Source: Candidatus Latescibacterota bacterium (lineage in GTDB: Bacteria > Latescibacterota > CBDCVA01). From it: DNA of 64,000 nucleotides. Numbering within the stretch: the stretch's first letter is position 1; the number at the start of each line of letters is the position of its first letter. The stretch spans positions 132,093-196,092 of the forward strand of contig CBDCVA010000001.1 in the NCBI GenBank assembly GCA_965222935.1. The letters run 5' to 3'. The notes under the pieces are model-generated. The model had not been told where the DNA came from and made no database searches. It worked only from the letters and a program-made list of their open reading frames with translations. Shown in pieces: positions 1 to 64,000 of this stretch. The translations under genes and the position numbers were made by a program.

Positions 1-54
1 GCGCCTTCTCGAAATCCTGGCTCACTTCGTCGGTGAACACACCCAGCGTGAACA

Positions 55-546
55 CTACGGCGCTCCTTCCTGCGTTGCCTCAACCGGCGTCAGATCCAGC
101 AGCATCGCCACCTCGTCGCATTCGACGAACTTGGGGCAGGTGATGCAATCGCGCCAGACCTTGTGGGGAAGCTGCTCCTTCTCGGTCTCGACGAACCCGA
201 AGCGGGCGAAGAAACCGGTCTGATAGGTGAGCGCGAATGCGCGGCGAATCCCCAGTTCCCGCGCCTCCTGCAGGACAGCATCGACTACGGCGCGCCCCAG
301 GCCCCGTCCGCGATAGGCCGGGTCCACCGCCGCCGATCGCACTTCGGCGAGATTCTCCCAGACGATATGCAGCGCCCCGCAGGCGACGATCTTGCCGTCT
401 TCCTGAGCCACCCAGAAGTCGCGCAGGTTCTCATAGATATTTCCCAGCGACCGGGGCAGGAGCAGCCCGGATTCCGCCTGGCCGTTGACCAGGCGCGCGA
501 TCTGCCGCGCATCCTCAAGCTCTGCCTTACGCACCATCTGTATCAT
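55..546 (-). CDS. GNAT acetyltransferase, short-form N-acetylglutamate synthase-like (ArgA-like), last gene of the arg operon
   Basis: GNAT motif block (…VDPAYRGRGLGRAVV…), about 160 aa from the internal Met MIQMVRK. The long N-terminal extension in the ORF track is a low-complexity Arg/Pro read-through overlapping argH. The start overlaps the argH stop. Confidence 0.6.
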   Translation of the reverse strand: MIQMVRKAELEDARQIARLVNGQAESGLLLPRSLGNIYENLRDFWVAQEDGKIVACGALHIVWENLAEVRSAAVDPAYRGRGLGRAVVDAVLQEARELGIRRAFALTYQTGFFARFGFVETEKEQLPHKVWRDCITCPKFVECDEVAMLLDLTPVEATQEGAP

Positions 547-1927
547 CGCTCCCAACAAGCGCTCGTCCGGCGGCGATCTGCGCCAGCACCGCGCGCCGCG
601 AGGTCCCGCCTTCGCTATCCCTCGCTTCGACGGCCCGCTCGGGGTCAAGCGCGTCCAATGCGTCCTGCCCGAAGGCCGGATGCGCCGCCCGCAGTTCCCC
701 GGTGGAAAGCGATCCCACGGAGCGTCCCTGCGCAAGCGTCTCGTGCACCAGCGCCCCGACAACCTCGTGCGCCTCCCGGAAGGGGACATCCTTGTTGACG
801 AGATAGAAAGCCAGGTCGGTGGTCAGAAGCTCGGGCGTGATGGCATTCCGCATCCGCGAGGCGTCCACCTCTAGGGTGGCCATGATCCGCTCGAAGACGG
901 TGAGCGCCCCTTCGGCGGTCGCGATGGCGTCGAACAGCGGCTCCTTGTCTTCCTGCAAGTCACCGGAGTAGGCCAGCGGGACGCCTTTCTGGGCCATCAG
1001 CACCGTCACCAGCGCGCCGGCGATGCGCCCCGTCTTCCCCCGGATGTGTTCGAGCGAATCGGGGTTGATCTTCTGCGGCATCTGGCTGGAGCCGCCCGCC
1101 AGGCTCTGGTGCAGCCGCACGAAGCCGTATTCGGCGCCCGACCAGCGGATGAGATCGCCCGCGAACCGGCTGAGGTGGACCAGGAACGTCGCGGCGAACG
1201 ACAGAAACTCTGCGATGAAATCCCGGTCGCTCACGGCGTCGATGCTGTTCTCGCTGGCGCGCGCGAACCCGAAGCGTTGCGCCAGGGCCGCCCGGTCGAT
1301 GGCGAAGGGCGTCCCGGCCAGTGCACCGGCGCCCAAAGGCAAAGTGTTCATGCGGTGCCGTCCGTTGGCGAGGCGGCCTCTGTCGCGCTCGAGCATCCAG
1401 AAGAGGGCTAGGAGGTAGTGGCTGAACCGGACGGGCTGCGCGGGCCGCAGGTGCGTGTAGCCGGGCATCAGCGCGTCGATCTCGCGCTCGGAGACATCGA
1501 GGAGCGTCCGCTGAAGTCGGCGGATTCGGGCATCGATCCGGTCTGCCGCCTCGCGGAGGTAGAGTTTCTCGTCGAGGACCACCTGGTCGTTTCTGCTGCG
1601 CCCGGTGTGCAGCCGCCTTGCGGGCTCGCCCACCAACTCGATCAGGCGATCTTCGACGACGGTATGAACGTCCTCCTTCCCGATGGGGAACGCGAGCTCG
1701 CCCGAGACCACCTCGCGCGCCACGGCATCGAGCCCGTCGAGGATCGCCCGGCGCTCCCCGGTGGAGATGACGCCCGCCTCGGCCAGCGCCTCGGCCTGAA
1801 TGCGCGAGCCCTCGATATCCGCCCCGGCGAGGACATGGTCGAAGCGGACCGACGCGCTGAAGGCCTCGAACGCGGGGTCGGACGCCTCGCTGAAGACGCC
1901 GCCCCATCGTTTCCCCGCGCCGCTCAT
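527..1927 (-). CDS. argH: argininosuccinate lyase
   Basis: Full-length fumarate-lyase fold with the [11 protein letters not shown] signature region. About 466 aa, contiguous with argG. Confidence 0.9.
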
Positions 1928-3150
1928 GCTCCCTCCCCTCGCTCCGCCGCGCGGTCAACCAGCCCTTGCGTGCGCTCCGGCAAGCCGAACAGGCGAATGA
2001 AGCCCGTCGCGTCCGCCTGGTCGTACTCGCTCTCTCTGCCGAAAGTGACGAGCTCTTTGCGGAAGAGGCTGTAAGGGCTCTCGCGCCCGACGGCCGTGAC
2101 GGAGCCTTTGTAGAGCTTCAATCGCACCGTCCCCGTGAGGCGCTTCTGGGTGGCGTCCACGAAGGCGTCCAGCGCCTCGCGCAGGGGCGAGAACCACTTG
2201 CCCGCGTAGACGAGCTCGGCGTAGCGCTCCGATAGAGTGCGCTTCTCCCGCGAGGTGTCCCGATCGAGCACGAGCGCTTCGAGGTCCCGGTGCGCCTCGT
2301 AGAGCATCGTCCCGCCGGGGGTCTCGTAGACGCCTCGGGATTTCATGCCCACCACACGGCTCTCGACGATGTCCCTGCGGCCGACGCCGTGGCGTCCGCC
2401 CAGGACATTCAATCGCTCCAGGAGGGCCACGGGTCCGAGACGCTCACCGTCCACCTCGGCGGGCCAGCCGGCCTCGAAGCCGATGGTGACGTACTCGGCC
2501 TCATCGGGCGCCTCCTCGGGCGCGGCGGTGCGCTGGAACATGCGCGCATCGGCCTCGAAGGCGGGGTCTTCGAGCGGACCGCCCTCATGGCTGAGGTGCC
2601 ACAGGTTGCCGTCGCGCGAGTAGTCCTCTTCGCGGGTCACCGGGACCGGGATGCCGTGCGCGGCGGCGTAGTCCATGGCGTCCTCGCGACCGCGCAGGTC
2701 CCACTCCCGCCAGGGCGCGATGACCTTGAGTTCGGGCGCCAGGGCCGCATAGGCCAACTCGAAACGCACCTGGTCGTTCCCCTTGCCCGTGGCACCGTGA
2801 GCGACGGCATCGGCGCCCTCGAGGCGGGCGATCTCCACCTGCCGCTTGGCGATCAGGGGCCGGGAGAACGAGGTGCCCAACAGGTAGCGCCCTTCGTAGA
2901 CGGCGCCCGCGCGCATCGTGGGGAAGCAGTAATCGCGCACGAACGCTTCACGCAGGTCCTCGACGTAGACCTTCGAGGCTCCCGCCGCGAGGGCCTTTTC
3001 CCTGAGGCCCGAAAGCTCCCGTCCCTGGCCCAGATCGGCCGTCATGGCGATGACCTCGCAGCCGTAGCGCTCGATCAGCCAGCTCAGGATCACCGACGTG
3101 TCCAGCCCGCCCGAGTACGCGAGGACGACCTTTCGCGGCGTCTCAGGCAT
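1924..3150 (-). CDS. argG: argininosuccinate synthase
   Basis: [11 protein letters not shown]-loop motif, about 408 aa from MPETPRK. Stop overlaps the argH start. Confidence 0.9.
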
Positions 3151-4348
3151 GGCCGCTCTCGTGGTGCGTAAGGGCAGCATCGAGCGCATCGACCACTTCG
3201 TCCACCTGCTCGGCGGTCACGGTCAGGGGCGGCACGAAGCGGAGGATGTTCGCCCCCGCGCTGGTGGCCAGGATGGAGCGCTCGAACAGGGCGTTCACCA
3301 TCACCTTCGCCTCGCACGCCAGTTCCATCCCGCACAGGAGGCCTCGCCCGCGCACCTCCTTGAGGGTCGCATGGCGTTCGCGCAGCGACTCGACCCTGCC
3401 GAACAGGTGTTGCCCCACGGCCTCCACGTGCTCGGCCATCGCTGGCTCCTGAAGTTTTCGCAGTACGGTCAAGGCCACGGCGCAGGTGAGCGGCCCCCCT
3501 CCGAACGTCGTGCCGTGGTCGGAGGGCCCGAGCGCATCCGCCACCCGCTGGCGCATGAGCACCGCCGCCAGAGGCAGGCCGCCCGCCAGCGGCTTGGCCA
3601 GCGTCATCACGTCCGGCTCGACGCCGTACGCCTCGTAGGTGAAGAGGGGTCCCGTCCGGCGCATCCCCGTCTGGATCTCGTCGAAGATGAGCGCGCATCC
3701 GGCCTCATCCGCCAGCCGCCGCAGGCCCGTCAGGAAATCCGGTTTCCCGACGTGAATGCCGCCTTCGGCTTGGATCGGCTCGACGAGGATGGCGCACGTG
3801 CGGTCGCTCAAAACGTCTCGAACGGCCCCGAGGTCGTTGAACGGTACGATGTGGAAGCCGGGGAGCATCGGCTCGAACCCCTGGTGGAGCTTGGATTGAC
3901 CCGTCGCCGAAAGCGCCCCGTAGGTGCGGCCGTGGAAAGAGTTCTCGAAGGCGATGATCTCGTAGCGGTCGGGGTTGCCGTCGGTTCGCGCCCACTTGCG
4001 GACGAACTTGATCGCGGCATCCACCGCCTCCGTGCCGCTGTTGCAGACGAAGACGCGGTCGGCGAAGGAGGCCTCGGCCAGCGCTCTGGCCAGTTCGGCC
4101 TGCTCCGCCGTGTGATAGAGGTTGGAGATGTGGATGAGCTTTGCTGCGCCCTCCTGTATCGCCCGAACGATGTCCGGGTCGCCGTAGCCGAAGGCGTTGA
4201 CGGCGATCCCCGCGACGAAATCCAGATAGCGTCGGCCGTCGGTGTCGTAGACATGGGCGCCTTCCCCGCGCGCGAACACGATCTCCGGTCGCACGAAGAT
4301 TTGCAGTTGATAGCGATTCGCGAGCTCCAGGTACTCGGCCGTAGTCAT
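3143..4348 (-). CDS. argD: acetylornithine aminotransferase (class III PLP aminotransferase)
   Basis: Class III aminotransferase motifs (…DEIQTG…, …TFGGGPL…). Likely start is MTTAEYLE. Confidence 0.85.
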
Positions 4349-5061
4349 CGGGCGTCCTCGCTTTCCGTATCTACCAGTGACAGAACTTCCTTCAGCGCTG
4401 AGACCATAGCTCCTCGCCACTCCGCCTCCGCATCGGGACGGAGGGATTCATGTACAGCTTCTTCGTAGGGTACTCGAATCAGAACGGGATGCATCCCAAC
4501 CTGTGCTGCGCCTGTCAGTTCGCGGCTGCTTCCGTCCCCTACGTAGAGGCAGTCCTGCGGCCTCACGGCCAGCCGCTCGCAGGCCATCCGATAGATGCGT
4601 GGATCGGGCTTCTTGAAGCCCGCTGTACCCGAAAAGATGGCAACATCCACTAGCGGAGCCAAGGGGGTGTCTCGCCACAGAAACGCAACGTCCGGTCCAC
4701 AATCACTGATGAGTCCTATCTTGTAGCGTCCCGCTCGCAGCCGATTCAACGTCTCCACGGCGCCCCATCGCGGTGTGAGAGAACGCCGTATAAAATCAAG
4801 CCGTATTTGGGTGGCCGCCGTGATCCGATCACTCTCCAATGGCAGGCCGAGCGTCTCGCAGATGTGCTCAAGGTTGGCCTCTATGGTCGCAAAGAACGCC
4901 GTTTCCCGCGGACGTGATGTCTCGCTCCACAGGCGGTGAAAGTCATCCCCAGGCACAGAAAGCGCAGACGCCATTGCCGAGCGCGAACGCTGGATGTCCT
5001 GAAATGACTGGAGGTCAACCAAGGTTCCGAAGAGATCAAAAATGACGGCGTCATAGGTCAT
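4345..5061 (-). CDS. HAD-superfamily hydrolase embedded in the arg operon
   Basis: N-terminal DxFGTL (VIFDLFGTLVD) and C-terminal GDGSSRE HAD motifs. Confidence 0.7.
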   Translation of the reverse strand: MTYDAVIFDLFGTLVDLQSFQDIQRSRSAMASALSVPGDDFHRLWSETSRPRETAFFATIEANLEHICETLGLPLESDRITAATQIRLDFIRRSLTPRWGAVETLNRLRAGRYKIGLISDCGPDVAFLWRDTPLAPLVDVAIFSGTAGFKKPDPRIYRMACERLAVRPQDCLYVGDGSSRELTGAAQVGMHPVLIRVPYEEAVHESLRPDAEAEWRGAMVSALKEVLSLVDTESEDAR

Positions 5062-5104
5062 GGTTCAGTTGCCCTTGTGCTGCGATGGCGCATCGCCTCA
5101 GCCT

Positions 5105-5917
5105 TCACCCGGCGGCGGCAACCACCGTTCCGAGCCCTTCTTCGGAAGTGCCGTCCGCCGCATCGCCCGCGAGTTGGCGGCACAGGCTGCCCGCACCGGC
5201 CCAGCCCATGATGTGGACCCGCCCCACGCCCGCTTCCACGGCATCCCGCGCGGACCTGAGCTTGGGGATCATGCCCCCGGTGATCTGTCCGGCGGCGACC
5301 AACGCTTCCACCTCGCCGGTCAGGATGCGTCGCTTGAGCGCACCTTCGACATAGACCCCGGGCACGTCGGTCACGAAGACCAGGTCGTCGCAGCCGAGCG
5401 CGACGCCGATCGCCAGCGCCGCCTCGTCCGCGTTGACGTTGAACGCCTCCCAATCGGGGCCCGCCGAGATGGGCGAGACCACGGGTATGATCCCGTGGCA
5501 CAGGAGAAGGCGCAGAAGCTCGGCATCCACCCGCTCGATCCGGCCCACGCGCCCCAGGTCCTCCGTCGGGTGACGCTTGGGCTCGGCGCGCAGAAGCCCC
5601 ATGTCGCGCCCGCTGAGGCCGATTGCCCGTCCGCCCAGGGCGCCGAGCCTCCCCACGATCCGTTTGTTCACGGCGCCTGAGAGCACCATCTCCACGGCCC
5701 CCACGGCCCTCCCATCGGTCACTCGCAAGCCATCCACGAAGCGGAACGGTAAGCCCAGCCTCTCCAGAATCCTGCCGATCTCCGCCCCGCCCCCGTGGAC
5801 GATGACGCGCCCTCGAGGCGCCAGGGCCACGATGTCGCCGAGCTGTTCATCGAGGGTGGCCTCGTCGTCGGTGGCCGTTCCGCCGAGCTTGACGACGGTT
5901 GTGGGCGGACCGCTCAT
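5105..5917 (-). CDS. argB: acetylglutamate kinase
   Basis: Amino-acid kinase fold (VVKLGG…HGGG…), about 270 aa. Confidence 0.85.
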   Translation of the reverse strand: MSGPPTTVVKLGGTATDDEATLDEQLGDIVALAPRGRVIVHGGGAEIGRILERLGLPFRFVDGLRVTDGRAVGAVEMVLSGAVNKRIVGRLGALGGRAIGLSGRDMGLLRAEPKRHPTEDLGRVGRIERVDAELLRLLLCHGIIPVVSPISAGPDWEAFNVNADEAALAIGVALGCDDLVFVTDVPGVYVEGALKRRILTGEVEALVAAGQITGGMIPKLRSARDAVEAGVGRVHIMGWAGAGSLCRQLAGDAADGTSEEGLGTVVAAAG

Positions 5918-6960
5918 CCGCCCAGCGGGACGACCGGCGTCGCGGTGAAGCCGGTCACCTCCGGCAGATCGAACATCAGGTTCATGTTCTGGATCGCGGT
6001 ACCGACCGCACCTTTGCCCAGGTTATCGATCACCGAAACGACGATGGCCATCCTCGCCCCCTCGACGCGTTTGACGCCGACATCGCAGAAGTTCGTCTCG
6101 GCGACGTGCGAGGCCTCCGGGAGCTCGGCCCCCTTGACGCGGACGAACGGCTCCTCGGCGTAGAGCGTCCACACCGCGTCGACGAGCGTCTCGGTGCCGA
6201 CATCCTCGGCGAGCGGGACGTAGAGGGTCGAGAGCATGCCCCGGTTGAGCGGCACGCGCTGCGGGGTGAACACGACCCGCACATCGCGGCCGGCGAGCTT
6301 GGCCAGTTCCTGCTCCATTTCGCCGACGTGCTTGTGGATGCGCCCGGCCTTGTACGCGGCGATGTTGTCGTGCGCATCCACGAACAGAAGCTCGTGCAAA
6401 AGCTTACGCCCCGCGCCGCTGATGCCGCTCTTGGCGTCCACGATGATGGGTTCGTCCGCCACGAGCCCGGTTCGCATGAAAGGTGCCAGACCCAGGAGGA
6501 CGGAGGTCGGGTAGCAGCCGGGGTTGGCCACGAGCCGTGCGCTCCGAATCACCTCGCGGTTGAGTTCGGGGAGACCGTAGACGGCCTCGGCGAGAAGCTC
6601 GGGCGCGTCGTGCGCCCGGCCGTACCACCGCTCGAACGCCTCGGCGGAATCCAGTCGGAAATCGCCCGGCAGGTCGATGAGTTGAGTGCCGCGTTCGAGC
6701 AGGGCCGGCGCCAATCGGGTTGAGAGAAAATCGGGCACGCAACTGAAGAGGCAATCGGCCTCCTCGCGGAGGGCATCGCCGGAGGGGATCAACTCGAAAT
6801 CCCCGACGCCCCTGAGGCGCGGGTACACGTCGGAGAGGCGCTCGCCCGCGCTCTGTTCCGATGTCGCGAAGGCCAACTTCACCTCGGGATGGAGCGCCAA
6901 CTGCTCGACCAGCTCGCGTCCCACAAGGCCCGTCGCGCCCAGGATGCCCACTCGAATCAT
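5914..6960 (-). CDS. argC: N-acetyl-gamma-glutamyl-phosphate reductase
   Basis: N-terminal Rossmann GATGLVG, catalytic …NPGCYPT… region, 348 aa. Confidence 0.9.
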   Translation of the reverse strand: MIRVGILGATGLVGRELVEQLALHPEVKLAFATSEQSAGERLSDVYPRLRGVGDFELIPSGDALREEADCLFSCVPDFLSTRLAPALLERGTQLIDLPGDFRLDSAEAFERWYGRAHDAPELLAEAVYGLPELNREVIRSARLVANPGCYPTSVLLGLAPFMRTGLVADEPIIVDAKSGISGAGRKLLHELLFVDAHDNIAAYKAGRIHKHVGEMEQELAKLAGRDVRVVFTPQRVPLNRGMLSTLYVPLAEDVGTETLVDAVWTLYAEEPFVRVKGAELPEASHVAETNFCDVGVKRVEGARMAIVVSVIDNLGKGAVGTAIQNMNLMFDLPEVTGFTATPVVPLGG

Positions 6961-7451
6961 CTCGCCCCCCTCGACCGTTCGATCCCTCGAATTCGCCCTG
7001 CCAACTGCTCACCATCCCGCGTCGTCCGCACGATCACCAAAAGCGTGTCGTCTCCGGCCACCGTCCCCAGGACATCCGGCCACTGTGCGCCGTCGATCGC
7101 CGCCGCGACCGCCTGCGCGGAGCCCGCCGCCGCCTTGACCACCACCAGGTTGCCCGCGTTCTCGACGCTCCGCACGTCGTCGCGAACGGCACGCCGGAGC
7201 CTCTCGGGGCCGCCATTAGGATCGACCTCCTCGGGCCTGACGTAGCGATACCCCCCCTGTGGAGCCGGGGCGCGAACGACGCCCAGCGCCCTCAGGTCCC
7301 TCGAGAGCGTGCCCTGGCTCACCGGGTGCCCCAGCGCTCCGAGCGCAGCGCCCAGCGCCCGTTGTGTACCGAGTTGGCGGGCCGCGATGACCTCGAGGAT
7401 GACGCGGCGGCGGGCGTCCTTGTCGCGATTCGTTCCGTGCGCTGGGCTCAT
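6957..7451 (-). CDS. argR: arginine repressor
   Basis: Winged-helix N-terminus (…SQGTLSRDLRALG…) plus a C-terminal oligomerisation/arginine-binding domain. First gene after an ARG-box promoter. Confidence 0.85.
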   Translation of the reverse strand: MSPAHGTNRDKDARRRVILEVIAARQLGTQRALGAALGALGHPVSQGTLSRDLRALGVVRAPAPQGGYRYVRPEEVDPNGGPERLRRAVRDDVRSVENAGNLVVVKAAAGSAQAVAAAIDGAQWPDVLGTVAGDDTLLVIVRTTRDGEQLAGRIRGIERSRGAR

Positions 7452-7461
7452 GGCGATGGAA

Positions 7462-7510
7462 AAGTATGTTAATTCATATTCTATGAATAATTATTTTGAA
7501 TATAAGGGCA
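7462..7510 (-). promoter_or_regulatory. ARG box operator(s) for ArgR, an AT-rich block in GC-rich DNA
   Basis: TATGAATAATTATTTTGA (7482-7499) fits TNTGAATWWWWATTCANW at about 16/18 positions. Inverted repeat ATTCATA-ttc-TATGAAT at 7472-7488. Located at or after the -10 element. Confidence 0.6.
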
Positions 7511-7528
7511 ATCCGCCGTGCTGTCAAG
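7499..7528 (-). promoter_or_regulatory. sigma70-type promoter of the arg operon (TTGACA-N17-TATATT on the minus strand)
   Basis: Minus-strand read: TTGACAgcacggcggattgccctTATATT, directly followed by the ARG box and argR. Confidence 0.6.
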
Positions 7529-7538
7529 GGGGCGAAAG

Positions 7539-8477
7539 CTACGCCGGGGCTTGCGGGGTCTCTTCGCGGGCCAGGAGCGCGTCTGTGAAGCGTCTGGGGT
7601 CGAATTCGTCGAGGTCGTCGAGGCCTTCGCCCAGGCCGACGAGCAGGATGGGGATGTTTAGTGCCTCGGCAATGGCGATCACCGCTCCCCCTTTCGCCGT
7701 CCCGTCGAGTTTCGCGAGCGCGAGTCCCGTGACGCCCACGGCATCGTGGAAGGCCCGGGCCTGTGCCAGCGCATTCTGGCCCGTGGTCGCATCCAGGACG
7801 AGCAGGACCTCGTGCGGCGCTTCCGGGAGGGCGCGCCCGAGCACGCGGTGAATTTTCTTCAACTCGTCCATCAGATTCCGTTGGGTGTGGAGGCGGCCCG
7901 CCGTGTCCACGATGCAGACATCGGTCCCGCGCGCCGTGGCAGCCGAGATGGCGTCGAAGGCGACGGAGGCGGCATCGGCTCCGGGCTGGTGCCCCACCCA
8001 CTGCACGTGCGCGCGACGCGCCCAGATCTCCAACTGGTCGATGGCTGCGGCACGGAAGGTGTCCGAGGCGGCCAGAAGCACCCGCCGTCCCTCCCTTGCG
8101 AACCGCGCGGCGATCTTGCCGACCGTCGTCGTCTTTCCGGCGCCGTTCGCGCCGCAGACCATGATCACCTTCGGGGGCTGCGTGACGTCGAAGAAGCTGC
8201 GCTCGGGTCGCCGCGCTTCGAGGAGGGTCAGGAGCTGGCTGCGCAAGGCGTCCCAGAGGGCCTTCTCCCCTCGCTCGTCCGCTCGACGCACGGCTTCGAT
8301 CAGGCGTTCCGCCGCGTTCAGTCCGATGTCGGCCTCCAGGAGGAGGTCCTCCATCGCCTCCGCCGCGGCCGCATCGAACGGCTCTCCGCCGCCCAGCAAC
8401 TCATCCAGCCGCGAGATGATGCCGCCTCGCGTCTTGGCCAGCCCTGCCCGCAGGCGCGTCAAGACGTCATCGAGCAT
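7539..8477 (-). CDS. ftsY: signal recognition particle receptor FtsY
   Basis: SRP54-type GTPase: GANGAGKTTT P-loop, DTAGR, TKLD motifs. Confidence 0.9.
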   Translation of the reverse strand: MLDDVLTRLRAGLAKTRGGIISRLDELLGGGEPFDAAAAEAMEDLLLEADIGLNAAERLIEAVRRADERGEKALWDALRSQLLTLLEARRPERSFFDVTQPPKVIMVCGANGAGKTTTVGKIAARFAREGRRVLLAASDTFRAAAIDQLEIWARRAHVQWVGHQPGADAASVAFDAISAATARGTDVCIVDTAGRLHTQRNLMDELKKIHRVLGRALPEAPHEVLLVLDATTGQNALAQARAFHDAVGVTGLALAKLDGTAKGGAVIAIAEALNIPILLVGLGEGLDDLDEFDPRRFTDALLAREETPQAPA

Positions 8478-8528
8478 GATGAAAGGTCTGAGCCTTGGGT
8501 TGGGGTCTGTGGCCTTTCCGGTTCGGCG

Positions 8529-9635
8529 CTACGAGGACATGGGGAGAAGCGTGGCGGGCCGGGGTTCGGATTTCGGGTGCGTCGTGGGGGCGTCACCGTT
8601 CGAGGGACCGTCGCGGCCGTTCCGCCCGCCCGTGACGGCCTGTTGGGCCCATCCGGCGAGCGTGCGCCCCAGGCCCTCCCGACGGTAGATGAGCTCGTAC
8701 TCGCCCCGGCAGTTGTACCAGCACTTGTCGCACGTGTTGGTCGCCTGCGCGTGGTGGAGCCTGCGCAGCAGCTCCTCGGGGGGCGTCGAGAGGATATTGC
8801 CCACGGGCTCGAAGATGGCCTCGACGCACTTGGCCACGTCTCCGCTCTCGTCGATGTTGAGCAGCGAGCGGCCGGCGGTGCAGCCGCTCAGGCCGCCCGC
8901 GAGCGCGTAGTCGTCGAACCGGCGCAGGAAGGCATCGCTGGACGTGAAATTCGAGTAGCGGCGCTTGAGCTCCATCAGGCGCGCGGAGGGGAGGTCCTCA
9001 TGGTTCATCTCGCTCGTCGCACCGATCTTGATGTCGCAGTAGGGCTGGACCATGAAGGACGCGCCCGCCTCCTGCGCCAGTTGGATCAAGGGCTCCATTT
9101 CGTCGAGGTTGTCGCGGGACAGCACGCACATCAGGTTCACGAACTGGCCCTTCTTCGTGCGCTCCTCGCTGAAGATGTGCAGGGCGCGCACGGCGCGCTC
9201 CCATGTGCCCGGCATCCCGCGCAGGGTGTCGTGGGTCTCGCTCTTCACCGAGTCGATGGAGATGCTGATCCCCATGGCTCCGGCCCCGAAGATCGCCCGC
9301 GCTTTCTCGGGTGTGGCGAACCAGCCGTTGGAGGTCAGTGTGACGAAGTGATCGCGCGCGAGGATGGAGACGATGTCGGGCAGGTCCGGCCGTACGAACG
9401 GCTCACCGCCCGCAATGTTGACGATCATCGTGCCGATCTGCGCCAGATTGGCTCCGGCGGTCTCGAACTGTTCGGTGGTCAACTCCCGCGACTTGTCCTG
9501 GCGGAAATCCCAGTAGCCGCAGAAGGTGCAGCGTAGATTGCAGCGGTAGGTCGGCTGCCAAGTGCAGATGAGCGGGCGCCGCTTGGCGTAGGAGACGAGC
9601 GCCTTCGTGGACTTGCGTAACCCGGAGAACCCCAT
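8529..9635 (-). CDS. radical SAM/SPASM-domain protein, substrate unknown
   Basis: CNLRCTFC (CX3CX2C) near the N-terminus. C-terminal Cys cluster …CDKCWYNCRGE… typical of SPASM/twitch auxiliary Fe-S clusters. Confidence 0.7.
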   Translation of the reverse strand: MGFSGLRKSTKALVSYAKRRPLICTWQPTYRCNLRCTFCGYWDFRQDKSRELTTEQFETAGANLAQIGTMIVNIAGGEPFVRPDLPDIVSILARDHFVTLTSNGWFATPEKARAIFGAGAMGISISIDSVKSETHDTLRGMPGTWERAVRALHIFSEERTKKGQFVNLMCVLSRDNLDEMEPLIQLAQEAGASFMVQPYCDIKIGATSEMNHEDLPSARLMELKRRYSNFTSSDAFLRRFDDYALAGGLSGCTAGRSLLNIDESGDVAKCVEAIFEPVGNILSTPPEELLRRLHHAQATNTCDKCWYNCRGEYELIYRREGLGRTLAGWAQQAVTGGRNGRDGPSNGDAPTTHPKSEPRPATLLPMSS

Positions 9636-9856
9636 AGCGGCTTTCCTCGACGGATGCCCGGATCAGATATCGAACCGGGGGCAGCCGACCGGCGTTGTGT
9701 CTGTACCGTACTGCTCGTGGACGTTCGCGTGTGAGACTCAATATCAGTGCATTCGGACGGGAGCGCAACTGCTGCTCGTGGTGGGCCGATTCACCTTGTG
9801 GGTCGTGGAGCGCGCTTGCTTGACCGCATCCGGGGCTCAAAGTATATTACCCGAGC

Positions 9857-11017
9857 GTGAATTCGGTGGGTCACATTTTTGGAGCTTACCCCTTGCAAGA
9901 CCGGCGCTCAGCCCGCCCGCGAGGCTTCGGCTTTGCAGCCGCCTGGGTCTGGCTGATAGCCCTGGGTCTGCTCCTGGGGTGTCCCGCCTCCGCCATCGCT
10001 GACGCTGACGCCGATTCGCTCCTTTACGACGCCTACATCACGCGGATCGAGCAGGATTCTTCGGACGTCGACGCTTTCCTGGGCCTAGCGCGGCTCTTCA
10101 TCAAGTACGATTACTTCGATGACGCCGCACTCGCCTGCCTGTACGCGCGCGATCTCTACCCCGACGATACGGCCTTGCACGTGAAGACGTATCTGCTTCT
10201 GAGCCGTGGTCATGGGGAGAAGGGCTATCTGCGCGAGGCGGTTCAGCATTATGCGGCGGCGCTGGAACTGCGCCCGGACGACGCGGCACTCTTCGCGGAA
10301 CTGGGCGGGCTCTACGAGGAGTACGGCCAGTACGCGGACGCCCTCGAAGCGTACGCGGAGGCGGCGGGGCGCCAATCGAACGTGCGCTACCACACGGCGA
10401 TGGGCCGCATGTACGCGGCGCAGGACCTGTACTTCGAGGCCGTCGGCGAGCTTCGCTACGCTCTGGTGCTGGATTCCACGTACGCCGAGGCGCATCACGC
10501 GCTCGGCGTAGCGTTCTACGAGCGCGAGTTCGTGGATAAGGCGATAGGGGCTTTCGAGGAAGCCATCCGTCTCAAGCCCGGCCTGCCGGAGGCGCGCCAC
10601 GCTCTGGGCCTGGCCTACGAGGACCGCGGGTTCTACGACAAGGCCATCGCCCAACAGAAGCTCGCCCTTAAGCGCTTGGCCCATTGGCCGGAGGTTCACA
10701 ACGATCTGGGGAACGCCTACTTGCGCAAGGCGATGCTCAGACAGAACCAGCGCAGGGAGGTCGATGCGGAATCCCTGCTGAATCAGGCGATCAAGAAATA
10801 TAAGGACGCCCTGGCTTTAGACCCCGAGTTCGCCGAGGTGCACCACAACCTGGGCCTGACCCATTCGCGCGGGGGCCGTTATACGAAGGCGGTCAAGGCT
10901 TACCAGCGCTACCTCGAGCTCAATCCCGGCGCCAAGGACTATCAGCAGGTCAAGGATCGCATCGTCGAGCTCACCGAGAAGCGGACCGCAGGGCCCGACG
11001 GCGCGCCGAAGCGGTAA
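9857..11017 (+). CDS. secreted TPR-repeat protein
   Basis: Signal peptide with a Cys (LLLGCPASA), then multiple 34-aa TPR repeats (…AYxxLGxxYxxxGxYxxAxxxYxxAL…). Confidence 0.7.
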   Translation: MNSVGHIFGAYPLQDRRSARPRGFGFAAAWVWLIALGLLLGCPASAIADADADSLLYDAYITRIEQDSSDVDAFLGLARLFIKYDYFDDAALACLYARDLYPDDTALHVKTYLLLSRGHGEKGYLREAVQHYAAALELRPDDAALFAELGGLYEEYGQYADALEAYAEAAGRQSNVRYHTAMGRMYAAQDLYFEAVGELRYALVLDSTYAEAHHALGVAFYEREFVDKAIGAFEEAIRLKPGLPEARHALGLAYEDRGFYDKAIAQQKLALKRLAHWPEVHNDLGNAYLRKAMLRQNQRREVDAESLLNQAIKKYKDALALDPEFAEVHHNLGLTHSRGGRYTKAVKAYQRYLELNPGAKDYQQVKDRIVELTEKRTAGPDGAPKR

Positions 11018-11021
11018 TCCG

Positions 11022-12242
11022 TTGCAAGCATCCAGCACGCTGACCCGGAGCGGCGCCGACCGGCACGCCCTCGTGCACCCGTTCGAGTTCGTCATCGATG
11101 CCGAGGATAGCGAGTCCGGCGCGCGCGCCGGCCGCCTGTGGACGCCCCGAGGCGTCGTGCCGACGCCCATGTTCATGCCCGTGGGCACCCAGGCATCGGT
11201 CAAGATGCTGAGCAACGAGGACCTCGAGGCCGCGGGCGCTCGGATCCTGCTCGCCAACGCCTATCACCTCTACCTGCGTCCGGGACCCGACCTCGTCGAG
11301 GAGGCCGGCGGCCTGGGCGGTTTCTCGGCGTGGAGGGGGCCGTATCTGACCGATTCCGGAGGGTATCAGGTCCTGAGTCTCGCCGACCGGGCGACCATCA
11401 CGGACGAGGGGGTCACGTTCCGCTCCCACCTCGACGGCACGACCCACCTCTTCACGCCCGAGGGCGTGATCGAGATCGAACGCGCGCTCGGCGCCGACAT
11501 CATCATGACCTTCGACCAGCCCGAGGCCTACCCCACCACTTGGGCTCGAGCGGAGGCATCGGCCTCGCGCACGATCGGCTGGGCGGAACGGGCCGTGCGC
11601 CATTTCGAGCGGACCCGGCCGCCGGGTGGGGTCCCCCAGGCGCTCTTCGGCATCGTGCAGGGCAGCGTCTACCCCGATCTGCGGCGCCGCTCGGCGCTGA
11701 GCCTGGCGGCCATGGACTTCCCCGGCTACGCCATCGGGGGCTGCGCCATCGGCGAGCCCAAGGGCGCCATGTGGAATGTCCTCGACGCGACGCTCCCGCA
11801 CCTGCCGCCCGACCGCCCGCGCTACCTCATGGGCGTCGGCTATCCCGAGGACCTCATTGCCGCCGTCGCCCGTGGCGTCGATCTGTTCGACTGCGTGATT
11901 CCCACGCGGAACGGCCGCAACGGTAGCGCGTATACTCATGGGGGGCGTATCATCGTGAAGAACGCTGGCGCCGCCCGAAATTTCGAAAGCCTCGACCCCG
12001 CGTGCGAGTGCCCGGCCTGCGGGGGCTATACGCAGGCGTACCTGCGCCACCTGTTTCAGGCTGGCGAGGTGCTGGGGCCGCGGCTTGTGTCGCTTCATAA
12101 CATCTGGTTTTTCATGGATCTGATGGCCCAGATGCGTGCTGCCATCACCGACGGCAGCTTCGGTGCCTGGCGGAGCGAATTCCTGGCGCGCTACGGTCGC
12201 TCGTCGGGGGAGGCCCGCCACCAGGAAGGAGCTTGGGGATGA
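11022..12242 (+). CDS. tgt: queuine tRNA-ribosyltransferase
   Basis: TGT fold with catalytic Asp region and the zinc site CxCxxC…H (CECPACGGY…H). Confidence 0.9.
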   Translation: MQASSTLTRSGADRHALVHPFEFVIDAEDSESGARAGRLWTPRGVVPTPMFMPVGTQASVKMLSNEDLEAAGARILLANAYHLYLRPGPDLVEEAGGLGGFSAWRGPYLTDSGGYQVLSLADRATITDEGVTFRSHLDGTTHLFTPEGVIEIERALGADIIMTFDQPEAYPTTWARAEASASRTIGWAERAVRHFERTRPPGGVPQALFGIVQGSVYPDLRRRSALSLAAMDFPGYAIGGCAIGEPKGAMWNVLDATLPHLPPDRPRYLMGVGYPEDLIAAVARGVDLFDCVIPTRNGRNGSAYTHGGRIIVKNAGAARNFESLDPACECPACGGYTQAYLRHLFQAGEVLGPRLVSLHNIWFFMDLMAQMRAAITDGSFGAWRSEFLARYGRSSGEARHQEGAWG

Positions 12243-12622
12243 ACCAGCCGAAGGCCGTGCTCGCCATGTTTTCACCGCCCGGAGGCGAGGGTGGAAACAT
12301 CTTCGAGATGATGTTTCCGTTCCTGATGATCTTTGTCATCATCTATTTCCTCATGTTGCGCCCGCAGCTCAAAAAGCAGAAGGAAGAGAAGGCGATGCGC
12401 GAGAACCTCAAGAAGGGGGATATGGTCATCGCGGCGGGGGGGATCGCTGGAACCATCTCAGGCTTCGACGATAAGGTCGGCCTGGTGACGCTCCAGATCG
12501 GGGGCGACATCCGCATCGAGGTGACGCGAGCTTCCGTGCAGAGCGTGCGGGGGAGCGCCCCGGCCTCCGGCGGCGAAGGCGGGCAGCGTCGGAGCGGACG
12601 GAAGCGTGGAGGGGGTCGGTGA
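12233..12622 (+). CDS. yajC: preprotein translocase subunit YajC
   Basis: Single TM helix followed by the conserved …MLRPQ…KKQKE…LKKGD.V… YajC signature. Canonical position after tgt. Confidence 0.8.
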   Translation: MGMNQPKAVLAMFSPPGGEGGNIFEMMFPFLMIFVIIYFLMLRPQLKKQKEEKAMRENLKKGDMVIAAGGIAGTISGFDDKVGLVTLQIGGDIRIEVTRASVQSVRGSAPASGGEGGQRRSGRKRGGGR

Positions 12623-13143
12623 GCGCACCGCTCGAGATCATCAACTACCCCGATCCGGTTTTGCGGCGGAAGGCGGAGCCGGTCCAGACCATCGACGAGG
12701 AGCTTGGGGCGCTTGCGGAGGCGATGATCGAGACGATGCACGAAAACACCGGGATTGGGCTCGCGGCCAACCAGGTGGGGCGGCTCCTTCGTCTTTTCGT
12801 GCTCGACCTGGGCGCGGTTGAGGAGGGCATGGATGCCATCGTCTGCATCAATCCGGAGATCATCGAAGATGAGGGCCAGAAAATCAGCGAGGAAGGCTGC
12901 CTGTCCTTCCCCGAACTGCGTGGGGAGGTGCCGCGTCCCGCGCGCATCCGGGCCCGCTTCACCGACCTGGAAGGGACCCGACAGGAGGTGGAGGTGACCG
13001 ATCTTTTGGCCCGCGCCTTCTGCCATGAGACCGATCATCTCGATGGTGTGCTCTTCATCGATAGAATGAGCGCGACCCAGCGGCAACTCCTCGCCGGCCA
13101 GCTCCGCGAACTGGCGCGCGGGATCGCCGTCCCAAGGCCGTGA
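12619..13143 (+). CDS. def: peptide deformylase
   Basis: GIGLAANQVG, EGCLS, HExDH motifs. Confidence 0.9.
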   Translation: MSAPLEIINYPDPVLRRKAEPVQTIDEELGALAEAMIETMHENTGIGLAANQVGRLLRLFVLDLGAVEEGMDAIVCINPEIIEDEGQKISEEGCLSFPELRGEVPRPARIRARFTDLEGTRQEVEVTDLLARAFCHETDHLDGVLFIDRMSATQRQLLAGQLRELARGIAVPRP

Positions 13144-14174
13144 CCTCGCAGCCGTGGCGGGTGGTCTTCTTCGGCACGCCCCGGTTCGCCGTCCCGAGCC
13201 TGAGGGCTCTGGTCGAAAGCAGCCACACCGTCGTGGCCGCTGTGACCAACCCTCCGCGACCCGCCGGACGCGGTCGGAAGCTCCGACCTTCGCCCGTAGC
13301 GGAGGCGTCGGAATCGCTTGGCATCGTGTCGCTCAGCCCCGAAACGCCCCGCGATCCGGCCCTCCCCGAGCGTTTACGCGCGCTGGAAGCCGATGTCTTC
13401 GCCGTGGTGGCATACAGCATTCTTCCCAGGGCGCTTCTGGTTCTCCCGCCGCAAGGCGCGATCAACGTCCACCCTTCGCTCCTTCCGCGCTGTCGCGGCC
13501 CTGCGCCGATTCCCTGGACCCTCATCCGAGGCGAGGCGGAGACCGGCGTCACCCTCATCCGTTTGACCGAGGTCGTGGACGGCGGGAACATCCTGCGGCA
13601 GGAGCGAATCCCCATCGACCCCGATGAGACGGCGGGCGAACTGGCGGAACGGCTGGCATCCCTGGGCGCGAGGCTGCTCGTTGAGACGCTGGACGCGCTG
13701 GGGGCGGGGCCGGTCGGGGGCGTGCCGCAGGACGATGTGCGGGCGACGCACGCGCCCAAGCTCAGAAGGGCGGATGGGGCGGTTCGTTGGTCCGAGCCGG
13801 CGGGGGCAATCGTCAATCGGATTCGCGGAACCAACCCTCTTCCGGGGGCGTTCACCACGTGGCGCGGCGTGGGTTTGAAGCTGTGGCGGGCTACGGTCGT
13901 TCAGCAGCGGGCGGATGAGCCGCGCGCTGCTCCGGGGACGGTCCTCGTCGCTGGCGGGCGCGAGGGATTGGTGATCCAGGCCGGCGAGGGGGCGGTTCGC
14001 CTGGTCGAGGTCCAGCCCGTGGGCAGGCGCTCTATGTCGGGCGCAGCGTTTGTCCGGGGGCGGGGCATCGGCGCTGGCGAGGTGTTGGGGGAGGGTGACC
14101 CTCCGTGCCCTGCGGTCGTGCGGGCCGCGCGCGTTGAGAGGCGAAGGATAGCGCCAGACAAGAAGGAGGGATGA
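13140..14174 (+). CDS. fmt: methionyl-tRNA formyltransferase
   Basis: Formyl-transferase N-domain (…NVHPSLLPRCRG…) plus a C-terminal domain. Coupled with def. Confidence 0.9.
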   Translation: MTSQPWRVVFFGTPRFAVPSLRALVESSHTVVAAVTNPPRPAGRGRKLRPSPVAEASESLGIVSLSPETPRDPALPERLRALEADVFAVVAYSILPRALLVLPPQGAINVHPSLLPRCRGPAPIPWTLIRGEAETGVTLIRLTEVVDGGNILRQERIPIDPDETAGELAERLASLGARLLVETLDALGAGPVGGVPQDDVRATHAPKLRRADGAVRWSEPAGAIVNRIRGTNPLPGAFTTWRGVGLKLWRATVVQQRADEPRAAPGTVLVAGGREGLVIQAGEGAVRLVEVQPVGRRSMSGAAFVRGRGIGAGEVLGEGDPPCPAVVRAARVERRRIAPDKKEG

Positions 14175-14872
14175 CGGTGTTCTTTCCATTTTTCTTCGAC
14201 CCGACGATGATCATTGTCATACCGGCCGCGATCTTCGCCTTGTGGTCGCAGATGCGGGTTCGCTCCGCTTTCAGCGAGTGGTCTCGCATCCGATCTAGCC
14301 GCGGCATCCCAGGCCGGCGGCTCGCGCGGCAGATCCTGGACGATGCCGGCTTACAAGGCGTCGAGATCGAACCCGTGAAAGGCTCGCTCACCGATCACTA
14401 CGATCCGCGAGGCGGCGTCCTTCGGCTGTCCGAAGAGGTGTATGGTTCGGAATCGGTCGCGGCGCTGGGCGTCGCTGCTCATGAGGCGGGCCACGCCATC
14501 CAGCACTCTAACGGCTACTTTCCGCTCTTCCTGCGCTCGAGCATAGCGCCCGTGGCCAGCTTCGGGTCGATGCTGGCATTCCCACTGTTCTTCATCGGGC
14601 TGTTCTTCGTCCGAAGCCCGCTTTTAATGAACATCGGGCTGTTGCTCTTCGCCGGTGCGGTGCTCTTCCACATGGTCACGCTTCCCGTCGAGTTCAACGC
14701 CTCCTCCCGCGCCCTGGGGCTGCTGGACCGGGGGGGCTACCTTCATGGTGAGGAGCTGGAGGGGGCTCGCAAGGTCTTGCGGGCGGCGGGTTGGACCTAC
14801 GTGGCGGCCGCGGCGACCGCGGTGTTGACGCTCATCAGGCTTCTGATCTTGCGCGGCTACGGCGACGACTGA
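14171..14872 (+). CDS. membrane zinc metallopeptidase (YugP/Zn_peptidase_2-like)
   Basis: HEAGHAIQH (HExxH) motif flanked by TM helices. Confidence 0.65.
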   Translation: MTVFFPFFFDPTMIIVIPAAIFALWSQMRVRSAFSEWSRIRSSRGIPGRRLARQILDDAGLQGVEIEPVKGSLTDHYDPRGGVLRLSEEVYGSESVAALGVAAHEAGHAIQHSNGYFPLFLRSSIAPVASFGSMLAFPLFFIGLFFVRSPLLMNIGLLLFAGAVLFHMVTLPVEFNASSRALGLLDRGGYLHGEELEGARKVLRAAGWTYVAAAATAVLTLIRLLILRGYGDD

Positions 14873-14907
14873 GCGGGATCGAGCCTCCAACCAGGCAGCG
14901 GCGCGGC

Positions 14908-15903
14908 ATGGCTCATCTGGTGACCTTCGGCGAGGCGATGCTTCGCCTCGCTCCACCCGACTTCATGCGCATCGAGCAGACGATGCGCTTCGATGTCCTG
15001 ATTGGCGGCGCGGAACTGAACGTGGCCGTGGGCGCCGCCCGGCTGGGGCTGGGCGCGGCGTACGTCACGAGGCTCCCGCGCGGCCCGCTGGGACGCATCA
15101 TCGAGAACAAGAGCCGTGAGCATGGAGTCGACACGCGCCACATCATCTGGACCGATGACGGGCGCGTCGGGCTCTACTTCCTGGAGTTTGGCGGCAAGCC
15201 GAGAGCTGCCCAGGTGATCTACGACCGGGTGGACAGCGCCATGAGCCGGATCGGACCCGGCGAGGTGGACTGGCCGCGCGTTCTCGAAGGCGCTCGCGTC
15301 TTCCATACGACGGGCATCACGGCGGCCATCAGCCAGAGCGCCCGCGAGGCCACCGAGGAGGCCATCGCCGCCGCCCGCGAGGCCGGTCTTCTCGTGAGCT
15401 TCGACCCCAACTACCGCAGCAGGCTGTGGGGGCCGGAGGAGGCGCGCGAGTGTCTGGCCGAGCTCACGCGGCACGCGGATATCCTCAACACGAACGTGGC
15501 CGATGCCAACCTGATCCTCGGCCGTTCCCAGGGGGAGAGCGATCCTGGTGAGATGGCGCGCGCGCTGGCCGAGACGTTTGATCTGAGGGTCGCTGTGGTC
15601 AGCTTCGGGGAGGCGCCTCTGGTGTGGCGCAACACGCGCAGCGCCGTGGCCTACGCCGACGGGACCCTTTACGATGACGCGACTTACGAGATGGAGATCG
15701 TGGACCGAATCGGTGGCGGCGACGCCTTCTGCGCGGGCTTTCTCGTCGAGTACCTGGCCACAGATGGCGATGTGGACCGGGCGCTGCGCTTCGGCAACGC
15801 CTTCGCTGCCCTGAAGCACACTATCCCGGGCGATTTCAACTGGACGACGCGCGAGGAGGCCGAGGCGCTTCTGTCCGGCGGCGACCTCTGGACGCGCCGT
15901 TAG
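14908..15903 (+). CDS. PfkB-family sugar kinase (KdgK-like)
   Basis: Ribokinase/pfkB fold with the GGGDAF anion-hole motif. Start MAHLVTFGE. Confidence 0.8.
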   Translation: MAHLVTFGEAMLRLAPPDFMRIEQTMRFDVLIGGAELNVAVGAARLGLGAAYVTRLPRGPLGRIIENKSREHGVDTRHIIWTDDGRVGLYFLEFGGKPRAAQVIYDRVDSAMSRIGPGEVDWPRVLEGARVFHTTGITAAISQSAREATEEAIAAAREAGLLVSFDPNYRSRLWGPEEARECLAELTRHADILNTNVADANLILGRSQGESDPGEMARALAETFDLRVAVVSFGEAPLVWRNTRSAVAYADGTLYDDATYEMEIVDRIGGGDAFCAGFLVEYLATDGDVDRALRFGNAFAALKHTIPGDFNWTTREEAEALLSGGDLWTRR

Positions 15904-15949
15904 GCGGCGGCGCTGGAGGCGGGTCGGTCCGCACCGGGCCCGGCCAGGT

Positions 15950-16201
15950 GTGCTCAAATGCGTTAGACTTTCGGGGAAGGAGAATGAAGCTGTGGGAGAG
16001 GAGATCATCTTTTTGGTGGAGGAATCCCCGGAAGGGGGCTACCAGGCCAGGGCCCTCGGCCATTCCATCTTCACCGAGGCGGATACGTTCGAAGACCTCA
16101 AGGGTATGGCCCAGGACGCTGTACGTTGCCACTTCGAGGATAGAGAGATGCCCTCTCTCATTCGGCTGCATCTGGTGAAAGATGAGATCATCCCAGCATG
16201 A
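15950..16201 (+). CDS. HicB-like antitoxin-fold small protein (RNase-H-like N-domain), orphan
   Basis: …FLVEESPEGGYQARALGHSIFTEADTFEDLKGMAQDAV… fits the HicB_lk_antitox pattern. A better start is the GTG at 15992, after a GGAAGGAG ribosome-binding site. Confidence 0.5.
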   Translation: MLKCVRLSGKENEAVGEEIIFLVEESPEGGYQARALGHSIFTEADTFEDLKGMAQDAVRCHFEDREMPSLIRLHLVKDEIIPA

Positions 16202-16374
16202 AAATGCCGAGGGATGTCGGCGGAGAAGAACTGGCCAGGCCGGAGCTTGCGTTTTGGGCGCTGGCAGCGCGCTCGTCGATCGCAAGGCGCTGGCTTCTGG
16301 CGGCACTCGGGTGCTGACCAAACGCGCGCGGGCATGCATCACGGCCGCGAGAGAGGCTCGCAGAGGTTAGGCTT

Positions 16375-17361
16375 GTGGCAACCGTCGTGGTAGGGGTGGA
16401 CATCGGCGGCACCAACGTCGTCTCGGGGTTGGTGGACGAGGGGGGCCGCGTCCTGGGCCGTGACAGCCGCCCCATCCGCGCGACGCTGGACGCCCGCCCC
16501 GCTACGGCCGAGACGATGGTGGACCAGATCGCCTCGAGCATCCTGGGGGCCGTCGAGGTGGGCGGGCGCTCGATGGATGACGCGGCGGCCATCGGGCTCG
16601 GCTCTCCGGGTCCGCTGGACTCCGTCGAGGGCGTGATCTACAACCCCGCCAACGTGCCTGAATTCGAGAACCTGCCGCTGCGGAAGCTCGTGAGGGATCA
16701 TCTCGGTGTACCGGTCTTTCTGGACAACGACGCCAACCTGGTGGCGCTGGGCGAGAACTGGTTGGGGGCGGGGCGCGGTTCGCGCCATTTCATGTGCGTG
16801 ACGTTGGGGACGGGCATCGGCGGCGGGATCGTGTCGGACGGTCGTCTCCTGCGCGGGAAGGGGGGCAATGCGGCCGAGATCGGCCACGTCTCCATCGACC
16901 ACAGCGGCCCCCGGTGCGACTGCGGCAACTACGGTTGTCTGGAGCTGTATGCCTCGTCGTCGGGCGTCGTGCGCCGGACCCGCGAGCGCATCCGGGCCGC
17001 GACGACTCCGACGGGCTTGCGCGACAGTGTTGAATTGACGAGCGAGGTGATCTTCGAGGCGGCCGGGGCGGGCGATCCGCTGGCGCGAGAGATCTTCGAG
17101 GAGACGGGCTTCCTGCTCGGCTGCGGTATCGTGAGCGCCGTGAATTTTCTCGATCTGGAGGTCATCGTGCTCTTCGGAGGCCTCGCTCGCGCGGGCGACC
17201 TGCTTTACGGGCCCATCCGCAGCACCATCAGGGAGCGCGTTGCGACGGGCATGTGGGAGAATGTGCGCGTTGTGCCTGCCGAGCTCGGGGATGACACCGC
17301 CCTCATCGGTGGGGCGAAGCTGGCGCTCGGGGGTCTCGCCGGCGAAGCGCCGGGCGGCTAG
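16375..17361 (+). CDS. ROK-family glucokinase
   Basis: GIDIGGT N-terminus and the ROK Cys motif (CDCGNYGCLE). Confidence 0.85.
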   Translation: MATVVVGVDIGGTNVVSGLVDEGGRVLGRDSRPIRATLDARPATAETMVDQIASSILGAVEVGGRSMDDAAAIGLGSPGPLDSVEGVIYNPANVPEFENLPLRKLVRDHLGVPVFLDNDANLVALGENWLGAGRGSRHFMCVTLGTGIGGGIVSDGRLLRGKGGNAAEIGHVSIDHSGPRCDCGNYGCLELYASSSGVVRRTRERIRAATTPTGLRDSVELTSEVIFEAAGAGDPLAREIFEETGFLLGCGIVSAVNFLDLEVIVLFGGLARAGDLLYGPIRSTIRERVATGMWENVRVVPAELGDDTALIGGAKLALGGLAGEAPGG

Positions 17362-17365
17362 GACG

Positions 17366-17896
17366 GTGCTCGTCCATCGGCTGGGGGCCGGTGCGGCGGC
17401 CGCGCTCCTGGCTCTCTCGACGGTGGCTCAGTTGGCTTCGGCCCAGGTTGCCGAGAGCGACACCTCCCAAGCCCCCTCGCCGCGCGGAGCCCTTCTGCGC
17501 TCGCTGGCCTTGCCGGGCTGGGGCCAGCTTGCCAACGGTGAACGACTGAAGGCCGCGGCCATCGCGCTGAGCGAGATCGGCCTCACGACGGCAGTCGTCA
17601 TCCAGAACCGGCGCGTCGGGGACGCCTCCGGTGAGCGCAAAGAGAGCCTGCGCGGGAACCGTAACACGCTATTCTTCTGGCTGGTCGGCGCCGTCGTGTA
17701 CAGCGCCCTCGACGCCTACGTGGACGCTCATTTTCGGGATGTACGGTTTCCGGAGGGGGAGGCGACGCTCGAACTGGCGCCCTTCGCGGAGCTCACCCCA
17801 CCGCCGGTTCCCCTCCCCGCAAACGAGTGTGGGGCGCGGGGGACACTGCCCTCGGGCGGGCTCGGGATGGCGTTGGCCCTACGCCTTGGGTTCTAG
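17366..17896 (+). CDS. exported hypothetical protein (LPGWGQ motif, DUF5683-like)
   Basis: GTG start in frame immediately after the ROK stop. Signal peptide, then LALPGWGQL and a predicted TM segment. Confidence 0.4.
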   Translation: MLVHRLGAGAAAALLALSTVAQLASAQVAESDTSQAPSPRGALLRSLALPGWGQLANGERLKAAAIALSEIGLTTAVVIQNRRVGDASGERKESLRGNRNTLFFWLVGAVVYSALDAYVDAHFRDVRFPEGEATLELAPFAELTPPPVPLPANECGARGTLPSGGLGMALALRLGF

Positions 17897-19594
17897 GGTC
17901 TCCGGCGGTGCCTGCGGGAGAAGGCCCGGCTCGACGAAGAGCGTGCGCTCGCGGTGGACGCGCACCTGGCCCGGCGGGGCCTTGCGCGGCTTTTCCACGC
18001 GCCGCGCCTCGGTATAAATGACCGGGGCGGCCTTCGCTCCGCGCGCCTTGCTCCAGTAGGCGGCGAGCGCCGCCGCTTCGGTGATCGAACGTTTACTCGG
18101 CTCACCCTTCGCGCTATCTACCCGTAGCAGTACATGAGAGCCCGGCACGCCTTGCGCGTGGAACCAGAGGTCGTGCCTCGCCGCCAGCCGCAAAGACAGC
18201 GCATCGTTTTCAGCATCGTTGCGGCCCACGAGGACGAGGAAGCCCTCGCTGGTGCGGTACCGGCGCGCCGAGACCCTCGGCGCCGCGCGCGCCGATTTGC
18301 GGCGGGGTGTTGGTGCGGGCCGCTGGGCAGTGGTTTGGGGGACGACCCCGGATGCGTCCACAGGCACCGCCCGCGCTTGTTCCAGAGTGCGTTTCGCTTT
18401 CGCGAGCCGCTCTCGCAGGATGGGCGCTGCCCGCTGGGCCTTTCGGTGGCGCCTGAAGAGCTGCGCCGCGTTCTCCGCTGGCGAGAGATGGGGCAGAAGC
18501 GCAATCCGGATGCTTTGCGCGGAGTCCTCAAAGCTCGGAAGACGGACCTCGGATACGCCGCGTTTCACTTCATGGACATGAGCGAGCAGAAGTTCCGCCT
18601 GCGCCCTCAGGTCCTGCCCATCAATCGCCGCACACAGGTCCGCCTCGATCTTCCCGACGGCGCGCTCTGCCCTGCGGATTCGGGCGCGCCGTAGTGCCCC
18701 AAGGCGGTCGGCGGTGGCCGCCTGGAAAAGGTGAACATCCAGCGTCTCGACCGCTTCGGTGATCGAGGGCGCCCGACGCCTGCGTTCGGCGGGCAGGTGG
18801 TGCAGGTCGAGGATCGTGGCGGCCATAGGCGCGCCGTCCTCGTCGAGCACGACCGTCGGGGGGCCGAGGACGCTCCGGGGTCTGTTGTAAGCCTCAAAGG
18901 CGAGTGCATAGAGCCGTTCGATGGCGGCGTCGGCCAGAGCGCCGTGCGGTGATTCCGCTCCGATGCCCGCTCGATGGGCCAGCTCGCGTCCCAGGAGCTT
19001 TCCAGCGGCGGGCAAGAGGCGCGCGAGCGCCCTTTCGACCGTGGTGGCCGCGACCGATCGCCATGCGGAGATGAAGGCCGCCGGATCGGGCGCATCCATC
19101 GCTCTCCACCCGGGTCCCGGCGGCGGCGCGTAGACCAGGCCCCGAAGGAGCCGCCGGGTGCGTGAGCGCTCACCGGGCACGGGGCGGAGCACGTCCACGA
19201 TGCGGTCCGATGCGTCCAGGAGCAGCGCGTTGGCGCCCCGGGGGAGAAGCTCGACGACCAGCCGCGACGTTGGCTCCCCCTGGCGGCCTTCGGGGACCAG
19301 GTGCACGATGCGATCGGGACCCCGGCGCTCGACACGGGCTATCCGGGTCGGGGCCAGCCGCCCCGATGGCCAGGACCGCCCCTTCGGCAGGCCGGGGGCG
19401 GCGCCTCCCGCACCCGTTTTGCTCGTGAGATAAAGGGCGGGGGCGTTCGGGGCGCAGGAGATGACCAGCCGCGTCTCGCGGTGGCCGAGGAGCTCCAGGC
19501 GCCGGCCGTCGTACGCCCGTGCCTCGCGCACCCGCCAGCCCACAAGGGCCCGCTCAAGCTCGGCGATTAGCGCATCCAGCGTCCAGGTGTCCAT
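17879..19594 (-). CDS. RqcH/Rqc2-family NFACT protein (fibronectin-binding-A-like)
   Basis: N-terminal MDTWTLDALIAELERAL… NFACT-N domain. C-terminal DUF814/NFACT-R (…LWFHAQGVPGSHVLLR…). Only the C-terminal 572 codons of the 1,941-aa ORF look like coding sequence. Confidence 0.75.
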   Translation of the reverse strand: MDTWTLDALIAELERALVGWRVREARAYDGRRLELLGHRETRLVISCAPNAPALYLTSKTGAGGAAPGLPKGRSWPSGRLAPTRIARVERRGPDRIVHLVPEGRQGEPTSRLVVELLPRGANALLLDASDRIVDVLRPVPGERSRTRRLLRGLVYAPPPGPGWRAMDAPDPAAFISAWRSVAATTVERALARLLPAAGKLLGRELAHRAGIGAESPHGALADAAIERLYALAFEAYNRPRSVLGPPTVVLDEDGAPMAATILDLHHLPAERRRRAPSITEAVETLDVHLFQAATADRLGALRRARIRRAERAVGKIEADLCAAIDGQDLRAQAELLLAHVHEVKRGVSEVRLPSFEDSAQSIRIALLPHLSPAENAAQLFRRHRKAQRAAPILRERLAKAKRTLEQARAVPVDASGVVPQTTAQRPAPTPRRKSARAAPRVSARRYRTSEGFLVLVGRNDAENDALSLRLAARHDLWFHAQGVPGSHVLLRVDSAKGEPSKRSITEAAALAAYWSKARGAKAAPVIYTEARRVEKPRKAPPGQVRVHRERTLFVEPGLLPQAPPETLEPKA

Positions 19595-19756
19595 CCATCC
19601 CCCACCGCCCTGATGGGCGCCGTCGCCGGCGGGCCCCAGGGTTTCACGCGCGGAGCATCGTCCGCCTCCGCTCAAGCTGCGTCTTGACAGCGATGATGAG
19701 CGCCCCCAATATGGGGGTCTATCCCGACGAGACTCAAGCGAAGTTTTTCGACGATC

Positions 19757-22700
19757 GTGAGGCATGCACAGCGTCCAATGATGAGCGAGCCACCCTCCAT
19801 CCTGGCTGATTCGGCGCTGGCCTCCGTCATCGAGGCGGTCGTCGCTGCGGAGCCGACCCAGGCGCTTCTGGCCGGCCTCGAACGGGGCGAATCCACGGTG
19901 GCCGTCAAGGGCCTGGCGGGTTCGCTTGCGGCGTGTCTCGGACCGTCGCTCCTGGGGCGAGCGCCCGCGGTGCTGTTCGTCTGCAGTGATGAAGAGGCGG
20001 CCGGTCTGCTGCGCGACGACCTGGAGACGACCTGCGGACCCGAGCGCATCCGGTATTTTCCGCAGCCGGACATCGCCCCCTACGAGCCGCGTTCGCCGCT
20101 TCCCGCCCTGGTGAATATCAGGATCGAGGCGCTCGCAGCCCTGCGCAGCGATCCCCCGGTGGCCGTCGTGACCACCATCGGCGCGGCCACCAGGGCTTTG
20201 ATCCCGCCGTATCTCTTCGACCTGGCCACCCTCGGGCTGCGTGAAGGCGGCGAGGCCGATTTCGGTGAACTGCTGCGCGACCTGGCCGAGCGCGGCTTCG
20301 AGCGGGTGCCCCTGGTCGAGCGGCCGGGCGAGTTCGCCGTGCGCGGCGGGCTCATCGACATCTTCGGGTACGGCGCCCCCGATCCCGTGCGGATCGAGTT
20401 CTTCGGGGACGATGTCGAATCCATCCGCGCTTTTGATGTCTCCACCCAGCGTTCGAAGCACCCTCTCGATGCGGTGACACTGCCGCCGGCGACCGAGGTG
20501 CCCATCGGAGGCTGGCTCGAGGCCGATCAACTCGAGTGGCTCCAAGCACGGGCCGAGGAGGAGGGGCGCTCGCTGGAGCCCTTGATCGAGGCCGTGCGGT
20601 CGGGTCGTCCGCCAGCGGGAATCGAGCACTACGCGGGCGTTCTGGGGGGCGAACGCGCGACCCTTCGGGCCTATCTTCCACGAGACGCCATCGTGCTGCT
20701 CCCCGACCCCGAGGCCCTGAGAGACGAGATCGAGCGAAGGCTTGAGGTCGTGAGGGACGCGTACGCTGCCCGGGCAGCTTCCGGGGAGCTGTGTGTCGCG
20801 CCTCAGTGGGTCGCTCAAAGCTACGAAGAGTTCGCCACCGAGCTCGGGGCACATCGCGTCGTCGAATGCCTGCCTTTCGGTGCGCCCGGAGGTCGCGCAC
20901 CCTTCATCCCCCACGCCTCCGCGCACAAGCAGGGTGGGGGAGATCAAGAAGAGGGCCTTCGAGGGCCCCCGGAGGTCATCGCGTTCGGGGCGCGGAGCCA
21001 GCGCCACTACGAGGGGGACCTTCGGCTCCTGGGGCACGATCTGGCGCAGTTTGCGCAGGAGGGCCTGAGCACGACCGTTCTCGCCGAGACGCGCGGCGCG
21101 GCCGAACGCCTGTCGACCCTTCTGGACGAGCCTTTCGACGTCACCTTCGGTGAGGGAGCGACGCTGTCGGAGGGGTTCGTTTTTCCGGGCGCGGGTCTTG
21201 TTGCGGTCAACGACCATGAGATCTTCACCCGCTTCCGCCGCCTCCGGTCGGTCCGAAAGTTTGCGGAGGGCGCCCCGGTGGCCAGCGTCACGGCGCTGGG
21301 CAGGGGCGATTATGTGGTGCATGTGGACTACGGCATCGGCCGCTTTCTGGGCCTGGAACGCATCTCGATCCTGGGGACGGAGCACGACTGTCTGGCTCTG
21401 CTTTACAGGGATGACGACCGGGTCTTCGTGCCGGTGGAGCAACTGGGCCGCGTTCAAAAGCACACTTCGGGGGACGGCGGCCAGACGCCGGGCCTCTCGA
21501 AGCTGGGGACCGCCTCGTGGGAGCGGATCAAGGAGCGCGCAAAGCAGGGCATCCTGGACATGGCGGAGGAGCTGATCGGCCTCTACGCCGAGCGCAAAAC
21601 CCTGACGCGGCCGGCCTGGGGTCCCGATACGAGCCTTCAGTTCGAGTTCGACGCCGCCTTCCCTTACGAGGAGACGCGCGATCAGGGGCGGACCATCGCC
21701 GAGATCAAGCGCGATCTCGAAAGCGATGCGCCGATGGACAGGCTGGTGTGCGGAGACGTGGGCTACGGGAAGACCGAGGTGGCGATGCGCGCAGCCTTCA
21801 AGGTGGTCACCGAGGGGAAACAGGTCGCGCTGCTCGTCCCCACGACGATCCTGGCTCAGCAGCACTTCACGACCTTCGTGCAGCGCTTCGCGGACTGGCC
21901 GGTGACTGTGGAGATGGTGAGCCGCTTCCGGTCGCCGAAAGAGCAGAGGGAGACCCTCGCCCTGCTGGCCGAGGGGAAAGTGGACATCGTCATCGGCACG
22001 CACCGGCTGCTTTCGAAGGACGTGCGGTTCAAATCCCTGGGGCTCGTGGTCATCGACGAAGAGCACCGCTTCGGCGTCAGGCACAAGGAGAGGCTCAAGC
22101 AGATGCGGCGCCTCGTGGATGTGCTCTCGCTGACCGCCACGCCCATCCCGCGCACGCTGCACATGGGCCTCATGGGGGCGCGCGATATGTCCACCATCAT
22201 GACCCCGCCTCCCGACCGGCTGTCCGTCTACACCGAGGTGATCGGGTTCGACGAGGGGAAGATCGCCGAGGCGATCCTGCGGGAGATCGACCGGGAGGGC
22301 CAGGTCTACTTCGTTCACAACCGCGTGCAAACGATCGAGAAGATGGCGGCCCGGCTCGAAGAGCTCCTGCCCCAGGTTCGTTTCGCCATCGCCCACGGCC
22401 AGATGTCCGAGCGCGACCTGGAGCGGGTCATGCTGCGGTTCCTCGATGGCGACTACGACTGCCTGGTGGCGTCGGTGATCATCGAGGCGGGCCTGGATAT
22501 CCCCAACGCCAACACCCTGATCGTCAACCGCGCCGACCGGTTCGGCCTCGCCCAACTCTACCAGCTTCGGGGCCGCGTCGGCCGTTCCGACCGGCGCGCC
22601 TACGCTTATTTCGTCGTGCCGCCCCGTCGTTCGCTCCCGCGCCCGGCGCGGCGAAGGCTGCGCGCCATCGAGGAGTTCTGCGAGTTGGGCTCGGGGCTGG

Positions 22701-23341
22701 GCCTCGCCATGCGGGACCTGGAGATCCGCGGCGCGGGCAACATCCTGGGGGCCCAGCAGCACGGCTTCATCGCCCAGATCGGGTTTCACCTCTACACGCG
22801 GCTTCTGGACGAAGCGGTCATGGAGCTTCGCGGTCAAAAGCCAAAGCAGGAGCGTGAGCCCGAGATGCGCCTGGGGGCGAGCGGCTTCCTGCCCGATGCC
22901 TACGTGTCCGACCCCGATCAGAAGTTCTTGCTCTACGCGCGGCTGGCCGATTCGCACGATGCCGAGGCCGTCCGGGCCCTCACTGAAGAGGTGATCGATC
23001 GCTACGGCCGGATGCCGCCCGAGGCGCGGGCTCTGTTCGACGCCGCGGGCTGCCGCGCCGCAGCGATGGAGCTTGGCGCGGCCGAGGTGCATCTTGGCCA
23101 AGGCGTTCTCAGCCTGGGCTTCCCGACCGATGGGGAGCTCTCCCGCGAATGGGCCGAGGACCTGGTGCGGCGTTCGCCCGTGCCGCTGGAGTTCGATGTC
23201 GGGGGGCGGGCTTCCGATGGCGCGGAGGGCAGCATTCGAGTGCGCGCACGGCTCGCGGAGTCCGAGGGGGCCACCGAACTCGAAGCGGCAGCCGCCACCT
23301 TGAATGCCCTGGCCCAGGGGGAGGTACTCGCGGGGGTTTAG
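19757..23341 (+). CDS. mfd: transcription-repair coupling factor
   Basis: UvrB-homology N-terminus, RNAP-interacting domain, DEAD/DExH helicase motifs (GDVGYGKTEVA, DEEHRFG) and TRCF C-domain. About 1,190 aa. Confidence 0.95.
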   Translation: MRHAQRPMMSEPPSILADSALASVIEAVVAAEPTQALLAGLERGESTVAVKGLAGSLAACLGPSLLGRAPAVLFVCSDEEAAGLLRDDLETTCGPERIRYFPQPDIAPYEPRSPLPALVNIRIEALAALRSDPPVAVVTTIGAATRALIPPYLFDLATLGLREGGEADFGELLRDLAERGFERVPLVERPGEFAVRGGLIDIFGYGAPDPVRIEFFGDDVESIRAFDVSTQRSKHPLDAVTLPPATEVPIGGWLEADQLEWLQARAEEEGRSLEPLIEAVRSGRPPAGIEHYAGVLGGERATLRAYLPRDAIVLLPDPEALRDEIERRLEVVRDAYAARAASGELCVAPQWVAQSYEEFATELGAHRVVECLPFGAPGGRAPFIPHASAHKQGGGDQEEGLRGPPEVIAFGARSQRHYEGDLRLLGHDLAQFAQEGLSTTVLAETRGAAERLSTLLDEPFDVTFGEGATLSEGFVFPGAGLVAVNDHEIFTRFRRLRSVRKFAEGAPVASVTALGRGDYVVHVDYGIGRFLGLERISILGTEHDCLALLYRDDDRVFVPVEQLGRVQKHTSGDGGQTPGLSKLGTASWERIKERAKQGILDMAEELIGLYAERKTLTRPAWGPDTSLQFEFDAAFPYEETRDQGRTIAEIKRDLESDAPMDRLVCGDVGYGKTEVAMRAAFKVVTEGKQVALLVPTTILAQQHFTTFVQRFADWPVTVEMVSRFRSPKEQRETLALLAEGKVDIVIGTHRLLSKDVRFKSLGLVVIDEEHRFGVRHKERLKQMRRLVDVLSLTATPIPRTLHMGLMGARDMSTIMTPPPDRLSVYTEVIGFDEGKIAEAILREIDREGQVYFVHNRVQTIEKMAARLEELLPQVRFAIAHGQMSERDLERVMLRFLDGDYDCLVASVIIEAGLDIPNANTLIVNRADRFGLAQLYQLRGRVGRSDRRAYAYFVVPPRRSLPRPARRRLRAIEEFCELGSGLGLAMRDLEIRGAGNILGAQQHGFIAQIGFHLYTRLLDEAVMELRGQKPKQEREPEMRLGASGFLPDAYVSDPDQKFLLYARLADSHDAEAVRALTEEVIDRYGRMPPEARALFDAAGCRAAAMELGAAEVHLGQGVLSLGFPTDGELSREWAEDLVRRSPVPLEFDVGGRASDGAEGSIRVRARLAESEGATELEAAAATLNALAQGEVLAGV

Positions 23342-23856
23342 CGCTATTCCCGTCGGATGACCGCCGCCGCTTCGCCCTTCGCAGCCATGAGGCGTCCGTC
23401 TCAACGGGGCACTCGGGGGCATCGGCCTATCCGAACCTTCACCGGTGGGGCAGCACGCCGCCTTCGCTCGATCCGCGAACAGCCGGACCTCGGTGGCGGT
23501 GCCGCCACTTGGGCCTTGCTTCACGCGCCCCTCTCTGATACTTTGGGCGGTGCGGTGTACCGCCTGGGGATGGCGTTCCCGGCAGCCGCTCTCGACGAGG
23601 GCGGTCAAAAGAGGCATGATGAGGTCGATGGGGATACCGCACGAGATGACGGGAACGATGGCGGCCAAGGGAGCGTCTCCTTTCTCCGGTCTGCCGTTGG
23701 TCATGCTCGGAGCCGAAGATAAGCAATTGACGGCGTTCTGTCAGTGCCGCTTTTGTGACACTAAGGGGAGGATGGCCAGGCGTCCGCGAGCTCGCTCGCC
23801 CCTCGAAGGGGGACGGGCCCGTGACCGCGCCTGGAACTTTCTGGAAAGGGTGTAGC

Positions 23857-25608
23857 ATGGTTGGGTATCGCAAGGTTACGACCTCGCTCGCGGCCACAGC
23901 GCTTCTTTGGGCCGGGTGCGGGAAGGATGTGAACGAACTGGTGCTGGCGCGAATCGGCGAGGCCACGATTACCGTCGCCGATTTCGATGCCTCGGCCGCC
24001 AAGGTGCCCATACCTCGGGGCCGCCCCACGCGTGATGACCCCGAGCGCATCGCAAGCTTCCTCGAGACGATGGTGGCCAAGGAGTTGTTGGTTCTGGAAG
24101 CGCGCGCCCGGGGTTATTTCGAGGACGAACGCGTTCTCGCCGGTCTTGAGACGAGGCGTAAGAGGAATCTCTTCGATGCTCTGGACAAGAAGGAGATCGA
24201 AGCCAAGGTCACCATCGACGAGCAGGAACTGCGCGACATCTACGCGAACGAGAAATTCGACATCGAGTGGCGCGTCAGCCTGATTGCGTGCGCGACCGAG
24301 GACAGCGCTCGCATGGTCGCCGAGCGCGCGCGGGCCGGCGAGGATTTCGCGGAGTTGGCGAAGCTCTTCTCCATCGACCCCAAAGCAGAGGAGAAAGGCC
24401 CCGACATCGGCTTCTATCGGAAGACCCCGGTCACAAGCGCCATCGTCTCCGCCGTGGTCGATCTCAACATCGGCGAGGTGGCCGATCCCATCGCAGGCAG
24501 GCGCGGGTCGAGGCTGGTGCTCAAGGTGACCGATATCCGCGGTGTCACCTTCGACGATGCGCGCCCGACGTTGGAGAGTGTGTTGCGGCCGCGCAAGGAG
24601 AGGGAGCGCGGCCAGGAGATCCGGAAGCTATTGCTGGGGCGGGTAAGCGCCTCCGTGGACACCTCGGTCATCGACACCATCTGGAGTAGCCTGGTTTACG
24701 CGACCGAAGACCGCCCCATGTTCACACCCGAGGAAGACAGCCTGATCGTCGTCCGCTGGGAGGGAACGCCCCAGTCGGTCCAGGAGGGCGCCCAGGTAGC
24801 ACCGGGATCGGCCAGTCTCAAGCGGTTCATCAACTTCATGGTGTCAGCCGGCGCGCGCGAGGTGATGGAGGATTCGACGGCGCTGTGGCGTCAGGTCGAA
24901 GACATGATCCTGATCGAGCATATGATCCCGGCCTACTTCGCCGAGCTGGGCTACGACCAAGCCCCCGATTTCATCGCGAAGCTGGACGGGTATCACCACG
25001 AACTCGCGGTCACCACGCTCAAGCGCGAGGAGGTGGACATCTACATCGAGGAGACCGAAGAGGCTCTCAAAGGCTTCTGGGAAGGGAACCCGGATCAGTT
25101 CATGGACCCCGAGCACGTGATCGTCCTGGAGGTTCTCAGCAAGACCAAGGAGGAGAGCCTCGCCCTGCGGGACAGTGTCTTTATGGGGGTCGACATGCAG
25201 ATGCTGGCCGCCCGTCACACCACGCGGGATGCGGCCAAGCACTCCAGCGGCGTCCTGGGGCCCTTCAAGCGCGGGCGGTTCGGTCGGCTGGGCCAGATGG
25301 CTTTTACCGTAGATCCCGATTCGTTGGTCGGACCGGTCCTGACCGACGAGGGGTACTCACTTTTCAAGGTCACCGAGAAAACCCCGGCGACGGTCCAGCC
25401 ATATCAGAGAGCGCGACCCAGGGCGCGCCAGAAATACCGGAAGAGCGAGGAAACACGCCTGTTCAAGGCGCTGGTCGATCGCCTGCGCGAGAAATACGCC
25501 GGCCAGATCGAGGTGGAGCCATACGTCGAGAATCAAAGCCACGTGTTGGCCGAAGCGGAGGGCGAGGCGGCGGTCGAAGCGGCTGGGGGTGCCGTTGAGG
25601 GCTCGTGA
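23857..25608 (+). CDS. SurA-like lipoprotein chaperone/peptidyl-prolyl isomerase
   Basis: Lipobox (LLWAGCGKD), SurA N-domain, PpiC-type parvulin domain. Confidence 0.7.
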   Translation: MVGYRKVTTSLAATALLWAGCGKDVNELVLARIGEATITVADFDASAAKVPIPRGRPTRDDPERIASFLETMVAKELLVLEARARGYFEDERVLAGLETRRKRNLFDALDKKEIEAKVTIDEQELRDIYANEKFDIEWRVSLIACATEDSARMVAERARAGEDFAELAKLFSIDPKAEEKGPDIGFYRKTPVTSAIVSAVVDLNIGEVADPIAGRRGSRLVLKVTDIRGVTFDDARPTLESVLRPRKERERGQEIRKLLLGRVSASVDTSVIDTIWSSLVYATEDRPMFTPEEDSLIVVRWEGTPQSVQEGAQVAPGSASLKRFINFMVSAGAREVMEDSTALWRQVEDMILIEHMIPAYFAELGYDQAPDFIAKLDGYHHELAVTTLKREEVDIYIEETEEALKGFWEGNPDQFMDPEHVIVLEVLSKTKEESLALRDSVFMGVDMQMLAARHTTRDAAKHSSGVLGPFKRGRFGRLGQMAFTVDPDSLVGPVLTDEGYSLFKVTEKTPATVQPYQRARPRARQKYRKSEETRLFKALVDRLREKYAGQIEVEPYVENQSHVLAEAEGEAAVEAAGGAVEGS

Positions 25609-26950
25609 CGTTCGCCCGCTTGCGGCTTTTCGTCCGGCTGCGGGCCTCCTGGCTCTGGCCGCCGGGGTCCTCCTGGGGGTCCCGAAGGACGCGATCGCGC
25701 AGTCGCCCGGAGACGTGCTCGACCGGATCGTCGCGATTGTAGACGACGAGATCATCCTGTTATCGGAATTGGAGCAGAATCTGATGCTGGAGCTGATGCA
25801 GCGCGGCAAGAACCGGGCGGCCATGGCTCCCTCGGAACTGGATGAGATGCGGCTCGCGATGCTGGACGAGCTGGTGGCCGATCGGCTCCTGGTGGCCAAA
25901 GCGAAGGCCGACAGCATCGAGGTGACCCGGCGCGAGATGGAGGAAGCGCTCGACCGCCAGTTCGAGGAGATGAAGGCGCAGGCGGGGGGCGAGGCAGCCT
26001 TCGGGGCGGAGCTTGAACGGCAGAGCCTCACCGAGCGTAGCCTGCGTAAGCGACTACGCCGGAACATCCGCCATTATCTCTTGAAGGAGAAGCTCGCGGC
26101 TTCCATTGCACGGGGGGTGAACGTCGGCTATCAGGAGTTGGTGGATTTCTACAAGACCTACGCCGATAGCCTGGAAATCCTGCCCGCAAGCTACAAGCTC
26201 GCACACATCATGGTGAGGCCCAAACCCGACGAGATGCGCCTGGCCGTGGCCCTCGTCCGCGCGAAGGGCCTGCGCGACAGCATCGGGTCCGGCGCTGACT
26301 TCGCGGCCCTGGCGCGAGTCCACTCGGACGATCCGGCCAGCGCCCAGCGCGGCGGCGACCTGGGCACCTTCAGGCGCGAGGGCATGATGTCCCAGTTTGC
26401 CGCCGTCGCCTTCTCCCTCCCACCGAGGGAGGTTTCCGAGCCGGTCCTGACCCCTTTGGGTTACCACCTGATCCTGGTCGACGAGCGGCGCGAAGCTCAG
26501 GTGCGAGCGCGCCATATCCTGATCGGGATCGAGACCGCCGCAGCCGACAAAGAGCGCGCCGTCGTGGACCTTATGGAGCTTCGGCGGCGAGCGCTGGAAG
26601 GGGAGCCGTTCGGCGATCTGGCCCGGTCTTACAGCGAAGATGAAGCGACGCGCCTCGATGGCGGCACCATGCGCTGGCTGACGATGGGTGAGATCTCCGC
26701 GAATATCCCGGATTTCTGGTCCCAGGTCCGGAAGCTGGAGACGACGGGCGAGATCAGCCCGCCGTTCGAATCGCGCGCCGGCGCTTTCCATATCGTGCAG
26801 TGGGTCGATTTCAAGCCCGCTCACCGGCCGACGCTCGAGACGGATCGCGGCCTCATCGAGCGCGAGCTACGACGCCGCAAGATGGAAGCGGCCTATGAGC
26901 GGATGATCGCAGAAGAGAAATCCAGGTTCTACGTCGAGACGCGCTTTTAG
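25589..26950 (+). CDS. surA: SurA-family periplasmic chaperone/PPIase
   Basis: Signal peptide, SurA N-domain, two PpiC-like domains (…GGDLG…). Confidence 0.75.
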   Translation: MPLRARDVRPLAAFRPAAGLLALAAGVLLGVPKDAIAQSPGDVLDRIVAIVDDEIILLSELEQNLMLELMQRGKNRAAMAPSELDEMRLAMLDELVADRLLVAKAKADSIEVTRREMEEALDRQFEEMKAQAGGEAAFGAELERQSLTERSLRKRLRRNIRHYLLKEKLAASIARGVNVGYQELVDFYKTYADSLEILPASYKLAHIMVRPKPDEMRLAVALVRAKGLRDSIGSGADFAALARVHSDDPASAQRGGDLGTFRREGMMSQFAAVAFSLPPREVSEPVLTPLGYHLILVDERREAQVRARHILIGIETAAADKERAVVDLMELRRRALEGEPFGDLARSYSEDEATRLDGGTMRWLTMGEISANIPDFWSQVRKLETTGEISPPFESRAGAFHIVQWVDFKPAHRPTLETDRGLIERELRRRKMEAAYERMIAEEKSRFYVETRF

Positions 26951-27013
26951 CGCTGGTGCTGAGGCCGCCATTCGGGTCATCGAGGCCCAGGATACCGCCC
27001 GGGTAGCGGACCC

Positions 27014-27823
27014 GTGAGCGTCGTGAAGGATAGGGCGGTGCGGCCCGCCCCTCCCGAGGCCCTTGAGGTGGCGCCTTATTCCACCCTGGCGGCCATCTAC
27101 GATCATGTCATGCGCCACGTGGATTACGTCGCGTGGTGCGATTACGTTGAGCGCATCTGGCGTCGGTTCGGCGCCCGCCCCCAGACCGTGCTGGACCTGG
27201 CCTGTGGCACGGGCACCCTCGCCCTGGAGCTCGCCCGCCGCGGCTACCAGCTCACCGGTGCGGACGGCGCGGGGGCCATGCTCGACGAGGCGCGCCGCAA
27301 GGCTGCGCGGGCTGAGGGAGGCCGTCAGGTGGTCTGGCGTCGGGCTGATCTCGAGGCTCCGGGAGGGATCGGCAGGTTCGACGCGGTCCTTTGTCTTTAT
27401 GACAGCCTGAACTACCTGACCTCGGCGGAGGCCCTGCGCGCGGCCCTGGGGGAGATGCTGCGGTTGACGGCTCCCGAAGGGCTGGTCATCCTGGACGTCT
27501 GCACCGTTCGCAACTCGCTGGTCCACTTCGATGGGCGGTCCGACCGCGATGAGGGCGGGGGCTTTACGTACGAAAGATGCTCCCGGTTCGACCGGACGTC
27601 TTCGCTCCAGTACAACACCTTCACCATCCGGGTCGGGGACGAGCGGCGAGTGCGCGAGCGCCACGTCCAGCGCATTTACCACCTGGATGAGATCAAGGCC
27701 CAGATCGCCGCTCTGCCCTGTACACTCGAAGGCGCTTTCGGTGACTTCTCGTTCCGCAGCGCCTCCGAGGGGGCCCATCGGGTGCACTACGTGCTCCGTT
27801 CCAAGGACCGGGAGCCATGCTGA
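27014..27823 (+). CDS. class I SAM-dependent methyltransferase
   Basis: VLDLACGTG motif I, acidic loop after beta2, DSLNY motif. Confidence 0.7.
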   Translation: MSVVKDRAVRPAPPEALEVAPYSTLAAIYDHVMRHVDYVAWCDYVERIWRRFGARPQTVLDLACGTGTLALELARRGYQLTGADGAGAMLDEARRKAARAEGGRQVVWRRADLEAPGGIGRFDAVLCLYDSLNYLTSAEALRAALGEMLRLTAPEGLVILDVCTVRNSLVHFDGRSDRDEGGGFTYERCSRFDRTSSLQYNTFTIRVGDERRVRERHVQRIYHLDEIKAQIAALPCTLEGAFGDFSFRSASEGAHRVHYVLRSKDREPC

Positions 27824-28578
27824 GCTTCGATGACGTCTGGCTGAGCGATCGGCGAGGTCCGATCTTCAGGGCCCTCTCCTTTCACGTCAGTGCGGGCGAC
27901 CGGGTCGCCTTCGCCTCGGGGAATGGCTCTACGCGCGATGCGGCCACGAGCCTCTCTCTGTGCGAGCTGCGCCCCAATTCGGGTTGTGTCCGGACGCTCG
28001 GGCGCGACATGTCGGCTCTCTCACGGGCCGAGCGAACCGTGCTCCGCAGGCGAATCGGCCTTGCGCGCGCCGACGTGCCGCTCGTGGCCGAATGGAGCGT
28101 GGAGGAAAACTTCCGGCTGGTGCTCAAGCTGCGCGGCCTGCCCCCGGAGCGGGCCTTACGCGAGGCGCGGCGAGCGGCGGGACGGCTGGGGATCGCGGGG
28201 GCCGCGTACCGAAGCTCGCGTGATCTGAGCGAGGAACAGTGCGTTCTCGCCGAGCTCGCCCGGGCGACGCTGGGTCCGCCGCCGCTTGTGTTGATCGCGC
28301 ATCCGCTCGATGTCCTGCGAGCGAACGAACGGGAGATAGCGCACGAGCTTTTGGCTGAAGCGGCGGCGTGGGGTGCGGCGGTGGTCCTGACGCGCGTCGA
28401 GCGCTTCGCCCGGTGGGATGCGCGGCCCATTTGGCTTGGGGCGGGTGGTGCGGGCGGCGGCGTTCGCAGTTTGGCCGGGGCCGGCCATCCTTCGACCTTT
28501 GGGCGGATTCAAGACGGCGCAAGCTCCCGATGGCGACCCGGTGCGGGCCGTGAGCTTGTCGAGAGGTCTACAGGCTAA
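27817..28578 (+). CDS. FtsE-like ABC ATPase homolog with degenerate catalytic motifs
   Basis: ABC fold retained, but Walker A reads SGNGST (no Lys), the signature is LSEEQC rather than LSGGQ, and Walker B is …LIAHP… with no DE pair. Confidence 0.6.
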   Translation: MLSFDDVWLSDRRGPIFRALSFHVSAGDRVAFASGNGSTRDAATSLSLCELRPNSGCVRTLGRDMSALSRAERTVLRRRIGLARADVPLVAEWSVEENFRLVLKLRGLPPERALREARRAAGRLGIAGAAYRSSRDLSEEQCVLAELARATLGPPPLVLIAHPLDVLRANEREIAHELLAEAAAWGAAVVLTRVERFARWDARPIWLGAGGAGGGVRSLAGAGHPSTFGRIQDGASSRWRPGAGRELVERSTG

Positions 28579-28622
28579 GATGACGACGATGCGATTGAGC
28601 GCACCGGGCAGAGAGCGTTGAC

Positions 28623-29465
28623 ATGGCCCTTGTGATGCGATGGATCGGGCGGCTCGCTTTTGGGTCCGGGCCGATCGTGGTGGTTTTCGCTGCTCTGGCT
28701 GGCGCCTACGGGCTGGAGGTGGCTCAGGTGTCGCGTGGGGCCGAATTGCGCCGGCGCTGCGAGGGTGTCCGGCTCGAAGCCTTTCTCGCACCGGGGTTCT
28801 CCAAGACGCGAAGCGATGAGCTTGTCGCAGCGCTCGACCGTCTTGAAGGGGTGAGCGCCGTCGAATACATCGGACAGGAGAGCGCCCGGGAGGCGTTTGT
28901 CGCCCTGTTCGGGGAGGGATTGCTGGATCCCCGCGCGCCCAATCCGCTTCCACCGTCGGTGGTGGTGCAGCCGGAGTTGAACTGGGTGACCTCCGAGCGC
29001 GTCGCGCAGCTCGCGACGCAGCTCTCGGACCTCGAAGGCGTCGAAGCCGTGGACTATCCCGCGGCATGGCTCGCGACGGTGGACGCCGAAGCGAGGTGGA
29101 GCAGTCGGACGCTACGCGGTGCATGGGTGGGTGCGGCGTTGGCTCTCGTGATGGCCACAACGCTCGTGGTCTGGCGACGTACCACGCGCCGCGCGACGGG
29201 CCTGCGTACGCTTCGGATGGCGGGAGTGCCGCTCTGGTGGTGCGGCCTGGGCGCCCTGGCCGGTGCGCTGGGAAGCGCCATCGTTGCCGCAACGCTCTTT
29301 CTCGGATTACGGATCGGGTTGGTCGAACCCTTCCTGGCCGGGGTCTGGCCCGGTGTCGTCTTCCCAGACGGGGCCTCCGGGGCCTCCCTGTGCGCGTTCG
29401 GAGCGGGTGGCGTTCTGACCTTGACGTGGGTCGCGCTGGTCCGCGCGCTCAGGAGCGCACCATGA
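28623..29465 (+). CDS. FtsX-like permease
   Basis: TM1, large periplasmic loop, three C-terminal TM helices. Adjacent to the FtsE-like gene. Confidence 0.65.
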   Translation: MALVMRWIGRLAFGSGPIVVVFAALAGAYGLEVAQVSRGAELRRRCEGVRLEAFLAPGFSKTRSDELVAALDRLEGVSAVEYIGQESAREAFVALFGEGLLDPRAPNPLPPSVVVQPELNWVTSERVAQLATQLSDLEGVEAVDYPAAWLATVDAEARWSSRTLRGAWVGAALALVMATTLVVWRRTTRRATGLRTLRMAGVPLWWCGLGALAGALGSAIVAATLFLGLRIGLVEPFLAGVWPGVVFPDGASGASLCAFGAGGVLTLTWVALVRALRSAP

Positions 29466-30650
29466 GGCGGCTCCGGTGGCTTGTGCCAGTCCTCCTCGCA
29501 CTCAGTGCGTCTGGAGGCACCCTCGCCCTGGCGGAGCCGGGGGATCTCGCGGCCCAGCGCGCGGAGCTCGAGGCCATCGAAGCGGAGCTTGAAGCGGCGC
29601 GCTCGCGTGCATCGGAACTCGCGGGGCAGGAGCGGAAACTTGGGCGGCGGACGGGCAAGCTGGCGAACGAGATCAAGGCCACCGCGCGTGTCATCCGCCG
29701 CCTTGATAACCGGCGCAAGGCGTTGGACCGGCGCCTTGCGCGCACGAAAAGCCGCCTTGCGCACACGACGCGGGACTTCAAGCGGTGGCTTGGGAGCTAC
29801 GTCGATGGGTTGCGCACCCTCTATCGCCGCGTTCGGGTCTACGCCAGGGATGCTATGGCCGGTCCTGTGGAGTACCAGCGCGCCGCGCGAGGGCGACGAT
29901 ACCTCATTGCAATTGCGGCGCAGGATCGTGCTGCGCTGGAGGGGACGCGCAACCGACTGGCCGCGCTGAAGCGGGATAGCCGATCCCTGACCCGCGAGCG
30001 GCGCCGTACGGCTAAGGCCGTCAAGGTGAAGGCAGTGACGCGCTCACGCCTGAAGCGCGACCATCAGGTCACCAGGCAGGAGCTGGCGTCCGTTGCCAGC
30101 GAGCGAGCCCTCTCCGAGGCGTCCCTCGAGGAGCTGGAATCCGCGCGAGCCGAGGCGGAAGCTCGCCTCATGGAGTACATCGCGGGTTTCCAGCGCGACG
30201 AGCGGGCCTCGCGCCGACGCCCCGATCTTCACCTGGCGCCCCCGCCGGAGGGGTACGGAACGTTCGCCCAGCGGCGTGGGAGGCTGGCCTGGCCTGCGTT
30301 CGGGCAGGTCATAGGGCGGTTCGGTCGCACGCGCGACCCGGAATCGGGGACATGGACATTCAACCGCGGCGTCGATCTCGCCGTCGCCCCCGGAACCTCG
30401 GTTCGGGCCATCGGACCGGGCCATGTCATTCTGCGCAACTGGTTTCGGGGATATGGCAGCTTCGTTCTGATCCACCACGGCGCGGGCTACTTCACGCTGT
30501 ATGCGGGTCTCAGCCGGGTTCTGGGTCGCCGAGGGCGATGCCGTAGAGGGCGGGGCGCCGATCGGCGTGTGCGACGACATGCTGCACGTGGAGGTCCTGC
30601 ACGATCAGGAACCGCTGGACCCCGTGTCGTGGCTGGGGGCAGCCCGATGA
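29462..30650 (+). CDS. EnvC-like coiled-coil protein with a degenerate LytM/M23 domain, reading frame broken by a +1 shift
   Basis: Signal peptide, then long coiled coil, then an M23 domain with HxxxD replaced by NRGVD and HLH replaced by GL. The M23 C-terminus (…LVAEGDAVEGGAPIGVCDDMLHVEVLHDQEPLDPVSWL) continues in the +1 frame from about 30525, with an extra G in the GGG run at 30523-30525. Confidence 0.6.
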
Positions 30651-32287
30651 TGAGGGTCCGGGGCCTCATCGCCTGCCTTCTGCTCGCCTGCGGCGGACCC
30701 TCGGGCGGGCCGCCGGAAGTCCTCTTTCGCGTGCGGCTCAGTGCCGACCCACCCTCGCTCGATCCGATTCACGCCGCTGACGCGATCTCAGGGGCGGTGG
30801 TGCACCATCTCTTCGACGGTCTGGTCGCCGCCGATCCCGCCACCGGTGCGGTCCAGCCCGCTTTGGCGGAGAGGTTCGAGCCTCTTGAGAGCGGCCGCGC
30901 CTGGCGCTTTCATCTGAGGCCGGATGTCCGCTTTCATCATGGCCGGCGGGTGACGGCCGAGGACGTCCGCTTCTCCTTTGAGCGCGTCCTAGATCCCGAG
31001 AGCCAGTGCGAGCGCCCGTGGGTGCTGACCCCCCTGAGAGGCGCCTCGGCTTTCCGGGAAGGCCGCGCCGACCGGGTCGCCGGCATCCGCGTCGAGGACG
31101 AGCGCACCGTGGTGCTCGAGATCGAGGAGCCCTTCACACCTTTCCTCGCCCAACTCACCATGGCACCGGCCAGCATCGTCCCCCGCGAGCTCGTGGCGCG
31201 CGATCCACAAGCCTTCTCGGCCGCGCCTGTGGGCTCGGGTCCCTTTCGTTTCGTTCGCTGGGCTCGGGATGTCGAGATCGAGCTTGAGGCGTTCGACGGC
31301 GCGTGGGACGGGCGGCCGGGGATCGACCGCCTGCGCTTCGTCATCCTGCCCAACGTGAATGTCGCGTACCAGGCCTTTCGCGCGGGAGAGATCGAGCTCC
31401 TGAACCAGTTGCCCACGGGCGCCTTGAGCGAAGCGCGGCGCGAGCGCCCCCAAGGCCTGAGGGTATGGACGGTTCTCTCGACGCGCTACCTGGGGATGAA
31501 CCTGGCCGGTCCGCCCTTCAGCGACAACCGGCCATTGAGACAGGCCCTGAATTACGCGGTCAACCGCGAGGCGCTCTGCCGCGACGTCCTCCAGAATCTG
31601 GCCGAGCCGGCTTCGGGCGTTGTGCCCTCCGCGCTCTTACCCGTGCGACCCGAAGGCTACGCCTACGACCCCGATCGTGCCCGGACGCTCCTGGTCCAAG
31701 CGGGTTTCCCCGAGGGGGAAGGCTTGCCGGAGCTGGAGCTCTGGTACAATGCGAGCCAGGAAGAAGCCCGCATCTGGCAGGTGGTCGCCTCCGATCTGGC
31801 AGCCATCGGCGTCCACACGCGGCTTGTGGCCCTCGAATGGGGCGCTTTTCTATCAGCCATTCGCGCTGGGCGGGCACCGCTTTTCCGAGGGAGCTGGGTC
31901 GGGGACTACACCGACCCGCACAACTTCCTCTTCGTTCTGCTCCACAGCGGCAATGCGGGTCCTGATGGCAACTACGCGCGTTTCGGTGATCCGGAGTTCG
32001 ACCGGCTGGTGGAGGCGGCGGGTTCCGAATCCGACCCGGTGCGGCGGCGCGAGCTTTACGTTAAGGCGGAGGCCAGAGCGGTGGCCGAGGCGCCCTGGGT
32101 CTTCCTCTTTCATCCCAGGGATGAAGTGCTGATCGCGCCGGGCTGGGCTGAGCTGGAGCTATCCATCCTGGGCGACTGGGCCATACCCCTCGAACGCGTG
32201 CGTGCCTCGGCGGAAGCTCAAAAAGACGCCTTTGAACCCCAGTCGAGCGAAGCGGGGAGAGCGCGAGATGAAGCGGGAGGTCAGTGA
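30647..32287 (+). CDS. ABC transporter substrate-binding lipoprotein, family 5 (Opp/Dpp-like)
   Basis: Lipobox LLLACGG, SBP_bac_5 fold. Paralog of the 61364-62950 gene. ATGA start/stop overlap with the upstream gene. Confidence 0.8.
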   Translation: MMRVRGLIACLLLACGGPSGGPPEVLFRVRLSADPPSLDPIHAADAISGAVVHHLFDGLVAADPATGAVQPALAERFEPLESGRAWRFHLRPDVRFHHGRRVTAEDVRFSFERVLDPESQCERPWVLTPLRGASAFREGRADRVAGIRVEDERTVVLEIEEPFTPFLAQLTMAPASIVPRELVARDPQAFSAAPVGSGPFRFVRWARDVEIELEAFDGAWDGRPGIDRLRFVILPNVNVAYQAFRAGEIELLNQLPTGALSEARRERPQGLRVWTVLSTRYLGMNLAGPPFSDNRPLRQALNYAVNREALCRDVLQNLAEPASGVVPSALLPVRPEGYAYDPDRARTLLVQAGFPEGEGLPELELWYNASQEEARIWQVVASDLAAIGVHTRLVALEWGAFLSAIRAGRAPLFRGSWVGDYTDPHNFLFVLLHSGNAGPDGNYARFGDPEFDRLVEAAGSESDPVRRRELYVKAEARAVAEAPWVFLFHPRDEVLIAPGWAELELSILGDWAIPLERVRASAEAQKDAFEPQSSEAGRARDEAGGQ

Positions 32288-33030
32288 GCTAGGCGCTTAA
32301 TCAACTCGTTGATCTCGGCCGCCCGCTCATAATCTTCGGTCTCGACGGCCTCTTCAAGCTCCCGTTCGAGCCGCTCGCGTGGGGATGGCGGGATGTTGCG
32401 CCGGATCTCATCGGCCCAGCCCTGCAAGAACTTGATTTCACCGCTCAGTGGAGCGATGTCATCCTGGCTATAGTCCTGGTAGAACGCCTCAATTTCGGAG
32501 ACGCCCCCTTCGATTTCCTTCAAGGCGGCGTGATAGTCGCCCCGTTCGAGGTGGAGAAAACCCTGCGCCTGGATTCGATGCATCGTGACGTAGGGGCGGT
32601 AGCGCTCGGTGGCGGCGATCTGCGACTTGTCGCGGGCATGATCGCGGATGAGGCTCATGATGGCCAGGTTGTGCTCGGCGTCCCGCTTGACGCCGTTGTA
32701 GTCCCCGAGCTTTAACAGACAGATGCGCCGGTAGTAATATTGCAGCGATTCCCGCCGCAACTCCTTGACCTTGTTCTTGTCGAGCTTGTAGGGCTGATCC
32801 GCCCGCTCCGCCGCGCTCTGCATGGCCAGATGGTAGTCCAACAGCGATTCCATTTCATGCGGTCGGCTGCCGTCGGGCCTTCCCGCCATTTCCATCTGAA
32901 GGAGCCCCACGTCCACCCGCAGTTGAAGCATTGACCCGCCGTCATGCCTCTCGATCTTACGGACGATCAGGTCTGCCTTGGGATCATAGGGCCACGCGCT
33001 CAGGATGTGACCGATATCGTCTTGTGCCAT
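32281..33030 (-). CDS. hypothetical protein with C-terminal UvrB/UvrC (UVR) motif
   Basis: C-terminal …EDYERAAEINELIKRL… UVR helix hairpin. The body is uncharacterised. GC lower than the flanks (about 57%). Confidence 0.5.
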   Translation of the reverse strand: MAQDDIGHILSAWPYDPKADLIVRKIERHDGGSMLQLRVDVGLLQMEMAGRPDGSRPHEMESLLDYHLAMQSAAERADQPYKLDKNKVKELRRESLQYYYRRICLLKLGDYNGVKRDAEHNLAIMSLIRDHARDKSQIAATERYRPYVTMHRIQAQGFLHLERGDYHAALKEIEGGVSEIEAFYQDYSQDDIAPLSGEIKFLQGWADEIRRNIPPSPRERLERELEEAVETEDYERAAEINELIKRLAH

Positions 33031-33256
33031 AACGCGCCACCGCCCGTGAGGTCGCCGTCGGTTTGCCATTCAGCGAATGACGTGCGTTGCAGTCGATAGA
33101 AGATACGTTCTGCCCCGATGATGTCAACATCGCCGGAGAAACTTGCGCCCGAAGACGGCTTGGGCCATAATTTCGTTTTGTGACTTCTTCAATTCGCACC
33201 TTGTGGCACCAGGGTGAATCCGACGCGGCACGCGAGCGCTGGGAGGGGATGGCGTC

Positions 33257-34078
33257 GTGAAGCTGGGGGTTTATTCCATCTCGGTGCCAGAGTGGCCGCC
33301 CGAGAAGGTGATCGAGGCGGTCAAGGCGCACGGTTACGAAGGCGTCGAGTGGGTCATGGGCTATCCGGACGCTCGCTACGCGGAAGGCCGCGAGTGGCAT
33401 ATCGATACCCGGACGGTCGAACAGGACGTGGACCGTGTGGGCGCGCTATGCCGTGAGGCGGGGCTCTCGATCCCCTCGGTCGGCACGCGCGTTTCGCTAA
33501 CGGACGAGGCCAATGCGCGAAAACAATTGGAAGCCACGGCGCGGCTAGGCGCACCGATGGCCCGCATGAGCGCCTTTGGCTTCACGGACGAGGACCACTA
33601 TCCGGATCTGATCCGGCGCGCGGCTGCCCGCTACCGCGAGGTCGAAGGCTGGGCGCGCGAGGCCGGTGTCCGCGCCCTGGTGGAGCTTCACCACGGAACG
33701 ATATGGCCCAGCGCTTCAGCCGCCATTCGTATCATCGGGGACCGCGATCCCGCCCACGTCGGGGTCCTCCTCGATCCGGGCAACATGGTTCTGGAAGGGC
33801 GGGAGAGTTGGCGCTTCGCCGCGGAGCTCCTGGGGCCGTTCCTCGCCCATGTCCACGTGAAAAGCCCCGTCTTCGTCCGCGATGCTAAAGGGTGCTGGAG
33901 GCCGCAGTGGGTTGGCCTAGAGGAGGGGCTGGTGGACTGGGCGGAGGTGATCGCCGCGCTGGGGAGCGTGGGCTACGCGGGTTACCTCTGTCTGGAAGAC
34001 TTTCAATCGAAGGAGCCCGGTGTGAAGCTCCGTGAGGCGCGGGCTTTCCTGGCACCTCTTGTGGCGAACGAGCGTTAG
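33257..34078 (+). CDS. sugar phosphate isomerase/epimerase (xylose-isomerase-like TIM barrel)
   Basis: AP-endonuclease-2/TIM-barrel pattern (…LHHG…, …LDPGN…, …CLED…). GTG start. Confidence 0.75.
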   Translation: MKLGVYSISVPEWPPEKVIEAVKAHGYEGVEWVMGYPDARYAEGREWHIDTRTVEQDVDRVGALCREAGLSIPSVGTRVSLTDEANARKQLEATARLGAPMARMSAFGFTDEDHYPDLIRRAAARYREVEGWAREAGVRALVELHHGTIWPSASAAIRIIGDRDPAHVGVLLDPGNMVLEGRESWRFAAELLGPFLAHVHVKSPVFVRDAKGCWRPQWVGLEEGLVDWAEVIAALGSVGYAGYLCLEDFQSKEPGVKLREARAFLAPLVANER

Positions 34079-34096
34079 GCGGAGGGAGGTTCAGTT

Positions 34097-34417
34097 GTGA
34101 GCGACGAGGCTATCGCCCGCTGGAAAGCTCAGGTCGCGAAATTTCCGACGAGCGAACTGCCGCGGTTCAGCCTTGCGAAGGCGTACTTGGATGCGGAAGC
34201 GTACGAGGAAGCGGTCGGGACCCTGCGAGAGGCCGTCGTCATGAAGCCGGACTGGATGGCCGCCAAGATCATGCTCGCCCGCACGTTGATCACCCTTGAG
34301 CAGTACGACGAGGCGCGCCCCGTCCTGCAAGAGAGCCGGATGCTGGCTCATCAACAGGGCCACGCGAGCCCCATCGAGGAAATCAACGAACTCATGGACC
34401 AGTTGCCGGAGGGCTAG
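34097..34417 (+). CDS. small TPR-like protein
   Basis: GTG start after a GGAGGGAGG ribosome-binding site. Two TPR-like helical hairpins, 106 aa. Confidence 0.45.
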   Translation: MSDEAIARWKAQVAKFPTSELPRFSLAKAYLDAEAYEEAVGTLREAVVMKPDWMAAKIMLARTLITLEQYDEARPVLQESRMLAHQQGHASPIEEINELMDQLPEG

Positions 34418-34472
34418 GGCCGCTATCGCGGTGCTCTTGCCGGCGGATGGGATCAAGCTCTGGTGCCGAGAG

Positions 34473-35231
34473 ATGAGAGCGACGGGTAGGGCCCCTGCAA
34501 ACGCCCGAACGCCGGGCCTGGGATTCCTGGAGCACGGGTGCATTGCACTGGTGGTCGCTGCGGTGGGTTTCGGTGCCTGTGGCGGGGTGGACGAGGTGGC
34601 GATGCGCACGCTCGCCGCACGGTACGTGGAGGCACGGGTGCGCGGAGACTACCCGGCCATGCACGGCCTGCTCTCGAAAGTGGATCGGATCAGGAAGCCG
34701 CGAGAGAAGTTCGTGGGAGAGATCAGCGCGCTCTACGCCGACCCGCGCATCCAGGCCATGCAACGGGCCGAGGTGCAAGCCTTCCAGCTCGAAAAGGTCG
34801 AACTGGTCGAGACGGGCGGGGAGTTGTCTCGCATGACCGTCCGGTACCGCGCACCGGACCGCGCGCGGATCGTCGCGCTGGCGGAGCCCACCCTCGCCGA
34901 GCTCGATAGCTCCATGATCCCCCAGGGCCTTCTGGAGAGCGTCGCCTCCGAGCTCGCATACGATCCGGAGGCGCTTGCGGCGGGTTCCGTCGAGCAGCGG
35001 CGCGTGCGCGCCATCGCTCACCTTCGACGCCAGTCCGAGTGGCTTGCCTACCGCAACAAGAAGACCATCGCCGTCTTGAACGATCTCGTAGCGCGTGACG
35101 AGGTGCCGGTGACCTCACGGGCCGAGACCCTGTGGCTGCGCAACGATAAGGGCGGATGGAAGGTCATGCTCGATTGGGACACAGAACAGCGGCGCGCCAG
35201 AGACCTGCTTCACGCCTCCGCAGGCTCCTGA
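34473..35231 (+). CDS. hypothetical lipoprotein
   Basis: Signal peptide with a Cys (VAAVGFGACGG). No recognisable catalytic motif. Confidence 0.45.
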   Translation: MRATGRAPANARTPGLGFLEHGCIALVVAAVGFGACGGVDEVAMRTLAARYVEARVRGDYPAMHGLLSKVDRIRKPREKFVGEISALYADPRIQAMQRAEVQAFQLEKVELVETGGELSRMTVRYRAPDRARIVALAEPTLAELDSSMIPQGLLESVASELAYDPEALAAGSVEQRRVRAIAHLRRQSEWLAYRNKKTIAVLNDLVARDEVPVTSRAETLWLRNDKGGWKVMLDWDTEQRRARDLLHASAGS

Positions 35232-35486
35232 GGGGATGATGGCGCATCCGGCGGGATCATTCGGCCGCTTTCCGCAGTATCCGAGGAGCGGTTCTTGACG
35301 GGGCTTCGGGGGCGCGGCCGCTCGCGGCGGGCTAGGGACGGCTCGGGTCGCGGCAGCGAGGGGTGGGAGCATCCTTGGGGGGCCGGACCCGTTAGGGGCT
35401 TAGAAGCTTTCTATGGGCTTCGATATTCGGGCGATCTCCCGAAAATGGCCGGATCGGAGCGAAACTCAATCAAGAGGGGCCACTGC

Positions 35487-35588
35487 ATGAGGGACCTGTC
35501 TACAATGCTCATCCGTGTTGTCGGTGGTGCTTGGGGCGTGCTCCTGGTCTTGGGCCTGAGGTGGCTTGGCCTTAAAGCCCGCTCTTGA
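35487..35588 (+). CDS. 33-aa hydrophobic peptide (MRDLSTMLIRVVGGAWGVLLVLGLRWLGLKARS), candidate small membrane toxin or leader
   Basis: AAGAGGGG ribosome-binding site 7 nt upstream of the ATG. One TM helix plus a basic tail. Lies in a ~57% GC patch. Confidence 0.35.
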   Translation: MRDLSTMLIRVVGGAWGVLLVLGLRWLGLKARS

Positions 35589-35779
35589 TCTTGACCCCGC
35601 CATAGAAGGAGGCACCGTCATACTCACCCCTGTTGTCCTGGGTTCACTAGTGGGCTCACTAATAGGGTTCACCCTGAGCTTCGTTCCTGTTGCCGGTGCC
35701 ATAGGCCGCGCTGCTCGTATTGACAAGATAGCCTCAAAAGGTTCCCTGCCTGTCCGGGCTTCTTGCAGGAGACAAGGCT

Positions 35780-36136
35780 ATGGAGGCGGCTGTGCGCGGG
35801 GCCCCTCTTGCGACAAGAACGGGATTGAAGGCCGGGGCGTTGGGCGTTCTGTTTGGAGCTCACGGCGTAGCTCGGTGGGTGGGTGGAGAGGTCGGAGAGA
35901 GCGTGTCCGGTGTGCTCATCAAAGCTGGCCTTGTTGTTGCCTTTGTCTTGCTCTATGTATGGGCGTTTAGGAGTATGGGATGGAGTCGCACGAAATCCAT
36001 AATGCTCACCGCCGTTGTCGGGTGGTCAGTGGCCTTGCTCTTGTTCTTATTCCTGAGGGCGTTTGGCCTTGACGGGCTTGTTCCCGACTTTCTCTTGATA
36101 GCCTTCGGACACTCAGAGCTTCGTGTCTCCCCTTGA
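35780..36136 (+). CDS. small membrane protein (118 aa, 2-3 TM helices), unknown function
   Basis: AGGAGA ribosome-binding site 7 nt upstream. Hydrophobic segments LVVAFVLLYVWAF and IMLTAVVGWSVALLLFLFL. T-rich third codon positions unlike the host. Confidence 0.4.
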   Translation: MEAAVRGAPLATRTGLKAGALGVLFGAHGVARWVGGEVGESVSGVLIKAGLVVAFVLLYVWAFRSMGWSRTKSIMLTAVVGWSVALLLFLFLRAFGLDGLVPDFLLIAFGHSELRVSP

Positions 36137-36340
36137 TACGGCCGTCTGGTGAGCGCGTCAGTGAGTCCCCCGGAGAGGGGGGCGCGCGAGGCATCGAGCG
36201 CGGGGGGTGAACCGCCCTGCATGAGCTGGCACCGCGAGGCGAGGGTAGCGAGGGCGGGGGGCAAGACCGAGCGCCCTAACGTGTAGCTGGTGTGCGGTGG
36301 ATCGCGTCCTCTTGCGGTCGCCAACAGAACGCGGGGAGCT

Positions 36341-37444
36341 ATGACCATGACGTCACAGAGCCTTGAGGAGATTCGTGTCTACGTCGGGACTTACACGAGC
36401 GGCGGGAGCGAGGGGATTTACCTCTATCGCATGGACCCATCCACCGGCGCGCTGGAGCGCGGCCGCGCTGTGGCTCGGGACATCGCCAATCCCTCCTTCG
36501 TGGCCCTCGATCCGCAGGGGCGAACCCTCTATTCCGTCGAGGAAACGGGGCACTCGGACGACGAGCCAAGCGGCGCTGTGAGCGCGTTCTCCATCGACCC
36601 AGAGACCGGAGACCTGACGCACTTGAACCGACAGCCCTCGGGCGGAGACGGTCCGTGCCATCTCAGCGTCGATGGAACGGGTCGATACGTTCTTGTGGCG
36701 AACTACGGGTCGGGCAGCGCCTCCATGCTTCCCGTCCTCGAGGGCGGAGGACTGGGCGAAGCCACCGGCTTCGTTCAGCATAAAGGCAACAGCGTTCTGG
36801 AACGGCAGGCGGGCCCTCATGCGCATTCCATCAACCTGGACCCCGGCAACCGCTATGCGTTCGTGGCGGACCTTGGGCTCGACAGGGTCATGATCTACCG
36901 GCTGGACCTCGACCGGGGGAAGCTGATCCCCGGCGATGAACCCTGGGTAGAAGCTCAGGCCGGGGCGGGGCCGCGCCATTTCGATTTCCATCCCAACGGC
37001 AGATACGCCTATCTCATCAACGAGATCGGCAACACGATGACGGCGTTTGCGTACGATGAAACGCGCGGGGCGCTCAGGGAAGTGCAGACCGCCTCGACGC
37101 TACCGGAGGCTTTTTCGGGCACCAGCTACACGGCGGATGTGCACGTCGCTCCATCGGGCAAGTTCGTGTATGGCTCCAATCGCGGCCATGACAGCATCGC
37201 GATCTTTGGCGTCGACGAGGGTACGGGCAGGATGACCCCGCTCGGCTGTGAGCCGACTCGGGGCCGGTCCCCGCGCAACTTCGGTATCGACCCGACCGGC
37301 ACGTTTCTCCTAGCGGCCAATCAGGAGACCGATAACGTGGTGACCTTCCGGATGGATCAGGGGACGGGTGCGCTCGTGCCGACGGGCTACGTGACCGAAA
37401 TCCCGGCGCCCGTCTGCCTGGAGATGACCTCTATCGCTTCATAG
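36341..37444 (+). CDS. lactonase, 7-bladed beta-propeller (6-phosphogluconolactonase / 3-carboxymuconate-cyclase-like)
   Basis: Repeated …YVxNxGS…/…PRHF…/…YxxNE… propeller blades typical of PF10282. Confidence 0.75.
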   Translation: MTMTSQSLEEIRVYVGTYTSGGSEGIYLYRMDPSTGALERGRAVARDIANPSFVALDPQGRTLYSVEETGHSDDEPSGAVSAFSIDPETGDLTHLNRQPSGGDGPCHLSVDGTGRYVLVANYGSGSASMLPVLEGGGLGEATGFVQHKGNSVLERQAGPHAHSINLDPGNRYAFVADLGLDRVMIYRLDLDRGKLIPGDEPWVEAQAGAGPRHFDFHPNGRYAYLINEIGNTMTAFAYDETRGALREVQTASTLPEAFSGTSYTADVHVAPSGKFVYGSNRGHDSIAIFGVDEGTGRMTPLGCEPTRGRSPRNFGIDPTGTFLLAANQETDNVVTFRMDQGTGALVPTGYVTEIPAPVCLEMTSIAS

Positions 37445-37459
37445 TTTCTTCATACGCGC

Positions 37460-37488
37460 TGGACATCTCTATCTTGCTCGGCTACAAT
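37460..37488 (+). promoter_or_regulatory. sigma70-like promoter TGGACA-N17-TACAAT followed by a pyrimidine-rich leader
   Basis: Read directly: TGGACAtctctatcttgctcggcTACAAT, then TTCTTTTGTTTTTTGTCTTTCCTTCTTTCTTGC. Sits upstream of the DUF1640-like ORF and the IolE-like gene. Confidence 0.45.
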
Positions 37489-37552
37489 CCGAAGTTCTTT
37501 TGTTTTTTGTCTTTCCTTCTTTCTTGCATGGAATCGTGCGTCTACGCTTGCA

Positions 37553-37768
37553 TTCGACACACATAAGGCCGTGAAGGCGCTCAAGGAATCCGGGGCCGCG
37601 GTTGCCTCGGTCGGAGATGTCATGAGCGAACATGCTGCGACGAAGGCCGATCTTCAAACGCTCGAACAGCGCATGATGGCGCACATGTCCGGCAGGTTCG
37701 AGACGCTCCATGCAGGCTCGGATGCATCGATAGATCGGGAACCCTTCAACCCGAGGTGTAGAGCATGA
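37553..37768 (+). CDS. DUF1640-like small coiled-coil protein, start codon unclear
   Basis: In-frame FDTHKAVKALKESG…ATKADLQTLEQRM resembles the DUF1640 N-terminus. The only canonical start (GTG 37571) lies inside the conserved block. No ATG/GTG/TTG between the upstream stop (37442) and 37571. Confidence 0.3.
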   Translation, partial: FDTHKAVKALKESGAAVASVGDVMSEHAATKADLQTLEQRMMAHMSGRFETLHAGSDASIDREPFNPRCRA

Positions 37769-38652
37769 ACGTTCGAATAGGTTCGGCGCCAGACTCGTGG
37801 GGCGTATGGCTCCCGAGCGATCCGAAGCAGATCCCCTGGGACCGCTTTCTGGATGAGGTAGTCGAGGCCGGCTATGAGTGGATAGAGCTCGGGCCCTACG
37901 GATATTTGCCCACCGATCTGGCCGAGCTGCGGGCGGAGCTAGGGAAGCGCGGCCTGAAGGTGACCGCCAGCTTCGCGATGGGCGACCTGGCGGACCCCGC
38001 GGAGTGGCCGGATGTGGAGAGGCAGGTGCTGGGCTTCGGGGAACTGCTGGTGCCCCTGGGAGCGAAGTTCCTGGTATTGATCGACGGCGTCTATACCGAC
38101 CTCTTCACCGGGGCGCAGAAGGGGCCACCGCGCCTCGACGGGGAGGGCTGGAAGCGGCTGATCGATAGTACCCACAGGGCGGCGGACATCGCGCGGGACC
38201 GGTTCGGGCTATCTCTCGTCTTCCATCCGCACGCCGAGACGCACGTGGAGTACGAGGATCAGATCGACGCGTTTCTGGAGCAGACCGATCCCGAGCGCGT
38301 GTCGCTCTGCCTGGACACGGGTCATCACGCCTACCGGGGGGGCGACCCCGTGCGGTTCATGCGTCAACACCACGACAGGACGCCTTACCTGCACATCAAG
38401 AGCGTCGACCGCGACGTGCAGCAGAAGGTGGAGGCGGAGAACATACCCTTCGTCACCGCCTCGGGGATGGGCATGTTCTGCGAGCCGTCGCAGGGCGCCG
38501 TGGACTTCATCGCTTTCCGGGATGTGCTCCGCGAGATCAATTTTGACGGCTGGGCCATCGTCGAGCAGGACATGTACCCGGCCCCCTTCGACAAGCCGCT
38601 GCCCATCGCCAGGCGCACCCGAGCCTACCTGCGCGAGACGGGCATCGGTTGA
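37765..38652 (+). CDS. IolE-like sugar phosphate isomerase/epimerase (xylose-isomerase-like TIM barrel)
   Basis: N-terminal …RIGSAPDSWGVW… resembles the inosose-dehydratase/IolE signature (GxxPxxW). TIM-barrel metal ligands are present. Confidence 0.7.
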   Translation: MNVRIGSAPDSWGVWLPSDPKQIPWDRFLDEVVEAGYEWIELGPYGYLPTDLAELRAELGKRGLKVTASFAMGDLADPAEWPDVERQVLGFGELLVPLGAKFLVLIDGVYTDLFTGAQKGPPRLDGEGWKRLIDSTHRAADIARDRFGLSLVFHPHAETHVEYEDQIDAFLEQTDPERVSLCLDTGHHAYRGGDPVRFMRQHHDRTPYLHIKSVDRDVQQKVEAENIPFVTASGMGMFCEPSQGAVDFIAFRDVLREINFDGWAIVEQDMYPAPFDKPLPIARRTRAYLRETGIG

Positions 38653-38719
38653 TCGCGCCGGGGGGAGAGCCGGAAGGGATGGCGCGATCCCCTCACAACG
38701 TGGCCGCATCCCTCCCGAA

Positions 38720-39637
38720 TCAGTCGATTCCGCGCCACTCCCGACCGATGCGATCATAGCGCTCATGCAGATCGGCCACCGTTTCATCCGCCAACGGTAG
38801 CTGCGTCTCGACCGCGTCGATATTGGCGAGCATGTGCTCGGGATCGCGGGTGCCGACGATCGCGGTGTGCATGTCCTCGTGTGCGAGGACAAAACCCAGG
38901 GCGAGCGCGATGGGGTCCTTCGGGGCTTCCGCGATCGGCCCCGGTTCCAGGAGCGCCCTCGCGCGTTTCAAGCGTTCGAGGTTCGTGCCGGATAGCCCCG
39001 CGTCGCCGGGGGAGACCGCCTTGCCCCAGGCAGCGTTGGCGATCGGCCTCTTGGCGATAAGCCCCATTCCCCGCTCTCTGGCCCGCTCGAATATGCTGTA
39101 CCGGGGCCCCTGGTCGACCAGGTTGAACGCGATCTGAAGCGTGTCGAACAGGCCGCTCTCGATGGCCCATTCGGCCTCCTCGTTCTCGCCGCTGTAGCCG
39201 ACGAACCGGGTCTTCCCCGCCTCCTTGGCGTCCATCACCGCCTCGATCACATCGTCGGGCGTCGGCGCCGAGATGTCGTAGGCGTGGACCTGCACGAGGT
39301 CGACGCGGTCCGTCCTCAGCTTCTTCAGGCTTAAATCGATGCCCCGCCGCACCGTCTTGCCAGTCCACGGCTGCCCCGATGAACCGGTGGAGACGTGGCC
39401 GGCCTTGGTGGCCAGGACGAACTCATCGCGGCGATGGCCCACCGTCAAGCCGATCAACTCTTCGCTGTTGGCGTAGCACTCCGCGGTATCGAGGAAGTTG
39501 ATGCCGGCGTCCAGGGCCGCGCCGAGGATACGGCCCGCCCGCCGGGGCTCATCGATGGAGAATGAGCCTATCTCCACGAGGCCTGCGCCGAGGCGGCTGA
39601 CGCGAAGACCCGTCTTACCCAGCGTCGTCATCTCCAT
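38720..39637 (-). CDS. aldo/keto reductase
   Basis: AKR fold: …LDTAECY… catalytic tetrad region and …GYSGENEE…. About 305 aa. Confidence 0.85.
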   Translation of the reverse strand: MEMTTLGKTGLRVSRLGAGLVEIGSFSIDEPRRAGRILGAALDAGINFLDTAECYANSEELIGLTVGHRRDEFVLATKAGHVSTGSSGQPWTGKTVRRGIDLSLKKLRTDRVDLVQVHAYDISAPTPDDVIEAVMDAKEAGKTRFVGYSGENEEAEWAIESGLFDTLQIAFNLVDQGPRYSIFERARERGMGLIAKRPIANAAWGKAVSPGDAGLSGTNLERLKRARALLEPGPIAEAPKDPIALALGFVLAHEDMHTAIVGTRDPEHMLANIDAVETQLPLADETVADLHERYDRIGREWRGID

Positions 39638-39758
39638 GCGATGTCTCCTTTTAATCGCGCCCCTGGTCGAGGGCGAGAAGAACGTCAAGACCGGATGCCA
39701 TCCATTGCCCCCAGGTATTCAGGAACCTACATTCAGTATACACAGGGAGGAGGGGGAC

Positions 39759-40025
39759 ATGGACATCTTCGTTACAGGCGTCATCGAGCGGCAAAAGGAT
39801 GACTGGCTCGCATTCTGCCCCGAACTGGAGATCAACACCTTCGGGGCTACCGAAGAAGATGCACGGGAAAGCCTTGAGGAGGCCATCATCGGGTATCTGC
39901 AAACGGCTGAGGCCAGTAATAGACTCGAAGAACTACGCCATGTGTTAGAGACGCGCTCGGCCCAGCAATTGTCCTTCAAGAAGGACGTGGAGGAAGATGA
40001 GTGGCTTGCGTCTCCAGTAGGTTAA
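39759..40025 (+). CDS. hicB: HicB-family antitoxin
   Basis: …VIERQKDDWLAFCPELEINTFGATEEDARESLEEAI… fits HicB_lk_antitox. GGAGGAGGGGG ribosome-binding site. About 55% GC. Confidence 0.7.
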   Translation: MDIFVTGVIERQKDDWLAFCPELEINTFGATEEDARESLEEAIIGYLQTAEASNRLEELRHVLETRSAQQLSFKKDVEEDEWLASPVG

Positions 40026-40050
40026 CACGACCGATGGGCTGGGAAATTTT

Positions 40051-40296
40051 GTGCCTCATCTCCCGAATCTGACGTGGAAGCAGTTCGTAAAGTTGGCAGA
40101 AATCAAGGGCTATGTGTTTGCGAGAGTCAGAGGAAGCCACGTCATCTATGAGAATCCCGAGGTTCCGTTGCCCGAGGGTATCATTCCCATTCCACGAAAG
40201 AAAAACATCCCCAAAGACACACGCCGCGCCTTACTACGACAACTTGGCGTCAGCCCCGACGATGTACAAATCTTCTTAGAAACCAAGCAAATCTAA
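40051..40296 (+). CDS. hicA: HicA-family mRNA interferase toxin
   Basis: YcfA/HicA pattern …KQFVKLAEIKGYVFARVRGSHVIYEN…PIPRKKNIPKDTRRALLRQLGV. About 47% GC. Confidence 0.75.
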   Translation: MPHLPNLTWKQFVKLAEIKGYVFARVRGSHVIYENPEVPLPEGIIPIPRKKNIPKDTRRALLRQLGVSPDDVQIFLETKQI

Positions 40297-40424
40297 CGAA
40301 GCGGGACAAGTCCATAAGGCCCTAGATTGCAGTAGGGCTGTCATGTAGACATTCAATCAGCCACACCTTCGCCTTACTCCAACTCCCCCAACCACAGGTA
40401 CCCTTTTAGAAAGTCGTGATCGGC

Positions 40425-43400
40425 TCAGGGCTGGGCTTCCTGCGCGGCACGTCCGGCTCCCTTCAGCAGACCGGACCTCTGGCGCTGCGGCGCCGGTGGC
40501 TTTCGCATCGCGTCGGGCGCGTCGGGCAGTTCATCGGCCCCGAAGCAGGGACCGGAGATGACGGCGTCCAGGAGCCTCGCCTGTTCTGGATAACCCGTTA
40601 GAGTCGCCTCCAGCACCCAGAGCAGTTCGAGCAGCTCCGTCGTGAACTGGCTCGTCCAGCGCTCGGGGCGAGTGTCGTCCAGCGGCGAGGATTTCCTGCC
40701 CGCGCCCCTCTTCATCCGGTACTTGAGCCACGACCGCACCACCTTGAGGCCCGAGACCTCGAACTCGAAGACTTCCGGGGCGACGGGCTCGAACGCGCCC
40801 TCGCCCACATGGAGCGTTCGCGTCCCGTCGTTATAGTCGAATGCTTCGGGGTAGCCATCGGGATCGCCGGGGACGGGCTTGACGCACCTGGCCGCGCCGC
40901 GCGGGACGCGGCTTCGCTGTTCGCCCTCGGGGACGAAGCGCTCGCCGTACGTGTGGAGATGCAGCAGACGCGCGCCCGCGCTTCGCACCGCCTCGAACAG
41001 GGTGGCGTCCTTCGTGATAGGAACGCGCAACTCGCGCGACCCCAGTTCCTTCGCATAGCGGGCGGTGAAGGCCGGCTGCGCCAGCGCGCCGTAGATGTAG
41101 GCCAGGATATCCTCCGGCGTCACCTTGCGCTCGTAGGCCGCGCCGAGCAGGTCGAGCAGGCCGGGGAGGACGTTGACCTCCGTCGCGTCGGCGGTGCGGT
41201 AGAGGGGTATAGAGCTTCCAGCACGACCTGAGAAATAGTTACGGTCGGGAATGAAGGCGCAGGCGGTTAGACTTGGCCCACCCGATATTGCCTGTGTGAG
41301 AATCGTCGTCAGATATATCTGTCTCTCGCCGTGAGCGCGCCATAGATCGGGGCGGAGAAGGTCGCCCAGCCTGCTGTCGGCGAACATCCACTGCCGGTCG
41401 AATGAACGATACGCGTAACGCTCGATGCGGGGAATCGCAGCGTTACGGGGCAACTGATCAAGAGGCGCCTCGGCCTCTTCGCCATCCTTGAGCGGCGGGT
41501 ACTTGCGTGCTGTTTTGCGGTCGCGCGTTTCTTTGAAGGCGGCGGCCCTGTCCGCGGAGGCCAACAGCGTGCGCCAACGCGCCGCCAATGTTTCGGGATC
41601 GGGGCAAATCGGCCAAGTTCGTTGAAACTGAACGCCTGAATGTTGCCACGGCATGAGGTCGCTCAGAAGAGGCAAGTCGAAATAGTCGCCCACCCCCGCC
41701 GGGCGGAAGGGGGCCTGCCAGTCATCGGGGCAGTCCTCCCAATCGACCGATGCAAACCCGTAGATCGCATCAAGCGCCGCGAGCTTGTCACCGCGCGTTC
41801 CCTCGATGCGGGCATAGTGAACGGCGGCGGGCTCAGTCTCTCTCGCTTCACCATATCGTACGGCTACGGCGATAGCCACCGGGGTAAGGATGGCGAAGAC
41901 GTTGTCGCTCTTGCGCGAACCGCGCCCCTCTCCGCCGAGGTCGATGATCCAGATTTGGTCGCACAGGCGGCGCATGTGTTCACGCATCCCGCTAAAAGCG
42001 TCGCCATCGAGGTAGCTCGACGCGCTGATGAAGCTGACGACGCCCGGCCCCGAGGCCTTCGCGTGCTCGAAGACCTTCCACAGCGCCTAGCGCCAGAAGT
42101 AGACGTAAAGGTTGTAGAGGTTTCTGACGTCGCCGCCGTGTCCGGCCTTGACGGCGGGGTCCCGGAAATCGCCGAAGATCGCGTGTGAGGGCCCGCCGTC
42201 GTCGTCCCAGCGGACCCAGCCGCCGGTGAGGGCCCTGTTGTCGCCGCTGGCGGTCTCGTGGCGGTCGTAGGGCGGGTTGCCCACGCAGACGATCACGGGG
42301 ACCTCGCTCTTGACCTGGAGCGCCCTGGTGTGCTGCTCGGCGATGGGTTCGAGGTAGAAAGACAGCGCGAGCGGTTGAGCGTGGGGGCTTTCGAGCGTGT
42401 CGGTCAGGTAGACGTGCGTGCCGTCCTGGGGGAGCGACGCGCCACGATCGCGCAGGGCGCGGCTGACGCGCAGTTCGGTCACGGCGTAGGGGCCGACCAT
42501 ATGCTCGAAGCCGTAGAGGTTGGCGGCCAGCGCGGTGGCCTTGCCCGGCACGGCTCCCGGACCCTGCTCGTCCTCGACCCGGCTGAGGGCGTGCTCGATG
42601 ACGCCGAGGAGGTAGGTTCCCGTGCCGGAAGCCGGATCGAGCGTGACGACGTCGGGATCGGCGAATCCCAGGGGCCTGCTGATGCGGTTCACGAGCAGAT
42701 CGTCAATGAGGCGGACCTGGGCGCGGACGACCTCGACGGGGGTGTAGTAGACCCCGGCATCCTTACGCAGCCTGGGGTCGTAGGCGGCGAGAAAGTCCTC
42801 GTAGAAATAAAGCCAGGGGTCCTCGGGGGCCCTGAGCGAATCGGTCGGGACCTCGGCGACCACGCGCATGAGCAGATCGAGGGAGGCGGAGATTTCGGCC
42901 CGAGCTCTGGGGTCGGTCAGGACCTGAAGGGCGCGCGCGAGCAGGTTGTGCTCAGCGGCCAGGGCCGTTTCGGCGTGGGGGAGGGTCAGCGGGTTGGCCC
43001 CCTCGCTGCGGGCCAGCAGCAGGGCGAAAGTGACGGTTTGCGCGTAGGCATCGGCGAACTGCTCGTCGCGCGCGTCCGGGAAAAGGAGCTGCCGCCAGTC
43101 CCTTGCGAGTTGGACGAGGGGCGATTGCGGTTCGCGGAGGGCGTCGGTGACATCGTCGCGGAGCAGGCGGCACAACGGTGCGAGCAGGCGGGCGAAGCCC
43201 TCGAGATCGAGGCGGCCCTCGCGGTCGTAGGGCAGAATGGGATTCCATGAGAAGAAATCGCGCAACAGACGTTCCACCGCGCCCGCGTCTTCGAGGGCGG
43301 CGGCCTTCTTGCCGTCGGAGGCGATGTCGCCACGGAGATGGACGATCCTGCCCACCGGCTTGCCATCGCGATAGAGCGCCCATTCGTTGCCGTCCGTGTA

Positions 43401-43742
43401 GAGGAGGTTGGGGATGGCCGAGAAGCGCTTCCACTGATCGCGGTTGTGGCCGGTGAAGCGCCTGGCATTGACTCCGACTCCGGGGGCCTTGAGCTCGACG
43501 TAACCCGCGAGCAGGCCGTTGAGATGGGCGGCAAAATCGGGGCGGCCCAGGCGGTCGGGGAGCCTGGCCTCGCCCGTGCAGACGGCGTTCCAGCCGAGGG
43601 CGCGGGCGGCGTCAGCCATGAGGTTCTCGAAGGGGCCGCGCAACTGGTCTTCGGGCGCGCCCTGGGTCAGTTGCGTCATCTTGGCCGTGACCGCCTGGCC
43701 GAAGGACTCCAAAGCCTTGTGTATCAGGTTGTTGGGCATCAT
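40425..43742 (-). pseudogene. MmeI-like single-chain type IIL/IIG restriction-modification enzyme (PD-ExK nuclease + N6-adenine MTase + TRD) interrupted by one in-frame TAG
   Basis: N-terminal …RPDFAAHLNGLLAGYVELKAPG… (D-x-ExK like MmeI). MTase motif I DPASGTGTYL and motif IV VGNPPYD. The frame is continuous across the TAG at 42087-42089 (…NLYVYFWR*ALWKVFEHAKASGPGVVSFISASSYLDGDAFSGMREH…), giving about 1,105 codons. Confidence 0.7.
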
Positions 43743-43769
43743 GGGATTCCAGCGGATTTTCCAGGCCTA

Positions 43770-44669
43770 TTACGCATCGACGCCGCCTCGTCCATGGGCC
43801 GCCCACAGCCGTTGCAGGGGCGCATAGCTCAGGAATTCAATGCCCTCCTCCTCCGCGATAGCCGCTACCCGTTCGGACGTCATGAACTCGAGGGACGACC
43901 GCCTGCCCTCGGGCGTGGCGCTGACGCCTTCCACCAGCGGGCTGGACATGATGGCTTCGAGCTCCCCGGTGACGATCGCGGGATGCATCGCCCACTCGCT
44001 GAGGCCGGAGGGTAGCGCCCGCAGCGCCTTCGTCAAGATGGACACCTTCCGGCCGGGATCGATTCGGCCGCAATCGGTCACCCTGTGATCGATGGCGGGC
44101 AATCCCCGCGCCCGTAGCTTCTCAACGCCGTCCTTGCGCCCGACCCTCAAGGCCATTCCATATTCGATGGCGAGGCCGACGGTCATGTCAAAAAGGCTCT
44201 CACGGAGCTCATGGGTGCCGTAGTGGCTATCGAGGTGCGTGGGTTGCAAGCCGGTGGCGAGGACCGCTTCGATCTGGGCCCTGTACTCTCGTTCCACTTC
44301 GGCGGGGTCCGCATGCATCAGGAGCTCGGCGTATCGGTTATCGAGGGGGAAATAGCCCGATTCATCGAGTAGCGACGGGACCCTGTCGAAGGGTGTCAAG
44401 GGCTTCCATCGGTAGTTGACGTATTCGCTCACTAGGGTGAGGTGCACGCCGAAAGGGATGCGGGGGTTTTCCTTGAGGAGATGGATGGCGTGGCCGCTCC
44501 ACGGGGCCGGCATCATCAACGAACAGGAGGTGGCGAGGCCGTCCTCGATGGCCCGCAGGGTGCCCTCGTTGTGGGCGTGACAGAGGCCGAAATCGTCCGT
44601 GCTAAGGATCAATAGTCGCGCATCGGGTGGATATCCGAGCCATGCGCAGGCGCCCCGATTGCCCGGCAT
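43770..44669 (-). CDS. YdjC/ChbG-family carbohydrate deacetylase
   Basis: …LLILSTDDFGL…H…HLTL… metal-binding pattern of the YdjC family. Confidence 0.7.
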   Translation of the reverse strand: MPGNRGACAWLGYPPDARLLILSTDDFGLCHAHNEGTLRAIEDGLATSCSLMMPAPWSGHAIHLLKENPRIPFGVHLTLVSEYVNYRWKPLTPFDRVPSLLDESGYFPLDNRYAELLMHADPAEVEREYRAQIEAVLATGLQPTHLDSHYGTHELRESLFDMTVGLAIEYGMALRVGRKDGVEKLRARGLPAIDHRVTDCGRIDPGRKVSILTKALRALPSGLSEWAMHPAIVTGELEAIMSSPLVEGVSATPEGRRSSLEFMTSERVAAIAEEEGIEFLSYAPLQRLWAAHGRGGVDA

Positions 44670-44737
44670 TGGGCGTTTCCTTTCCCCGTAAGGCTATGGG
44701 TCGAGCCCGATCTCCCGCTCCGGGGGCAGGGTTCGAT

Positions 44738-45966
44738 TCATAGAGCGCGCCGCACGGCATCGAACGCCTCGCCGCACACGCTCAATGTGCGTTCCAGATC
44801 GGCGTCGGTGTGGGCTGCGCTCACAAACCAGTGGTGACGCGGATGGAGCAGCACCCCGCCTCGGGTGACCTCGGTGTAGAAGACCCTTCTGGCCTCTTCG
44901 GAGCGCTCTTCGGGTTGGTATCCGAACCTCAGGTCGGGCATGGGCGGCACACCGTGGCCCGGGCCTCCACGCGGGCGTCCTGGGCCAGCCCGTTGAGTCC
45001 GTCCAGAAGCCGCTGGCCTATGCGCCAGATATGGGGTATGACCTCGCCCTCCTTGAGCCTTTGGATGGTGGCCACGGCGGCGGCCATGGCGGGCGAATTG
45101 GTGTAGAAGGTAGACGACAGATGGGTGCGATCCAGAAAACACTGCATCACATCGGCTCGGCCGGCGAGCACCGAGATGCAATAGCCGTTGGAGATAGCCT
45201 TGCTGAATGTCGCCAGGTCCGGGGTGATGCGATAGTACTCCTGGGCGCCTCCCAGCGCCATGCGGAACCCCGACCGCATCTCGTCCAGAATGAATAGCGC
45301 GCCATGATGATGGGCCAGCGCCTTCGCGCCCTCCAGGAAGCCCGGCTGCGGCGCCTCCGCCTCGAGGGGCATCATGATGATGCAGGCCACTTGATCCTTG
45401 TTCCGGTTCAGGACGGCTTCCAAGGAGTCCAGATTGTTGTACTCGAAGGTGAGGATGTCATCCCGCACGTGGCGTGGGATCCCGGCGTCGTAAGGATTGC
45501 ACCAGTCGTGCCAGCCGTTGTAGCCCCAGCGCACGACTTTGTCCCGCCGGGTCCAGATTCGCGCCAAGCGCACGGCGGCTGAAGTGGCATCTGAACCGGC
45601 CTTGAAGAAGTGTACCAACTCGGCGCACGGGATGATCTCCACCAGGAGCTGCGCCAAGGTGTTCTGGACGGGTCTCGTCATCGCGAAGGCGAAGCCCTGC
45701 CGGATCTCACGAATGGCCGCCTCGTCAACCTCAGGGTCCCGATGGCCCAATACCACGATGCCGAGCCCCAGCATCCAGTCCAGGAACTTGTTGCCGTCCA
45801 CATCCCACAGGTAGGCCCCTTCCCCTCTGGAGACGAACAGGGGATACTCGCCCTCGATGAACAGTTCGGGGCGTTTGGACTGGGTCGTTCCGCCGGCATA
45901 GACCTTGCACGCCTCGGCATAGAGGCGCTCCGATTGCACGAGGCTCAGCGGCGCGCGTTCGCTCAT
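44738..45966 (-). CDS. class III (GSA-aminomutase-like) aminotransferase, reading frame broken by a 1-nt indel
   Basis: N-terminal 360 aa in one frame (…GGTTQSKRPELF…). The conserved C-terminus (…PDLRFGYQPEERSEEARRVFYTEVTRGGVLLHP…FVSAAHTDADLERTL…) is in another frame. The switch is at the CCCGGG run 44958-44963. Confidence 0.65.
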
Positions 45967-46063
45967 GGGGTTCTCCTTCGCGGAGTCCGCAGGGCTGGGT
46001 GGGGATGGGCCGTCCTTCACCTCAGGGCCGCAGGCATCTCGCCCGGCCCGGGCGGGAGATCGA

Positions 46064-47086
46064 TCAGTCGCCGGCGACCGGGACGGCTCGCCCCTCGCGG
46101 GCGGAGGCGAAGAGCGCATCGAGGACGCGCATGTTGCGGACCCCGTCTTCGGCGGGCGGTGCGAGCCCGGTGCTCTGGCGCAGGCAATCGCAGAAATGCA
46201 GGGTTTCGAGTTCACTTTGGTTGGCGCCGCCGATCCACTCGGTCAGCGTCGTGCCTTCGACCGAGATCGACAGGTGGGCGGCGGAGGTTCCGGGCCCGAA
46301 AGCGCGCAAGACCTGCAACGCTCCCTGGTCGCCGACGATTTCCACCTGCTCCCTCCTGACGGTATCGAAGCCACAATCGATCTGGCCGAATCGACCGTCG
46401 CCGAAATCGAGCGTCCCGACCGTTAGAGCGTCCACGCCGAAGCTCGGTAGGGTGCGCATCCGCGCGGACGCGAGGCCGGGCTCGGCGCCGAAAACGAAGC
46501 GGCAGGCGTTGACGGCGTAGCAGCCGATATCGTAGAGCGCGCCGCCGCCGAGCTCCGGGTCGAGACGGATGTTCGGCGGCGTGTGGTGTCCACCCGAGAA
46601 GCTGGCGCGCACCAGCATGGGCGCTCCGATGCATCCCTCCCGGATGAGGTGGTGGACGCGCATCCACTGGGGGTGATGGCGGTACATGAAGGCCTCCATC
46701 AGCAGGACACCGTGGGCCCCGCAGACTTCGCGCATGCGTTCCGCCTCCGCGCCGGTTAGCCCCACCGGCTTCTCGCACAGCACATGCTTTCCGGCCTCGG
46801 CCGCGCGGAGCGTCCACTCGAGATGCAGGCTGTTGGGCAGGGGGATGTACACCACCTCGACCTCATCGTCTTCGAGCACCTCCCGGTAGCTGCCATACGC
46901 CCGGGGGATGCCAAGCGGTTCCGCGCATCGGCGCGCCGTCGGGAGATGGCGGCTCCCGATCGCTACGACGGTCTGCCCCGACGATCCCTGGATGGCGGGG
47001 ATCACGCTGTTGAGGCCGATCCGCGCCGTGCTCAGGACGCCCCACCGGATGGTCCGTTCGGCCTCGGCCTGTACGTTTCTGCCCAT
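46064..47086 (-). CDS. Gfo/Idh/MocA-family NAD(P)-dependent oxidoreductase
   Basis: N-terminal Rossmann fold (…IRWGVLSTARIG…), the EKP motif (…LCEKPVG…), C-terminal alpha/beta domain. Confidence 0.85.
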   Translation of the reverse strand: MGRNVQAEAERTIRWGVLSTARIGLNSVIPAIQGSSGQTVVAIGSRHLPTARRCAEPLGIPRAYGSYREVLEDDEVEVVYIPLPNSLHLEWTLRAAEAGKHVLCEKPVGLTGAEAERMREVCGAHGVLLMEAFMYRHHPQWMRVHHLIREGCIGAPMLVRASFSGGHHTPPNIRLDPELGGGALYDIGCYAVNACRFVFGAEPGLASARMRTLPSFGVDALTVGTLDFGDGRFGQIDCGFDTVRREQVEIVGDQGALQVLRAFGPGTSAAHLSISVEGTTLTEWIGGANQSELETLHFCDCLRQSTGLAPPAEDGVRNMRVLDALFASAREGRAVPVAGD

Positions 47087-47408
47087 TGGATGGCTGCTGA
47101 GGCGCCGCCGTCGCCGACCTATCGCGCCTTGCGGACGCGGTTTGAGCGGCGACCGTTAAGCTTTGCGCTGGGATCGACTCTCAGGCGCACTCTCTATTCG
47201 ATGAAATTCAAGGGTAGAAGACTTGATGGTTCTACCGCACTCCGATGTATGCATGGCGGCAAAGGTGGTGGGAATGAAGGACGCAAGCGAGGCCGTCAGC
47301 CCGAGAAGGGGACGAGAGCGACGGGTTTCGGCCAAGGGTTCTCATGGCCGCGGCCATCTTGCCTCCACCGCAAGGGCAGGGTGGCCACCTTAGCGCTCTG
47401 TCCGATCG

Positions 47409-50006
47409 TTAAAGCTCAAACGTGTAGCTGTATTTCGCGTACCAGAACGTGCCGCCAAAACCAAACGGGCTGTACTCACCGAAGGGTCTGCCAACGATTT
47501 CACCCGGGTCACCGCCGTCTGCAACAGAGTAATTATCAGGCTCGACAGAGAGGAGATTTTGAACGCCAAGTGATACCGTCGATTGGGCAGCGAGTGAGAG
47601 GGTGGATTCGAGGTCGAGCAGGAATGAGCTACCGAAGACCTGGTGACCTATGGACCATTCATCCCAGTAATCGTAATAATGGACGCGCCCCAGTACATTC
47701 CAGTTCTGGGCCAGGGCTTGTGTCAGGGAGATATTCCAGCGGTGTCTGGGAAGGCCCTTCTCCAATAACGTGATGCGCGTTTCGTCGAGATGTTCAGGGT
47801 TGTATCGGGTGACTTCGGTGCCCGTGTAGTTATAGGCGAGGCTCAGTCCACCTGTGCCTACCGGAGTTGTGAGAACGACGTCGATGCCCTGGGTGTCGGT
47901 TTCAAAGTCGTTGGTGAAGAACCGGAATTCCTGCAGGTTTCCCGCCTCTTCTATGCCCGCGGCCAACAACAACTCAACCTGTTCGGGCGTAAGCTCCTGA
48001 TCGCTGGAGGTAGCCATGCGATCTTCCACCGTGATATTGAAGTAGTCGATCGTCAGATTTAATGCGTCATTACTGACGACGGTACCCACGGTGAAGTTCT
48101 TTGACTTTTCAGGTTTGAGAGCCTCGCCGCCTACCTCTGCGGCTGCTGGATGGGTAGGAGGGATCGTGCCTTTGTTCACCAATATGAATCTGCCTTCTGA
48201 ATCTTCGCCGAATTCAGTCGTTACGTTGAAGGTATTTTGCTGACCGGGGGTCGGCGCCCTGAAACCGGTGCTGTAACCGCCGCGCACTTTCAGTTCGTCG
48301 GTCAAACCATAGTTGGTCGCCAGCTTGTAGTTGGTGGTTCCACCGAAATCATCGAAGTTTTCATGGCGCAGGGCGGCGGCAAGCAGCCAGTTGTCGAGCG
48401 GGGTGACATCAGCTTCGATATAGGCGGCCTGGTTGGACCGATCCCATACGCCTGCGGTGAGATTGCTAAAGCCATTGAAGCCATTGGACCCTGAACTAAA
48501 GCCCTGGGAGGCCATAGAGCGATTTATTTTGAAAGACTCTTCTTGCCCCTGCACAACCTCGAATTGCTCCGTTCGATATTCAAGGCCCGCGGCGAGGAAC
48601 ACCTGCTCGTTCACCGGATAAGCAGCGTCAAGATTGAAATTGGTATCTGTCTGGATGTAGTCTCCGGGATCGAAAGACGTCGGCGTGTCGGGACCGAGAG
48701 AAGCGTTGACGGTGTTGAAAATGAAGAAGTCGGATGCGTGACGTCCGTGATACGCACTTAGATCCAGGGTGAGCAGTTCCGCAAACGTTCTCTTCAGACC
48801 CACCAGAAGGCTCCGGTCTACCGTATCCGCGCCGAATCGGGGCGTGAAGCCACCGGGAAAGAGTTCCTGGAATGTGAATAGATTGGGGTCATCGAAAACC
48901 TGTTGCAAGGCAACGGGGTCCGGAACGTGGTCGGTGATGGTGACCACGGGAACTTCGGGTTTGTCGCCTTCCTTATCAATATCAAAACTCAGATCGCCGA
49001 CCAGTAACGTCTTGCCCTCGTCATTACTGAAGACGCCGGGGCGCGTATTGGGATTGCGGTAATAGAACCCGCCTTCCACTTGCTTGCTGGCGAAGTTGGC
49101 GTGGCCATAGAGCTTGATGTCATTGTAGATGTCGGCGCCGTAGTTGGCGAAGAATTTCAGGTCGTCTCTAATGAAGGGTTGGCCCCAGATTTGCGCTGGA
49201 TCGGCCACATGCGTATTCCCCGCGGCAACCAGAGCAGCGGCATCAACCCGCTGTATGGAGCGGATGGTCTCATCCGTATTGCCATACTCCAGGCTGAGAT
49301 TGGCCCAGGCACTTCTACGGCCCAAACCGATATTGCCAGCGAGCGCATACGCGAGCCCATCGCCTTCCTGGAAAATGCCGGGTTTGATTTCAAGGGACCC
49401 TTTTTCGTGGCTGTCCTTGAGCTGGAAATTCAGCACGCCGGCAATGGCGTCAGACCCGTACTGTGCCGAGGCGCCGTCGCGCAGTACTTCCACCCGTTTC
49501 AAGGCGATTGACGGAATGGCGGCTATGTCCGGACCCTGCGAACCATCGGCTATGCCGTTGCCCAGCCAGTAGATCACGGAAGCGCGGTGGCGGCGCTTGC
49601 CGTTGACGAGCACCAACGTGTGGTCGGGGGCCAGCCCCCGCATATTGGGAGGGCGGACGACCGTTGCCGCATCGCTGATGGGCTGAAGACTCACGTTGTA
49701 GGAGGGCACGGCATCCCTCACCAGATCTTGTAGATCCTTGCCGCCCTGCTTGACGAGATCGCTGACTTGAACAACATCGATGGGTACTGCCGAATCGGCG
49801 ACAGAACGCGGCTTGGCGCGGGAACCGAGCACGACCGTTTCCATCTCGATCACGTCCTGCGGCATGGGTGCGACAGACGTTGAATCCGCGCCTTCGGGGT
49901 GCTCAACCTCCTGCGACACGGCCACGGTCGCGACGCTCATGGAAAACAGCAACGCGATGCCTAGCGGAAGGAGGGAAAGTTTACGATCCGGATTCTTGGG
50001 GTTCAT
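47409..50006 (-). CDS. TonB-dependent outer-membrane receptor
   Basis: Signal peptide, plug domain (…VVLGSRAKP…, …LRDGASAQYGSDAIAGVLNF…), and about 22 beta-strands with an aromatic-rich C-terminus. Confidence 0.85.
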   Translation of the reverse strand: MNPKNPDRKLSLLPLGIALLFSMSVATVAVSQEVEHPEGADSTSVAPMPQDVIEMETVVLGSRAKPRSVADSAVPIDVVQVSDLVKQGGKDLQDLVRDAVPSYNVSLQPISDAATVVRPPNMRGLAPDHTLVLVNGKRRHRASVIYWLGNGIADGSQGPDIAAIPSIALKRVEVLRDGASAQYGSDAIAGVLNFQLKDSHEKGSLEIKPGIFQEGDGLAYALAGNIGLGRRSAWANLSLEYGNTDETIRSIQRVDAAALVAAGNTHVADPAQIWGQPFIRDDLKFFANYGADIYNDIKLYGHANFASKQVEGGFYYRNPNTRPGVFSNDEGKTLLVGDLSFDIDKEGDKPEVPVVTITDHVPDPVALQQVFDDPNLFTFQELFPGGFTPRFGADTVDRSLLVGLKRTFAELLTLDLSAYHGRHASDFFIFNTVNASLGPDTPTSFDPGDYIQTDTNFNLDAAYPVNEQVFLAAGLEYRTEQFEVVQGQEESFKINRSMASQGFSSGSNGFNGFSNLTAGVWDRSNQAAYIEADVTPLDNWLLAAALRHENFDDFGGTTNYKLATNYGLTDELKVRGGYSTGFRAPTPGQQNTFNVTTEFGEDSEGRFILVNKGTIPPTHPAAAEVGGEALKPEKSKNFTVGTVVSNDALNLTIDYFNITVEDRMATSSDQELTPEQVELLLAAGIEEAGNLQEFRFFTNDFETDTQGIDVVLTTPVGTGGLSLAYNYTGTEVTRYNPEHLDETRITLLEKGLPRHRWNISLTQALAQNWNVLGRVHYYDYWDEWSIGHQVFGSSFLLDLESTLSLAAQSTVSLGVQNLLSVEPDNYSVADGGDPGEIVGRPFGEYSPFGFGGTFWYAKYSYTFEL

Positions 50007-50219
50007 CAGAAAACTCCTTATAGCGCTTGATAGCGCTTGAGATGGGCCCATTCATCACGTCGCACGTGAACGCAGCGCCTACCAAGAAAACGATTTTTCC
50101 TTTCGGGGGCAAGGGCAAATGCGTCCGAAAAGTAGGCCGAGTCGATTCTCTTCAACTCGTGGTGCTTCCGGCGCGAGAAGCGGCTCCTTCAGGTTGGGAC
50201 TGGCGGGTTCAGCCTTCAC

Positions 50220-50306
50220 ATGGCGGAGGGCCAGGGATTCGAACCCTGAAGGGCTTGCGCCCGGCGGTTTTCAAGACCGCTGCCTTACCGGTTAGGTCTA
50301 GCCCTC
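50220..50306 (-). tRNA. tRNA-Ser (anticodon UGA), 87 nt, class II with long variable arm
   Basis: Minus-strand read GGAGGGC…GCGGT-CTTGAAA-ACCGC-(CGGGCGCAAGCCC)…CAGGGTTCGAATCCCTG-GCCCTCC-G-CCA. 7-bp acceptor stem, G73 discriminator, encoded CCA. Confidence 0.85.
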
Positions 50307-50325
50307 CACTGGCCCCGATCCGGGC

Positions 50326-51621
50326 TTATGCCGAATCTCTCGTCGCCACGGCGCGCAGCGCCTCGCGCGCTGCCTCGATGCTCCGGTCGATATCGTCTTC
50401 GGTGTGCGCCAGCGAGACAAAATTCGCCTCGAACTGGGAGGGAGCAAAATAAACGCCGCCCTCGATCCCCTTCCAGAAGTACGAGGCGAACGCTCCGCCG
50501 TCGGGGGCCGAGGCCGATGCGAAATCGGTCACGGGGTCCGCCGTGAGAAACACGGTGAGCATCGAGCCGACGCGATTGATCACGACGGGGAGGCCCAGAT
50601 CAGCGGCTGCTCCGGTGATCCCCTCGGCGAACCGCTCCGCCATGGCGTCGAGCTGTTCGTAGGCATCAGGCTCTCCCAGTGCTGTCAAGGTCGTGTGCCC
50701 TGCGGCCATGGCGAGGGGATTGCCCGAGAGCGTCCCCGCTTGAAACACCTTACCGACCGGCAGCATCTCGGCCATCAGGTCCCTCCGGCCACCGAACGCC
50801 CCTACGGGTAAGCCGCCGCCGATGACCTTGCCGAGCGTCGTCAGGTCCGGCAGAATGCCGTAGAGCGCCTGGGCACCGCCAGGATCGACTCGGAAGCCCG
50901 TGATGACCTCGTCGAAGATCAGGATGGCGCCGTGGCGCGTCGTGAGTTCTCGAAGCGCCTCCAGAAAGCCCGGCTGCGGCGGAACCACGCCCATGTTGCC
51001 GGCGATGGGTTCGACGATCACGCCCGCGATCTCGTCTCCGCGCGCTGTGAACGCCGTCCGTAAGGCTTCGGCGTCATTGTAGGGTAGGATCAACGTGTCC
51101 TGCGCCGCTGCTCGGGTGACGCCGGGGCTATCGGGTGAGCCCAGTGTTGCGGCCGATGACCCCGCCCGAATCAGAAGCGCATCCACGTGGCCGTGGTAGC
51201 AGCCCTCGAACTTCACGATCAACTCACGTCCCGTCGCTCCGCGCGCCAGGCGGATGGCGCTCATCGTGGCCTCGGTCCCCGAGTTCACCATCCGCACTTG
51301 CTCGACGGACGGCACCCTGTCGCAAATCAACTCGGCCATCTGCGCTTCGAGCGCGGTCGGTGCCCCGTAGCTGGTGCCCCGCCTGGCTGCGCTCTCGACG
51401 GCTTCGATAACGCGCGGGTGCGCATGGCCGAGGATCAGCGGTCCCCAGGAGCAAACGTAGTCGATGTACTCGCGGCCTTCGACCGTCCGTATACGCGAGC
51501 CCTGTGCGGAGGCGATGAACAGTGGCGTCCCACCCACGGCCCCGAAAGCGCGGGCTGGGCTGTTGACCCCTCCGGGAATGACGCGCTGGGCGCGAGCGAA
51601 GAGTTCGCTCGAAGACGGCAT
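50326..51621 (-). CDS. hemL: glutamate-1-semialdehyde 2,1-aminomutase
   Basis: Full-length GSA-AM with the PLP-lysine region (…[12 protein letters not shown]…). Confidence 0.9.
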
Positions 51622-51722
51622 GGTGGGCGCGGGCAAGATAGGTGAGCTAGCCCGGCGGTGTCAAGGCGGCGCGGTCTACGAATCCGGCAACCCGCGGCGC
51701 TGCGATCCGTTCAAAGAATGGT

Positions 51723-52478
51723 ATGGGCGCCCCTGCTGTCACATGGAAGCTCTTTCGCCTATCGTTGATCTGGATGGGTGTGGTTCTCATGCTCGGCGCA
51801 AGCGGGGGTTCTACCGTGCGCCGGGAACCATCGGCCTTCGAGCGAGCGATGGCTCTGTACAGGCAGTGGGATTTCACCCACGCCCGCGCAGCCTTCGAGC
51901 AAGTTCCGCCCCTCGACGCCTCCTACATGGAAGCTCAAGCTCGGGCGCAAAGCGCGGCGATCAACCTTCGTCGCCGCGTCCGGGTCTTTGCGCGACCTCT
52001 GGAAACGCTCGGCTCCGTCGCATCCCGCGCACTGGGCGACCCCGCTTTCGCCTCCCGGCTCGCCACCTTCAACCATCTGTCGGCCGATACCGTTTTCGCC
52101 CGGGGCACCCTCCTGTACATGCCCATCGTTGAGCGGCAACTCGCCTTGAGCCGGGCCCACATCCGCGACGGCCAGGATTTCGAGGCGCTCGACGAGCTTC
52201 AGTATGCCCGCGAAATCGATCCGAGCCATATAGAGCTTCTGGCCCTCACGCACGACACCGAGCGCCGCGTCAGCGATGCGGCTGCCGAGCGCTATAGCGC
52301 GGGGGATGTGGCCGGCGCCGTGGCGGTCTGGACGCGCATTCCCACCGGTCTTCGAAGCCCTCGGACCCAAAAGGCCCTGAATGCTGCCCGCACCGTGTTC
52401 CTGCACGAACGGATCAAAGCGGCGAAATCTACGATGGAGGGCAGCGCCGGTCCAGCCGAACCCGAAGGGGAGGAGTAG
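51723..52478 (+). CDS. exported protein with LysM-like segment
   Basis: Signal peptide. …VFARPLETLGSVASRALGDPAFASRLATFNHLSADTVFARGTLLYMP… fits the LysM spacing. Confidence 0.4.
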   Translation: MGAPAVTWKLFRLSLIWMGVVLMLGASGGSTVRREPSAFERAMALYRQWDFTHARAAFEQVPPLDASYMEAQARAQSAAINLRRRVRVFARPLETLGSVASRALGDPAFASRLATFNHLSADTVFARGTLLYMPIVERQLALSRAHIRDGQDFEALDELQYAREIDPSHIELLALTHDTERRVSDAAAERYSAGDVAGAVAVWTRIPTGLRSPRTQKALNAARTVFLHERIKAAKSTMEGSAGPAEPEGEE

Positions 52479-52484
52479 GTCCGG

Positions 52485-53735
52485 TTACTGGCCGTCGAGG
52501 GCGGCCGCGAGATCGGCGATGATGTCATCGGCGTCCTCGACGCCCAGCGAGAGCCGGATGAGCGAATCGGTGATGCCCAGCGCCGAACGCTCCTCGGAGG
52601 AGAGTTCGTAGTAAGACATCAGCGCCGGCTGCTCGATCAACGTCTCCACGCCCCCGAAGCTCGGGGCGATGGCCGGGATGCGCACCGCATCGACAAAGCG
52701 GCTGCCCGCCTCCAGGTCACCATCGATTTCGAAACTCACCACACCGCCGAAGCCCCGCATCTGCGCGCGGGCGACCTGGTGGTGCGGGTGACTGGGCAGG
52801 CCGGGGTAATGAACGCGCCTGACCCTCTTTTGACCCTCCAGCCACTCGGCGACGCGCATCCCTGTGGCGTTCTGCCGCTCGATGCGTAGCGGGAAAGTCT
52901 TGAGGCCTCGGATGAGGAGGTACGCGCTATGCGGATCGGCCACGCCGCCCAGGATCGCCTGCACGTCACGGATGGCCCCGACCAGATCCGGACCCCCCAA
53001 GACGGCCCCTGCGAGCAGATCGTTATGGCCGCCGAGGTACTTCGTCGCCGCGTGCACCACCAAGTCAGCTCCGAGTTCGAGCGGTCTCTGGTTGTAAGGC
53101 GTCGCAAAGGTGCTGTCGATGATGACCTTCAGCCCGTTGGCCCTGGCGATCTCGACCAGCCTTTTCAGGTCGAGTACGTGCAGATAGGGGTTGGTGGGGG
53201 ATTCGGAGACGATGACGCGCGTGTTGGGTCCGATGGCGGCCTCCAGCGCGGCGTAGTCGCAGGTGTCCACGGTCGCGACAGCGATGCCGAACTTGGGCAG
53301 GATCGTGCTGCAGAACTGGCGCGTGCGCCTGTAGCAGTCGTGGGTCATGACGACGTGGTGGCCGCGCGAAAGGATTGCCAGAAGAGCCGTCGTTATCGCG
53401 GCCATGCCCGATCCGAACAGGAGCCCCTCCTGCGCACCTTCCAGGGCGGCCAGCTTGCGTTCGGCCGCGCGGCAGGTTGGGTTGCCGTAGCGCCCGTACT
53501 CGTAGCGCTCGACCTCTCCCTCCATGTAGGCGCAGAGCTCGCGCGTCTCCCTGAAGGTGTAGGTGGATGTCTGGTAGATTGGGGTGGTCAGTGCGTCCTC
53601 GGGCTTGACCCGGTCCTCGCCAGCGTGGACCGCCACCGTTGAAATGCCCGGGGAGCGCTCATGGGAGCTCCCGTCTCGGGAGGTCCGAGCCTTGGGTTGC
53701 GCTGGTGAAGTGGACGAACCGGTCCGTTCAGTCAT
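52485..53735 (-). CDS. cystathionine gamma-synthase/beta-lyase family PLP enzyme (Cys/Met metabolism)
   Basis: Cys_Met_Meta_PP fold with the PLP-Lys region (…[14 protein letters not shown]…). Translationally coupled to thrC. Confidence 0.8.
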
Positions 53736-55146
53736 AGTCAGCGATGCGCTCGCGCAGCACGTCCTGTACTGTGCCGAAGTCGGGCGGCAAGGATACCGGC
53801 TCATTGCGGTAGCGGGCTGCCACCTCCGGCAGACGATTCTGGTGGTACTGCTGCTTAAAGTCGGTGAACTTTAGCCCGTGCGCAGTGGAGATGACGATCA
53901 CCCGATGGTGCCTCCGGATCACTCCGCGATCCACGAGCTTGATCAGAGCGGCCAAAGCCACACCCGTGTGCGGGCAGTTGTACATGCCGGTCAGGTCCGC
54001 ACGATGGGTGGCATTGGCCAACTCATCTTCGGTCACCTCCTCGACGATGCCGTCGAAAGTCATTAGGGTGCGGATCGCCTTCTGAGCGCTGACCGGGTTG
54101 CCGATCTGGATCGCGGAGGCGGCGGTCTTCTGCGCGACCTTCGGGGTGAACGTGCGAAAGTCCTTCAAGTAGCTCTTGTAAAGTGGGTTAGCTTTCTCCG
54201 CCTGGACGCAGACGATCCGGGGCAGCCGGTCGATCAGCCCCAGATCCCGCATCATCAGAAACCCGTTGCCCAGCGCGCTCACGTTGCCGAGGTTGCCGCC
54301 GGGGATAATGATAAAGTCGGGCACCTCCCAGCCGAACTGCTGGACGATCTCGATGGAGACGGTCTTCTGGCCCTCGATCCGCAGGGAGTTGAACGAATTC
54401 GCCAGGTAGATGCGGTTGTCGGAGGTGACTTCCTGCACAAGCTTCATGCAGCCGTCGAAGTCGGTGGCCAGCGACAGCACTAGCGCGCCGTTGGCGATGG
54501 GCTGTACGAGCTGGTCAATGGACACCCTGTTCCGCGGCAAGAACACGATGGCCGGGATGCCAGCGGCGGCACAATAAGCAGCGAGCGCCGCTGACGTATC
54601 TCCGCTCGACGCACATGCGACAGCCTGAATCTTTTGGCCCTGGGCGATCATCTGCTTGACGACCGAGACCAGGACGGTCATCCCCAGGTCCTTGAAGGAC
54701 CCTGTGTGGCTATTGCCGCACTGCTTGACCCAGAGGTCGTCTAGGCCCAGTTCCTTCCCGAAACGATCGGCCCAGAAGAGGTTGGTTCCTCCCTCGTACA
54801 TGGAGACGACGTTTTTGTTCTCCACGATTGGGCAAACCCACTCCTTTTTGCCCCACACCGCACTCCCGTAAGGCCACGCGCTCCGCCTGTACCGATGGCT
54901 GAAGAGCGCCTTCCATTCACCAGGGCTTCGGTCCCTTAGCCGGTCAAGATCGTGGGCTACCTCCAGCAGACCACCGCAGATCGGGCAACGGTAGATGATC
55001 GAATCGAGAGGGTACTCCCCTTCGCATCCTGAGAAACACCGGAACCAGACGCGGTACCGCGCTTTCTCCGCCTCTTCAAGGGTGGCGCGGTCTGCGCGCT
55101 GATGGGAGCCAGGCTCGGTCGTCATAGCCGCAGGGCCTTCATCCAC
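53728..55146 (-). CDS. thrC: threonine synthase (long form with N-terminal zinc-ribbon)
   Basis: N-terminal CxxC…CPICGG ribbon. PLP-Lys motif …[10 protein letters not shown]…. Confidence 0.85.
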
Positions 55147-55329
55147 GAGGTGTTGCTCTCGGAGCGCTCCAATTCAATGCCTTCGCATCGGCGCAACAGG
55201 GGATGTGGCCTCGAGCGGAGGGTGCCCTCCGACGGGGGGTCTGGATGGCATTGCGGAGGATGGCGCGGCTTCACGCCCCGGCGCATCCTTCGGCGGGGCC
55301 GAAGTGGGGAATTGCGTTGGGAGTGGGGC

Positions 55330-55821
55330 TCAGAACCAGCGCAGTGTCAGAAGCATCTGCGGTACCATCTCCGTTGTGTGGTCCGCCAAAGACAAGCCTA
55401 GGTTCAGGCCTATGCCGGTATCCGCCTCCTCGATTTCCTCGTACTCGCCTTCGTTCCACTCCACGGCTGTTCTGTAAGCGTCCCTACATTCCCAGATCGT
55501 CGACGTCGCCAGCCCAACGAGACTGGCGACCGCCATCGCCCGCCCGCGCTGTGTGCTGGCGCCAATGGCCTGGCTGTAGTTGAAACCGTAGATGAACAGG
55601 AATCTTATACCCACGAGGTTCGAACTGCGCTTCCAATCGCCCGCATAGAGGTGGCCTAGTGAGGGGACGATCAGGGGCAGCGCCGCCGCCGTCATCACAT
55701 ACTTCGCCTCGTATTCTTCCCACTCATCCTCTTCCGCCTGGGGACCCTCGCCCGCCTGCGCCCACGCCGTGGGCGTCCAGGTCAGAAGGAACGCGATTGC
55801 TACGATGATGAACCGGTGCAT
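55330..55821 (-). CDS. small exported/outer-membrane protein
   Basis: Signal peptide MHRFIIVAIAFLLTWTPTAWAQA, acidic stretch, C-terminal …LRWF. Confidence 0.4.
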   Translation of the reverse strand: MHRFIIVAIAFLLTWTPTAWAQAGEGPQAEEDEWEEYEAKYVMTAAALPLIVPSLGHLYAGDWKRSSNLVGIRFLFIYGFNYSQAIGASTQRGRAMAVASLVGLATSTIWECRDAYRTAVEWNEGEYEEIEEADTGIGLNLGLSLADHTTEMVPQMLLTLRWF

Positions 55822-55882
55822 TCCATCCCTCCCCGTTTGTTGCTCTCCGAGCTCTTCGATTAGTGTGCGCCTACGGCCTACC

Positions 55883-56703
55883 CTAGAAGAACAGCCGCAC
55901 ACCAGCCGTTGCTGTGATGAAATGCGGCGCGCTCAGGTCGTGGACCGTGTCCGCGCGTCGTGCCCTCTGATCGTACTCTGGCCTGATGAGTTGCCTTTCC
56001 TCTTCCACGTCCATGAAGAGGATGTGGTACCTGCCCTCGACGACGAAGGCGGCGCCTTCGCTCAGGTAGAATTCCAGTCCGCCCCCGAAGTTGACACCGA
56101 GGGGCATACGGCTGCGAAAGTTGACGGTCGGCGATTCCCCGGTCACGACAAAGCGGCTGAGGCGGTCGCTGCCAATCTGGCGGCGCGGAAGGGGGATCCC
56201 TTGGATGCTATCGCCAGGGGCGAACTCCAGGGTCTCCTGAGAGAACGGGTATAACCCAACACCGGCGCCCACGTACGGGTTGACCAGGGATTGAGGCGCG
56301 ACGTTGAGATTGAGCTCCGACGTCAAGGAGAAGATCGAGAGCGAGGCCCCCTCCAGGGGCGTGTCGCGATCATCGCCGCGCGCTTCGAGTTGGTCGCGGA
56401 TGAAATCGTCGTCGCGGCCGAAGAGCCGCCAACCGAAATTCAAGATGGTCCAGTTCCAGCGTGAGCTCAGCTTCCGGCCCCAGCCCACCGTGTAAGCGAA
56501 GGTCGGGTTGTGCCCATCGGTGAAGCCAGCGGGCGCGATCGGAATCCCAGCCCCCGGCGTCAGGCTAGCGAACCAGTCGGAATCGATCTCGGCGAGGTTC
56601 CCTGCCACGCTATCGGAAGTGATACCGCCGACCACGACCAGGCACACGGCTACACAGGCGACGAATCGAAGAGGTCTGTGACCTCGCAGAGTAAAAAATC
56701 GCA
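55883..56703 (-). CDS. outer-membrane beta-barrel protein
   Basis: Signal peptide, alternating amphipathic strands, terminal …GVRLFF. Confidence 0.55.
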
Positions 56704-56876
56704 TGCCCGCACTCCCCTCTCCCGAAGAATCGAAGCGCTCGCAGAGCAAAACGACAACTCGCTGGCTGGGGCTCTCTCAAGCGAGCGCGCACACTCAAGT
56801 TGATAATCATGCACGATTCGAGCGAAAAGTCAACCCGCGCGTCTCACCCCTCGGGAAAACCGGTCATCGATGAGTC

Positions 56877-59477
56877 TTGACAGCCGTGCTGACAACCCCT
56901 AGTCTCGCTCGAGCAGATCAGCCTTTGATGGCTCCTCAGCGGCAACCGATGCGCCCTATCCTCATCGCCTGTTTCGTGGCCTCCGGCGCGAGCGGCCTCA
57001 TCTACGAGGTGGTCTGGACCCGCCAGCTAGGCCACGTCTTCGGCAGCGACGTCGTCGCCGCCGCGACCGTCCTAGCCGTCTTCATGGCCGGCTTGGCCCT
57101 TGGAAGCAGACTGGCCGGCTCCGCAGCGAGGCGCGCGGCTCGTCCCCTGGCATGGTACGGGTGGATTGAGCTTGGAATCGGCTGCTGGGGGGCTGCGATG
57201 CCGCTCTTGCTGGCGGCCGCCGAGCACGGCTACTTCGCATTTTCCGTGGACCTGGGCGCCGCAGGCGTGGGACGGGGGGCGTTGCGCGTGGGGCTCTCGG
57301 CGTGCCTGTTCCTCGTGCCGACGGCTCTCATGGGAGCGACCTTTCCCTTGATGGTCGTGGGCCTCGCACGACAAGGGCCCACCTTTGGCCGCTGGCTTGG
57401 AGACATCTACGCGTTCAACACCCTGGGTGGGGTCATGGGGGCTGTCGGGGCCGGGTTCGCGCTCATCCCTGCGCTCGGTCTCATGCGGACGGGCTGGGTT
57501 GCCGCCGGGCTGAACGTCGCCGTTGGCCTTGTCGCGCTCGTTGTGGCACGACGCCTCCCTCTCCAGGGGGACTTTGTTGCCCCCACTCCGGCGCGCCCCA
57601 GCGATGTCCCATCAGCCGCTTTGCGCCGCGCGGCGCTAACGTGTGCTACGCTGAGCGGCTTGGCCGCTCTGGGTTACGAGGTGGTCTGGGCCAGGGCTCT
57701 CGTCTTCATCGTCGGCAATTCCACCTTCGCGTTCACCACGATGCTCGCGGCCTTTCTGGTGGGCATCGGTCTGGGGGGCGCCGTTGGGGGGCGCCTCGCC
57801 GACGCGGTGCGCCGACCCGAACTGCCTCTGGCTCTGGTGGAGACGACCGCGGGCATCCTGGCGTTGGCGACGCTACCGCTCATCTGGCACTTCGACGCTG
57901 GGGATCAACCCTGGACACGGCCGGAGGTCGGTTGGGCCAGTGGCCTCGTCGCCCTGGTGCTGCGGAGTGCTGCAGTGATGCTCGCGCCGTCCCTACTCCT
58001 GGGCGTGGCGTTTCCACTCACCGCGGCGCTTGTCGCGCGGACTGAGCGGGACGTGGGGCCGGGCGTCGGCACCGCCTACGCGGCGAACACCGTCGGCGCG
58101 ATCCTCGGCGCCCTGCTCGCCGGCTTCGCGCTCATACCGGCCTTGGGGCTGGGGCGCAGCGTCATGGCCCTAGCGGCGGTCAACATCATCGCGGCCATCG
58201 TGGTCCTGGGCGTCTCCGATCGCCTAGCCGCCGGCTGGCGCGCCGGAGGGGCGGTGGCGTGCTGCGCTATCGCCCTGGCGGTGGGATTGCTCTTGCCCCC
58301 CGTGAGGCCCTTCCCCGTCGACCTGGCCCCGCCCGGTTCTCGCACGCTCTTCTACCGCGAGGGCGTTGGGGCCACGGTGCACGTTGTCGCGGGGGGCCAA
58401 GGCGTCAGGATGATGGCCGTGGACGGCCACGCCATCGGCGGGGTCCGGTTCGGCGTGGACGAGAAGGAGCGCCTTCTGGCTCATCTGCCCTACCTCATCG
58501 GCGGGCCTCACCCGAGAGCCCTGACGATCGGCCTGGGCTCGGGGATCACCGCAGGGGCGATGGCCTTCCACCCCGGCACGGAAGTCCTCGACGTGGTCGA
58601 GATCGTGCCCGGCGTTGTTGAAGGCGCACGCTTTTTCGGCCGCGCGAATCGTGGCATCCTGGACGACCCCAGGGCGCGCGTCTTCATCACTGACGGCGTG
58701 GCCTGGCTGCGCTCCCAGCGCGAGGCTTACGACCTCATCGTCTCCGACGCGAAGCTCAATCCGCGCTACTTCGGCAACACGACCTTCTTCGGCCGAGAGT
58801 ACTACGAGCTGTGTCGCGACCACCTAGCTCCGGAGGGTCTCTTCATCCAGTGGGTGCCCAACTACGTGCCCGAGGCGGAGTTCCGGATGATCCTGCGCAC
58901 TTTCGCCACCGCCTTCGACGAGGTAAGCGCCTGGAACTCCGGGCTTGGCACTTGCCTGCTCGTCGGGAGCGTCTCTCCCCAGACCATCGACTACGCCGGC
59001 CTCGTACGCCGCGGAACTGAACCCGACTTTCTGCCCGTTCTGTGGGATCTTCTCGCCGAGGATCCCGCCACGCTTCTGGGCAGCTACTGCGGCGACCGGG
59101 ACGCCATCGTGCAGGCTGTGGGACCCGGTCTTCTGAACACCTGGGACCATCCGATCATCGAATTCGATGCGCTGCGCCATGCGCTGGAGATGCCTCGAAA
59201 CCTTCGGCAGGCGCGCAATCTGGCCCTCATGGTGAGCCTGGGGGGTGACGTGCTCTCCAGCGTGCGCTTCGATAGCTGGCCCGATTCGACGGCCGCTCGC
59301 GACGCCATCGGGGCTGCGATGGCGGCCCACCGGGTGTTCCTCGCCGGCATGGTCAAAGCGCTGGAGGCGGGGACCATGCGGGCGGGGATCGATGAGTTCA
59401 CCCGCGCGGTTGCCCTGAACCCGAGATACCGGCGGGCGCAGTTCACACTCCAGAATGCCGTCAAGGGAGCGCCTTGA
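56877..59477 (+). CDS. fused polytopic membrane (MFS-like) / spermidine-synthase-like protein with C-terminal TPR
   Basis: About 12 TM helices, then an aminopropyltransferase-like Rossmann domain (…DVVEIVPGVVE…, …DLIVSDA…), then TPR-like helices. Confidence 0.6.
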   Translation: MTAVLTTPSLARADQPLMAPQRQPMRPILIACFVASGASGLIYEVVWTRQLGHVFGSDVVAAATVLAVFMAGLALGSRLAGSAARRAARPLAWYGWIELGIGCWGAAMPLLLAAAEHGYFAFSVDLGAAGVGRGALRVGLSACLFLVPTALMGATFPLMVVGLARQGPTFGRWLGDIYAFNTLGGVMGAVGAGFALIPALGLMRTGWVAAGLNVAVGLVALVVARRLPLQGDFVAPTPARPSDVPSAALRRAALTCATLSGLAALGYEVVWARALVFIVGNSTFAFTTMLAAFLVGIGLGGAVGGRLADAVRRPELPLALVETTAGILALATLPLIWHFDAGDQPWTRPEVGWASGLVALVLRSAAVMLAPSLLLGVAFPLTAALVARTERDVGPGVGTAYAANTVGAILGALLAGFALIPALGLGRSVMALAAVNIIAAIVVLGVSDRLAAGWRAGGAVACCAIALAVGLLLPPVRPFPVDLAPPGSRTLFYREGVGATVHVVAGGQGVRMMAVDGHAIGGVRFGVDEKERLLAHLPYLIGGPHPRALTIGLGSGITAGAMAFHPGTEVLDVVEIVPGVVEGARFFGRANRGILDDPRARVFITDGVAWLRSQREAYDLIVSDAKLNPRYFGNTTFFGREYYELCRDHLAPEGLFIQWVPNYVPEAEFRMILRTFATAFDEVSAWNSGLGTCLLVGSVSPQTIDYAGLVRRGTEPDFLPVLWDLLAEDPATLLGSYCGDRDAIVQAVGPGLLNTWDHPIIEFDALRHALEMPRNLRQARNLALMVSLGGDVLSSVRFDSWPDSTAARDAIGAAMAAHRVFLAGMVKALEAGTMRAGIDEFTRAVALNPRYRRAQFTLQNAVKGAP

Positions 59478-59486
59478 CCCTCGGGG

Positions 59487-60398
59487 TTACGTGATGGGGC
59501 CGCGTGGGTCGAGCGCGTCTCGCAGGCCGTCGCCCAGGAGGTTGAAGCCGAGCGTCGTGGCGAAGATCGCCATGCCGGGGAAGATGACGATCCAGGGCTG
59601 GGTGGTGAGATAAGACTGCCCTCCGGTGATCATCAAGCCCCAGCTTGGCTCGGACGGTTCGAGGCCAAGGCCCAGGAACGAGAGCCAGGCCTCCGTCAGG
59701 ATGTTGTCGGCAATGCGGATCGTCCCTATGACGATGATCGGCGCCAGCGCGCCCGGCAGGACGTGCCGCCAGAGTGTGCGCACCGACCTTAACCCGAGGG
59801 CTCGCGCGGCCTGGACATAGTCCTCCTCGCGCACCGTCAGGATCTTACCTCGCACCAGGCGCGCGATGCCGGGCCAGCCCAGCAGGCCGAGGACGGTGTA
59901 GATGATCGTGACCGAGGGATGCTCGAAGATGGCCAGGACCGCGATGACCAGAAGCGTAGCGGGCATGGCCAGGAACGTATCGGTCAGCCGCATCAGCACC
60001 GCATCCATCCAACCGCCGGCGTAGCCTGCGATTGCGCCCAGGGCCACGCCCAACGCGAGGGAGATCGCCGCGGCCAGAAGGCCCACCTGTAGCGACAGCC
60101 GTGCGCCGTAGACGACGCGGCTAAACAAGTCGCGCCCCAGGTCGTCGGTGCCGAAGAGGTGTACGTTGCCGGGTGCCTGGACGATCCGCTCGAGGTCGAT
60201 GGCGCGCGGGTCGAAGGTGGCGATCCAGGGGGCGAAGAGCGCACAGAAGGCTACCGTTGCCGTGAAGCTCAGCCCCACCAATGCGGTCGCGTTGCCGGTG
60301 AACCGTCGGGTCACGAGACGCCAGGGGGACGCCAGCGGTGGGTTGACCGGAGCGCTAGCTAGCTTCGTCGTAGGAGATCCGGGGATCGAGGATGGCAT
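59487..60398 (-). CDS. peptide ABC transporter permease (OppC/DppC-type)
   Basis: BPD_transp_1 fold with the EAA-like loop. Confidence 0.8.
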   Translation of the reverse strand: MPSSIPGSPTTKLASAPVNPPLASPWRLVTRRFTGNATALVGLSFTATVAFCALFAPWIATFDPRAIDLERIVQAPGNVHLFGTDDLGRDLFSRVVYGARLSLQVGLLAAAISLALGVALGAIAGYAGGWMDAVLMRLTDTFLAMPATLLVIAVLAIFEHPSVTIIYTVLGLLGWPGIARLVRGKILTVREEDYVQAARALGLRSVRTLWRHVLPGALAPIIVIGTIRIADNILTEAWLSFLGLGLEPSEPSWGLMITGGQSYLTTQPWIVIFPGMAIFATTLGFNLLGDGLRDALDPRGPIT

Positions 60399-61290
60399 AG
60401 AGACAGTCCACGGCGAGATTGACGGTCACAAAGACGCAGGCCAGGACAATGACGCAGCCCTCGACTACGGGTAGATCACGGCTAAAGATCGCGTCCACCA
60501 GCGCACGGCCCAGTCCAGGCCACGCGAACACAGTCTCCGTGGCCACAGCACCCCCCAAAAGCCCGGCCAGATTCAGCCCGATGATGGTCACGATCGGGTT
60601 GGCGGCGTTACGCAGGGCATGGACGAAATGAATGCGCGCGGGCGAGGCGCCCTTGGCGGCGGCAGTGCGAATGTAGTCGCCGCTAGCCACCTCCAGCATG
60701 CTCGAGCGCGTCATCCGTGCGATGTAGCCCATCAGGACAAACGACAGGGCCGTCGCGGGCAGGATCAAGTGCCGCAGGCCGCCTTCCCCGAAGCCCGCGA
60801 CCGGCAGCCACCCAAGCTTAGCGGCGAAGAGCAGGATCAAGAGCAGTCCCACCCAGAAGACCGGCATCGAGATTCCGAAAAGCGCGATGGTGGTGACGAC
60901 GTTGTCAATCCACGTATGCGACCTGAAGGCGGCCAAGAGACCGGCGGCCATGCCAAAGGCCGTCGCGAGGATCACCGCTGCTGACGCCAGCTTCAGCGTG
61001 GCGGGGAAACGCTCGGCGATGATCTCCGTCACGGGGCGTCGCTGGCGGTAGGAACGGCCCAGGTCTCCCTGGACCAACCGTTCGAGGAAGCGCCCGTATT
61101 GTACGTGCACCGGCCGGTCAAGGCCCAACTCACGGCGAAGCGCCTTGAGCGTCGCCTCGTCGCCGTGCTGACCCATCAGCAGGCGCGCCGGGTCTCCGGG
61201 CACCAGGAACATCAGAGCGAAGATGAGTGTCGCGATGCCCCATAGGACCGGGATCAGGGCAAACAGGCGCCGCAGGATGAAAATGGCCAT
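60355..61290 (-). CDS. peptide ABC transporter permease (OppB/DppB-type)
   Basis: N-terminal MAIFILRRL…, six TM helices, EAA motif region. Confidence 0.85.
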   Translation of the reverse strand: MAIFILRRLFALIPVLWGIATLIFALMFLVPGDPARLLMGQHGDEATLKALRRELGLDRPVHVQYGRFLERLVQGDLGRSYRQRRPVTEIIAERFPATLKLASAAVILATAFGMAAGLLAAFRSHTWIDNVVTTIALFGISMPVFWVGLLLILLFAAKLGWLPVAGFGEGGLRHLILPATALSFVLMGYIARMTRSSMLEVASGDYIRTAAAKGASPARIHFVHALRNAANPIVTIIGLNLAGLLGGAVATETVFAWPGLGRALVDAIFSRDLPVVEGCVIVLACVFVTVNLAVDCLYAILDPRISYDEAS

Positions 61291-61363
61291 CGGCTCTCAG
61301 GGTACGTCCGAGTCGTTGCCGGGGCCATCCTTCGAAGCGCTCAGGGTAGCCATAGCATGACCC

Positions 61364-62950
61364 TCAGTTCGCAGACCCCGCGCGTCGCAGCCTGCCCAGC
61401 GGTATCGCGAACGTGCCTTGGGCGGGGAGGACCGCGCCCTCCCAGAGGGGCCGGATGAGCATCTCGGCGGAATCGTAGAAGATCGTTGCCCAGGCCGCCT
61501 CCGCCGTTGCCAGGCTGTCCGCGCGCATGTAGAGCGTCCGCCGATGCGCGGGATCGGTGGCGCGACGGGCCTCGTCCAGCAATTGATCCAGGACGGGGTG
61601 GCTGAAGCGCGAGAAGTTCCCCGGGGCGCCCGCTTGAGACGCGTGCAGGAGCGTGTAGAGGAAATTGTCGGCATCGGGATAGTCGGCGACCCAGCCCATG
61701 CGGAAGAGCAGCGGCTCGCCGCGCTCGCAGGCCTCCAGGTAGCTGCCCCAGTCCATGTGGCGCAGCCGCGTCCTGACGCCGATATCCGACAGCATGGACT
61801 GGACCACCTGCGCGATGCGCTCGTGCCGCTCGTTCGTATTGTACCACAGGTCAATGACCGGCAGACCCTGCCCCTCCGGGTAACCGGACTCGGCCAGGAG
61901 CTCCCGCGCCCGGTCGGGATCGAAAGCGTAGCCCTCAATTCCCGCGTTGTGCCCGGCGATGCCCGGGGGGAGGATACCACGTGCAGGCATCGCCTTCCCC
62001 TCGCGCAGGACGCGGGCGATGCGCTCGCGATCAATGGCATGATTGACCGCCTGGCGAAGCTCAAGGTTGTTGGCGAAGGGGGGCCTTTCGTGGTTGAACC
62101 CATAGTAGTAAACCGTGAGCGTGGGCCAGACCTTCACCTCGTCCGGACGGCGCGAGCGCAGATCTTCCAATCGGCCTTCGGGAAGCTGGTCTAGGAGGTC
62201 CAGCTCGCCGGCCTCGTACTTCTGGAGCGCCACGTTCACGTCGGGGATGATCTCGAACCGCACGGTCCCGAGCTCAGGTACGCCGTCGTAGTAGCCGCCA
62301 AAAGCTTCGATCGTCACGCTCACGTCGTGTTGCCATCGGTTGAAGCGGAACGGGCCCGACCCCACGGGCTGCGATGAGAAATCCGGTCCCAGTCGTTCGG
62401 CGATTTCTGTCGGCACGGCGCTGGCAGCCTCCATGCAGAGCTGCGCCAGGAAGGGTGCAAACGGCCTTTCGATGCGGATCTGGAGCGTATGGGGGTCCAG
62501 TGCATGCAATCCCGCGATGGAATCGGCTAGGCCCTCCGCGAAGTCGCGCGTCCCCTCGATGGGCTCCAGCACCCATCGGCGCGGCGAGCGGGTCCTGGGG
62601 TCCAGCACGCGCTCAAAGGACCGGATGAAATCCAGGGATGTGATGGGGCGCCCATGATGAAAGCGCGCGTCGGGTCGGAGGTGAAACGTATAGGTCAGTC
62701 CGTCGTCCGCCACCTTCCAGCCCGATGCGATGGCGGGCTCGACTTCCAAGGTCTCGGGGTCGAGCCGCACCAAGCCGTCGAAGAGGTTGAGGACAACGAC
62801 GCCGCTGGTCGTGTCGGTCGAGAGCGCGGGGTCGAGTGTGGGCGGGTCGGCCGCCAGGCGGTAGCGGAAGACCTCGCCGCCCGTCGGTGGGTGCTCTGAT
62901 CCGCCGCAGGCGAACGCAACGAGCGCACATAGGAACGGCTGTAATTTCAC
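61364..62950 (-). CDS. ABC transporter substrate-binding lipoprotein, family 5 (Opp/Dpp-like)
   Basis: Lipobox ALVAFACGG, SBP_bac_5 fold. Paralog of 30647-32287. Confidence 0.85.
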   Translation of the reverse strand: MKLQPFLCALVAFACGGSEHPPTGGEVFRYRLAADPPTLDPALSTDTTSGVVVLNLFDGLVRLDPETLEVEPAIASGWKVADDGLTYTFHLRPDARFHHGRPITSLDFIRSFERVLDPRTRSPRRWVLEPIEGTRDFAEGLADSIAGLHALDPHTLQIRIERPFAPFLAQLCMEAASAVPTEIAERLGPDFSSQPVGSGPFRFNRWQHDVSVTIEAFGGYYDGVPELGTVRFEIIPDVNVALQKYEAGELDLLDQLPEGRLEDLRSRRPDEVKVWPTLTVYYYGFNHERPPFANNLELRQAVNHAIDRERIARVLREGKAMPARGILPPGIAGHNAGIEGYAFDPDRARELLAESGYPEGQGLPVIDLWYNTNERHERIAQVVQSMLSDIGVRTRLRHMDWGSYLEACERGEPLLFRMGWVADYPDADNFLYTLLHASQAGAPGNFSRFSHPVLDQLLDEARRATDPAHRRTLYMRADSLATAEAAWATIFYDSAEMLIRPLWEGAVLPAQGTFAIPLGRLRRAGSAN

Positions 62951-62999
62951 GCTCGATGCCGCTGGGGAGGGTCTTGTGCGGAGGGAGCGCAGCGCGGGA

Positions 63000-63398
63000 T
63001 CACAAGGACGGGGCGTACAGTTCGATCTCGTGGCCGTCGGGATCGGTGAAGTAGGCCGAACGGCTGCCGCTCGTGTGGATCACGGGGCCACGGACGGCGA
63101 TCCTGCAAGCGGCCAGGTGTTTCACTGCGCGGTCCAGGTCGCGAGCGTCCAAGTTGAACGCCACGTGCGCCGGGCGGGAACCGTCGTCTGTAGCCTCCGT
63201 TGCTTCTACGACGAGCACGACGACGGCTTCGCCGACAAGGAGGCTGACGCTCCGGCCGCTGGGCGCCCGCGCGACGACGGGCAGACCGAGCACGTCGCGG
63301 TAAAAGCTCTCCGCGATGGTGAGGTCACCGACTGTCAGAGCGACCTCCGCGATACCCCGAATGCGCAGCGGGCCCGGAGCCGTGCGACGTCTGCCCAT
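63000..63398 (-). CDS. VOC-family (glyoxalase/bleomycin-resistance fold) protein
   Basis: Paired beta-alpha-beta-beta-beta modules with …HVAF…/…DPDGHEIEL… metal-ligand pattern. Confidence 0.7.
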   Translation of the reverse strand: MGRRRTAPGPLRIRGIAEVALTVGDLTIAESFYRDVLGLPVVARAPSGRSVSLLVGEAVVVLVVEATEATDDGSRPAHVAFNLDARDLDRAVKHLAACRIAVRGPVIHTSGSRSAYFTDPDGHEIELYAPSL

Positions 63399-63415
63399 AC
63401 CGTCTCAGCGGCCAG

Positions 63416-64000
63416 CTACGCCGATGGCCGTGCCCTTGGGGCCTCGGGCCGTGCCTGGAGGGGCCTCGCATCCGGTACCGCTTCGCCTAGCTCCCCGACG
63501 ATCTCTTCTAGGACGTCCTCGAGCGTGACCAGCCCCTCCACGGCGCCGTACTCATTGATGACCATCGCCAACTCGAAGCTTTCCCGCTGCATCCGCTGAA
63601 GCAGTCGACGAGCGCTGATCATCTCGGGGACGAAGTGAACCGAACGCACGAGCCGCCGCAGGTCCAGCACCTTGTCGTCCATGTGGCGCAGCAAGTCGCG
63701 CGCGTGCAGGATGCCGACCATGTGGTCCAGATCGCCCTCGTAGACGGGGATACGGGTGTGCTGCGAAGCCTTGACGGTGCGCAGTATTTCATCCCGGGAG
63801 GCGTCCACGGCAAGGCGCGCCATCCGCACACGGGGGACCATGATCTCCTGTACTTTGCGGGCGCCGAGATCGACAACGCCCCTGACCATCCGGCTTTGAT
63901 GGGCATCGAGCGCGCCGTGCTCGCGCGCAATCTCCGCGAGGGCCGCGAGGTCGGCGGTGAGGACATCGGGCTGCGTGCTGGGCGCGGGCCGGTCGCCGGT
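63416..64000 (-). CDS. CorC/HlyC-family (CNNM) protein, CBS-pair region; 5' part lies beyond the window and the C-terminal CorC_HlyC domain is absent
   Basis: Frame is open upstream to the window edge (…GALDAHQSRMVRGVVDLGARKVQEIMVPR…). Two CBS domains, then the ORF stops shortly after …LEEIVGEL…. Confidence 0.6.
   Translation of the reverse strand, partial: TGDRPAPSTQPDVLTADLAALAEIAREHGALDAHQSRMVRGVVDLGARKVQEIMVPRVRMARLAVDASRDEILRTVKASQHTRIPVYEGDLDHMVGILHARDLLRHMDDKVLDLRRLVRSVHFVPEMISARRLLQRMQRESFELAMVINEYGAVEGLVTLEDVLEEIVGELGEAVPDARPLQARPEAPRARPSA

Follow-up and report, generated by a model that had tools for sequence, protein, structure and literature searches.

The FtsEX-EnvC complexes of E. 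coli, P. aeruginosa and V. cholerae (8hd0, 8w6j, 8i6o/8i6r, 8tzk) consist of the same three adjacent components as the locus presented here. FtsE of E. coli has reportedly been rendered ATPase-dead by design, with the K41M/Q, D162N and E163Q substitutions, in the work of Arends (2009), Yang (2011) and Du (2016); 8w6j and 8i6r are structures of the E163Q protein. Such engineered mutants differ from the wild type by one residue and mostly bind ATP. They do not hydrolyse it, and they still assemble with FtsX into complexes that localise and support divisome assembly. They block constriction or amidase activation, to the detriment of the cell. In the characterised systems, EnvC activation is driven by the binding of ATP to FtsE (PMC12505981; PMC7668044).

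The DNA analysed comprised a 64-kb stretch from a deep-branching uncultured lineage, hereafter the window, and orthologous loci of about 20 kb. Positions 27817-30650 form one translationally coupled operon of ftsE-like, ftsX-like and envC-like genes (Table 1); the first is termed ftsE* and its product FtsE*. The order and coordinates proposed in the initial annotation for an ABC-ATPase-like, an FtsX-like and a coiled-coil/LytM gene were borne out by the open reading frames and family matches. Its assignment to an FtsEX-EnvC-type module also stands, the best sequence and structure matches being the FtsE, FtsX and EnvC chains of solved complexes. The ftsE* stop codon lies 45 nt before the ftsX-like start, and the ftsX stop overlaps the envC start (ATGA). 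The ftsE*-ftsX order is kept in all orthologous loci.

The surroundings differ from those of known FtsEX-EnvC systems, as ftsY is not adjacent to the cluster and two other genes are translationally coupled to it. The stop of a methyltransferase gene overlaps the ftsE* start by 7 nt (junction sequence CCATGCTGA), which makes this gene the upstream member of the operon; the same overlap is found in L001, L099 and the distant fragment L094. At the other end, the envC stop overlaps (ATGA) the start of an SBP_bac_5 lipoprotein gene, which occupies the same position in every orthologous locus of sufficient length (L001, L005, L099, L100). The ORFs scanned in the window included no amidase gene.

Table 1. 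Features of the locus (window positions; + strand as presented)
Feature	Position	Strand	Basis or remark
SAM-dependent methyltransferase gene	27014..27823	+	Methyltransf_25/11/12 matches
ftsE* (FtsE-derived ABC nucleotide-binding-domain protein, 253 aa)	27817..28578	+	PF00005, TIGR02673
Degenerate Walker A (S34-G-N-G-S-T-R40-D41)	27916..27939	+	three alignments
Former Q-loop and flanking FtsX coupling-helix cavity, residues 76-101 (LRRRIGLARADVPLVAEWSVEENFRL)	28042..28119	+	
Degenerate ABC signature, LSEEQ for LSGGE/Q	28225..28239	+	alignments
Degenerate Walker B, LVLIAHP	28285..28305	+	alignments
Former H-loop/switch region, T-R-V	28390..28398	+	alignments
C-terminal tail of FtsE*, residues 206-253	28432..28575	+	Gly/Arg/Ser-rich, predicted disordered
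ftsX-like gene, 280 aa	28623..29465	+	PF18075, TIGR00439, PDB FtsX matches
X-lobe equivalent, F92-V113 (FVALFGEGLLDPRAPNPLPPSV)	28896..28961	+	alignment with E. coli FtsX
envC-like gene	29462..30650	+	PF01551; NF008644 and 8hd0_E via the intact ortholog L005:4646-5833
SBP_bac_5 (DppA/OppA-type) lipoprotein gene	30647..32287	+	PF00496, 282 bits

The ABC subfamily closest to FtsE* is FtsE. The protein matches PF00005 with 31 bits, and its best NCBIfam is TIGR02673 (FtsE) with 56.3 bits, the next family scoring 38; this is below the curated equivalog cut-off of 264.85 bits. The top four PDB sequence matches are FtsE (best chains 8i6r and 8hd0), with TM288 nucleotide-binding domain (NBD) chains among the weaker ones. 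The AlphaFold2 (AF2) model has a mean pLDDT of 80.5 (about 92 over residues 1-209) and displays the RecA-like plus helical-subdomain NBD fold. The top five Foldseek matches are FtsE chains, the best of them being E. coli FtsE 8hd0_A (TM 0.84), from an FtsEX-EnvC complex. The C-terminal tail (pLDDT about 30) evolves almost neutrally, with a dN/dS of 0.79, and is missing in the L002 lineage, where the protein (P0002) stops at residue 215.

To read the ATP-site motifs, FtsE* was aligned by HMMER and MAFFT with the FtsE proteins of E. coli and P. aeruginosa. The Walker A motif GHSGAGKS is replaced by S34-GNGST-R40-D41, with Arg40 in place of the lysine, Asp41 in place of Ser/Thr and Thr39 in place of the last glycine. 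HMMER introduces a one-residue gap in this loop, whereas the MAFFT alignment is gap-free. Arg40 and Asp41 are invariant in the FtsE* family, and a third lineage (P0032) has R-E. The glutamine of the Q-loop is replaced by Ala85, within GLARAD. The signature LSGGE reads L137-S-E-E-Q141 (LTEEV in P0002), following a D-L-[ST]-[ED]-E pattern across the family. The Walker B motif LLADEP reads LIA161-H162-P, with alanine for the aspartate and histidine for the catalytic glutamate. As P0002 has LVLIGL, that is GL where the window has AH, these Walker B positions are free to vary. At the H-loop, ATHD is replaced by T-R-V and the switch histidine is absent. FtsE* also lacks the aromatic residue of the A-loop.

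All five ATP-site motifs are thus non-canonical in each of the three alignments, unlike in the FtsEX-EnvC systems described. The initial annotation had read an FtsE-like ATPase devoid of the Walker A lysine, the Walker B acidic pair and LSGGQ, and this reading is confirmed. Alignment with bona fide FtsE showed the register to be right, since HMMER and MAFFT place the motifs alike, and revealed no canonical GKS/T or DE; none is restored by any alternative frame of ftsE*. Judging from these replacements, FtsE* probably neither binds nor hydrolyses ATP.

The FtsX-like protein is predicted to consist of a very short N-terminus, TM1, a periplasmic FtsX_ECD domain, TM2, a short cytoplasmic coupling segment, TM3 and TM4. 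The extracytoplasmic domain matches PF18075 over profile positions 2-96 of 96 (44.7 bits vs a cut-off of 23.5), and its AF2 model superimposes onto the E. coli FtsX periplasmic domain (6tpi_B/C) with TM scores of 0.79-0.82. The best NCBIfam is FtsX_Gneg (TIGR00439), with 59.2 bits, below the equivalog cut-off of 255 bits; full-length FtsX chains head the Foldseek matches of the model. Four long helices (17-47, 147-190, 204-227 and 254-277) are predicted with pLDDT below 50. Unlike in the known FtsEX-EnvC systems, the N-terminal cytoplasmic segment is almost absent and the transmembrane domain has no PF02687 match (E <= 0.01). The region aligned with E. coli FtsX X-lobe residues about 145-171 is invariant at 21 of its 22 positions when compared with a 63%-identical lineage, Arg104 alone varying. 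In E. coli FtsX, the X-lobe is the EnvC-binding element (PMC7668044).

The EnvC-like protein consists of a signal peptide, a long antiparallel coiled coil, a restraining-arm region and a C-terminal degenerate LytM domain, which matches PF01551. In the window copy, an additional G in the run 30523-30525 shifts the reading frame; this 1-nt homopolymer insertion is missing from other assemblies. L005 (a Logan contig, 99.985% identical), L001 and L003 have GG at this site and encode an intact EnvC of 395/396 aa; the gene is also intact in L099 and L100. In the L005 ortholog, residues 40-392 cover positions 31-384 of 385 of the EnvC profile NF008644, and residues 7-392 align with residues 12-418 of 8hd0_E (E = 5e-18), so that the protein and E. 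coli EnvC align end to end; the score of 60 bits is below the NCBIfam equivalog cut-off of 270. The catalytic motif of LytM/M23 peptidases consists of HxxxD, a middle histidine and HxH. By reading, these are replaced by N-R-G-V-D, a glycine (YAGLS) and M-L-H. By analogy, the EnvC-like protein is predicted to bind FtsX and activate an AmiA/AmiB-type amidase. The FtsE-type NBD fold, the FtsX X-lobe and the coiled coil, restraining-arm region and degenerate LytM domain of EnvC are shared with the known complexes.

The ftsE* reading frame is intact in all eight independent contigs (window, L001, L002, L003, L004, L005, L099 and L100), and an identical 253-aa protein is encoded in ENA long-read, Logan and JGI data. 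For residues 1-205, the dN/dS is 0.20 vs L001 (95% bootstrap interval 0.09-0.42) and 0.36 vs L002 (0.25-0.50); neighbouring genes have values of 0.16-0.46 vs L001, a range that includes that of ftsE*. The L002 protein P0002, 60% identical, has the same dead motifs at a dS of about 0.77. Identity to this lineage falls to 47% in the P-loop, 50% in the signature and 40% in the Walker B/D-loop segment, and rises to 85% over residues 76-101 and 93% over residues 146-160. The former catalytic motifs are the least conserved segments, and the coupling-helix cavity and the FtsX X-lobe are the most conserved. In S. pneumoniae FtsE, the coupling-helix cavity is shaped by regions R2/R3/R4 (PMC7468199); their counterpart in FtsE* is residues 76-101, one of its two best-conserved blocks. 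Selection has shifted away from the ATP site. Because the motif loss is itself conserved and the gene is under purifying selection, FtsE* is to be regarded as a functional non-enzyme and not as a wreck.

An exhaustive search of 1.84 billion representatives confined the family to a single 50% cluster. Elsewhere, ftsX-like genes also adjoin genes for other proteins derived from FtsE, in which the motifs have degenerated in part or completely. One of these proteins, P0027, from another ftsE-ftsX-M23 cluster, has kept Walker A and lost the catalytic glutamate and the histidine, and looks like a stage in which the ATP site would bind without hydrolysing. No published case of a natural dead FtsE was found in the literature.

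It is proposed, with a probability of about 0.65, that FtsE* is a selectively maintained pseudo-ATPase derived from FtsE, likely acting as a non-catalytic structural or adaptor subunit. The protein retains the fold of an ABC nucleotide-binding domain and, on its surface, the cavity for the coupling helix of FtsX. One face has lost Walker A, Q-loop, Walker B and H-loop, and the other the signature and D-loop. With the Walker and signature halves both lost, neither a homodimer of FtsE* nor a heterodimer with a canonical NBD should complete an ATP site, a deduction that relies on the ABC dimer architecture described in PMC11627006. Lacking a complete site, the module could not run the mechanotransmission cycle of ATP binding and hydrolysis of E. 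coli or P. aeruginosa FtsEX-EnvC. FtsE* most likely forms a complex in which it would sit beneath the divergent FtsX, whose periplasmic X-lobe would hold the EnvC-type amidase activator with its dead LytM domain. Its most likely role, that of a scaffold, would be to stabilise the FtsX dimer, to link FtsX to cytoplasmic partners and to keep EnvC anchored. EnvC would then most likely be switched by something other than ATP, candidates being that the FtsE* dimer is closed constitutively or by a partner, or that recruitment alone suffices. The initial annotation had offered two options for a dead FtsE. That of a scaffold fits the data better, since FtsE* is best conserved in its FtsX-coupling cavity; the other, power supplied by a different ATPase, is disfavoured in the form of a heterodimer, given the loss of both Walker A/B and the signature.

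All catalytic motifs are lost, the C-terminal 48 residues are almost neutral and envC is frameshifted in the window, as in a non-functional module whose ftsE* would be a pseudogene on its way out. Such decay is highly improbable and already largely refuted by the intact frame in the eight contigs, by dN/dS values of 0.20-0.36 with upper bounds of at most 0.50, by the recurrence of the motif states at a dS of about 0.77 and by the confident AF2 fold; the envC frameshift comes down to one homopolymer base that the 99.985%-identical short-read assembly does not have. Indel errors are visible in the long-read contigs that make up the source assemblies, and mis-registered motifs or sequencing errors were also considered. 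The chance of such an artefact is negligible: it is refuted by the identical proteins in the three data sets and by the concordant motif positions across three independent alignment methods, in a continuous frame with FtsE homology throughout residues 1-205.

Two other readings concern what the protein does. Canonical ftsEX located elsewhere could run septal amidase activation, the dead-FtsE module being an accessory copy that might serve as a passive EnvC tether, a regulator of another hydrolase or a module linked to the co-transcribed peptide-binding lipoprotein. A specialised paralog of this kind would be compatible with a pseudo-ATPase and would alter its meaning. It would account for scores that fall well short of the equivalog cut-offs of NCBIfam (56 vs 265, 59 vs 255 and 60 vs 270 bits) and for the unusual coupling to an SBP_bac_5 gene. 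The nearest outgroup locus (L091) in which Mfd-PpiC-SurA-S4-methyltransferase synteny is conserved has no ftsEX past the methyltransferase, which points to a lineage-specific position of the cluster. This possibility is nevertheless doubtful, as the module has its own EnvC, the partner of canonical FtsEX, and its FtsX retains the EnvC-binding X-lobe. Most bacteria have a single ftsEX. With two FtsE queries, tblastn found no second ABC ATPase in the 64-kb window. A weak additional argument is that, of the 14 proteins at E <= 0.001 among the 8,000 candidates sharing most words with FtsE*, the ortholog is the sole one located on a large contig of the clade.

The remodelled site may instead be a re-purposed switch that has kept a ligand of some kind or imitates the ATP-bound state. 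Arg40-Asp41 and the acidic pair of the former signature might serve as a site for a non-canonical nucleotide or a second messenger, or form inter-subunit salt bridges that replace ATP as glue; FtsE* would be in a closed state, either locked or brought about by a partner, and mechanotransmission would persist with no hydrolysis. Arg40 and Asp41 are invariant and D-L-[ST]-[ED]-E is kept between lineages, with R-E in the third, while adjacent positions vary; this conservation could mean a new ligand or contact and not mere decay. P0027, with Walker A and without the catalytic residues, points the same way. EnvC seems to keep a counterpart, by alignment, of the restraining arm of E. coli EnvC, suggesting that a conformational trigger is still needed, which a purely passive scaffold leaves unexplained. 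A switch is nonetheless improbable with a P-loop short of one glycine, the lysine and Ser/Thr, a missing A-loop aromatic residue, and a P-loop and signature among the least conserved segments.

As a structural pseudo-ATPase, FtsE* would resemble the engineered dead E. coli FtsE in its predicted inability to hydrolyse ATP. It differs in having lost every motif and in being implausible as an ATP binder, a state that purifying selection has kept stable in evolution. Natural non-catalytic sites with structural or regulatory roles are also known from heterodimeric ABC proteins such as TM287/288 and CFTR (NBD1), where one of two composite sites is lost, the dead site keeps Walker A and ATP binding, and the other site is fully active. 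In FtsE*, the Walker and signature halves are both lost, so that no composite site would be complete. Control of a cell-separation hydrolase without FtsEX has a reported precedent in RipA of Corynebacteriales (PMC9897464); there a different system does the job, whereas here the FtsEX-EnvC hardware is kept and the ATP site is lost. The EnvC-like protein belongs with the dLytM activators EnvC, NlpD and DipM, which are pseudo-peptidases with a regulatory or structural role in cell-separation machineries (PMC11627006). Unlike in those systems, the pseudoenzyme principle here extends to the cytoplasmic "motor" subunit. A machine thought to be run by ATP has thus probably been kept without ATP, under purifying selection, in an uncultured bacterium.

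The ftsE-like, ftsX-like and envC-like genes belong to five closely packed genes on the forward strand, which fill positions 27014–32287 and constitute a single operon. The stop of the methyltransferase gene overlaps the start of ftsE by 7 nt, and ATGA overlaps occur at the ftsX/envC and envC/SBP_bac_5 junctions. The coordinates and gene order previously given for the ftsE-ftsX-envC cluster were recovered by ORF and Pfam analysis. The SBP_bac_5 gene, encoding a DppA/OppA-family lipoprotein, is translationally coupled to envC and keeps this place throughout the clade. The peptides bound by this lipoprotein, whose gene is co-transcribed with that of an amidase activator, might be murein peptides, as with MppA. 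OppB/OppC-type permease ORFs are also present, of which the OppC-type ORF was the one scanned, and no ATPase is visible within the window. The ftsY gene, encoding an SRP54-type GTPase, is on the other strand at a distance of about 20 kb from ftsEX; the classical ftsY-ftsE-ftsX order is absent here.

Location of the features discussed, in the window or in related contigs
Feature	Contig	Positions	Strand	Product or remark
SAM-methyltransferase gene	window	27014–27823	+	
ftsE-like gene	window	27817–28578	+	ABC domain, 253 aa
FtsE-like C-terminal tail	window	28432–28575	+	residues 206–253
ftsX-like gene	window	28623–29465	+	280 aa
envC-like gene	window	29462–30650	+	
GGG in envC	window	30523–30525		GG in related contigs
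SBP_bac_5 gene	window	30647–32287	+	lipoprotein
SBP_bac_5 gene	L001	12830–14455		
SBP_bac_5 gene	L099	12818–14443		
ftsY	window	7539–8477	−	
mfd	window	19757–23341	+	
Antisense open frame	window	17879–23704	−	1941 aa
Type_ISP_C and N6_Mtase ORFs	window	40425–43742	−	520 and 551 aa
OppB/OppC-type ORFs	window	59487–61290	−	
OppC-type ORF	window	59487–60398	−	
Mfd to methyltransferase	L091	4302–10905		outgroup
P0027 cluster	L097	3886–6435		ftsE-ftsX-M23
P0037 locus	L093	515–1709		
P0033 locus	L095	1749–2877		
P0047 locus	L096	2141–3423		

The initial annotation had proposed an FtsEX-EnvC-type module, and this was borne out by Pfam, NCBIfam, PDB and Foldseek matches of the three proteins. The FtsE-like protein matches Pfam ABC_tran with 31 bits. 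Its top NCBIfam family is FtsE (TIGR02673) with 56 bits, versus 38 bits for the runner-up, which is far below the equivalog cut-off of 265 bits. The best solved-structure matches found by HMMER are the FtsE chains of the P. aeruginosa and E. coli FtsEX-EnvC complexes (E ≈ 1e-10 to 1e-9). The AF2 model is confident for residues 1–209 (pLDDT ≈ 92) and disordered for residues 210–253. When this model was compared with known structures, including the FtsEX complex as previously suggested, the top five Foldseek matches were FtsE chains, the best fit being that of the E. coli complex (8hd0_A, TM 0.84). The FtsX-like protein contains a complete FtsX_ECD (44.7 bits), and its best matches are FtsX_Gneg in NCBIfam and FtsX in the PDB. 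The mean pLDDT of its AF2 model is 56.6 and the ECD alone is usable; it superposes onto the periplasmic domain of E. coli FtsX (6tpi_B/C) with TM values of 0.79–0.82. The EnvC-like protein, for which an intact ortholog was used, aligns over its full length with E. coli EnvC (positions 31–384/385 of NF008644; E = 5e-18 with 8hd0_E), including a region that aligns with the restraining arm. The catalytic motifs of LytM domains are HxxxD and HxH. As read from the sequence, they are replaced by N-R-G-V-D and M-L-H, and most catalytic residues are lost.

The ATP-site motifs of the FtsE-like protein were located in three alignments: HMMER against the FtsE of the PDB, a single-sequence HMM of E. coli FtsE, and MAFFT with three canonical FtsE proteins. 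All three agree on the motif positions; within the Walker A loop the HMMER alignment opens a gap of one residue and MAFFT opens none. The Walker A motif, GHSGAGKS in E. coli, reads S34-G-N-G-S-T-R40-D41, the Lys being replaced by Arg, the Ser/Thr by Asp and the last Gly by Thr. The Gln of the Q-loop is replaced by Ala85, the signature LSGGE by LSEEQ, Walker B LLADEP by LIA161-H162-P, and the H-loop ATHD by T-R-V. The aromatic residue of the A-loop is also missing. The earlier reading that Walker A, Walker B and the signature are lost was therefore correct, since the three alignments to bona fide FtsE concur.

That the gene is an artefact was rejected, as the identical 253-residue protein is found in ENA long-read contigs, a Logan assembly and JGI metagenomes. 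A pseudogene was also considered and rejected on the basis of intact orthologs and of dN/dS values. Orthologs with 91–92% identity (P0001 and P0024, on contigs of 4.2 and 1.42 Mb) and about 60% identity (P0002, from the L002 lineage) remain intact, and their motifs are dead in the same way. The dN/dS of residues 1–205, calculated according to Nei-Gojobori, is 0.20 with respect to L001 (95% bootstrap interval 0.09–0.42) and 0.36 with respect to L002 (0.25–0.50, dS ≈ 0.77). Neighboring genes have similar values: 0.28 for FtsX versus L002, and 0.16–0.46 for other adjacent genes versus L001. A fragment from a third lineage (P0032, on L094), 38–43% identical across 110 residues, also overlaps the methyltransferase gene by 7 nt; its Walker A motif is missing too and R-E occupies the position of R40-D41. 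The Gly/Arg/Ser-rich C-terminal tail (residues 206–253) is predicted to be disordered and evolves near-neutrally (dN/dS 0.79), with a 4-residue deletion in P0024 and complete absence in the L002 lineage.

The envC gene of the window is frameshifted by an extra G, forming a GGG where contigs L005, L001 and L003 have GG. This is the sole difference from L005, which is 99.985% identical over 6.7 kb. As a result, the C-terminal M23 region is read in a different frame and the long ORF extends into the SBP_bac_5 gene, which is why a 941-residue EnvC::SBP5 fusion (P0206) was called in the source assembly. In further assemblies from this population, the run reads GG and EnvC is intact with 395 residues; other low-coverage long-read contigs from it contain different frameshifts in ftsX or envC. 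The frameshift is most likely a consensus error devoid of biological meaning. Elsewhere in the window, adjoining Type_ISP_C and N6_Mtase ORFs resemble a Type ISP/IIG restriction-modification enzyme that is split or incomplete, which may again be an indel artefact.

When the FtsE-like protein is compared with the 60%-identical lineage, the least conserved segments are the P-loop (47%), the signature (50%) and the Walker B/D-loop (40%), with AH or GL as the Walker B residues depending on the lineage. Identity reaches 85% for residues 76–101 and 93% for residues 146–160. The former block corresponds to region R3, at the Q-loop, together with the borders of R2 and R4, regions that in S. pneumoniae FtsE form the cavity receiving the coupling helix of FtsX (PMC7468199). 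In the FtsX-like protein, 21 of the 22 positions aligned to the E. coli X-lobe, the element that binds EnvC (PMC7668044), are invariant with respect to a 63%-identical lineage. Because the cavity block and X-lobe are conserved while the catalytic segments vary, the predicted protein-protein interfaces of the FtsE-FtsX-EnvC complex are preserved and the nucleotide site is not.

In ABC dimers, the second motif of the ATP sandwich is the signature. Each ATP is gripped by the P-loop of one monomer and, from the other side, by a motif that the second monomer contributes (PMC11627006). In systems already characterized, the NBD dimer closes when FtsE binds ATP, and subsequent hydrolysis resets the system (PMC7668044, PMC12505981, PMC10214136). 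Judged from its sequence, the FtsE-like protein lacks both halves of the sandwich, and a complete ATP site is predicted to be impossible in a homodimer or in a heterodimer with a canonical NBD. The initial annotation had offered two options, a scaffold or a protein powered by another ATPase. As neither dimer can complete a site, powering by another ATPase in the same dimer is unlikely. The best-supported reading is that of a scaffold, that is, a non-catalytic structural or adaptor subunit, which would keep FtsX and EnvC assembled and leave the switching of EnvC to something other than ATP. A re-purposed switch at the old nucleotide site is a live rival to this reading. It is consistent with the conservation in the family of R40-D41, in the old P-loop, and of the acidic pair in the signature. 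The region of EnvC aligned with the restraining arm also remains, which argues that a trigger is still required.

No canonical ftsE was found in the 64-kb window, where tblastn with FtsE from E. coli and the canonical P0003 matched the degenerate gene alone; Pfam scans of 39 further ORFs of the window returned neither an ABC ATPase nor an amidase. A word-indexed search of 5.8 billion proteins retrieved same-clade proteins only, followed by generic ABC ATPases with at most 33% identity. When 1.84 billion cluster representatives were searched exhaustively with a HMMER profile, one 50% cluster was obtained at 403 bits, the next match scoring 95 bits. No member was added by scanning GTDB and JGI contigs; the JGI metagenome scan with the family alignment returned only a canonical FtsE (L086) and ABC-2 ATPases. 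The word-based search for FtsX homologs gave two proteins of the same clade only. No report of a natural FtsE without ATP-site motifs was found in full-text literature searches or in a 2024 review of FtsEX (PMC11627006), a coverage that leaves out most subscription journals, so that this absence is no proof.

The nearest Mfd relatives of the clade are 42–49% identical over most of the protein, those with a name coming from MAGs of Zixibacteria, Eisenbacteria, Krumholzibacteria and Gemmatimonadota. On account of this low identity, the host is tentatively considered an uncultured, deep-branching lineage. The scan of GTDB genomes with Mfd found no close relative; the best, from Methylomirabilota, are at most 54% identical, and their loci share Mfd-SurA with no ftsEX downstream. 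Among the nearest metagenome relatives examined (L090, L091 and L092), the 47%-identical outgroup L091 keeps the order Mfd-PpiC-SurA-(S4)-methyltransferase. Since DHH, OTCase and OmpA genes stand there in place of ftsEX-envC, the position of the cluster behind the methyltransferase gene is specific to this clade. The long open frame antisense to mfd in the window is a typical high-GC shadow ORF and not a gene.

Many of the best 150 profile matches are themselves motif-degenerate. P0027 keeps Walker A, with Q replaced by L, a signature LSDGE, DE replaced by EL, and H by E; by its sequence, it looks like an ATP-binding form unable to hydrolyze. It is encoded within an ftsE-ftsX-M23 cluster of an unrelated lineage (JGI Ga0451423_080173) and also found in NCBI GCA_030591465.1 (L098), and its best NCBIfam match is FtsE (148 vs 104 bits). 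P0033 and P0037 also match FtsE best among NCBIfam families; all five motifs are dead in P0037 and only Walker A is kept in P0033. Both are followed by a membrane protein that by eye resembles the N-terminus and the start of the ECD of FtsX. As these fragments have no Pfam or NCBIfam match, their identity as FtsX is unproven. Since these three proteins are degenerate and match FtsE best, degeneration of FtsE beside ftsX seems to have occurred in more than one lineage. P0047, an ABC domain with all motifs degenerate, was rejected as an FtsE; it is a dead MlaF-like subunit whose gene directly follows that of an MlaE permease, and motif-less NBDs therefore also exist in other ABC systems outside the classical transporters.

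A broader proposal, which we regard as rather unlikely as a whole, is that FtsEX-EnvC can work without any ATP and evolved to do so more than once. In this clade, protein contacts replacing ATP would hold the FtsE dimer closed, either at all times or through the action of a divisome partner, a candidate being the pairing of the conserved Arg40/Asp41 with the conserved acidic signature pair. The cell would have no FtsEX besides this module with the dead FtsE. Independent lineages, represented by P0027, with its Walker A kept and its catalytic Glu and His lost, and by P0033 and P0037, would show this loss at an earlier stage or proceeding in parallel.

With its pseudo-ATPase FtsE, the FtsEX-EnvC module is a new form of a known system; the module has been maintained in evolution, and other lineages may contain comparable cases. 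In current models of FtsEX, built on E. coli, P. aeruginosa, V. cholerae, M. tuberculosis and S. pneumoniae, ATP binding and hydrolysis by FtsE are central to hydrolase activation (PMC12505981, PMC10214136, PMC7668044, PMC11627006). A maintained FtsE without an ATP site, paired with FtsX and EnvC, is a natural separation-of-function allele. It isolates the ATP-independent roles of FtsEX, such as assembly, anchoring or partner binding, and raises the question of what frees EnvC when there is no motor. Should the further lineages with a degenerate FtsE be confirmed, the FtsE ATPase would have been lost repeatedly in evolution, and the automatic label "cell division ATP-binding protein" would be wrong for such proteins.

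Follow-up and report, generated by a model that had tools for sequence, protein, structure and literature searches.

The window, meaning the whole 64-kb stretch of DNA analysed here, carries a segment of 1,081 bp at positions 35235–36315 (61.8% GC, no strand assigned), whose limits were drawn by blastn and alignment against the related contigs L040–L043 and L046. On its 5' side lies the gene of a 209-aa hypothetical protein (34602–35231, + strand), with its stop codon 3 bp 5' of the segment. On its 3' side, as context, lies the gene of a 7-bladed beta-propeller lactonase (36347–37444, + strand). The nearest relatives of this lactonase are 52–59% identical and are spread over metagenome-assembled genomes of Acidobacteriota, Chloroflexota and Armatimonadota. 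The inserted segment occupies what is a 26-bp spacer between the two genes in relatives of about 95% identity. The left junction reads CTCCTGAGGG followed by GATGATGG, the right junction reads CTCTTGCGG followed by TCGCCAACAG, and only the 2 bp GG are ambiguous.

The insert comprises a core of lower GC between two GC-rich, non-coding arms. The left arm (35235–35471, + strand; about 70% GC) showed no coding signal, no promoter above the scan threshold and an ordinary fold (z = 0.14 against shuffles). The right arm (36137–36315, + strand) holds a CCCCC-GGAGA-GGGGG hairpin without a T-run at about 36165–36183, and its overall fold was also ordinary (z = 0.31). These arms bear on whether a structured non-coding RNA, or a regulatory leader of the lactonase gene, lies behind the GC dip, as the position of the insert directly upstream of that gene might suggest. 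However, no Rfam match was obtained at E up to 1, the fold energies of both arms equal those of shuffles, and the relatives manage with a 26-bp spacer. This explanation is scarcely credible. The sequence-only reading of this DNA had itself named a conserved non-coding RNA behind the GC dip as the result that would speak against it, and none was found.

The low-GC patch was first delimited at 35450–36140. Its GC content is 57.6%, compared to 65.6% across the whole window, and corresponds to the 4th percentile among 690-bp windows of the 64-kb stretch, in which six further patches fall below 60% GC. The sequence-only reading was right that the patch is real, but drew its limits too narrowly. The flanks, given there as about 70% GC, are indeed at 69–72% in the immediate vicinity, yet they belong to the same inserted segment and lie above the window average. 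One 60-nt line had been put at about 45% GC, and the lowest line found in the recount has 48%. The T-rich third codon positions were confirmed, with 23–27% T in the patch ORFs versus 7–15% in neighbouring genes. GC3 is 0.51–0.67 in the core ORFs versus 0.75–0.91 in host genes (genome GC3 about 0.8). The coding-sense strand of the patch is G+T-rich and A-poor, and stop codons are rare because the strand has only 15.6% A. The longest stop-free run of the window within the patch, 136 codons, was equalled in 12% of dinucleotide shuffles and is not significant. Composition on its own leaves the patch within chance. It is the comparison with relatives that makes it a real, discrete feature, namely the 1,081-bp insertion.

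Four relatives (L040–L043) with about 95% nucleotide identity on both sides join window position 35234 straight to 36316, and exactly the same empty junction was found in L046. Four other assemblies of the same lineage carry a nearly identical insert, whole in L001, L002 and L003 and partial in L045. The check for conservation in related genomes that had been proposed with the sequence-only reading is thus answered on both sides, by presence in these four and absence from the five empty contigs. Between the window and L002 there are zero substitutions from 34854 to 36366, where about 7 would be expected from the flank divergence of 0.44–0.54%. This zero divergence across the insert and its edges indicates a young allele or recent spread. 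L046 is the sole near-identical empty contig; it is mosaic and could be an assembly chimera.

The same comparison bears on the direction of the change. The segment could be ancestral and precisely deleted in the relatives, with its low GC arising from relaxed selection on a dying gene. The outgroup shows no empty site, the 2-bp GG microhomology at the junction is what a deletion would also leave, and the gene is visibly decaying by frameshifts, as described below. Against this stand the identical junction in four 95% relatives and in L046, and the zero divergence at the insert and its edges between strains that differ by about 0.5% elsewhere. A GC3 of 0.5–0.67 is also hard to reach by decay alone in a genome with a GC3 of about 0.8. 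Ancestry with deletion is therefore improbable, and we infer that the segment was gained here and not lost in the relatives. This polarity is read with one outgroup contig, L044, which differs in content at the site, and with a near-identical empty contig, L046, that is possibly chimeric.

In L044, a more distant relative, genes for a P4-like integrase, AlpA and a primase/helicase-like protein follow directly after the orthologue of the 209-aa gene. Integrative elements therefore use the same site in this relative, as judged from one contig. The insert resembles this island in lying immediately downstream of the orthologous 209-aa gene; unlike integrase-mediated islands, it has no integrase-like ORF, recombinase or flanking direct (att) repeats, and its sequence showed no resemblance to that of the L044 island. 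At 1.08 kb, it is about 10 times smaller than the smallest integrase-mediated islands. Its ends carry neither terminal inverted repeats nor a target duplication beyond GG, the features by which an insertion sequence or MITE is recognised. No tRNA lies at the insertion site; Rfam at gathering thresholds returned only a tRNA-Ser for the whole window, and it lies elsewhere. A second copy of the insert was found neither elsewhere in the 64-kb window nor among 0.5 Mb of other loci. The segment probably stems from a mobile element, as its residue or as its cargo.

The ORFs and Shine-Dalgarno-like sites noticed in the sequence-only reading were all found again, and all features of the core lie on the + strand. 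A Shine-Dalgarno-like AAGAGGGG (35472–35479) stands 7 nt 5' of the ATG of orf33, which runs in frame 0 from the ATG at 35487 to the stop at 35586–35588 (35487–35588; MRDLSTMLIRVVGGAWGVLLVLGLRWLGLKARS) and encodes 33 aa with one transmembrane helix. A frame-1 coding segment follows at 35566–35739, with a long hydrophobic helix (TVILTPVVLGSLVGSLIGFTLSFVPVAGAIG) and then a basic loop. Within it, GAAGGAGG at 35605–35612 precedes the ATA at 35620 by 7 nt, and both paralogous copies have ATG at that position. A further Shine-Dalgarno-like site, AGGAGA (35767–35772), stands 7 nt 5' of the ATG of the 118-aa ORF118, which occupies frame 2 at 35780–36136 and has four predicted helices, two to three of them strongly hydrophobic. 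A TTG-initiated ORF of 134 aa (35566–35970) overlaps the end of orf33 and ORF118. Gene callers annotate ORF118 only and leave orf33 and the 134-aa ORF uncalled.

The change from frame 1 to frame 2 is marked by a homopolymer A-run at 35736–35739, which is the only difference between assemblies within the insert. It has four A in the window and in L003, and three in L001 and L002. The three-A version joins the frame-1 piece, which forms the N-terminal part, and ORF118 into one continuous ORF of 189 codons. Its stop-free run of 191 codons was reached by only 0.85% of dinucleotide shuffles. It had been suspected that the overlapping frames 35566–35970 and 35780–36136 hide a frameshift, and this switch bears the suspicion out. 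Either assembly could owe its A count to a homopolymer error of long reads; a pattern across the run gave no match in short-read metagenome contigs. The first frame change, from 0 to 1 at about 35574–35588, is common to all assemblies, including the independent JGI contig L045. Two other accounts of the A-run were set aside by reasoning from the sequence: programmed +1 frameshifting at AAA-G, for which no stimulatory context is visible, and phase variation, for which a 3–4-nt run is too short for slipped-strand switching.

A host-trained codon model along the core favours frame 0, then 1, then 2, and rejects the 35737–35967 part of the 134-aa ORF. The tail of this ORF (35740–35970), rich in Arg, Cys and Gly, scores best under the shifted-frame codon model; it is an out-of-frame read-through of ORF118 and non-coding. 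The host-codon coding signal is weak, with 0.0–0.17 nats per codon versus 0.2–0.3 in neighbouring genes (120-nt windows). Beyond these ORFs, nothing in the insert gave a coding signal.

The products of the core are predicted to insert into the membrane. Their Kyte-Doolittle hydropathy peaks reach 1.9–2.5, with 1.9 for orf33. A single-sequence AlphaFold2 model of ORF118 shows four helices (pLDDT 71.7), and the loop charges read from the sequence alternate at about −2, +3, −2, +3 and −2, as the positive-inside rule predicts. The predicted topology is N-in, C-out. Moreover, the core contains an internal duplication. A 70-bp direct repeat has copy A in orf33 (35504–35573) and copy B inside ORF118 (36001–36070; IMLTAVVGWSVALLLFLFLRAFGL). 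The copies are 73% identical (z of about 10 against shuffles), and their peptides are 50% identical over 28 aa. Both are in frame and keep the hydrophobic pattern. A second, weaker and collinear match links 35659–35709 with 36095–36145. The single transmembrane helix of orf33 is a diverged paralogue of the last such helix in ORF118, and orf33 is not an independent conserved peptide gene.

No homologue of these products was found across 15 billion proteins, Pfam, NCBIfam, PHROGs, PADLOC, PDB, Rfam, phages, plasmids and metagenomes. A word-indexed search of 5.8 billion clusters with ORF118 and the fused sequence gave the self-match only, as did a full HMMER search of 1.84 billion representatives. 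Queries for the family scans (Pfam, NCBIfam, PHROGs and PADLOC) were orf33, ORF118, the 134-aa ORF and the two fused sequences of 189 and 215 aa. The only matches in these family scans were sub-threshold ones to DUF3054, DUF2834 and KdpF. The two DUF families comprise small multi-helix membrane proteins of unknown function and resemble ORF118 in size and helix count. ORF118 matched DUF3054 with E = 0.029 and 15.2 bits (cut-off 25), and DUF2834 with E = 0.07 and 13.8 bits (cut-off 22.9). With the 189-aa query the DUF3054 match was lost and DUF2834 remained at 12.2 bits. Membership in either family was rejected, since these scores lie below the Pfam gathering thresholds and most likely express compositional similarity of transmembrane segments. 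PsbZ, the sole match of the PDB sequence search (E = 0.026), was set aside as a similarity in transmembrane composition.

Foldseek of the ORF118 model against BFVD and PDB gave no match with E below 1. Viral contigs contained nothing similar to the insert products, peptide patterns found no match in JGI metagenome contigs, and the phage and plasmid collections gave none by blastn and tblastn. ORF118 is a strict orphan. The sequence-only reading had recognised no family, and the protein, profile, structure and metagenome searches agree with it on this point.

The lack of homologues is also what would be expected if the segment were non-coding filler DNA from illegitimate recombination, with accidental ORFs on a G+T-rich, A-poor strand. 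With 15.6% A, stops are rare and the 136-codon run is not significant; moreover, the host-codon signal is weak, and orf33 and the 134-aa ORF were passed over by the gene callers. However, the frame preference of the codon model tracks the ORFs in order, the long stop-free run of the three-A version is rare in shuffles, and two Shine-Dalgarno sites are properly spaced from ATG codons. The helices have transmembrane length with loop charges that follow the positive-inside rule, and both copies of the 70-bp repeat stay in frame and retain the hydrophobic pattern. Filler DNA is an unlikely account of the segment.

The sequence-only reading had also likened the small ORFs to type I toxins. Under this explanation, membrane-damaging toxin peptides, with orf33 and possibly further helix modules among them, would be checked by an antisense RNA and would stabilise the insert. 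The size expected of a type I toxin, a hydrophobic single-helix ORF below about 60 aa with a ribosome-binding site, was found in orf33. In its generic shape it shares with Hok/Gef, Ldr, Ibs, TisB, ShoB and Fst/Ldr-like toxins a small single helix, a basic C-terminus, a strong Shine-Dalgarno site and a variable intergenic setting, here a strain-specific insert. The helix module is repeated in the insert, and loci of type I toxins often come as tandem repeats.

Unlike those toxins, orf33 gave no relevant match to a described toxin family, TxpA and others included, either in Pfam and NCBIfam with E-values up to 0.1 or in PADLOC with values up to 1, and no Rfam antitoxin RNA was found at the locus at E up to 1. 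No promoter-like site, antisense or sense, was detected on either strand by a consensus scan, which an unconventional promoter could escape, and the leader of orf33 shows no unusual RNA fold. The peptide was conserved nowhere in the searches. Furthermore, orf33 runs on past the frame change into coding-like sequence and shares homology with an internal helix of a protein of 118–189 aa. It resembles the N-terminal remnant of a gene truncated by a frameshift. A broken larger gene fits better than a stand-alone toxin because of this continuation and this match. The type I toxin reading found no support, and a toxin-antitoxin locus is doubtful at best.

The comparison to holins, made in the same reading, fared no better. 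A holin or another remnant of a prophage lysis cassette would account for small multi-helix membrane products with charged ends, and in L044 the orthologue of the upstream gene is directly followed by a P4-like integrative island. Phage holins (lambda S class I, the phage 21 S68 pinholin and the Pfam and PHROG families) are small, with one to four transmembrane helices and charged termini, like the insert products. However, no holin family was matched in Pfam or PHROGs, no structural match was found in BFVD or PDB, and nothing similar occurs in phage genomes or viral contigs. No endolysin, spanin or other phage gene lies in or beside the insert, which is not in a prophage; its neighbours are the hypothetical and lactonase genes. 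A holin is very improbable here.

The reading that we prefer, at a probability of roughly 65%, takes the patch as the core of an accessory insertion of 1,081 bp, strain-specific and recently gained, that carries a frameshift-split orphan gene for a membrane protein. Foreign DNA with a lower GC3 would have entered the 26-bp spacer between the hypothetical gene and the lactonase gene. It may encode, or may until recently have encoded, one polytopic inner-membrane protein of about 190–215 aa with five helices. This protein would have grown through internal duplication, orf33 and the segment after it corresponding to the 3' part of ORF118. In the window, the gene would be cut into three by two frame changes, into orf33 (frame 0), the frame-1 segment 35566–35739 and ORF118 (frame 2). 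The likely products would then be a 33-aa peptide with one helix, possibly a truncated frame-1 peptide, and a 118-aa protein from its own AGGAGA-ATG start. Our best guess at the cellular role is a dispensable, decaying cargo protein of a mobile element and not a host function. The earlier suggestion of a horizontally acquired membrane module is supported, since the module is absent from 95%-identical relatives, has an atypical GC3 and has no homologues.

A more speculative variant, to which we give little weight, describes the locus as an evolving proto-gene. The orphan would be built by duplication of a helix module, and the A-run would toggle between a split form (33 aa, a truncated piece and 118 aa) and a fused form of 189 aa. 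Alternatively, the one-helix peptides would be a new class of membrane toxin that lets a 1-kb islet without a recombinase persist and move between strains when its flanks recombine homologously.

A described class of accessory-genome indels consists of small genomic islets that are specific to a strain and carry lineage-specific ORFan genes. The decaying orphan insertion preferred here shares with them its presence or absence among very close relatives with an exact empty site, its short length, its lower GC and GC3, its lack of detectable homologues, its hydrophobic product and its decay by frameshifts. Like them, it adjoins a gene whose orthologue in a relative precedes a mobile element. Compared to the usual ORFan islets, it is unusually clean, being exact within a 26-bp spacer and free of recombinase, terminal repeats and target duplication, and its orphan gene shows an internal duplication as well as a site where assemblies differ by 1 nt. 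As accessory orphan DNA the insert is of an ordinary kind, and it is not a recognisable toxin or holin system.

For annotation, 35487–36136 should be recorded as a single disrupted orphan gene, without a call for the 134-aa ORF. ORF118 is the only plausible intact product of the locus. The locus opens no long-standing question. It does provide a well-resolved example of accessory orphan DNA entering a bacterial genome, with 1.08 kb placed within an otherwise conserved gene row. The orphan gene shows a visible internal duplication and ongoing frameshift decay, in an insert too young for substitutions between strains. In addition, the insert parts the lactonase gene from the gene that it directly follows in the relatives, and may alter lactonase expression.

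Four assemblies with ~95% identity to the window on both sides of the site (L040-L043) were obtained by fetching members from other contigs of the 90% protein clusters of neighbouring genes. In 4/4 of them, a spacer of 26 bp separated a 209/249-aa hypothetical gene from the lactonase gene downstream, and the alignment joined window position 35234 directly to 36316. Therefore, the window holds 1,081 extra bases (35235-36315) between the 209-aa hypothetical gene (34602..35231, + strand) and the lactonase gene (36347..37444, + strand). The insert begins 3 bp past the upstream stop codon. At the left junction CTCCTGAGGG passes into GATGATGG, and at the right junction CTCTTGCGG passes into TCGCCAACAG, with "GG" as the sole ambiguity.

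Conservation in relatives, proposed as a check in the sequence-only reading, was found in part. The insert was absent from L040-L043; it was present in the window and in three assemblies with 98.4-100% nucleotide identity to it (L001, L002 and L003), and its left part was found in the JGI contig L045. An assembly artefact can thus be excluded. A protein identical to the product of its 118-aa ORF (ORF118) was recorded in a handful of same-lineage contigs, L001 and L002 (ENA) and L003 (Logan). A further JGI contig (L046, 1-2679) was a mosaic with an empty site, a left flank 98.8% window-type and a right flank 99% L040-type. It may be a natural recombinant that changes type at the insertion site, or its assembly may be chimeric, and it was therefore given no weight as an empty site.

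The low-GC patch noticed earlier (35450-36140) had a GC content of 57.6%, matching the claimed value of about 57%, compared to 65.6% over the whole 64-kb window. It fell in the 4th percentile among 690-bp windows, and six further patches had GC below 60%. A low 60-nt line was present, but its lowest value was 48% in the report's register rather than about 45%. T occupied 23-27% of third codon positions in the patch ORFs compared to 7-15% in neighbouring genes, in agreement with the T-rich positions described. Since A makes up only 15.6% of the strand and the window's own 136-codon stop-free run was matched in length by 12% of dinucleotide shuffles, the patch is unremarkable on composition alone. 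The 200-nt windows on either side had 69-72% GC, as claimed (about 70%), but these flanks (35235-35471 and 36137-36315) align as part of the insert, and the patch reads as its low-GC core. A conserved noncoding RNA as the cause of the GC dip had been named as a refuting condition. When the two GC-rich arms were checked, Rfam gave no match at E values as high as 1, their fold energies equalled those of shuffles (z 0.14 and 0.31), and no coding signal was detected in six frames.

All of the described ORFs and their Shine-Dalgarno-like sites were found at the patch. A 33-codon ORF (orf33, frame 0) runs from ATG at 35487 to a stop at 35588, with AAGAGGGG at 35472-35479. A 134-aa TTG-initiated ORF in frame 1 spans 35566-35970, and ORF118 in frame 2 spans 35780-36136, with AGGAGA at 35767-35772. 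No sigma-70-like promoter or intrinsic terminator in the insert passed the scan. By eye, a weak TTAGAA-N16-GATATT (35400-35427, 8/12 consensus positions) and a hairpin, CCCCC-GGAGA-GGGGG, ~30 nt past the ORF118 stop were seen; both were given no weight as evidence.

Codon usage was modelled on 26 genes from the window, and the model favoured frame 0 at 35400-35519, frame 1 at 35580-35699 and frame 2 at 35760-36119. Orf33, ORF118 and the first 57 codons of the TTG ORF each scored better in frame than under either shifted model. Over the rest of the TTG ORF (35737-35967), a shifted model won. Thus, under this model the 134-aa ORF would be real only as far as ~35739, and the sequence-only reading was right that the two overlapping frames cannot both be coding.

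The switch from frame 1 to frame 2 coincides with the sole difference in the whole insert between the window and L001/L002. The window and L003 carry A4 at 35736-35739 (CCTCAAAAGG), and L001 and L002 carry A3 (CCTCAAAGG). In the A3 version, the frame-1 segment continues into ORF118 as a 189-codon ORF, and its 191-codon stop-free run was matched by only 0.85% of shuffles. Many SNPs are common to L001 and L002, which are therefore one strain assembled from two samples, and this makes A3 credible for that strain. The A4 of the window could reflect a genuine frameshift or a miscounted homopolymer; a pattern search across the A-run in JGI contigs gave no match. The switch from frame 0 to frame 1 (~35574-35588) was the same in all assemblies, including L045.

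An internal repeat was detected within the core. Positions 35504-35573 (orf33) and 36001-36070 (ORF118) were 73% identical, each copy in frame, with an alignment score of 42 compared to 19.1 ± 2.3 in shuffles (z about 10), and their peptides RDLSTMLIRVVGGAWGVLLVLGLRWLGL and RTKSIMLTAVVGWSVALLLFLFLRAFGL were 50% identical. A second, weaker collinear match linked 35659-35709 (frame 1, LIGFTLSFVPVAGAIGR) to 36095-36145 (frame 2, LIAFGHSELRVSP*YGR). Furthermore, the 18-nt motif ATRCTCAYC..GTTGTC recurred at 35620 (z only about 2), 7 nt past GAAGGAGG, with ATA where the other two copies have ATG. The left third of the core thus resembles a degraded second copy of the 3' part of ORF118, and the best reading of orf33 is as the truncated beginning of this copy.

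The conceptual uninterrupted product would be a ~215-aa protein with five hydrophobic helices (Kyte-Doolittle peaks 1.9-2.5). The single-sequence AlphaFold2 model of ORF118 showed four helices (pLDDT 71.7, pTM 0.51). Read from the sequence, the connecting segments LKPALDLDPAIEGG, RAARIDKIASK, GGEVGES and RSMGWSRTKS and the C-terminal tail carry net charges of about -2, +3, -2, +3 and -2, respectively. Such alternation follows the positive-inside rule of von Heijne and is the pattern for an N-in, C-out topology. It is the best internal sign of a genuine membrane protein, still encoded or encoded until recently, as opposed to random G+T-rich sequence.

The earlier statement that no family is recognisable was borne out. 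ORF118 matched only itself among 5.8 billion clusters and, in a full HMMER read, among 1.84 billion representatives. A query with the fused 215-aa sequence also retrieved itself alone. No match was obtained in viral contigs, JGI metagenomes, phage and plasmid records (DNA and protein level), Pfam, NCBIfam, PHROGs, PADLOC or PDB sequences, or by Foldseek against BFVD and PDB. The sub-threshold Pfam hits DUF3054 (15.2 bits) and DUF2834 (13.8 bits) were typical transmembrane-helix similarity and were not upheld with the longer query. The suggested type I toxin-like peptide finds agreement only in the generic shape of orf33; no family match or conservation was found, the scans gave neither a promoter-like site on either strand nor an Rfam RNA as signs of an antisense partner, and this candidate is unlikely. 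The holin-like alternative was also dropped, as neither family match nor gene context fitted.

No terminal inverted repeats or convincing direct repeats were found at the insert ends, and no tRNA or recombinase signature within it. A search of the window and of 0.5 Mb of fetched loci turned up no second copy. The insert is without any mark of a mobile element. In the distant outgroup contig L044, the gene orthologous to the 209-aa one is immediately followed by a P4-like integrase (domains Arm-DNA-bind_3, Phage_int_M and Phage_integrase), so this position is used by an integrative element in another lineage. That island also encodes an AlpA-type regulator and primase/helicase-like ORFs. No sequence shared by the insert and the L044 island was found. 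The island (4582-10581) starts with an AT-rich leader, includes zinc-finger/primase-like and P-loop helicase-like ORFs, and is cut by the contig end.

The window and L002 differed by 37 substitutions over 9.2 kb. No substitution occurred in 34854-36366 (1,513 bp; the insert plus ~380 bp left and ~50 bp right), where ~7 were expected (probability of zero roughly 7e-4), whereas the flanks differed by 0.44-0.54%. Therefore, the insert allele is younger than the divergence of the two strains; recent transfer is suggested, probably by homologous recombination of the flanks. A shared precise deletion in the relatives would be the alternative to gain. Gain is more likely, given the low GC3 of the insert (0.51-0.67 vs 0.75-0.91 for the genome), a junction that is the same in all relatives without it, and an allele without divergence between strains. 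The sole outgroup, L044, has 76% nucleotide identity (68% for its 209-aa protein), and its site is not empty.

Other variable sites were observed nearby. Just past the lactonase gene, a second variable low-GC (51-55%) intergenic stretch (37451-37708) measures 259 bp in the window and ~488 bp, with an 83-aa minus-strand ORF, in the 95% relatives; the two versions share no more than ~80 bp at the start, a short ACATRAGGCCGTGAAGGCGCT motif and ~19 bp at the end. From 39808 on, synteny with these relatives is lost: theirs are DUF7387, YdjC and aminotransferase genes, and in the window HicA is accompanied by a large minus-strand gene, whose L002 copy matches Pfam Type_ISP_C. A ~410-bp segment (~39956-40364) is missing in L002, another strain-level presence/absence difference. 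An 81-aa HicA_toxin ORF (~40051-40296) was called in L001 and L003, and L003 adds an 88-aa ORF upstream (~39759-40025). Two 1-nt indels between L002 and the window (32211 and 32254) lie near the 3' end of an SBP_bac_5-domain gene, whose called C-termini differ between L002 and L003; a local frameshift variant or several assembly errors may explain them. The reading frame of the 209-aa gene stays open ahead of its called start (34296-34601) and encodes there a hydrophobic stretch ending ...VGFGAC (...LSLGSC in the L044 orthologue), which resembles a lipoprotein signal peptide with lipobox. As relatives' versions are annotated as 214-249 aa, translation probably begins before 34602, and the product may be a lipoprotein.

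The feature is a young, strain-specific 1,081-bp accessory insertion carrying a predicted orphan membrane-protein gene that is internally duplicated and frameshift-disrupted. Our working view is that, in the window strain, no product other than ORF118 is plausibly intact, and that the orphan gene is dispensable cargo or a residue of horizontally transferred DNA. The insert is a further example of the well-known class of lineage-specific ORFan islets.

Follow-up and report, generated by a model that had tools for sequence, protein, structure and literature searches.

A probable Class 2 hicBA toxin-antitoxin operon with a divergent small HicB, next to a type IIG restriction-modification gene interrupted by an amber codon

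Introduction

The classical HicAB systems of E. coli K-12, Burkholderia pseudomallei and Yersinia pestis (Classes 3 and 4; PDB 6g26, 4c26) pair a HicA-family toxin that carries a Gly-Ser-His turn with a HicB antitoxin whose N-terminal partial RNase-H fold is the HicA-binding part of the complexes and whose C-terminus is an HTH or RHH domain. In the B. pseudomallei toxin, G22 and H24 are both required for toxicity (PMC3969222). Classes 1 and 2 are the most prevalent hicBA types, and Class 2 is defined by hicB lying upstream of hicA, by a HicB of 63-103 codons and by the lack of a recognisable DNA-binding domain in that protein (Gerdes, 2024, mBio, PMC10865869). Related structures from Thermus thermophilus are the small stand-alone UPF0150 domain TTHA1756 (PDB 2yzt) and the HicA-family protein TTHA1913 (PDB 1whz).

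Here we describe a hicB-hicA pair in a 64,000-nucleotide stretch of bacterial DNA, hereafter called the window. The pair shares the HicA family and the Gly-Ser-His turn with the classical systems as well as the N-terminal fold of HicB, but its gene order is reversed and its HicB has no C-terminal HTH or RHH domain. It resembles Class 2 in being compact and mobile-looking, with the antitoxin first, a small HicB devoid of a DNA-binding domain and a short spacer in front of an 81-aa HicA; it differs in that its HicB is highly divergent, falls below Pfam thresholds and ends in a subfamily-specific C-terminal tail, and in that it resides in a high-GC, Chloroflexota-like host.

Results and Discussion

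The toxin gene

A first-pass annotation of the window had proposed two small open reading frames as hicB and hicA, and both are indeed present (Table 1). The downstream frame, ORF2, matches the Pfam model HicA_toxin (PF07927) from end to end (positions 1-58 of 58; E 9.6e-13; 48.5 bits, the cut-off being 27), PHROG 353 'toxin' (E 1.5e-10) and the PDB HicA 9svk (E 4.7e-4). The GSH signature that had been noticed earlier corresponds to G28-S29-H30, a putative active-site turn, which aligns with G-S-A of B. pseudomallei HicA in 6g26_E, where the alanine is the H24A substitution, and with G-G-H of TTHA1913, the alignment with the latter including the histidine. The turn is invariant in all three members of the HicA subfamily that we compared. 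As far as sequence can tell, ORF2 is a HicA toxin.

Table 1. Features of the locus (positions in the window; L002 is a relative 93% identical to the window)
Feature	Position	Strand	Remarks
AKR gene start	39637		divergent from hicB
Intergenic region, AKR start to hicB	39638..39758		121 bp; GC 56%
hicB-like antitoxin gene (ORF1)	39759..40025	+	88 aa; ATG start; pI 4.2
Segment missing in L002	39956..40364		409 bp: hicB codons 67-88, whole hicA, 68 bp of downstream spacer
Predicted hicA toxin gene (ORF2)	40051..40296	+	81 aa; GTG start; pI 9.9; 25 nt past ORF1 stop
hicA-RM spacer	40297..40424		128 bp; between convergent stop codons; low GC (52%)
Type IIG (IIL-like) single-polypeptide restriction-modification (RM) gene	40425..43742	-	1105 codons; convergent with hicA, 128 bp apart
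Diverged stretch in RM target-recognition domain	41207..41512	-	beyond BLASTN detection between the window and L002; GC3 0.63
Amber stop (TAG) in RM frame	42087..42089	-	replaces conserved Trp (TGG) in YVYFWR-W-ALWK

A divergent small HicB

The RNase-H-like HicB signature that had been read into ORF1 is borne out by remote homologues, by the fold and by the conserved association with hicA, but not by curated models: whereas Pfam recognises HicA, no HicB/UPF0150 match to ORF1 was found in Pfam (E<=0.1), NCBIfam or PADLOC, and PADLOC returned nothing for the hicA product either. A phmmer search of the PDB yielded nothing relevant, and the sole direct profile match is a weak one to PHROG 497, which is HicB-like (E 5.4e-4). 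The protein does have 115 remote homologues at E<=1e-3. Among the 60 that were aligned, 35 match the UPF0150-like model PF21748, 25 match HicB_lk_antitox (PF15919) and three also match the HicA_toxin model. A profile built for ORF1 retrieves 2yzt (6.5e-5) and B. pseudomallei HicB (6g1c/6g1n, about 3e-3) from the PDB.

An AlphaFold model of ORF1 based on this 60-sequence alignment has strands at residues 8-12, 15-20 and 25-29 and a helix at 32-52, with a pLDDT of 82-88 in the core and a moderate mean of 70.5. It displays the partial RNase-H fold beta-beta-beta-alpha(-beta), the fourth strand being absent from the prediction, so that the protein has at its N-terminus, from roughly residue 5 to 52, a beta-beta-beta-alpha partial RNase-H/UPF0150 domain, behind which come one further helix and a disordered acidic tail. 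(A single-sequence AlphaFold prediction came out all-helical, at odds with the alignment-based model, and was discarded.) The best Foldseek matches of the model are 2yzt (probability 1.0) and the antitoxin 3k6q (0.99), the small size of the domain keeping the E-values weak (0.09-0.25). TTHA1756 (2yzt) is the best match to ORF1 both by structure and by profile, superimposing with an rmsd of 1.3 A over 49 columns at 31% identity; ORF1 differs from it by the additional 35-residue helix and acidic tail. Pfam revealed no significant HTH, RHH or Phd/YefM match that would indicate a DNA-binding domain (PHD_like, at E 0.097, reached 13 bits where the cut-off is 27).

Might ORF1 be no antitoxin at all but a small, unrelated protein of UPF0150 type or a spurious reading frame, with HicA an orphan or otherwise controlled? 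The silence of the curated models, the modest E-values in both structure and sequence and the occurrence of UPF0150 domains outside toxin-antitoxin pairs would be compatible with such a scenario. Yet ORF1 starts with ATG behind a strong Shine-Dalgarno sequence (GGGAGGAGGGGG, 39745-39756), is called by gene callers in independent assemblies, and is acidic where HicA is basic (pI 4.2 versus 9.9). Moreover, an ORF1-like gene precedes hicA at three divergent loci, and some of its own homologues, as mentioned above, also match the toxin model. We regard a non-antitoxin role for ORF1 as highly improbable. By transitive homology, profile matches, the AlphaFold fold and the conserved pairing with hicA, ORF1 is a divergent small HicB.

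The pair and its class

The order hicB-hicA is kept at the window locus, at L039/L040 (HicB 48% and HicA 53% identical to those of the window) and at L041-44 (HicB 33%). These include the closest relatives of ORF1 (48% and 33% identity) in a set of 1.84 billion representative proteins, and at the two nearest HicB homologues the gap to the HicA homologue is 2-23 nt. Both share with ORF1 a motif in the tail, V-x-E-[ND]-[ED]-[WY]-[LV]-x-S (residues 76-84). At a paralogous locus, hicA was overlooked by gene callers and has ATG at the codon where hicA of the window has GTG. With hicB first, a HicB of 88 codons and no recognisable DNA-binding domain, the window pair falls within the definition of Class 2. 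Its antitoxin-first order had initially been described as the less common one, which is at variance with the prevalence of Classes 1 and 2 (PMC10865869).

A corollary is that a small HicB of sufficiently divergent sequence can slip past all curated HMMs. Because such proteins evade detection and because the paralogous hicA escaped gene calling, counts of Class 2 modules are likely too low in phyla with sparse sampling, the Chloroflexota among them.

Base composition and surroundings

The module stands out by its base composition. GC content is 53.9% in hicB, 49.6% in hicA and 51.9% in both together, the lowest value within the 64 kb; stretches of equal size reach so low a value in only 0.17% of cases. 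Low GC had been reported before against surroundings of about 70%; the former stands, but the surroundings are at 64-68%, with a mean of 65.6% (sd 3.8) over the whole window. Third codon positions conform to this picture, with a GC3 of 0.63 in hicB and 0.59 in hicA versus 0.77-0.87 in the neighbouring genes. The nearest paralogous hicBA module is as low in GC as that of the window, in a context of 64-66% GC, and adjoins an IS1595 fragment. The base composition of hicBA is thus foreign, and the module has probably been acquired horizontally, independently of its neighbours. Searches around 39300-40800 for target-site duplications or terminal inverted repeats gave only chance-level matches, no integrase or transposase is present among the called neighbours, and HicA had no tblastn match among plasmids and phages. 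A tRNA-anchored island was considered for the tRNA-Ser at 50221-50307 and rejected, there being no repeat of the 3' end of this tRNA anywhere in 33-52 kb.

All in all, with a probability of roughly three in four, we favour reading the locus as a compact type II toxin-antitoxin operon that belongs to Class 2 hicBA and that entered the genome by horizontal transfer, independently of the genes around it.

Did the acquisition disrupt a pre-existing gene cluster? The first-pass annotation had envisaged a coherent set of sugar/cyclitol genes split by the insertion, with the AKR gene on one side and YdjC and a TonB-dependent receptor on the other. We found no relative in which an AKR orthologue adjoins YdjC, as would be expected of an empty site. 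Relatives of YdjC at 58-70% identity have no RM gene, varied downstream neighbours and no AKR orthologue; the nearest AKR in GTDB species genomes (74% identity, in a Dehalococcoidia MAG) is not syntenic, and JGI metagenomes contain none closer than 59%. An adjacency of YdjC and AKR does occur in L046, but was rejected as evidence of synteny because the AKR there is only 32% identical to that of the window. The TonB-dependent receptor of the putative cluster is itself low in GC. The relatives thus give no support for the splitting of a sugar cluster.

Decay of the module in a close relative

Comparison within the lineage rests on two genomes, the window strain and L002. As mapped by BLASTN against the window and by reading the junction, L002 has lost a segment that comprises the 3' end of hicB and all of hicA (Table 1), while its RM gene is intact. 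The ancestor shared by the two strains already had both hicBA and the RM gene, and the loss of hicA in L002 shows that the module is dispensable.

This raises the possibility that hicBA is a decaying, non-functional relic, acquired once in the two-strain ancestor and drifting since, with a HicB that is perhaps truncated and has lost its DNA-binding domain. The deletion came at no obvious cost, and the remaining part of hicB differs between the strains by five non-synonymous and six synonymous codon changes. The promoter region may be read in the same sense: upstream of hicB in the window there is a weak sigma-70-like candidate, TTGCCC (39705-39710) and TACATT (39728-39733) separated by 17 nt, and its hexamers are weaker than those at the matching site in L002, TTGACA-17-TATACT (read by eye); a consensus scan returned no promoter above threshold in this region. 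The failure of HicB to reach Pfam thresholds and its lack of a DNA-binding domain would also fit a relic. On the other hand, both reading frames are intact in the window, and the catalytic Gly and His are conserved. There is a recognised and prevalent class of small HicBs that lack a DNA-binding domain, and since the length of HicB and its tail motif are kept in the 48%- and 33%-identical homologues paired with hicA, 88 residues are the native architecture and not the outcome of truncation. We consequently deem a relic unlikely and retain the reading of an intact Class 2 module in the window strain.

A possible mechanism

How might the module act? Because Class 2 had seen no experimental analysis as of 2024 (PMC10865869), we borrow the mechanism from Classes 3 and 4. 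By analogy, the basic HicA would have a dsRBD-like fold and act as a toxin that cleaves RNA independently of the ribosome, using the conserved turn with Gly28 and His30. The acidic HicB would bind the toxin protein with its beta-beta-beta-alpha partial RNase-H domain and so neutralise it, in the manner of the solved HicAB complexes. We infer that the two genes are co-transcribed from the region upstream of hicB. A strong Shine-Dalgarno sequence and ATG for the antitoxin versus a weak one and GTG for the toxin should keep HicB in excess. Were HicB synthesis to cease, either through phage-induced shut-off or because the locus has been lost, HicA would be set free and growth arrested. The module might serve addiction or defence. 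A terminator scan identified a single terminator-like site, located inside hicA on the wrong strand and of a kind expected by chance, and the spacer between hicA and the RM gene contains no convincing terminator or structured RNA (fold z-score +1.2; no match in Rfam).

HicB-operator autoregulation cannot be assumed in a HicB devoid of an HTH or RHH domain, and any autoregulation would have to proceed by other means. Conceivably, the C-terminal helix and the acidic-aromatic tail of this HicB subfamily stand in for the missing DNA-binding domain; the tail could enter the active site of HicA or lie over it, or it could act as a degron or trigger sensor. In the same speculative vein, the reciprocal decay of hicA and the RM gene described below might reflect functional incompatibility or redundancy instead of chance. 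We consider these ideas long shots; tail-based control, if true, would be a way of controlling HicA that has not been described for Class 2. The window pair, whose C-terminal tail is conserved, offers a reasonable test case for how HicA is controlled by a HicB that lacks a DNA-binding domain.

The neighbouring restriction-modification gene

The presence of a single-polypeptide RM gene of type IIG, IIL-like and convergent with hicA, was borne out. It starts 28 nt past the YdjC stop codon on the same strand. The N-terminus carries a PD...ELK nuclease motif (PDF...ELK), DPASGTG and NPPY mark the methyltransferase, and the target-recognition domain is of the Type_ISP_C family; the motifs are conserved in homologues. 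Pfam assigns N6_Mtase and Type_ISP_C (E 3.4e-76), the PADLOC model REase_MTase_IIG (PDLC03631) matches with 1187 bits over positions 5-1075 of 1086, and the PDB matches include LlaGI and DrdV (E about 1e-24). Among described enzymes, it is close to the single-polypeptide type IIG/IIL proteins such as DrdV (PDB 7lo5), with which it shares an N-terminal PD-(D/E)xK nuclease, a gamma-class N6-adenine methyltransferase with NPPY and a target-recognition domain. The methyltransferase-TRD module (Type_ISP_C) is also common to the type ISP enzymes LlaGI and LlaBIII, but because it has no helicase or translocase domain, the window enzyme does not belong to that type.

Unlike DrdV and its kind, the window gene is interrupted by an amber codon (Table 1), which the first-pass annotation had overlooked. 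Tryptophan occupies this position in L002 and in 115 of 115 motif-matched homologues, and all of the best 120 homologues are 1057-1169 aa long. A truncated product of 551 aa is called in the assemblies of two sequencing runs, the contigs of which are 100% identical to the window. Judged by its reading frame, the gene is a pseudogene in the window strain, and since the amber codon interrupts the frame, the enzyme is probably inactive here. Decay has gone opposite ways in the two strains, by a nonsense codon in the RM gene of the window strain and by deletion of hicA in L002, a comparison that illustrates fast and independent turnover of neighbouring defence or addiction genes.

Could hicBA and the RM gene nonetheless form one co-acquired, functionally coupled defence islet, in which, for instance, the toxin-antitoxin pair stabilises the RM segment or both provide layered anti-phage defence? 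The idea of a single inserted islet was part of the first-pass annotation, and it draws on the tight convergent arrangement of hicA and the RM gene, on their joint presence in the two-strain ancestor, on the absence of both hicBA and the RM gene downstream of YdjC in the 58-70% relatives, and on the frequency of HicA genes in defence islands (PMC10865869). The composition of the two parts argues otherwise, however, as GC3 is 0.59-0.63 in hicBA but host-like (0.77-0.87) in the RM gene. A Tectomicrobia MAG and one further MAG encode homologues of the latter (71-75% identity) that are solitary and surrounded by housekeeping genes, with no hicBA in their vicinity, just as no RM gene lies near the closest hicBA paralogue. 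The RM gene belongs to a large family of type IIG genes that are solitary and occur across phyla; it is widely transferred and was acquired separately from hicBA. The supposed islet would comprise only two elements, with neither flanking repeats nor mobile-element hallmarks such as an integrase or att sites; and because each strain has inactivated a different partner, neither part depends on the other. A coupled islet is, in our estimation, very unlikely. We would instead regard the adjacency of hicBA and the RM gene as a coincidence at a variable spot of the genome and not as a functional unit, given that the latter is a separate solitary gene, probably dead here, and that L002 has kept it while deleting hicA.

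Sequence change in the RM gene extends beyond the amber codon: the target-recognition domain contains a stretch of low GC3 that has diverged from its L002 counterpart beyond BLASTN detection (Table 1), which likely represents a specificity-determining swap.

A divergent Class 2 hicBA pair

Two small same-strand open reading frames, read in the first-pass annotation as a hicB-hicA pair, lie exactly where it had placed them (Table), and both are also gene-finder calls in L001, a separate, independent assembly of this strain (99.98% identical). The pair has a GC content of 51.9% (hicB 53.9%, hicA 49.6%) against a window mean of 65.6% (sd 3.8), so that the proposed contrast is real, albeit with a background of about 66% and not about 70%. 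No other stretch of that size within the 64 kb has a lower GC content, with just 0.17% of windows equally low, and its GC3 values (hicB 0.63, hicA 0.59) compare with 0.77-0.87 in the flanking genes. The low-GC tract spans exactly the interval from the AKR start to the RM stop.

Table. Coordinates of hicBA and neighbouring genes
Feature	Position	Strand	Remarks
ORF1 (hicB)	39759-40025	+	88 aa; ATG start
Shine-Dalgarno sequence of ORF1, GGGAGGAGGGGG	39745-39756	+	read from the sequence
ORF2 (hicA)	40051-40296	+	81 aa; GTG start, 25 nt past the ORF1 stop
AKR (aldo/keto reductase gene)	38720-39637	-	left flank; divergent from hicB
RM (restriction-modification) reading frame	40425-43742	-	convergent with ORF2; its end 128 bp past the ORF2 stop
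YdjC-family gene	43770-44669		its stop 28 nt before the RM frame start

ORF2 is a predicted HicA toxin, and a basic one (pI 9.9). It passes the Pfam HMM check, matching the entire HicA_toxin model at E 9.6e-13 (48.5 bits, above the gathering score of 27), and also matches PHROG 353 'toxin' (E 1.5e-10) and a solved HicA, 9svk (PDB; E 4.7e-4). In PDB chain alignments, His30 lines up with Ala in the B. pseudomallei HicA(H24A) constructs (G-S-A-H-H) and with His in T. thermophilus TTHA1913. In B. pseudomallei HicA, G22C and H24A remove toxicity (PMC3969222). The conserved GSH that had been claimed is present as G28-S29-H30 and is unchanged across the three recovered members of the subfamily.

Pfam, NCBIfam and PADLOC give no HicB or UPF0150 match to ORF1, and PDB gives no direct one; the HicB signature proposed for it thus fails the Pfam check and is upheld by remote homology, profile and fold. 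When 1.84 billion representative proteins were searched exhaustively with HMMER, 115 homologues came up at E<=1e-3, just three of them reaching E 1e-10 (ORF1 itself, the allele in the relative L002 and a 48%-identical protein). Among 60 aligned homologues, UPF0150-like PF21748 is matched by 35, HicB_lk_antitox PF15919 by 25 and, in addition, the HicA_toxin model by 3; a profile built from the alignment picks up TTHA1756 (2yzt) at 6.5e-5 and B. pseudomallei HicB (6g1c, 6g1n) at ~3e-3. The alignment-based AlphaFold2 model comprises a beta-beta-beta-alpha core (pLDDT 82-88) followed by one further helix and a disordered tail, and Foldseek ranks 2yzt (probability 1.0, with an rmsd of 1.3 A) and the antitoxin 3k6q (probability 0.99) highest for it. 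PHROG 497 'HicB-like' is matched directly, if weakly (E 5.4e-4). These lines of evidence concordantly identify ORF1 as a divergent small HicB, which is acidic (pI 4.2) and has no recognisable HTH, RHH or Phd/YefM domain.

For P0003, the closest homologue of ORF1 (48% identical, 88 aa), an uncalled hicA begins 23 nt downstream; it is 53% identical to the window hicA and has an ATG where the window has its GTG. The next nearest, P0004 (33%), has 2 nt downstream a protein of 99 aa that carries an N-G-S-H motif. Since hicB precedes hicA at all three loci, this order is a conserved trait of the subfamily, whose three HicBs have the C-terminal motif V-x-E-[ND]-[ED]-[WY]-[LV]-x-S in common. The view that antitoxin-first order is less common does not hold: HicA contexts have been grouped into 14 classes, of which Classes 1 and 2 were termed 'the most prevalent' (Gerdes 2024, PMC10865869), and the window pair has all elements of that paper's Class 2 hicBA definition. 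Its gene order is unusual only in comparison with the Class 3 and 4 hicAB operons that have been studied by experiment. The window hicBA thus joins a known, prevalent class as a new member of divergent sequence.

The metagenomes in which the window strain and L002 occur also contain a hicBA paralogue, at L039:3204-3739 and L040:309-841 (HicB 48%, HicA 53% identical to those of the window). It is low in GC (51% and 48%) amid 64-66% GC and lies beside a fragment of an IS1595 transposase; gene finders missed its hicA.

Loss of hicA in a relative, and possible roles

L002, a metagenome contig with ~93% nucleotide identity, matches the window layout, beginning in the spacer between AKR and hicB and running on through YdjC, aminotransferase, oxidoreductase and TonB-dependent receptor. 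Its RM is intact (1106 aa), and the segment corresponding to window 39956-40364 (hicB codons 67-88, the complete hicA gene and 68 bp of the spacer) is absent. Given this common layout, hicBA and RM were both already in the common ancestor, and each strain has later inactivated a different element, RM in the window and hicA in L002. Small indels in L002 are unreliable, as it is a long-read contig at 3x coverage; an error is an unlikely cause of a clean gap of 409 bp. In L002, the strain without hicA, the putative hicB promoter comes close to consensus (48-76, TTGACA-17-TATACT); in the window, with its intact toxin, it is weak (39705-39733, TTGCCC-17-TACATT).

How might the pair act? By analogy with solved HicAB complexes, the HicB partial RNase-H domain would bind HicA and cover its active-site face, whereas free HicA would cut RNA ribosome-independently and halt growth. 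The strong Shine-Dalgarno sequence and ATG of hicB, as against the weak Shine-Dalgarno sequence and GTG of hicA, would favour antitoxin excess. Because HicB is without a DNA-binding domain, the usual conditional autorepression should not be assumed. The loss of hicA in L002 shows that the module is dispensable; it may serve in addiction, in abortive infection or in nothing at all.

A separate, broken RM gene

The convergent RM gene had been called type IIL. Its frame of 1105 codons matches the type IIG model PDLC03631 of PADLOC over the full length (1187 bits), has LlaGI and DrdV, a type IIL enzyme, as PDB matches, and carries PDF...ELK (a PD-(D/E)xK motif), DPASGTG, NPPY and a Type_ISP_C domain. 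These features fit a type IIG, IIL-like gene, which is a TGG-to-TAG pseudogene in this strain: a single in-frame TAG (42087-42089, minus strand) interrupts the motif YVYFWR*ALWK, the position being Trp in L002 and in 115/115 motif-matched homologues (all 1057-1169 aa), and the truncated 551-aa product recurs in assemblies from two sequencing runs, on contigs 100% identical to the window. This recurrence rules out an assembly slip of one data set.

The Logan short-read contigs L001 (ending at 42040) and L021 (ending at 42011), from one run, overlap by exactly 30 nt, some 50 nt from the amber codon; a graph branch at 42011-42040 could stem from strain-level variation inside RM. Within the target-recognition domain (41207-41512, minus strand), GC3 drops to 0.63 and the BLASTN alignment to L002 is lost between ~93%-identical flanks, which looks like a specificity-region swap between strains.

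RM belongs to a very large family (>5,400 matches at E<1e-100). Homologues 67-76% identical come from MAGs named Acidobacteria, Tectomicrobia, Methylobacter and Aminicenantes, at least as close as the best match of the window's metabolic genes (AKR 74%, YdjC 70%) in any collection searched, and this cross-phylum closeness points to horizontal spread. That hicBA and RM form one islet is disfavoured by the host-like GC3 of the RM halves (0.77 and 0.87, except for a 306-bp stretch in the target-recognition domain) and by the two contexts examined elsewhere, in both of which RM is solitary among housekeeping genes without hicBA nearby. RM is a type IIG gene acquired independently of hicBA and now broken. 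The first-pass annotation is confirmed in its observation of the pair and partly supported in its interpretation.

The surrounding genes

A split sugar/cyclitol cluster, as had been envisaged, is not borne out: no relative in the data has an empty site joining the AKR and YdjC flanks. The best AKR orthologue in GTDB species genomes (74%, a Dehalococcoidia MAG) is not syntenic, and JGI metagenomes hold no AKR nearer than 59%. The aminotransferase-YdjC pair is kept with YdjC homologues at 70% and 62%, with unrelated genes and no RM downstream; an aminotransferase-like gene follows the 67% homologue and a sulfatase the 56% one, and only the 58% homologue is followed by an AKR-family gene, 32% identical to that of the window. 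Such varied downstream genes make the YdjC gene end a synteny breakpoint, at which RM and hicBA are lineage-specific. No flanking repeats, integrase or tRNA-derived att site were found around hicBA/RM.

The TonB-dependent receptor that had been counted in the cluster is compositionally foreign (GC 56%, GC3 0.66). It is full-length (47409-50051, minus strand; Plug and beta-barrel, 880 aa), sits in a genome most closely related to Dehalococcoidia/Chloroflexota MAGs and, being present in L002 too, is not an assembly chimera. A tRNA-Ser(tga) at 50221-50307 adjoins it, with no att-like repeat found. Two class-III aminotransferase paralogues (44929-45966 and 50326-51636, both minus strand), 5.6 kb apart, have short near-identical DNA stretches in common (repeat families D1 and D3). 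Between aminotransferase and YdjC lies a 67-aa ORF without a family match (44738-44941, minus strand), which is called in several assemblies of the lineage (L021, L022 and L002, where it has 77 aa).

Follow-up and report, generated by a model that had tools for sequence, protein, structure and literature searches.

A DrdV-like Type IIL restriction-modification gene of a Candidatus Latescibacterota bacterium, very probably inactivated by a single recent TGG to TAG change

The window, meaning the whole stretch of 64,000 nucleotides of Candidatus Latescibacterota DNA that was analysed, carries on its minus strand about 1,105 codons (40425–43742) that translate as one frame interrupted once, by an internal TAG at 42087–42089 (Table 1). 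Two minus-strand ORFs lying in one frame and split by this codon had been proposed in the sequence-only reading, as had the continuation of protein across the codons behind it, and both points are borne out. In translation, the stop is preceded by NLYVYFWR and followed by ALWKVFEH; 33 codons separate it from the next ATG (41987), and homologues align with these codons without gaps. The neighbours of the gene in the window are YdjC and HicA genes. The window also contains genes of a TonB-dependent receptor and SurA, pointing to a diderm bacterium of high GC. Homologues of a trans-sulfuration enzyme encoded in the window fall from 100% and 86% identity to 68% in Nitrospinota, Alphaproteobacteria and Tectomicrobia. 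A promoter and terminator scan of 39600–45000 gave nothing exceeding the shuffled expectation.

Table 1. Features of the locus, in window coordinates
Feature	Position	Strand	Basis
Strain-variable cassette, ~4 kb: restriction-modification pseudogene, HicA and most of a HicB-like gene	39809..43769		comparison with relatives L083–L086
HicA toxin gene, convergent with the restriction-modification gene, not part of the enzyme	40051..40296	+	PF07927 HicA_toxin, 9.6e-13
Entire pseudogene of a DrdV-like Type IIL/IIG restriction-modification enzyme, one internal TAG	40425..43742	-	frame; PADLOC profile; full-length homologues
Downstream ORF, 520 aa	40425..41987	-	same frame as the 551-aa ORF
C-terminal target-recognition domain, Type_ISP_C, aa 695–1040	40623..41660	-	Pfam E = 1.9e-75, profile 1–342/342
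Recognition-domain core, codons 705–852, recombination cassette	41187..41630	-	identity, dS, GC3
Lesion: TAG at codon 552 in place of the invariant Trp (TGG)	42087..42089	-	homologues, orthologue, two Logan assemblies
Upstream ORF, 551 aa	42087..43742	-	same frame as the 520-aa ORF
Methyltransferase motif IV NPPY (catalytic), aa 489–492	42267..42278	-	gamma-class order, motif I before IV
Methyltransferase motif I DPASGTG (SAM binding), aa 369–375	42618..42638	-	motif search, conservation
PD-(D/E)XK nuclease catalytic motif PDF…YVELK (P68-D69 … E83-L-K85)	43488..43541	-	inside the N-terminal nuclease domain, ~aa 1–165

The joined frame is matched by the PADLOC profile REase_MTase_IIG PDLC03631 with 1187 bits (residues 8–1097 against profile positions 5–1075 of 1086) and has over 5,700 matches among database proteins, of which the top 120 are single chains of about 1,080–1,170 aa showing 67–76% identity. 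The end-to-end profile match, the homologue set and the gap-free alignment of the 33 codons place the joined frame far beyond chance. A scan of GTDB representatives revealed no locus above 74% identity. The Pfam model N6_Mtase is matched at aa 313–495 of the joined protein. All the motifs that had been ascribed to a reconstructed product of about 1,105 aa (PDF…YVELK, DPASGTG and NPPY) were located, and the residues D69/E83/K85, DPxxGxG and NPPY are invariant in the family and fully kept in the window gene. The N-terminus is a predicted PD-(D/E)XK nuclease, as judged from motif conservation and the predicted fold. No helicase or ATPase Pfam match was found in the window protein or in three family members. 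The intact protein would begin with an N-terminal PD-(D/E)XK nuclease and continue with a helical linker, a gamma-class N6-adenine methyltransferase and lastly a recognition domain of the Type ISP kind, with no helicase.

A companion methylase or specificity subunit was not found, the largest cluster of neighbouring genes being shared by only 6/79 genomic loci. Since no neighbour gene is conserved across the 79 loci, the enzyme is considered solitary. Synteny between the window and any of the 79 family loci was not found either. BREX PglX, DISARM, MADS and other multi-gene methylase defence systems were rejected, because PADLOC gives restriction-modification models only and there are no conserved neighbours; the NCBIfam MAD2 match reaches 22.7 bits with a cut-off of 720. 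By its homologies, the intact protein would be a restriction-modification enzyme of Type IIL/IIG and of a DrdV-like lineage, solitary and made of one polypeptide, and the earlier description of a single chain with nuclease, gamma N6A-methyltransferase and recognition region agrees with the domains, motifs and PADLOC assignment.

The nearest solved relatives in a PDB search with the window protein are DrdV, LlaGI and LlaBIII. The same three are matched by a profile of 30 family sequences (DrdV 2.7e-38, LlaBIII 1e-33, LlaGI 8e-33), the alignment to DrdV extending through position 939. Structure-based identity to DrdV (Type IIL, Deinococcus; PDB 7LO5/7LVV) is only about 19%, and no sequence alignment was obtained between the nuclease domain of DrdV and that of the window protein, which is about 75 aa longer. 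Unlike DrdV, the window protein is a member of a distinct and very large subfamily of unusual conservation (67–76% identity across phyla), and the window copy is a pseudogene. The methyltransferase and recognition module is also homologous to its counterpart in LlaGI and LlaBIII, both Type ISP enzymes (PDB 5FFJ, 4XQK; E from 1e-24 to 1e-33), and the authors of the DrdV study state a common origin for these modules in DrdV and the Type ISP enzymes. However, the latter carry a RecA-like ATPase/translocase between nuclease and methylase and comprise about 1,400–1,580 aa, whereas the window protein has 1,105 aa and no helicase. The PDB alignments reach only the methylase and recognition part (LlaGI 684–1027 and 1230–1340; LlaBIII 848–1181). 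Membership in Type ISP was rejected owing to the missing translocase domain and the short protein; a protein of this length with no helicase domain cannot cleave by the route in which translocation and collision license the cut. BpuSI (Type IIG; PDB 3S1S) gave no significant sequence match and has a different recognition domain.

The family had been called MmeI-like, and this label is not borne out. No MmeI Pfam model was matched by the window protein (E<=0.01) or by three family members (E<=10), and MmeI was missing from the PDB matches of the window protein at E<=0.01 and of the 30-sequence family profile at E<=10; Pfam contains MmeI_* models, and MmeI is present in the PDB (5HR4). The MmeI profile match anticipated for the N-terminus is therefore absent, so the MmeI label fails while the restriction-modification call survives. 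By the definition of Morgan et al. 2009, a BLAST E < 1e-20 over the entire length, recognition domain included, membership in the MmeI family was rejected, there being no detectable sequence match. The recognition domain differs from that family as well, that of the window gene being Type_ISP_C. What is shared with MmeI, NmeAIII, DraRI and ApyPI is the single polypeptide that lacks a companion methylase and conserved neighbours. The catalytic residues D70/E80/K82 of MmeI and D69/E83/K85 of the window protein occupy nearly equal positions by residue numbering.

By analogy with DrdV and MmeI, the intact enzyme would use its recognition domain to read an asymmetric site and methylate one adenine as a self mark, and would cut unmodified DNA at a fixed distance once several sites have been brought together. 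Cleavage, single-strand methylation and the recognition site are presumed from the homology to DrdV, with which identity is about 20%.

Trp occupies the column of the stop in 120/120 homologues, and the position of the stop aligns with the W of LlaGI (IRWA) and of DrdV (LRWA). W is also present at this position in an orthologue (P0122/L082), which is intact, 1,106 aa long, 92% identical in nucleotides and syntenic. From the invariant Trp of the homologues and the intact orthologue, the ancestral codon was TGG. Over 6.86 kb, TAG included, the Logan assemblies ERR13602196 and ERR13605531 agree with the window at 100% identity; they are possibly source data of the window's assembly, hence independent runs and perhaps not independent populations. 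A random sequencing error is not the cause, because the TAG occurs in two separately assembled read sets. Both Logan contigs stop at 42011–42015, 72–76 nt beyond the TAG, which probably reflects branching of the assembly graph where the highly conserved SASSYLDGDAF is encoded. Exact searches for the C-terminal ORF, with its 520-aa and 516-aa starts, returned no record, and the downstream half was not traceable in other assemblies. An error of sequencing or assembly would mean that the organism truly carries TGG and possesses an active enzyme. A difference of one base is the smallest error possible, but agreement of the two runs on this base, a context (GGCGCTAGGCGC) without a homopolymer and so not typical of errors, and the existence of confirmed and documented natural disruptions of the same kind make such an error very improbable.

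Within the window, TAG terminates 12 other genes whose products have 150 aa or more, and the only tRNA is Ser(TGA). Codon reassignment or suppression was rejected for the window, TAG being an ordinary stop and no suppressor tRNA being encoded within the window.

The stop at codon 552 sits in the helix after NPPY, in methyltransferase motif V (…YVYFWR[W]ALWKVF…). One G-to-A transition (TGG to TAG) would end translation inside the methyltransferase fold, between NPPY and the next core strand (VVSFISASSY), leaving a 551-aa product deprived of half of the methyltransferase domain and of the entire recognition domain. With these parts gone, methylation and site-directed cleavage would be lost together, and this joint loss would be harmless to the host. 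Bacteria show low-level near-cognate read-through of UAG, which may also affect this gene to a small extent, and both ORFs are in frame, so that one might think of a functional split, in which UAG is read through or suppressed, or the 551-aa and the re-initiated 520-aa fragments assemble actively. This is extremely unlikely given the normal use of TAG as a terminator of the 12 other genes, the lack of a suppressor tRNA in the window and the single chains with Trp at this place in all 120 homologues and the orthologue. Moreover, the methyltransferase core is interrupted by the break, the 33 intervening residues, with an almost invariant strand (SFISASSYLDGDAF), would be lacking after re-initiation at Met585, the model of the truncated methyltransferase part has low confidence (pLDDT ~40–60), and among the 79 loci no further split version was found.

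Apart from the TAG, no lesion was found in the gene. Among the other family-invariant columns, only 1/174 deviates (A497T), a level also seen among intact homologues. Against the orthologue, the part upstream of the stop has a dN/dS of 0.25 and the part downstream one of 0.22; the flanking genes give 0.21 (GFO) and 0.33 (TonB), and dS is equally about 0.15. Relaxed selection downstream of the stop was not detectable by dN/dS or by lineage-specific changes, which at conserved sites number 22 in the window and 16 in the sister, a difference that is not significant. There is a slight excess of window-specific substitutions after the stop (12 vs 6), and the lesion could perhaps be not extremely young. 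The signature of purifying selection and the lack of any further lesion indicate that the knockout is recent. Of the three origins offered for the lesion by the sequence-only reading, a recent inactivating nonsense mutation is favoured, the TAG being real and not recoded and the rest of the gene intact. It is thus very probable that a single-chain, DrdV-like Type IIL/IIG restriction-modification gene has been inactivated by a genuine recent change of TGG to TAG.

In four close relatives of the window genome (L083–L086), the cassette is replaced by about 0.8 kb with a DUF7387 gene. Homology of these genomes to the window ends at 43770 and picks up again at 39808, the flanks being 93–97% identical. 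Judging by their names (ctg…_Nx_l in ERZ25067264, ERZ25072076 and ERZ26167216), the related contigs seem to come from long-read assemblies. HicA is missing from the orthologue's locus (indel 39956–40364). A long residence of the gene had been suggested; it does predate the split from one sister strain, since dS is as in the flanks, but the cassette is missing from the four genomes.

The core of the recognition domain is about 45% identical in amino acids to that of the orthologue, compared with about 95% for the rest of the protein. In codons 705–852 dS is 2.4 vs 0.15 elsewhere, and GC3 is about 0.66 vs about 0.86 over the remaining codons. The cores of both alleles are low in GC3 (0.655, 0.673), and both have relatives at about 69–77% identity. 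GC3 and the core relatives give no direction for the swap of the core; a possible outgroup, L087, ends before the recognition domain.

The disruption has close precedents. NmeAIII of the MmeI family, with a like natural history, was found disrupted by a premature TAG and restored with TGG, and DraRI and ApyPI were repaired similarly (Morgan et al. 2009, PMC2731913). Disruption affects 6 of the approximately 71 assessable loci of the present family (about 8%). Inactivation by one stop is a common and already documented fate of such genes, and the finding is real but ordinary.

The nonsense allele might also be a standing, repairable and adaptive polymorphism rather than decay, a reversible OFF state kept since one-base reversion restores the defence and an inactive copy can swap its recognition cassette safely. 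The otherwise pristine gene, the intact sister strain with a different recognition-domain core and the strains entirely without the cassette fit with such a state, which was put forward for NmeAIII, DraRI and ApyPI (Morgan et al. 2009, PMC2731913). Nevertheless, it is unlikely here: the lesion is a plain point mutation with no repeat tract or mechanism raising the rate of reversion, a catalogue of 15 billion proteins lacks the exact TGG revertant of the window allele, neither GC3 nor the core relatives give a direction for the cassette swap, and any very recent loss equally predicts pristine sequence. A link between the knockout and the swap of the recognition core, either as rescue from self-restriction following a change of specificity or as a safe inactive state for the exchange of specificity, is likewise doubtful. 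If true, it would be a natural example of the inactive but repairable Type IIL reservoir of Morgan et al.

The two ORFs call for annotation as a single pseudogene, that of a DrdV-like Type IIL restriction-modification enzyme, and not as an 'N-6 DNA methylase' with a hypothetical protein or as a member of the MmeI family. Beyond annotation the finding has little significance, and its practical value is modest: changing TAG to TGG should yield an expressible enzyme, the specificity of which would be readable from the methylome, as for NmeAIII. The subfamily to which it belongs is very large (>5,700 relatives) and apparently uncharacterised. Within a single species-level group this defence islet is in flux: some strains have no copy of the gene, one has an intact copy with a different recognition cassette, and in the window the copy is newly disrupted.

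Very probably, the restriction-modification (RM) gene of the window coded for a solitary DrdV-like Type IIL enzyme of a variable defence islet until a genuine TGG-to-TAG mutation recently knocked it out. Its two minus-strand open reading frames share one frame, and the joint translation comprises 1,106 codons with TAG as the sole internal stop (…NLYNLYVYFWR*ALWKVFEH…), from which 33 codons up to the next ATG can be read on as protein. Translation thus confirms the pair of same-frame ORFs with one in-frame TAG described in the sequence-only reading, and all the motifs named there (PD…ELK, DPASGTG and NPPY) were located.

Features of the RM gene, its surroundings and related loci
Feature	Location	Position	Remark
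RM gene	window (-)	40425-43742	stop at codon 552
N-terminal ORF	window (-)	42087-43742	551 aa
Internal TAG	window (-)	42087-42089	
C-terminal ORF	window (-)	40425-41987	520 aa
PD-ExK motif	RM gene	P68-D69…E83-L-K85	found in translation
DPASGTG	RM gene	aa 369-375	found in translation
NPPY	RM gene	aa 489-492	found in translation
N6_Mtase	RM gene	aa 313-495	Pfam
Type_ISP_C	RM gene	aa 695-1040	Pfam E = 1.9e-75, complete profile
Recognition core	window	41187-41630	codons 705-852
Cassette	window	39809-43769	3,961 nt; RM pseudogene, HicA, most of HicB-like gene
HicA segment	window	39956-40364	409 nt; HicA gene and 3' end of HicB-like gene
HicA toxin gene	window	40051-40296	
HicB-like ORF	window	39759-40025	
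Cassette replacement	L083	10901-11711	DUF7387 gene
YdjC gene	L082	4478-5376	79-aa and 225-aa pieces
M23/SBP_bac_5 ORF	window (+)	29066-32287	1,073 aa
NFACT ORF	window (-)	17879-23704	1,941 aa
RM gene	L024, L074, L075		frameshifts
RM gene	L063		1.16-kb insertion
RM gene	L064		insertion and Trp785 stop
RM gene	L031		truncated
Transposase insertion	L071	10237-10961	
Transposase insertion	L072	10237-10961	
Transposase insertion	L064	10327-10997	
Tandem RM copies	L030	4880-8161, 8381-11659	

Domain searches were done with the internal stop bridged. The RM assignment is supported by the Pfam domains, by an end-to-end match to the PADLOC Type IIG 'REase_MTase' model PDLC03631 (1187 bits) and by catalytic motifs invariant across the family (D69, E83, K85, DPxxGxG, NPPY); an NCBIfam search gave no meaningful match. 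More than 5,700 proteins matched in the databases; the best 120 of them come from many phyla and are all single chains of ~1,080-1,170 aa with 67-76% identity. Conserved neighbours are lacking across 79 genomic loci, the biggest neighbour cluster covering 6, so the enzyme works alone: it has neither a companion methylase nor a specificity subunit or helicase.

The label 'MmeI-like' given earlier holds for the architecture and fails for family membership. MmeI works in the same way, as a single chain without a partner and with PD-ExK in almost the same place, but membership of its family is rejected: no MmeI Pfam model matched even at E<=10, and MmeI was absent among PDB sequence matches both for the protein and, at E<=10, for a 30-sequence family profile. 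The same profile matched DrdV (2.7e-38), LlaBIII (1e-33) and LlaGI (8e-33). According to the DrdV authors, DrdV and the Type ISP enzymes have methylase and recognition domains of common origin, and DrdV is a Type IIL enzyme without translocase. Since DrdV has the same layout as the window protein, with the helicase absent, the latter is filed as a putative DrdV-like Type IIL/IIG enzyme.

The column of the stop is occupied by Trp in all of the best 120 homologues (…YFWRWALWK…) and is aligned with the Trp in 'IRWA' of LlaGI and 'LRWA' of DrdV. A cluster look-up also yielded an intact protein of 1,106 aa (P0122), encoded on the sister contig L082. This contig is 92% identical in nucleotides to window 49121-40365; its genes follow one another as in the window (GFO/IDH/MocA, aminotransferase, YdjC, RM gene), and it encodes Trp at the window's stop position. 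Trp in L082 and in 120/120 homologues shows that the ancestral codon was TGG and that the stop arose through a single transition. In L082 itself, the YdjC gene is broken on a contig of 3x coverage; long-read sequencing at such low coverage may have introduced an indel error, and individual bases of L082 are to be read with caution.

The exact 551-aa truncated product was found on two Logan contigs, each assembled from a separate run (ERR13602196 and ERR13605531), both 100% identical to the window over ~6.86 kb and extending 72-76 nt beyond the TAG. The codon therefore appears to be real and not an error; the earlier pseudogene call is supported. Recoding of TAG is rejected within the window, where it ends 12 further genes of 150 aa or more and the sole tRNA is Ser(TGA); an Rfam scan of the window found nothing besides this tRNA.

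The knockout is probably recent. Apart from the TAG, neither a frameshift nor a second stop was found in the RM gene. Of 174 columns without variation among the 120 homologues, two differ in the window (the stop itself and A497T), and in a leave-one-out test 56/120 intact homologues also deviated at one or more columns. Nei-Gojobori dN/dS against L082 was 0.25 in codons 1-551 and 0.22 in post-stop codons outside the recognition core, with 0.21 for GFO and 0.33 for TonB in the flanks; dS was ~0.13-0.19 in both RM gene parts and in these two genes. When derived changes at conserved sites were polarised with 120 outgroups, 22 fell to the window lineage and 16 to the sister, a difference not significant in the analyst's own check.

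The recognition core is only ~45% identical in amino acids to that of L082, versus ~95% for the remainder of the protein, and its dS is 2.4 versus 0.15 elsewhere. GC3 is ~0.66 in both versions of the core versus ~0.86 elsewhere in the gene. The core has undergone recombinational exchange, in one direction or the other, and these values suggest that such cores are exchangeable specificity cassettes of foreign composition.

Four close relatives (L083-L086; source contigs of 1.4 Mb for L083 and 4.2 Mb for L085) share 93-97% identity with the window in both flanks and lack the RM gene. Their homology ends at the YdjC stop codon (43770) and restarts at 39808, ~0.8 kb with a DUF7387 gene (104 aa) standing in the cassette's place. 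Alternative cassettes are seen at one chromosomal site, between the YdjC and aldo/keto reductase genes. The RM gene is carried by the window, L082 and L087, the last being an N-terminal part on a contig that ends ahead of the stop site. The gene thus predates the split between the window and L082, yet it lies inside a strain-variable cassette. HicA and the HicB-like gene accompany it in the window. The HicA segment is missing in L082, where just a HicB-like ORF remains, ending in a different C-terminus; no direct repeat was found at the segment's junctions, and the window's HicB-like ORF has no significant Pfam match.

Elsewhere in the window, one ORF joins Peptidase_M23 and SBP_bac_5 domains. 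In L083 and L085 these domains are encoded by separate genes that overlap and are read in different frames, and the final 42 aa encoded by their M23 gene have a match in another frame of the window, around 30515-30650. This points to a frameshift with fusion of the genes in the window, or else to a mistaken indel in one assembly. Another ORF carries NFACT_N and NFACT-R only within its last ~570 residues, the first ~1,370 having no Pfam match at E<=0.001.

In the RM genes of L071 and L072 (Brocadiaceae MAGs) and of L064 (an uncultured bacterium), an in-frame insertion of ~0.7 kb, located where the window protein has aa 631-636, encodes an IS200/RAYT-type Y1 (HUH) transposase (Pfam Y1_Tnp, 33.7 bits; cut-off 23). 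It is flanked on both sides by the same hairpin-forming repeats, CACGGGCTTCCRGCCCGTG and CATGGGCAGGATGCCCATG, translated GTGF(R/Q)PVGNHGQDAHAT, and the combined RM-plus-transposase frame of L071 and L072 is open throughout (~1,360 codons). The Alphaproteobacteria MAG OZ241350.1 (L030) has tandem full-length copies, both ~66-67% identical to the window protein.

In the AlphaFold model of the 551-aa N-terminal product, residues 1-165 are predicted with confidence (pLDDT 80-90) and form an alpha-beta-beta-beta-alpha-beta core; the truncated methylase part is modelled poorly (pLDDT ~40-60). The stop lies within the helix that follows NPPY (motif V), before a nearly invariant strand, …VVSFISASSYLDGDAF…. 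The truncated product would lack the remaining Rossmann fold and the entire recognition domain, and a product re-initiated from Met585 would lack the 33 intervening residues. Methylation and site-directed cleavage would be lost together, which would explain how the host survives the loss of such enzymes.

Disrupted copies amount to ~6 of ~71 assessable among the 79 loci. Three MmeI-family genes were confirmed to be naturally disrupted and were then reactivated, NmeAIII by repair of a premature TAG to TGG, and it was suggested that such genes occur in populations as active and inactive-but-repairable forms (Morgan et al. 2009, PMC2731913). The window case adds a new example to this known pattern, from another lineage of Type IIL enzymes.
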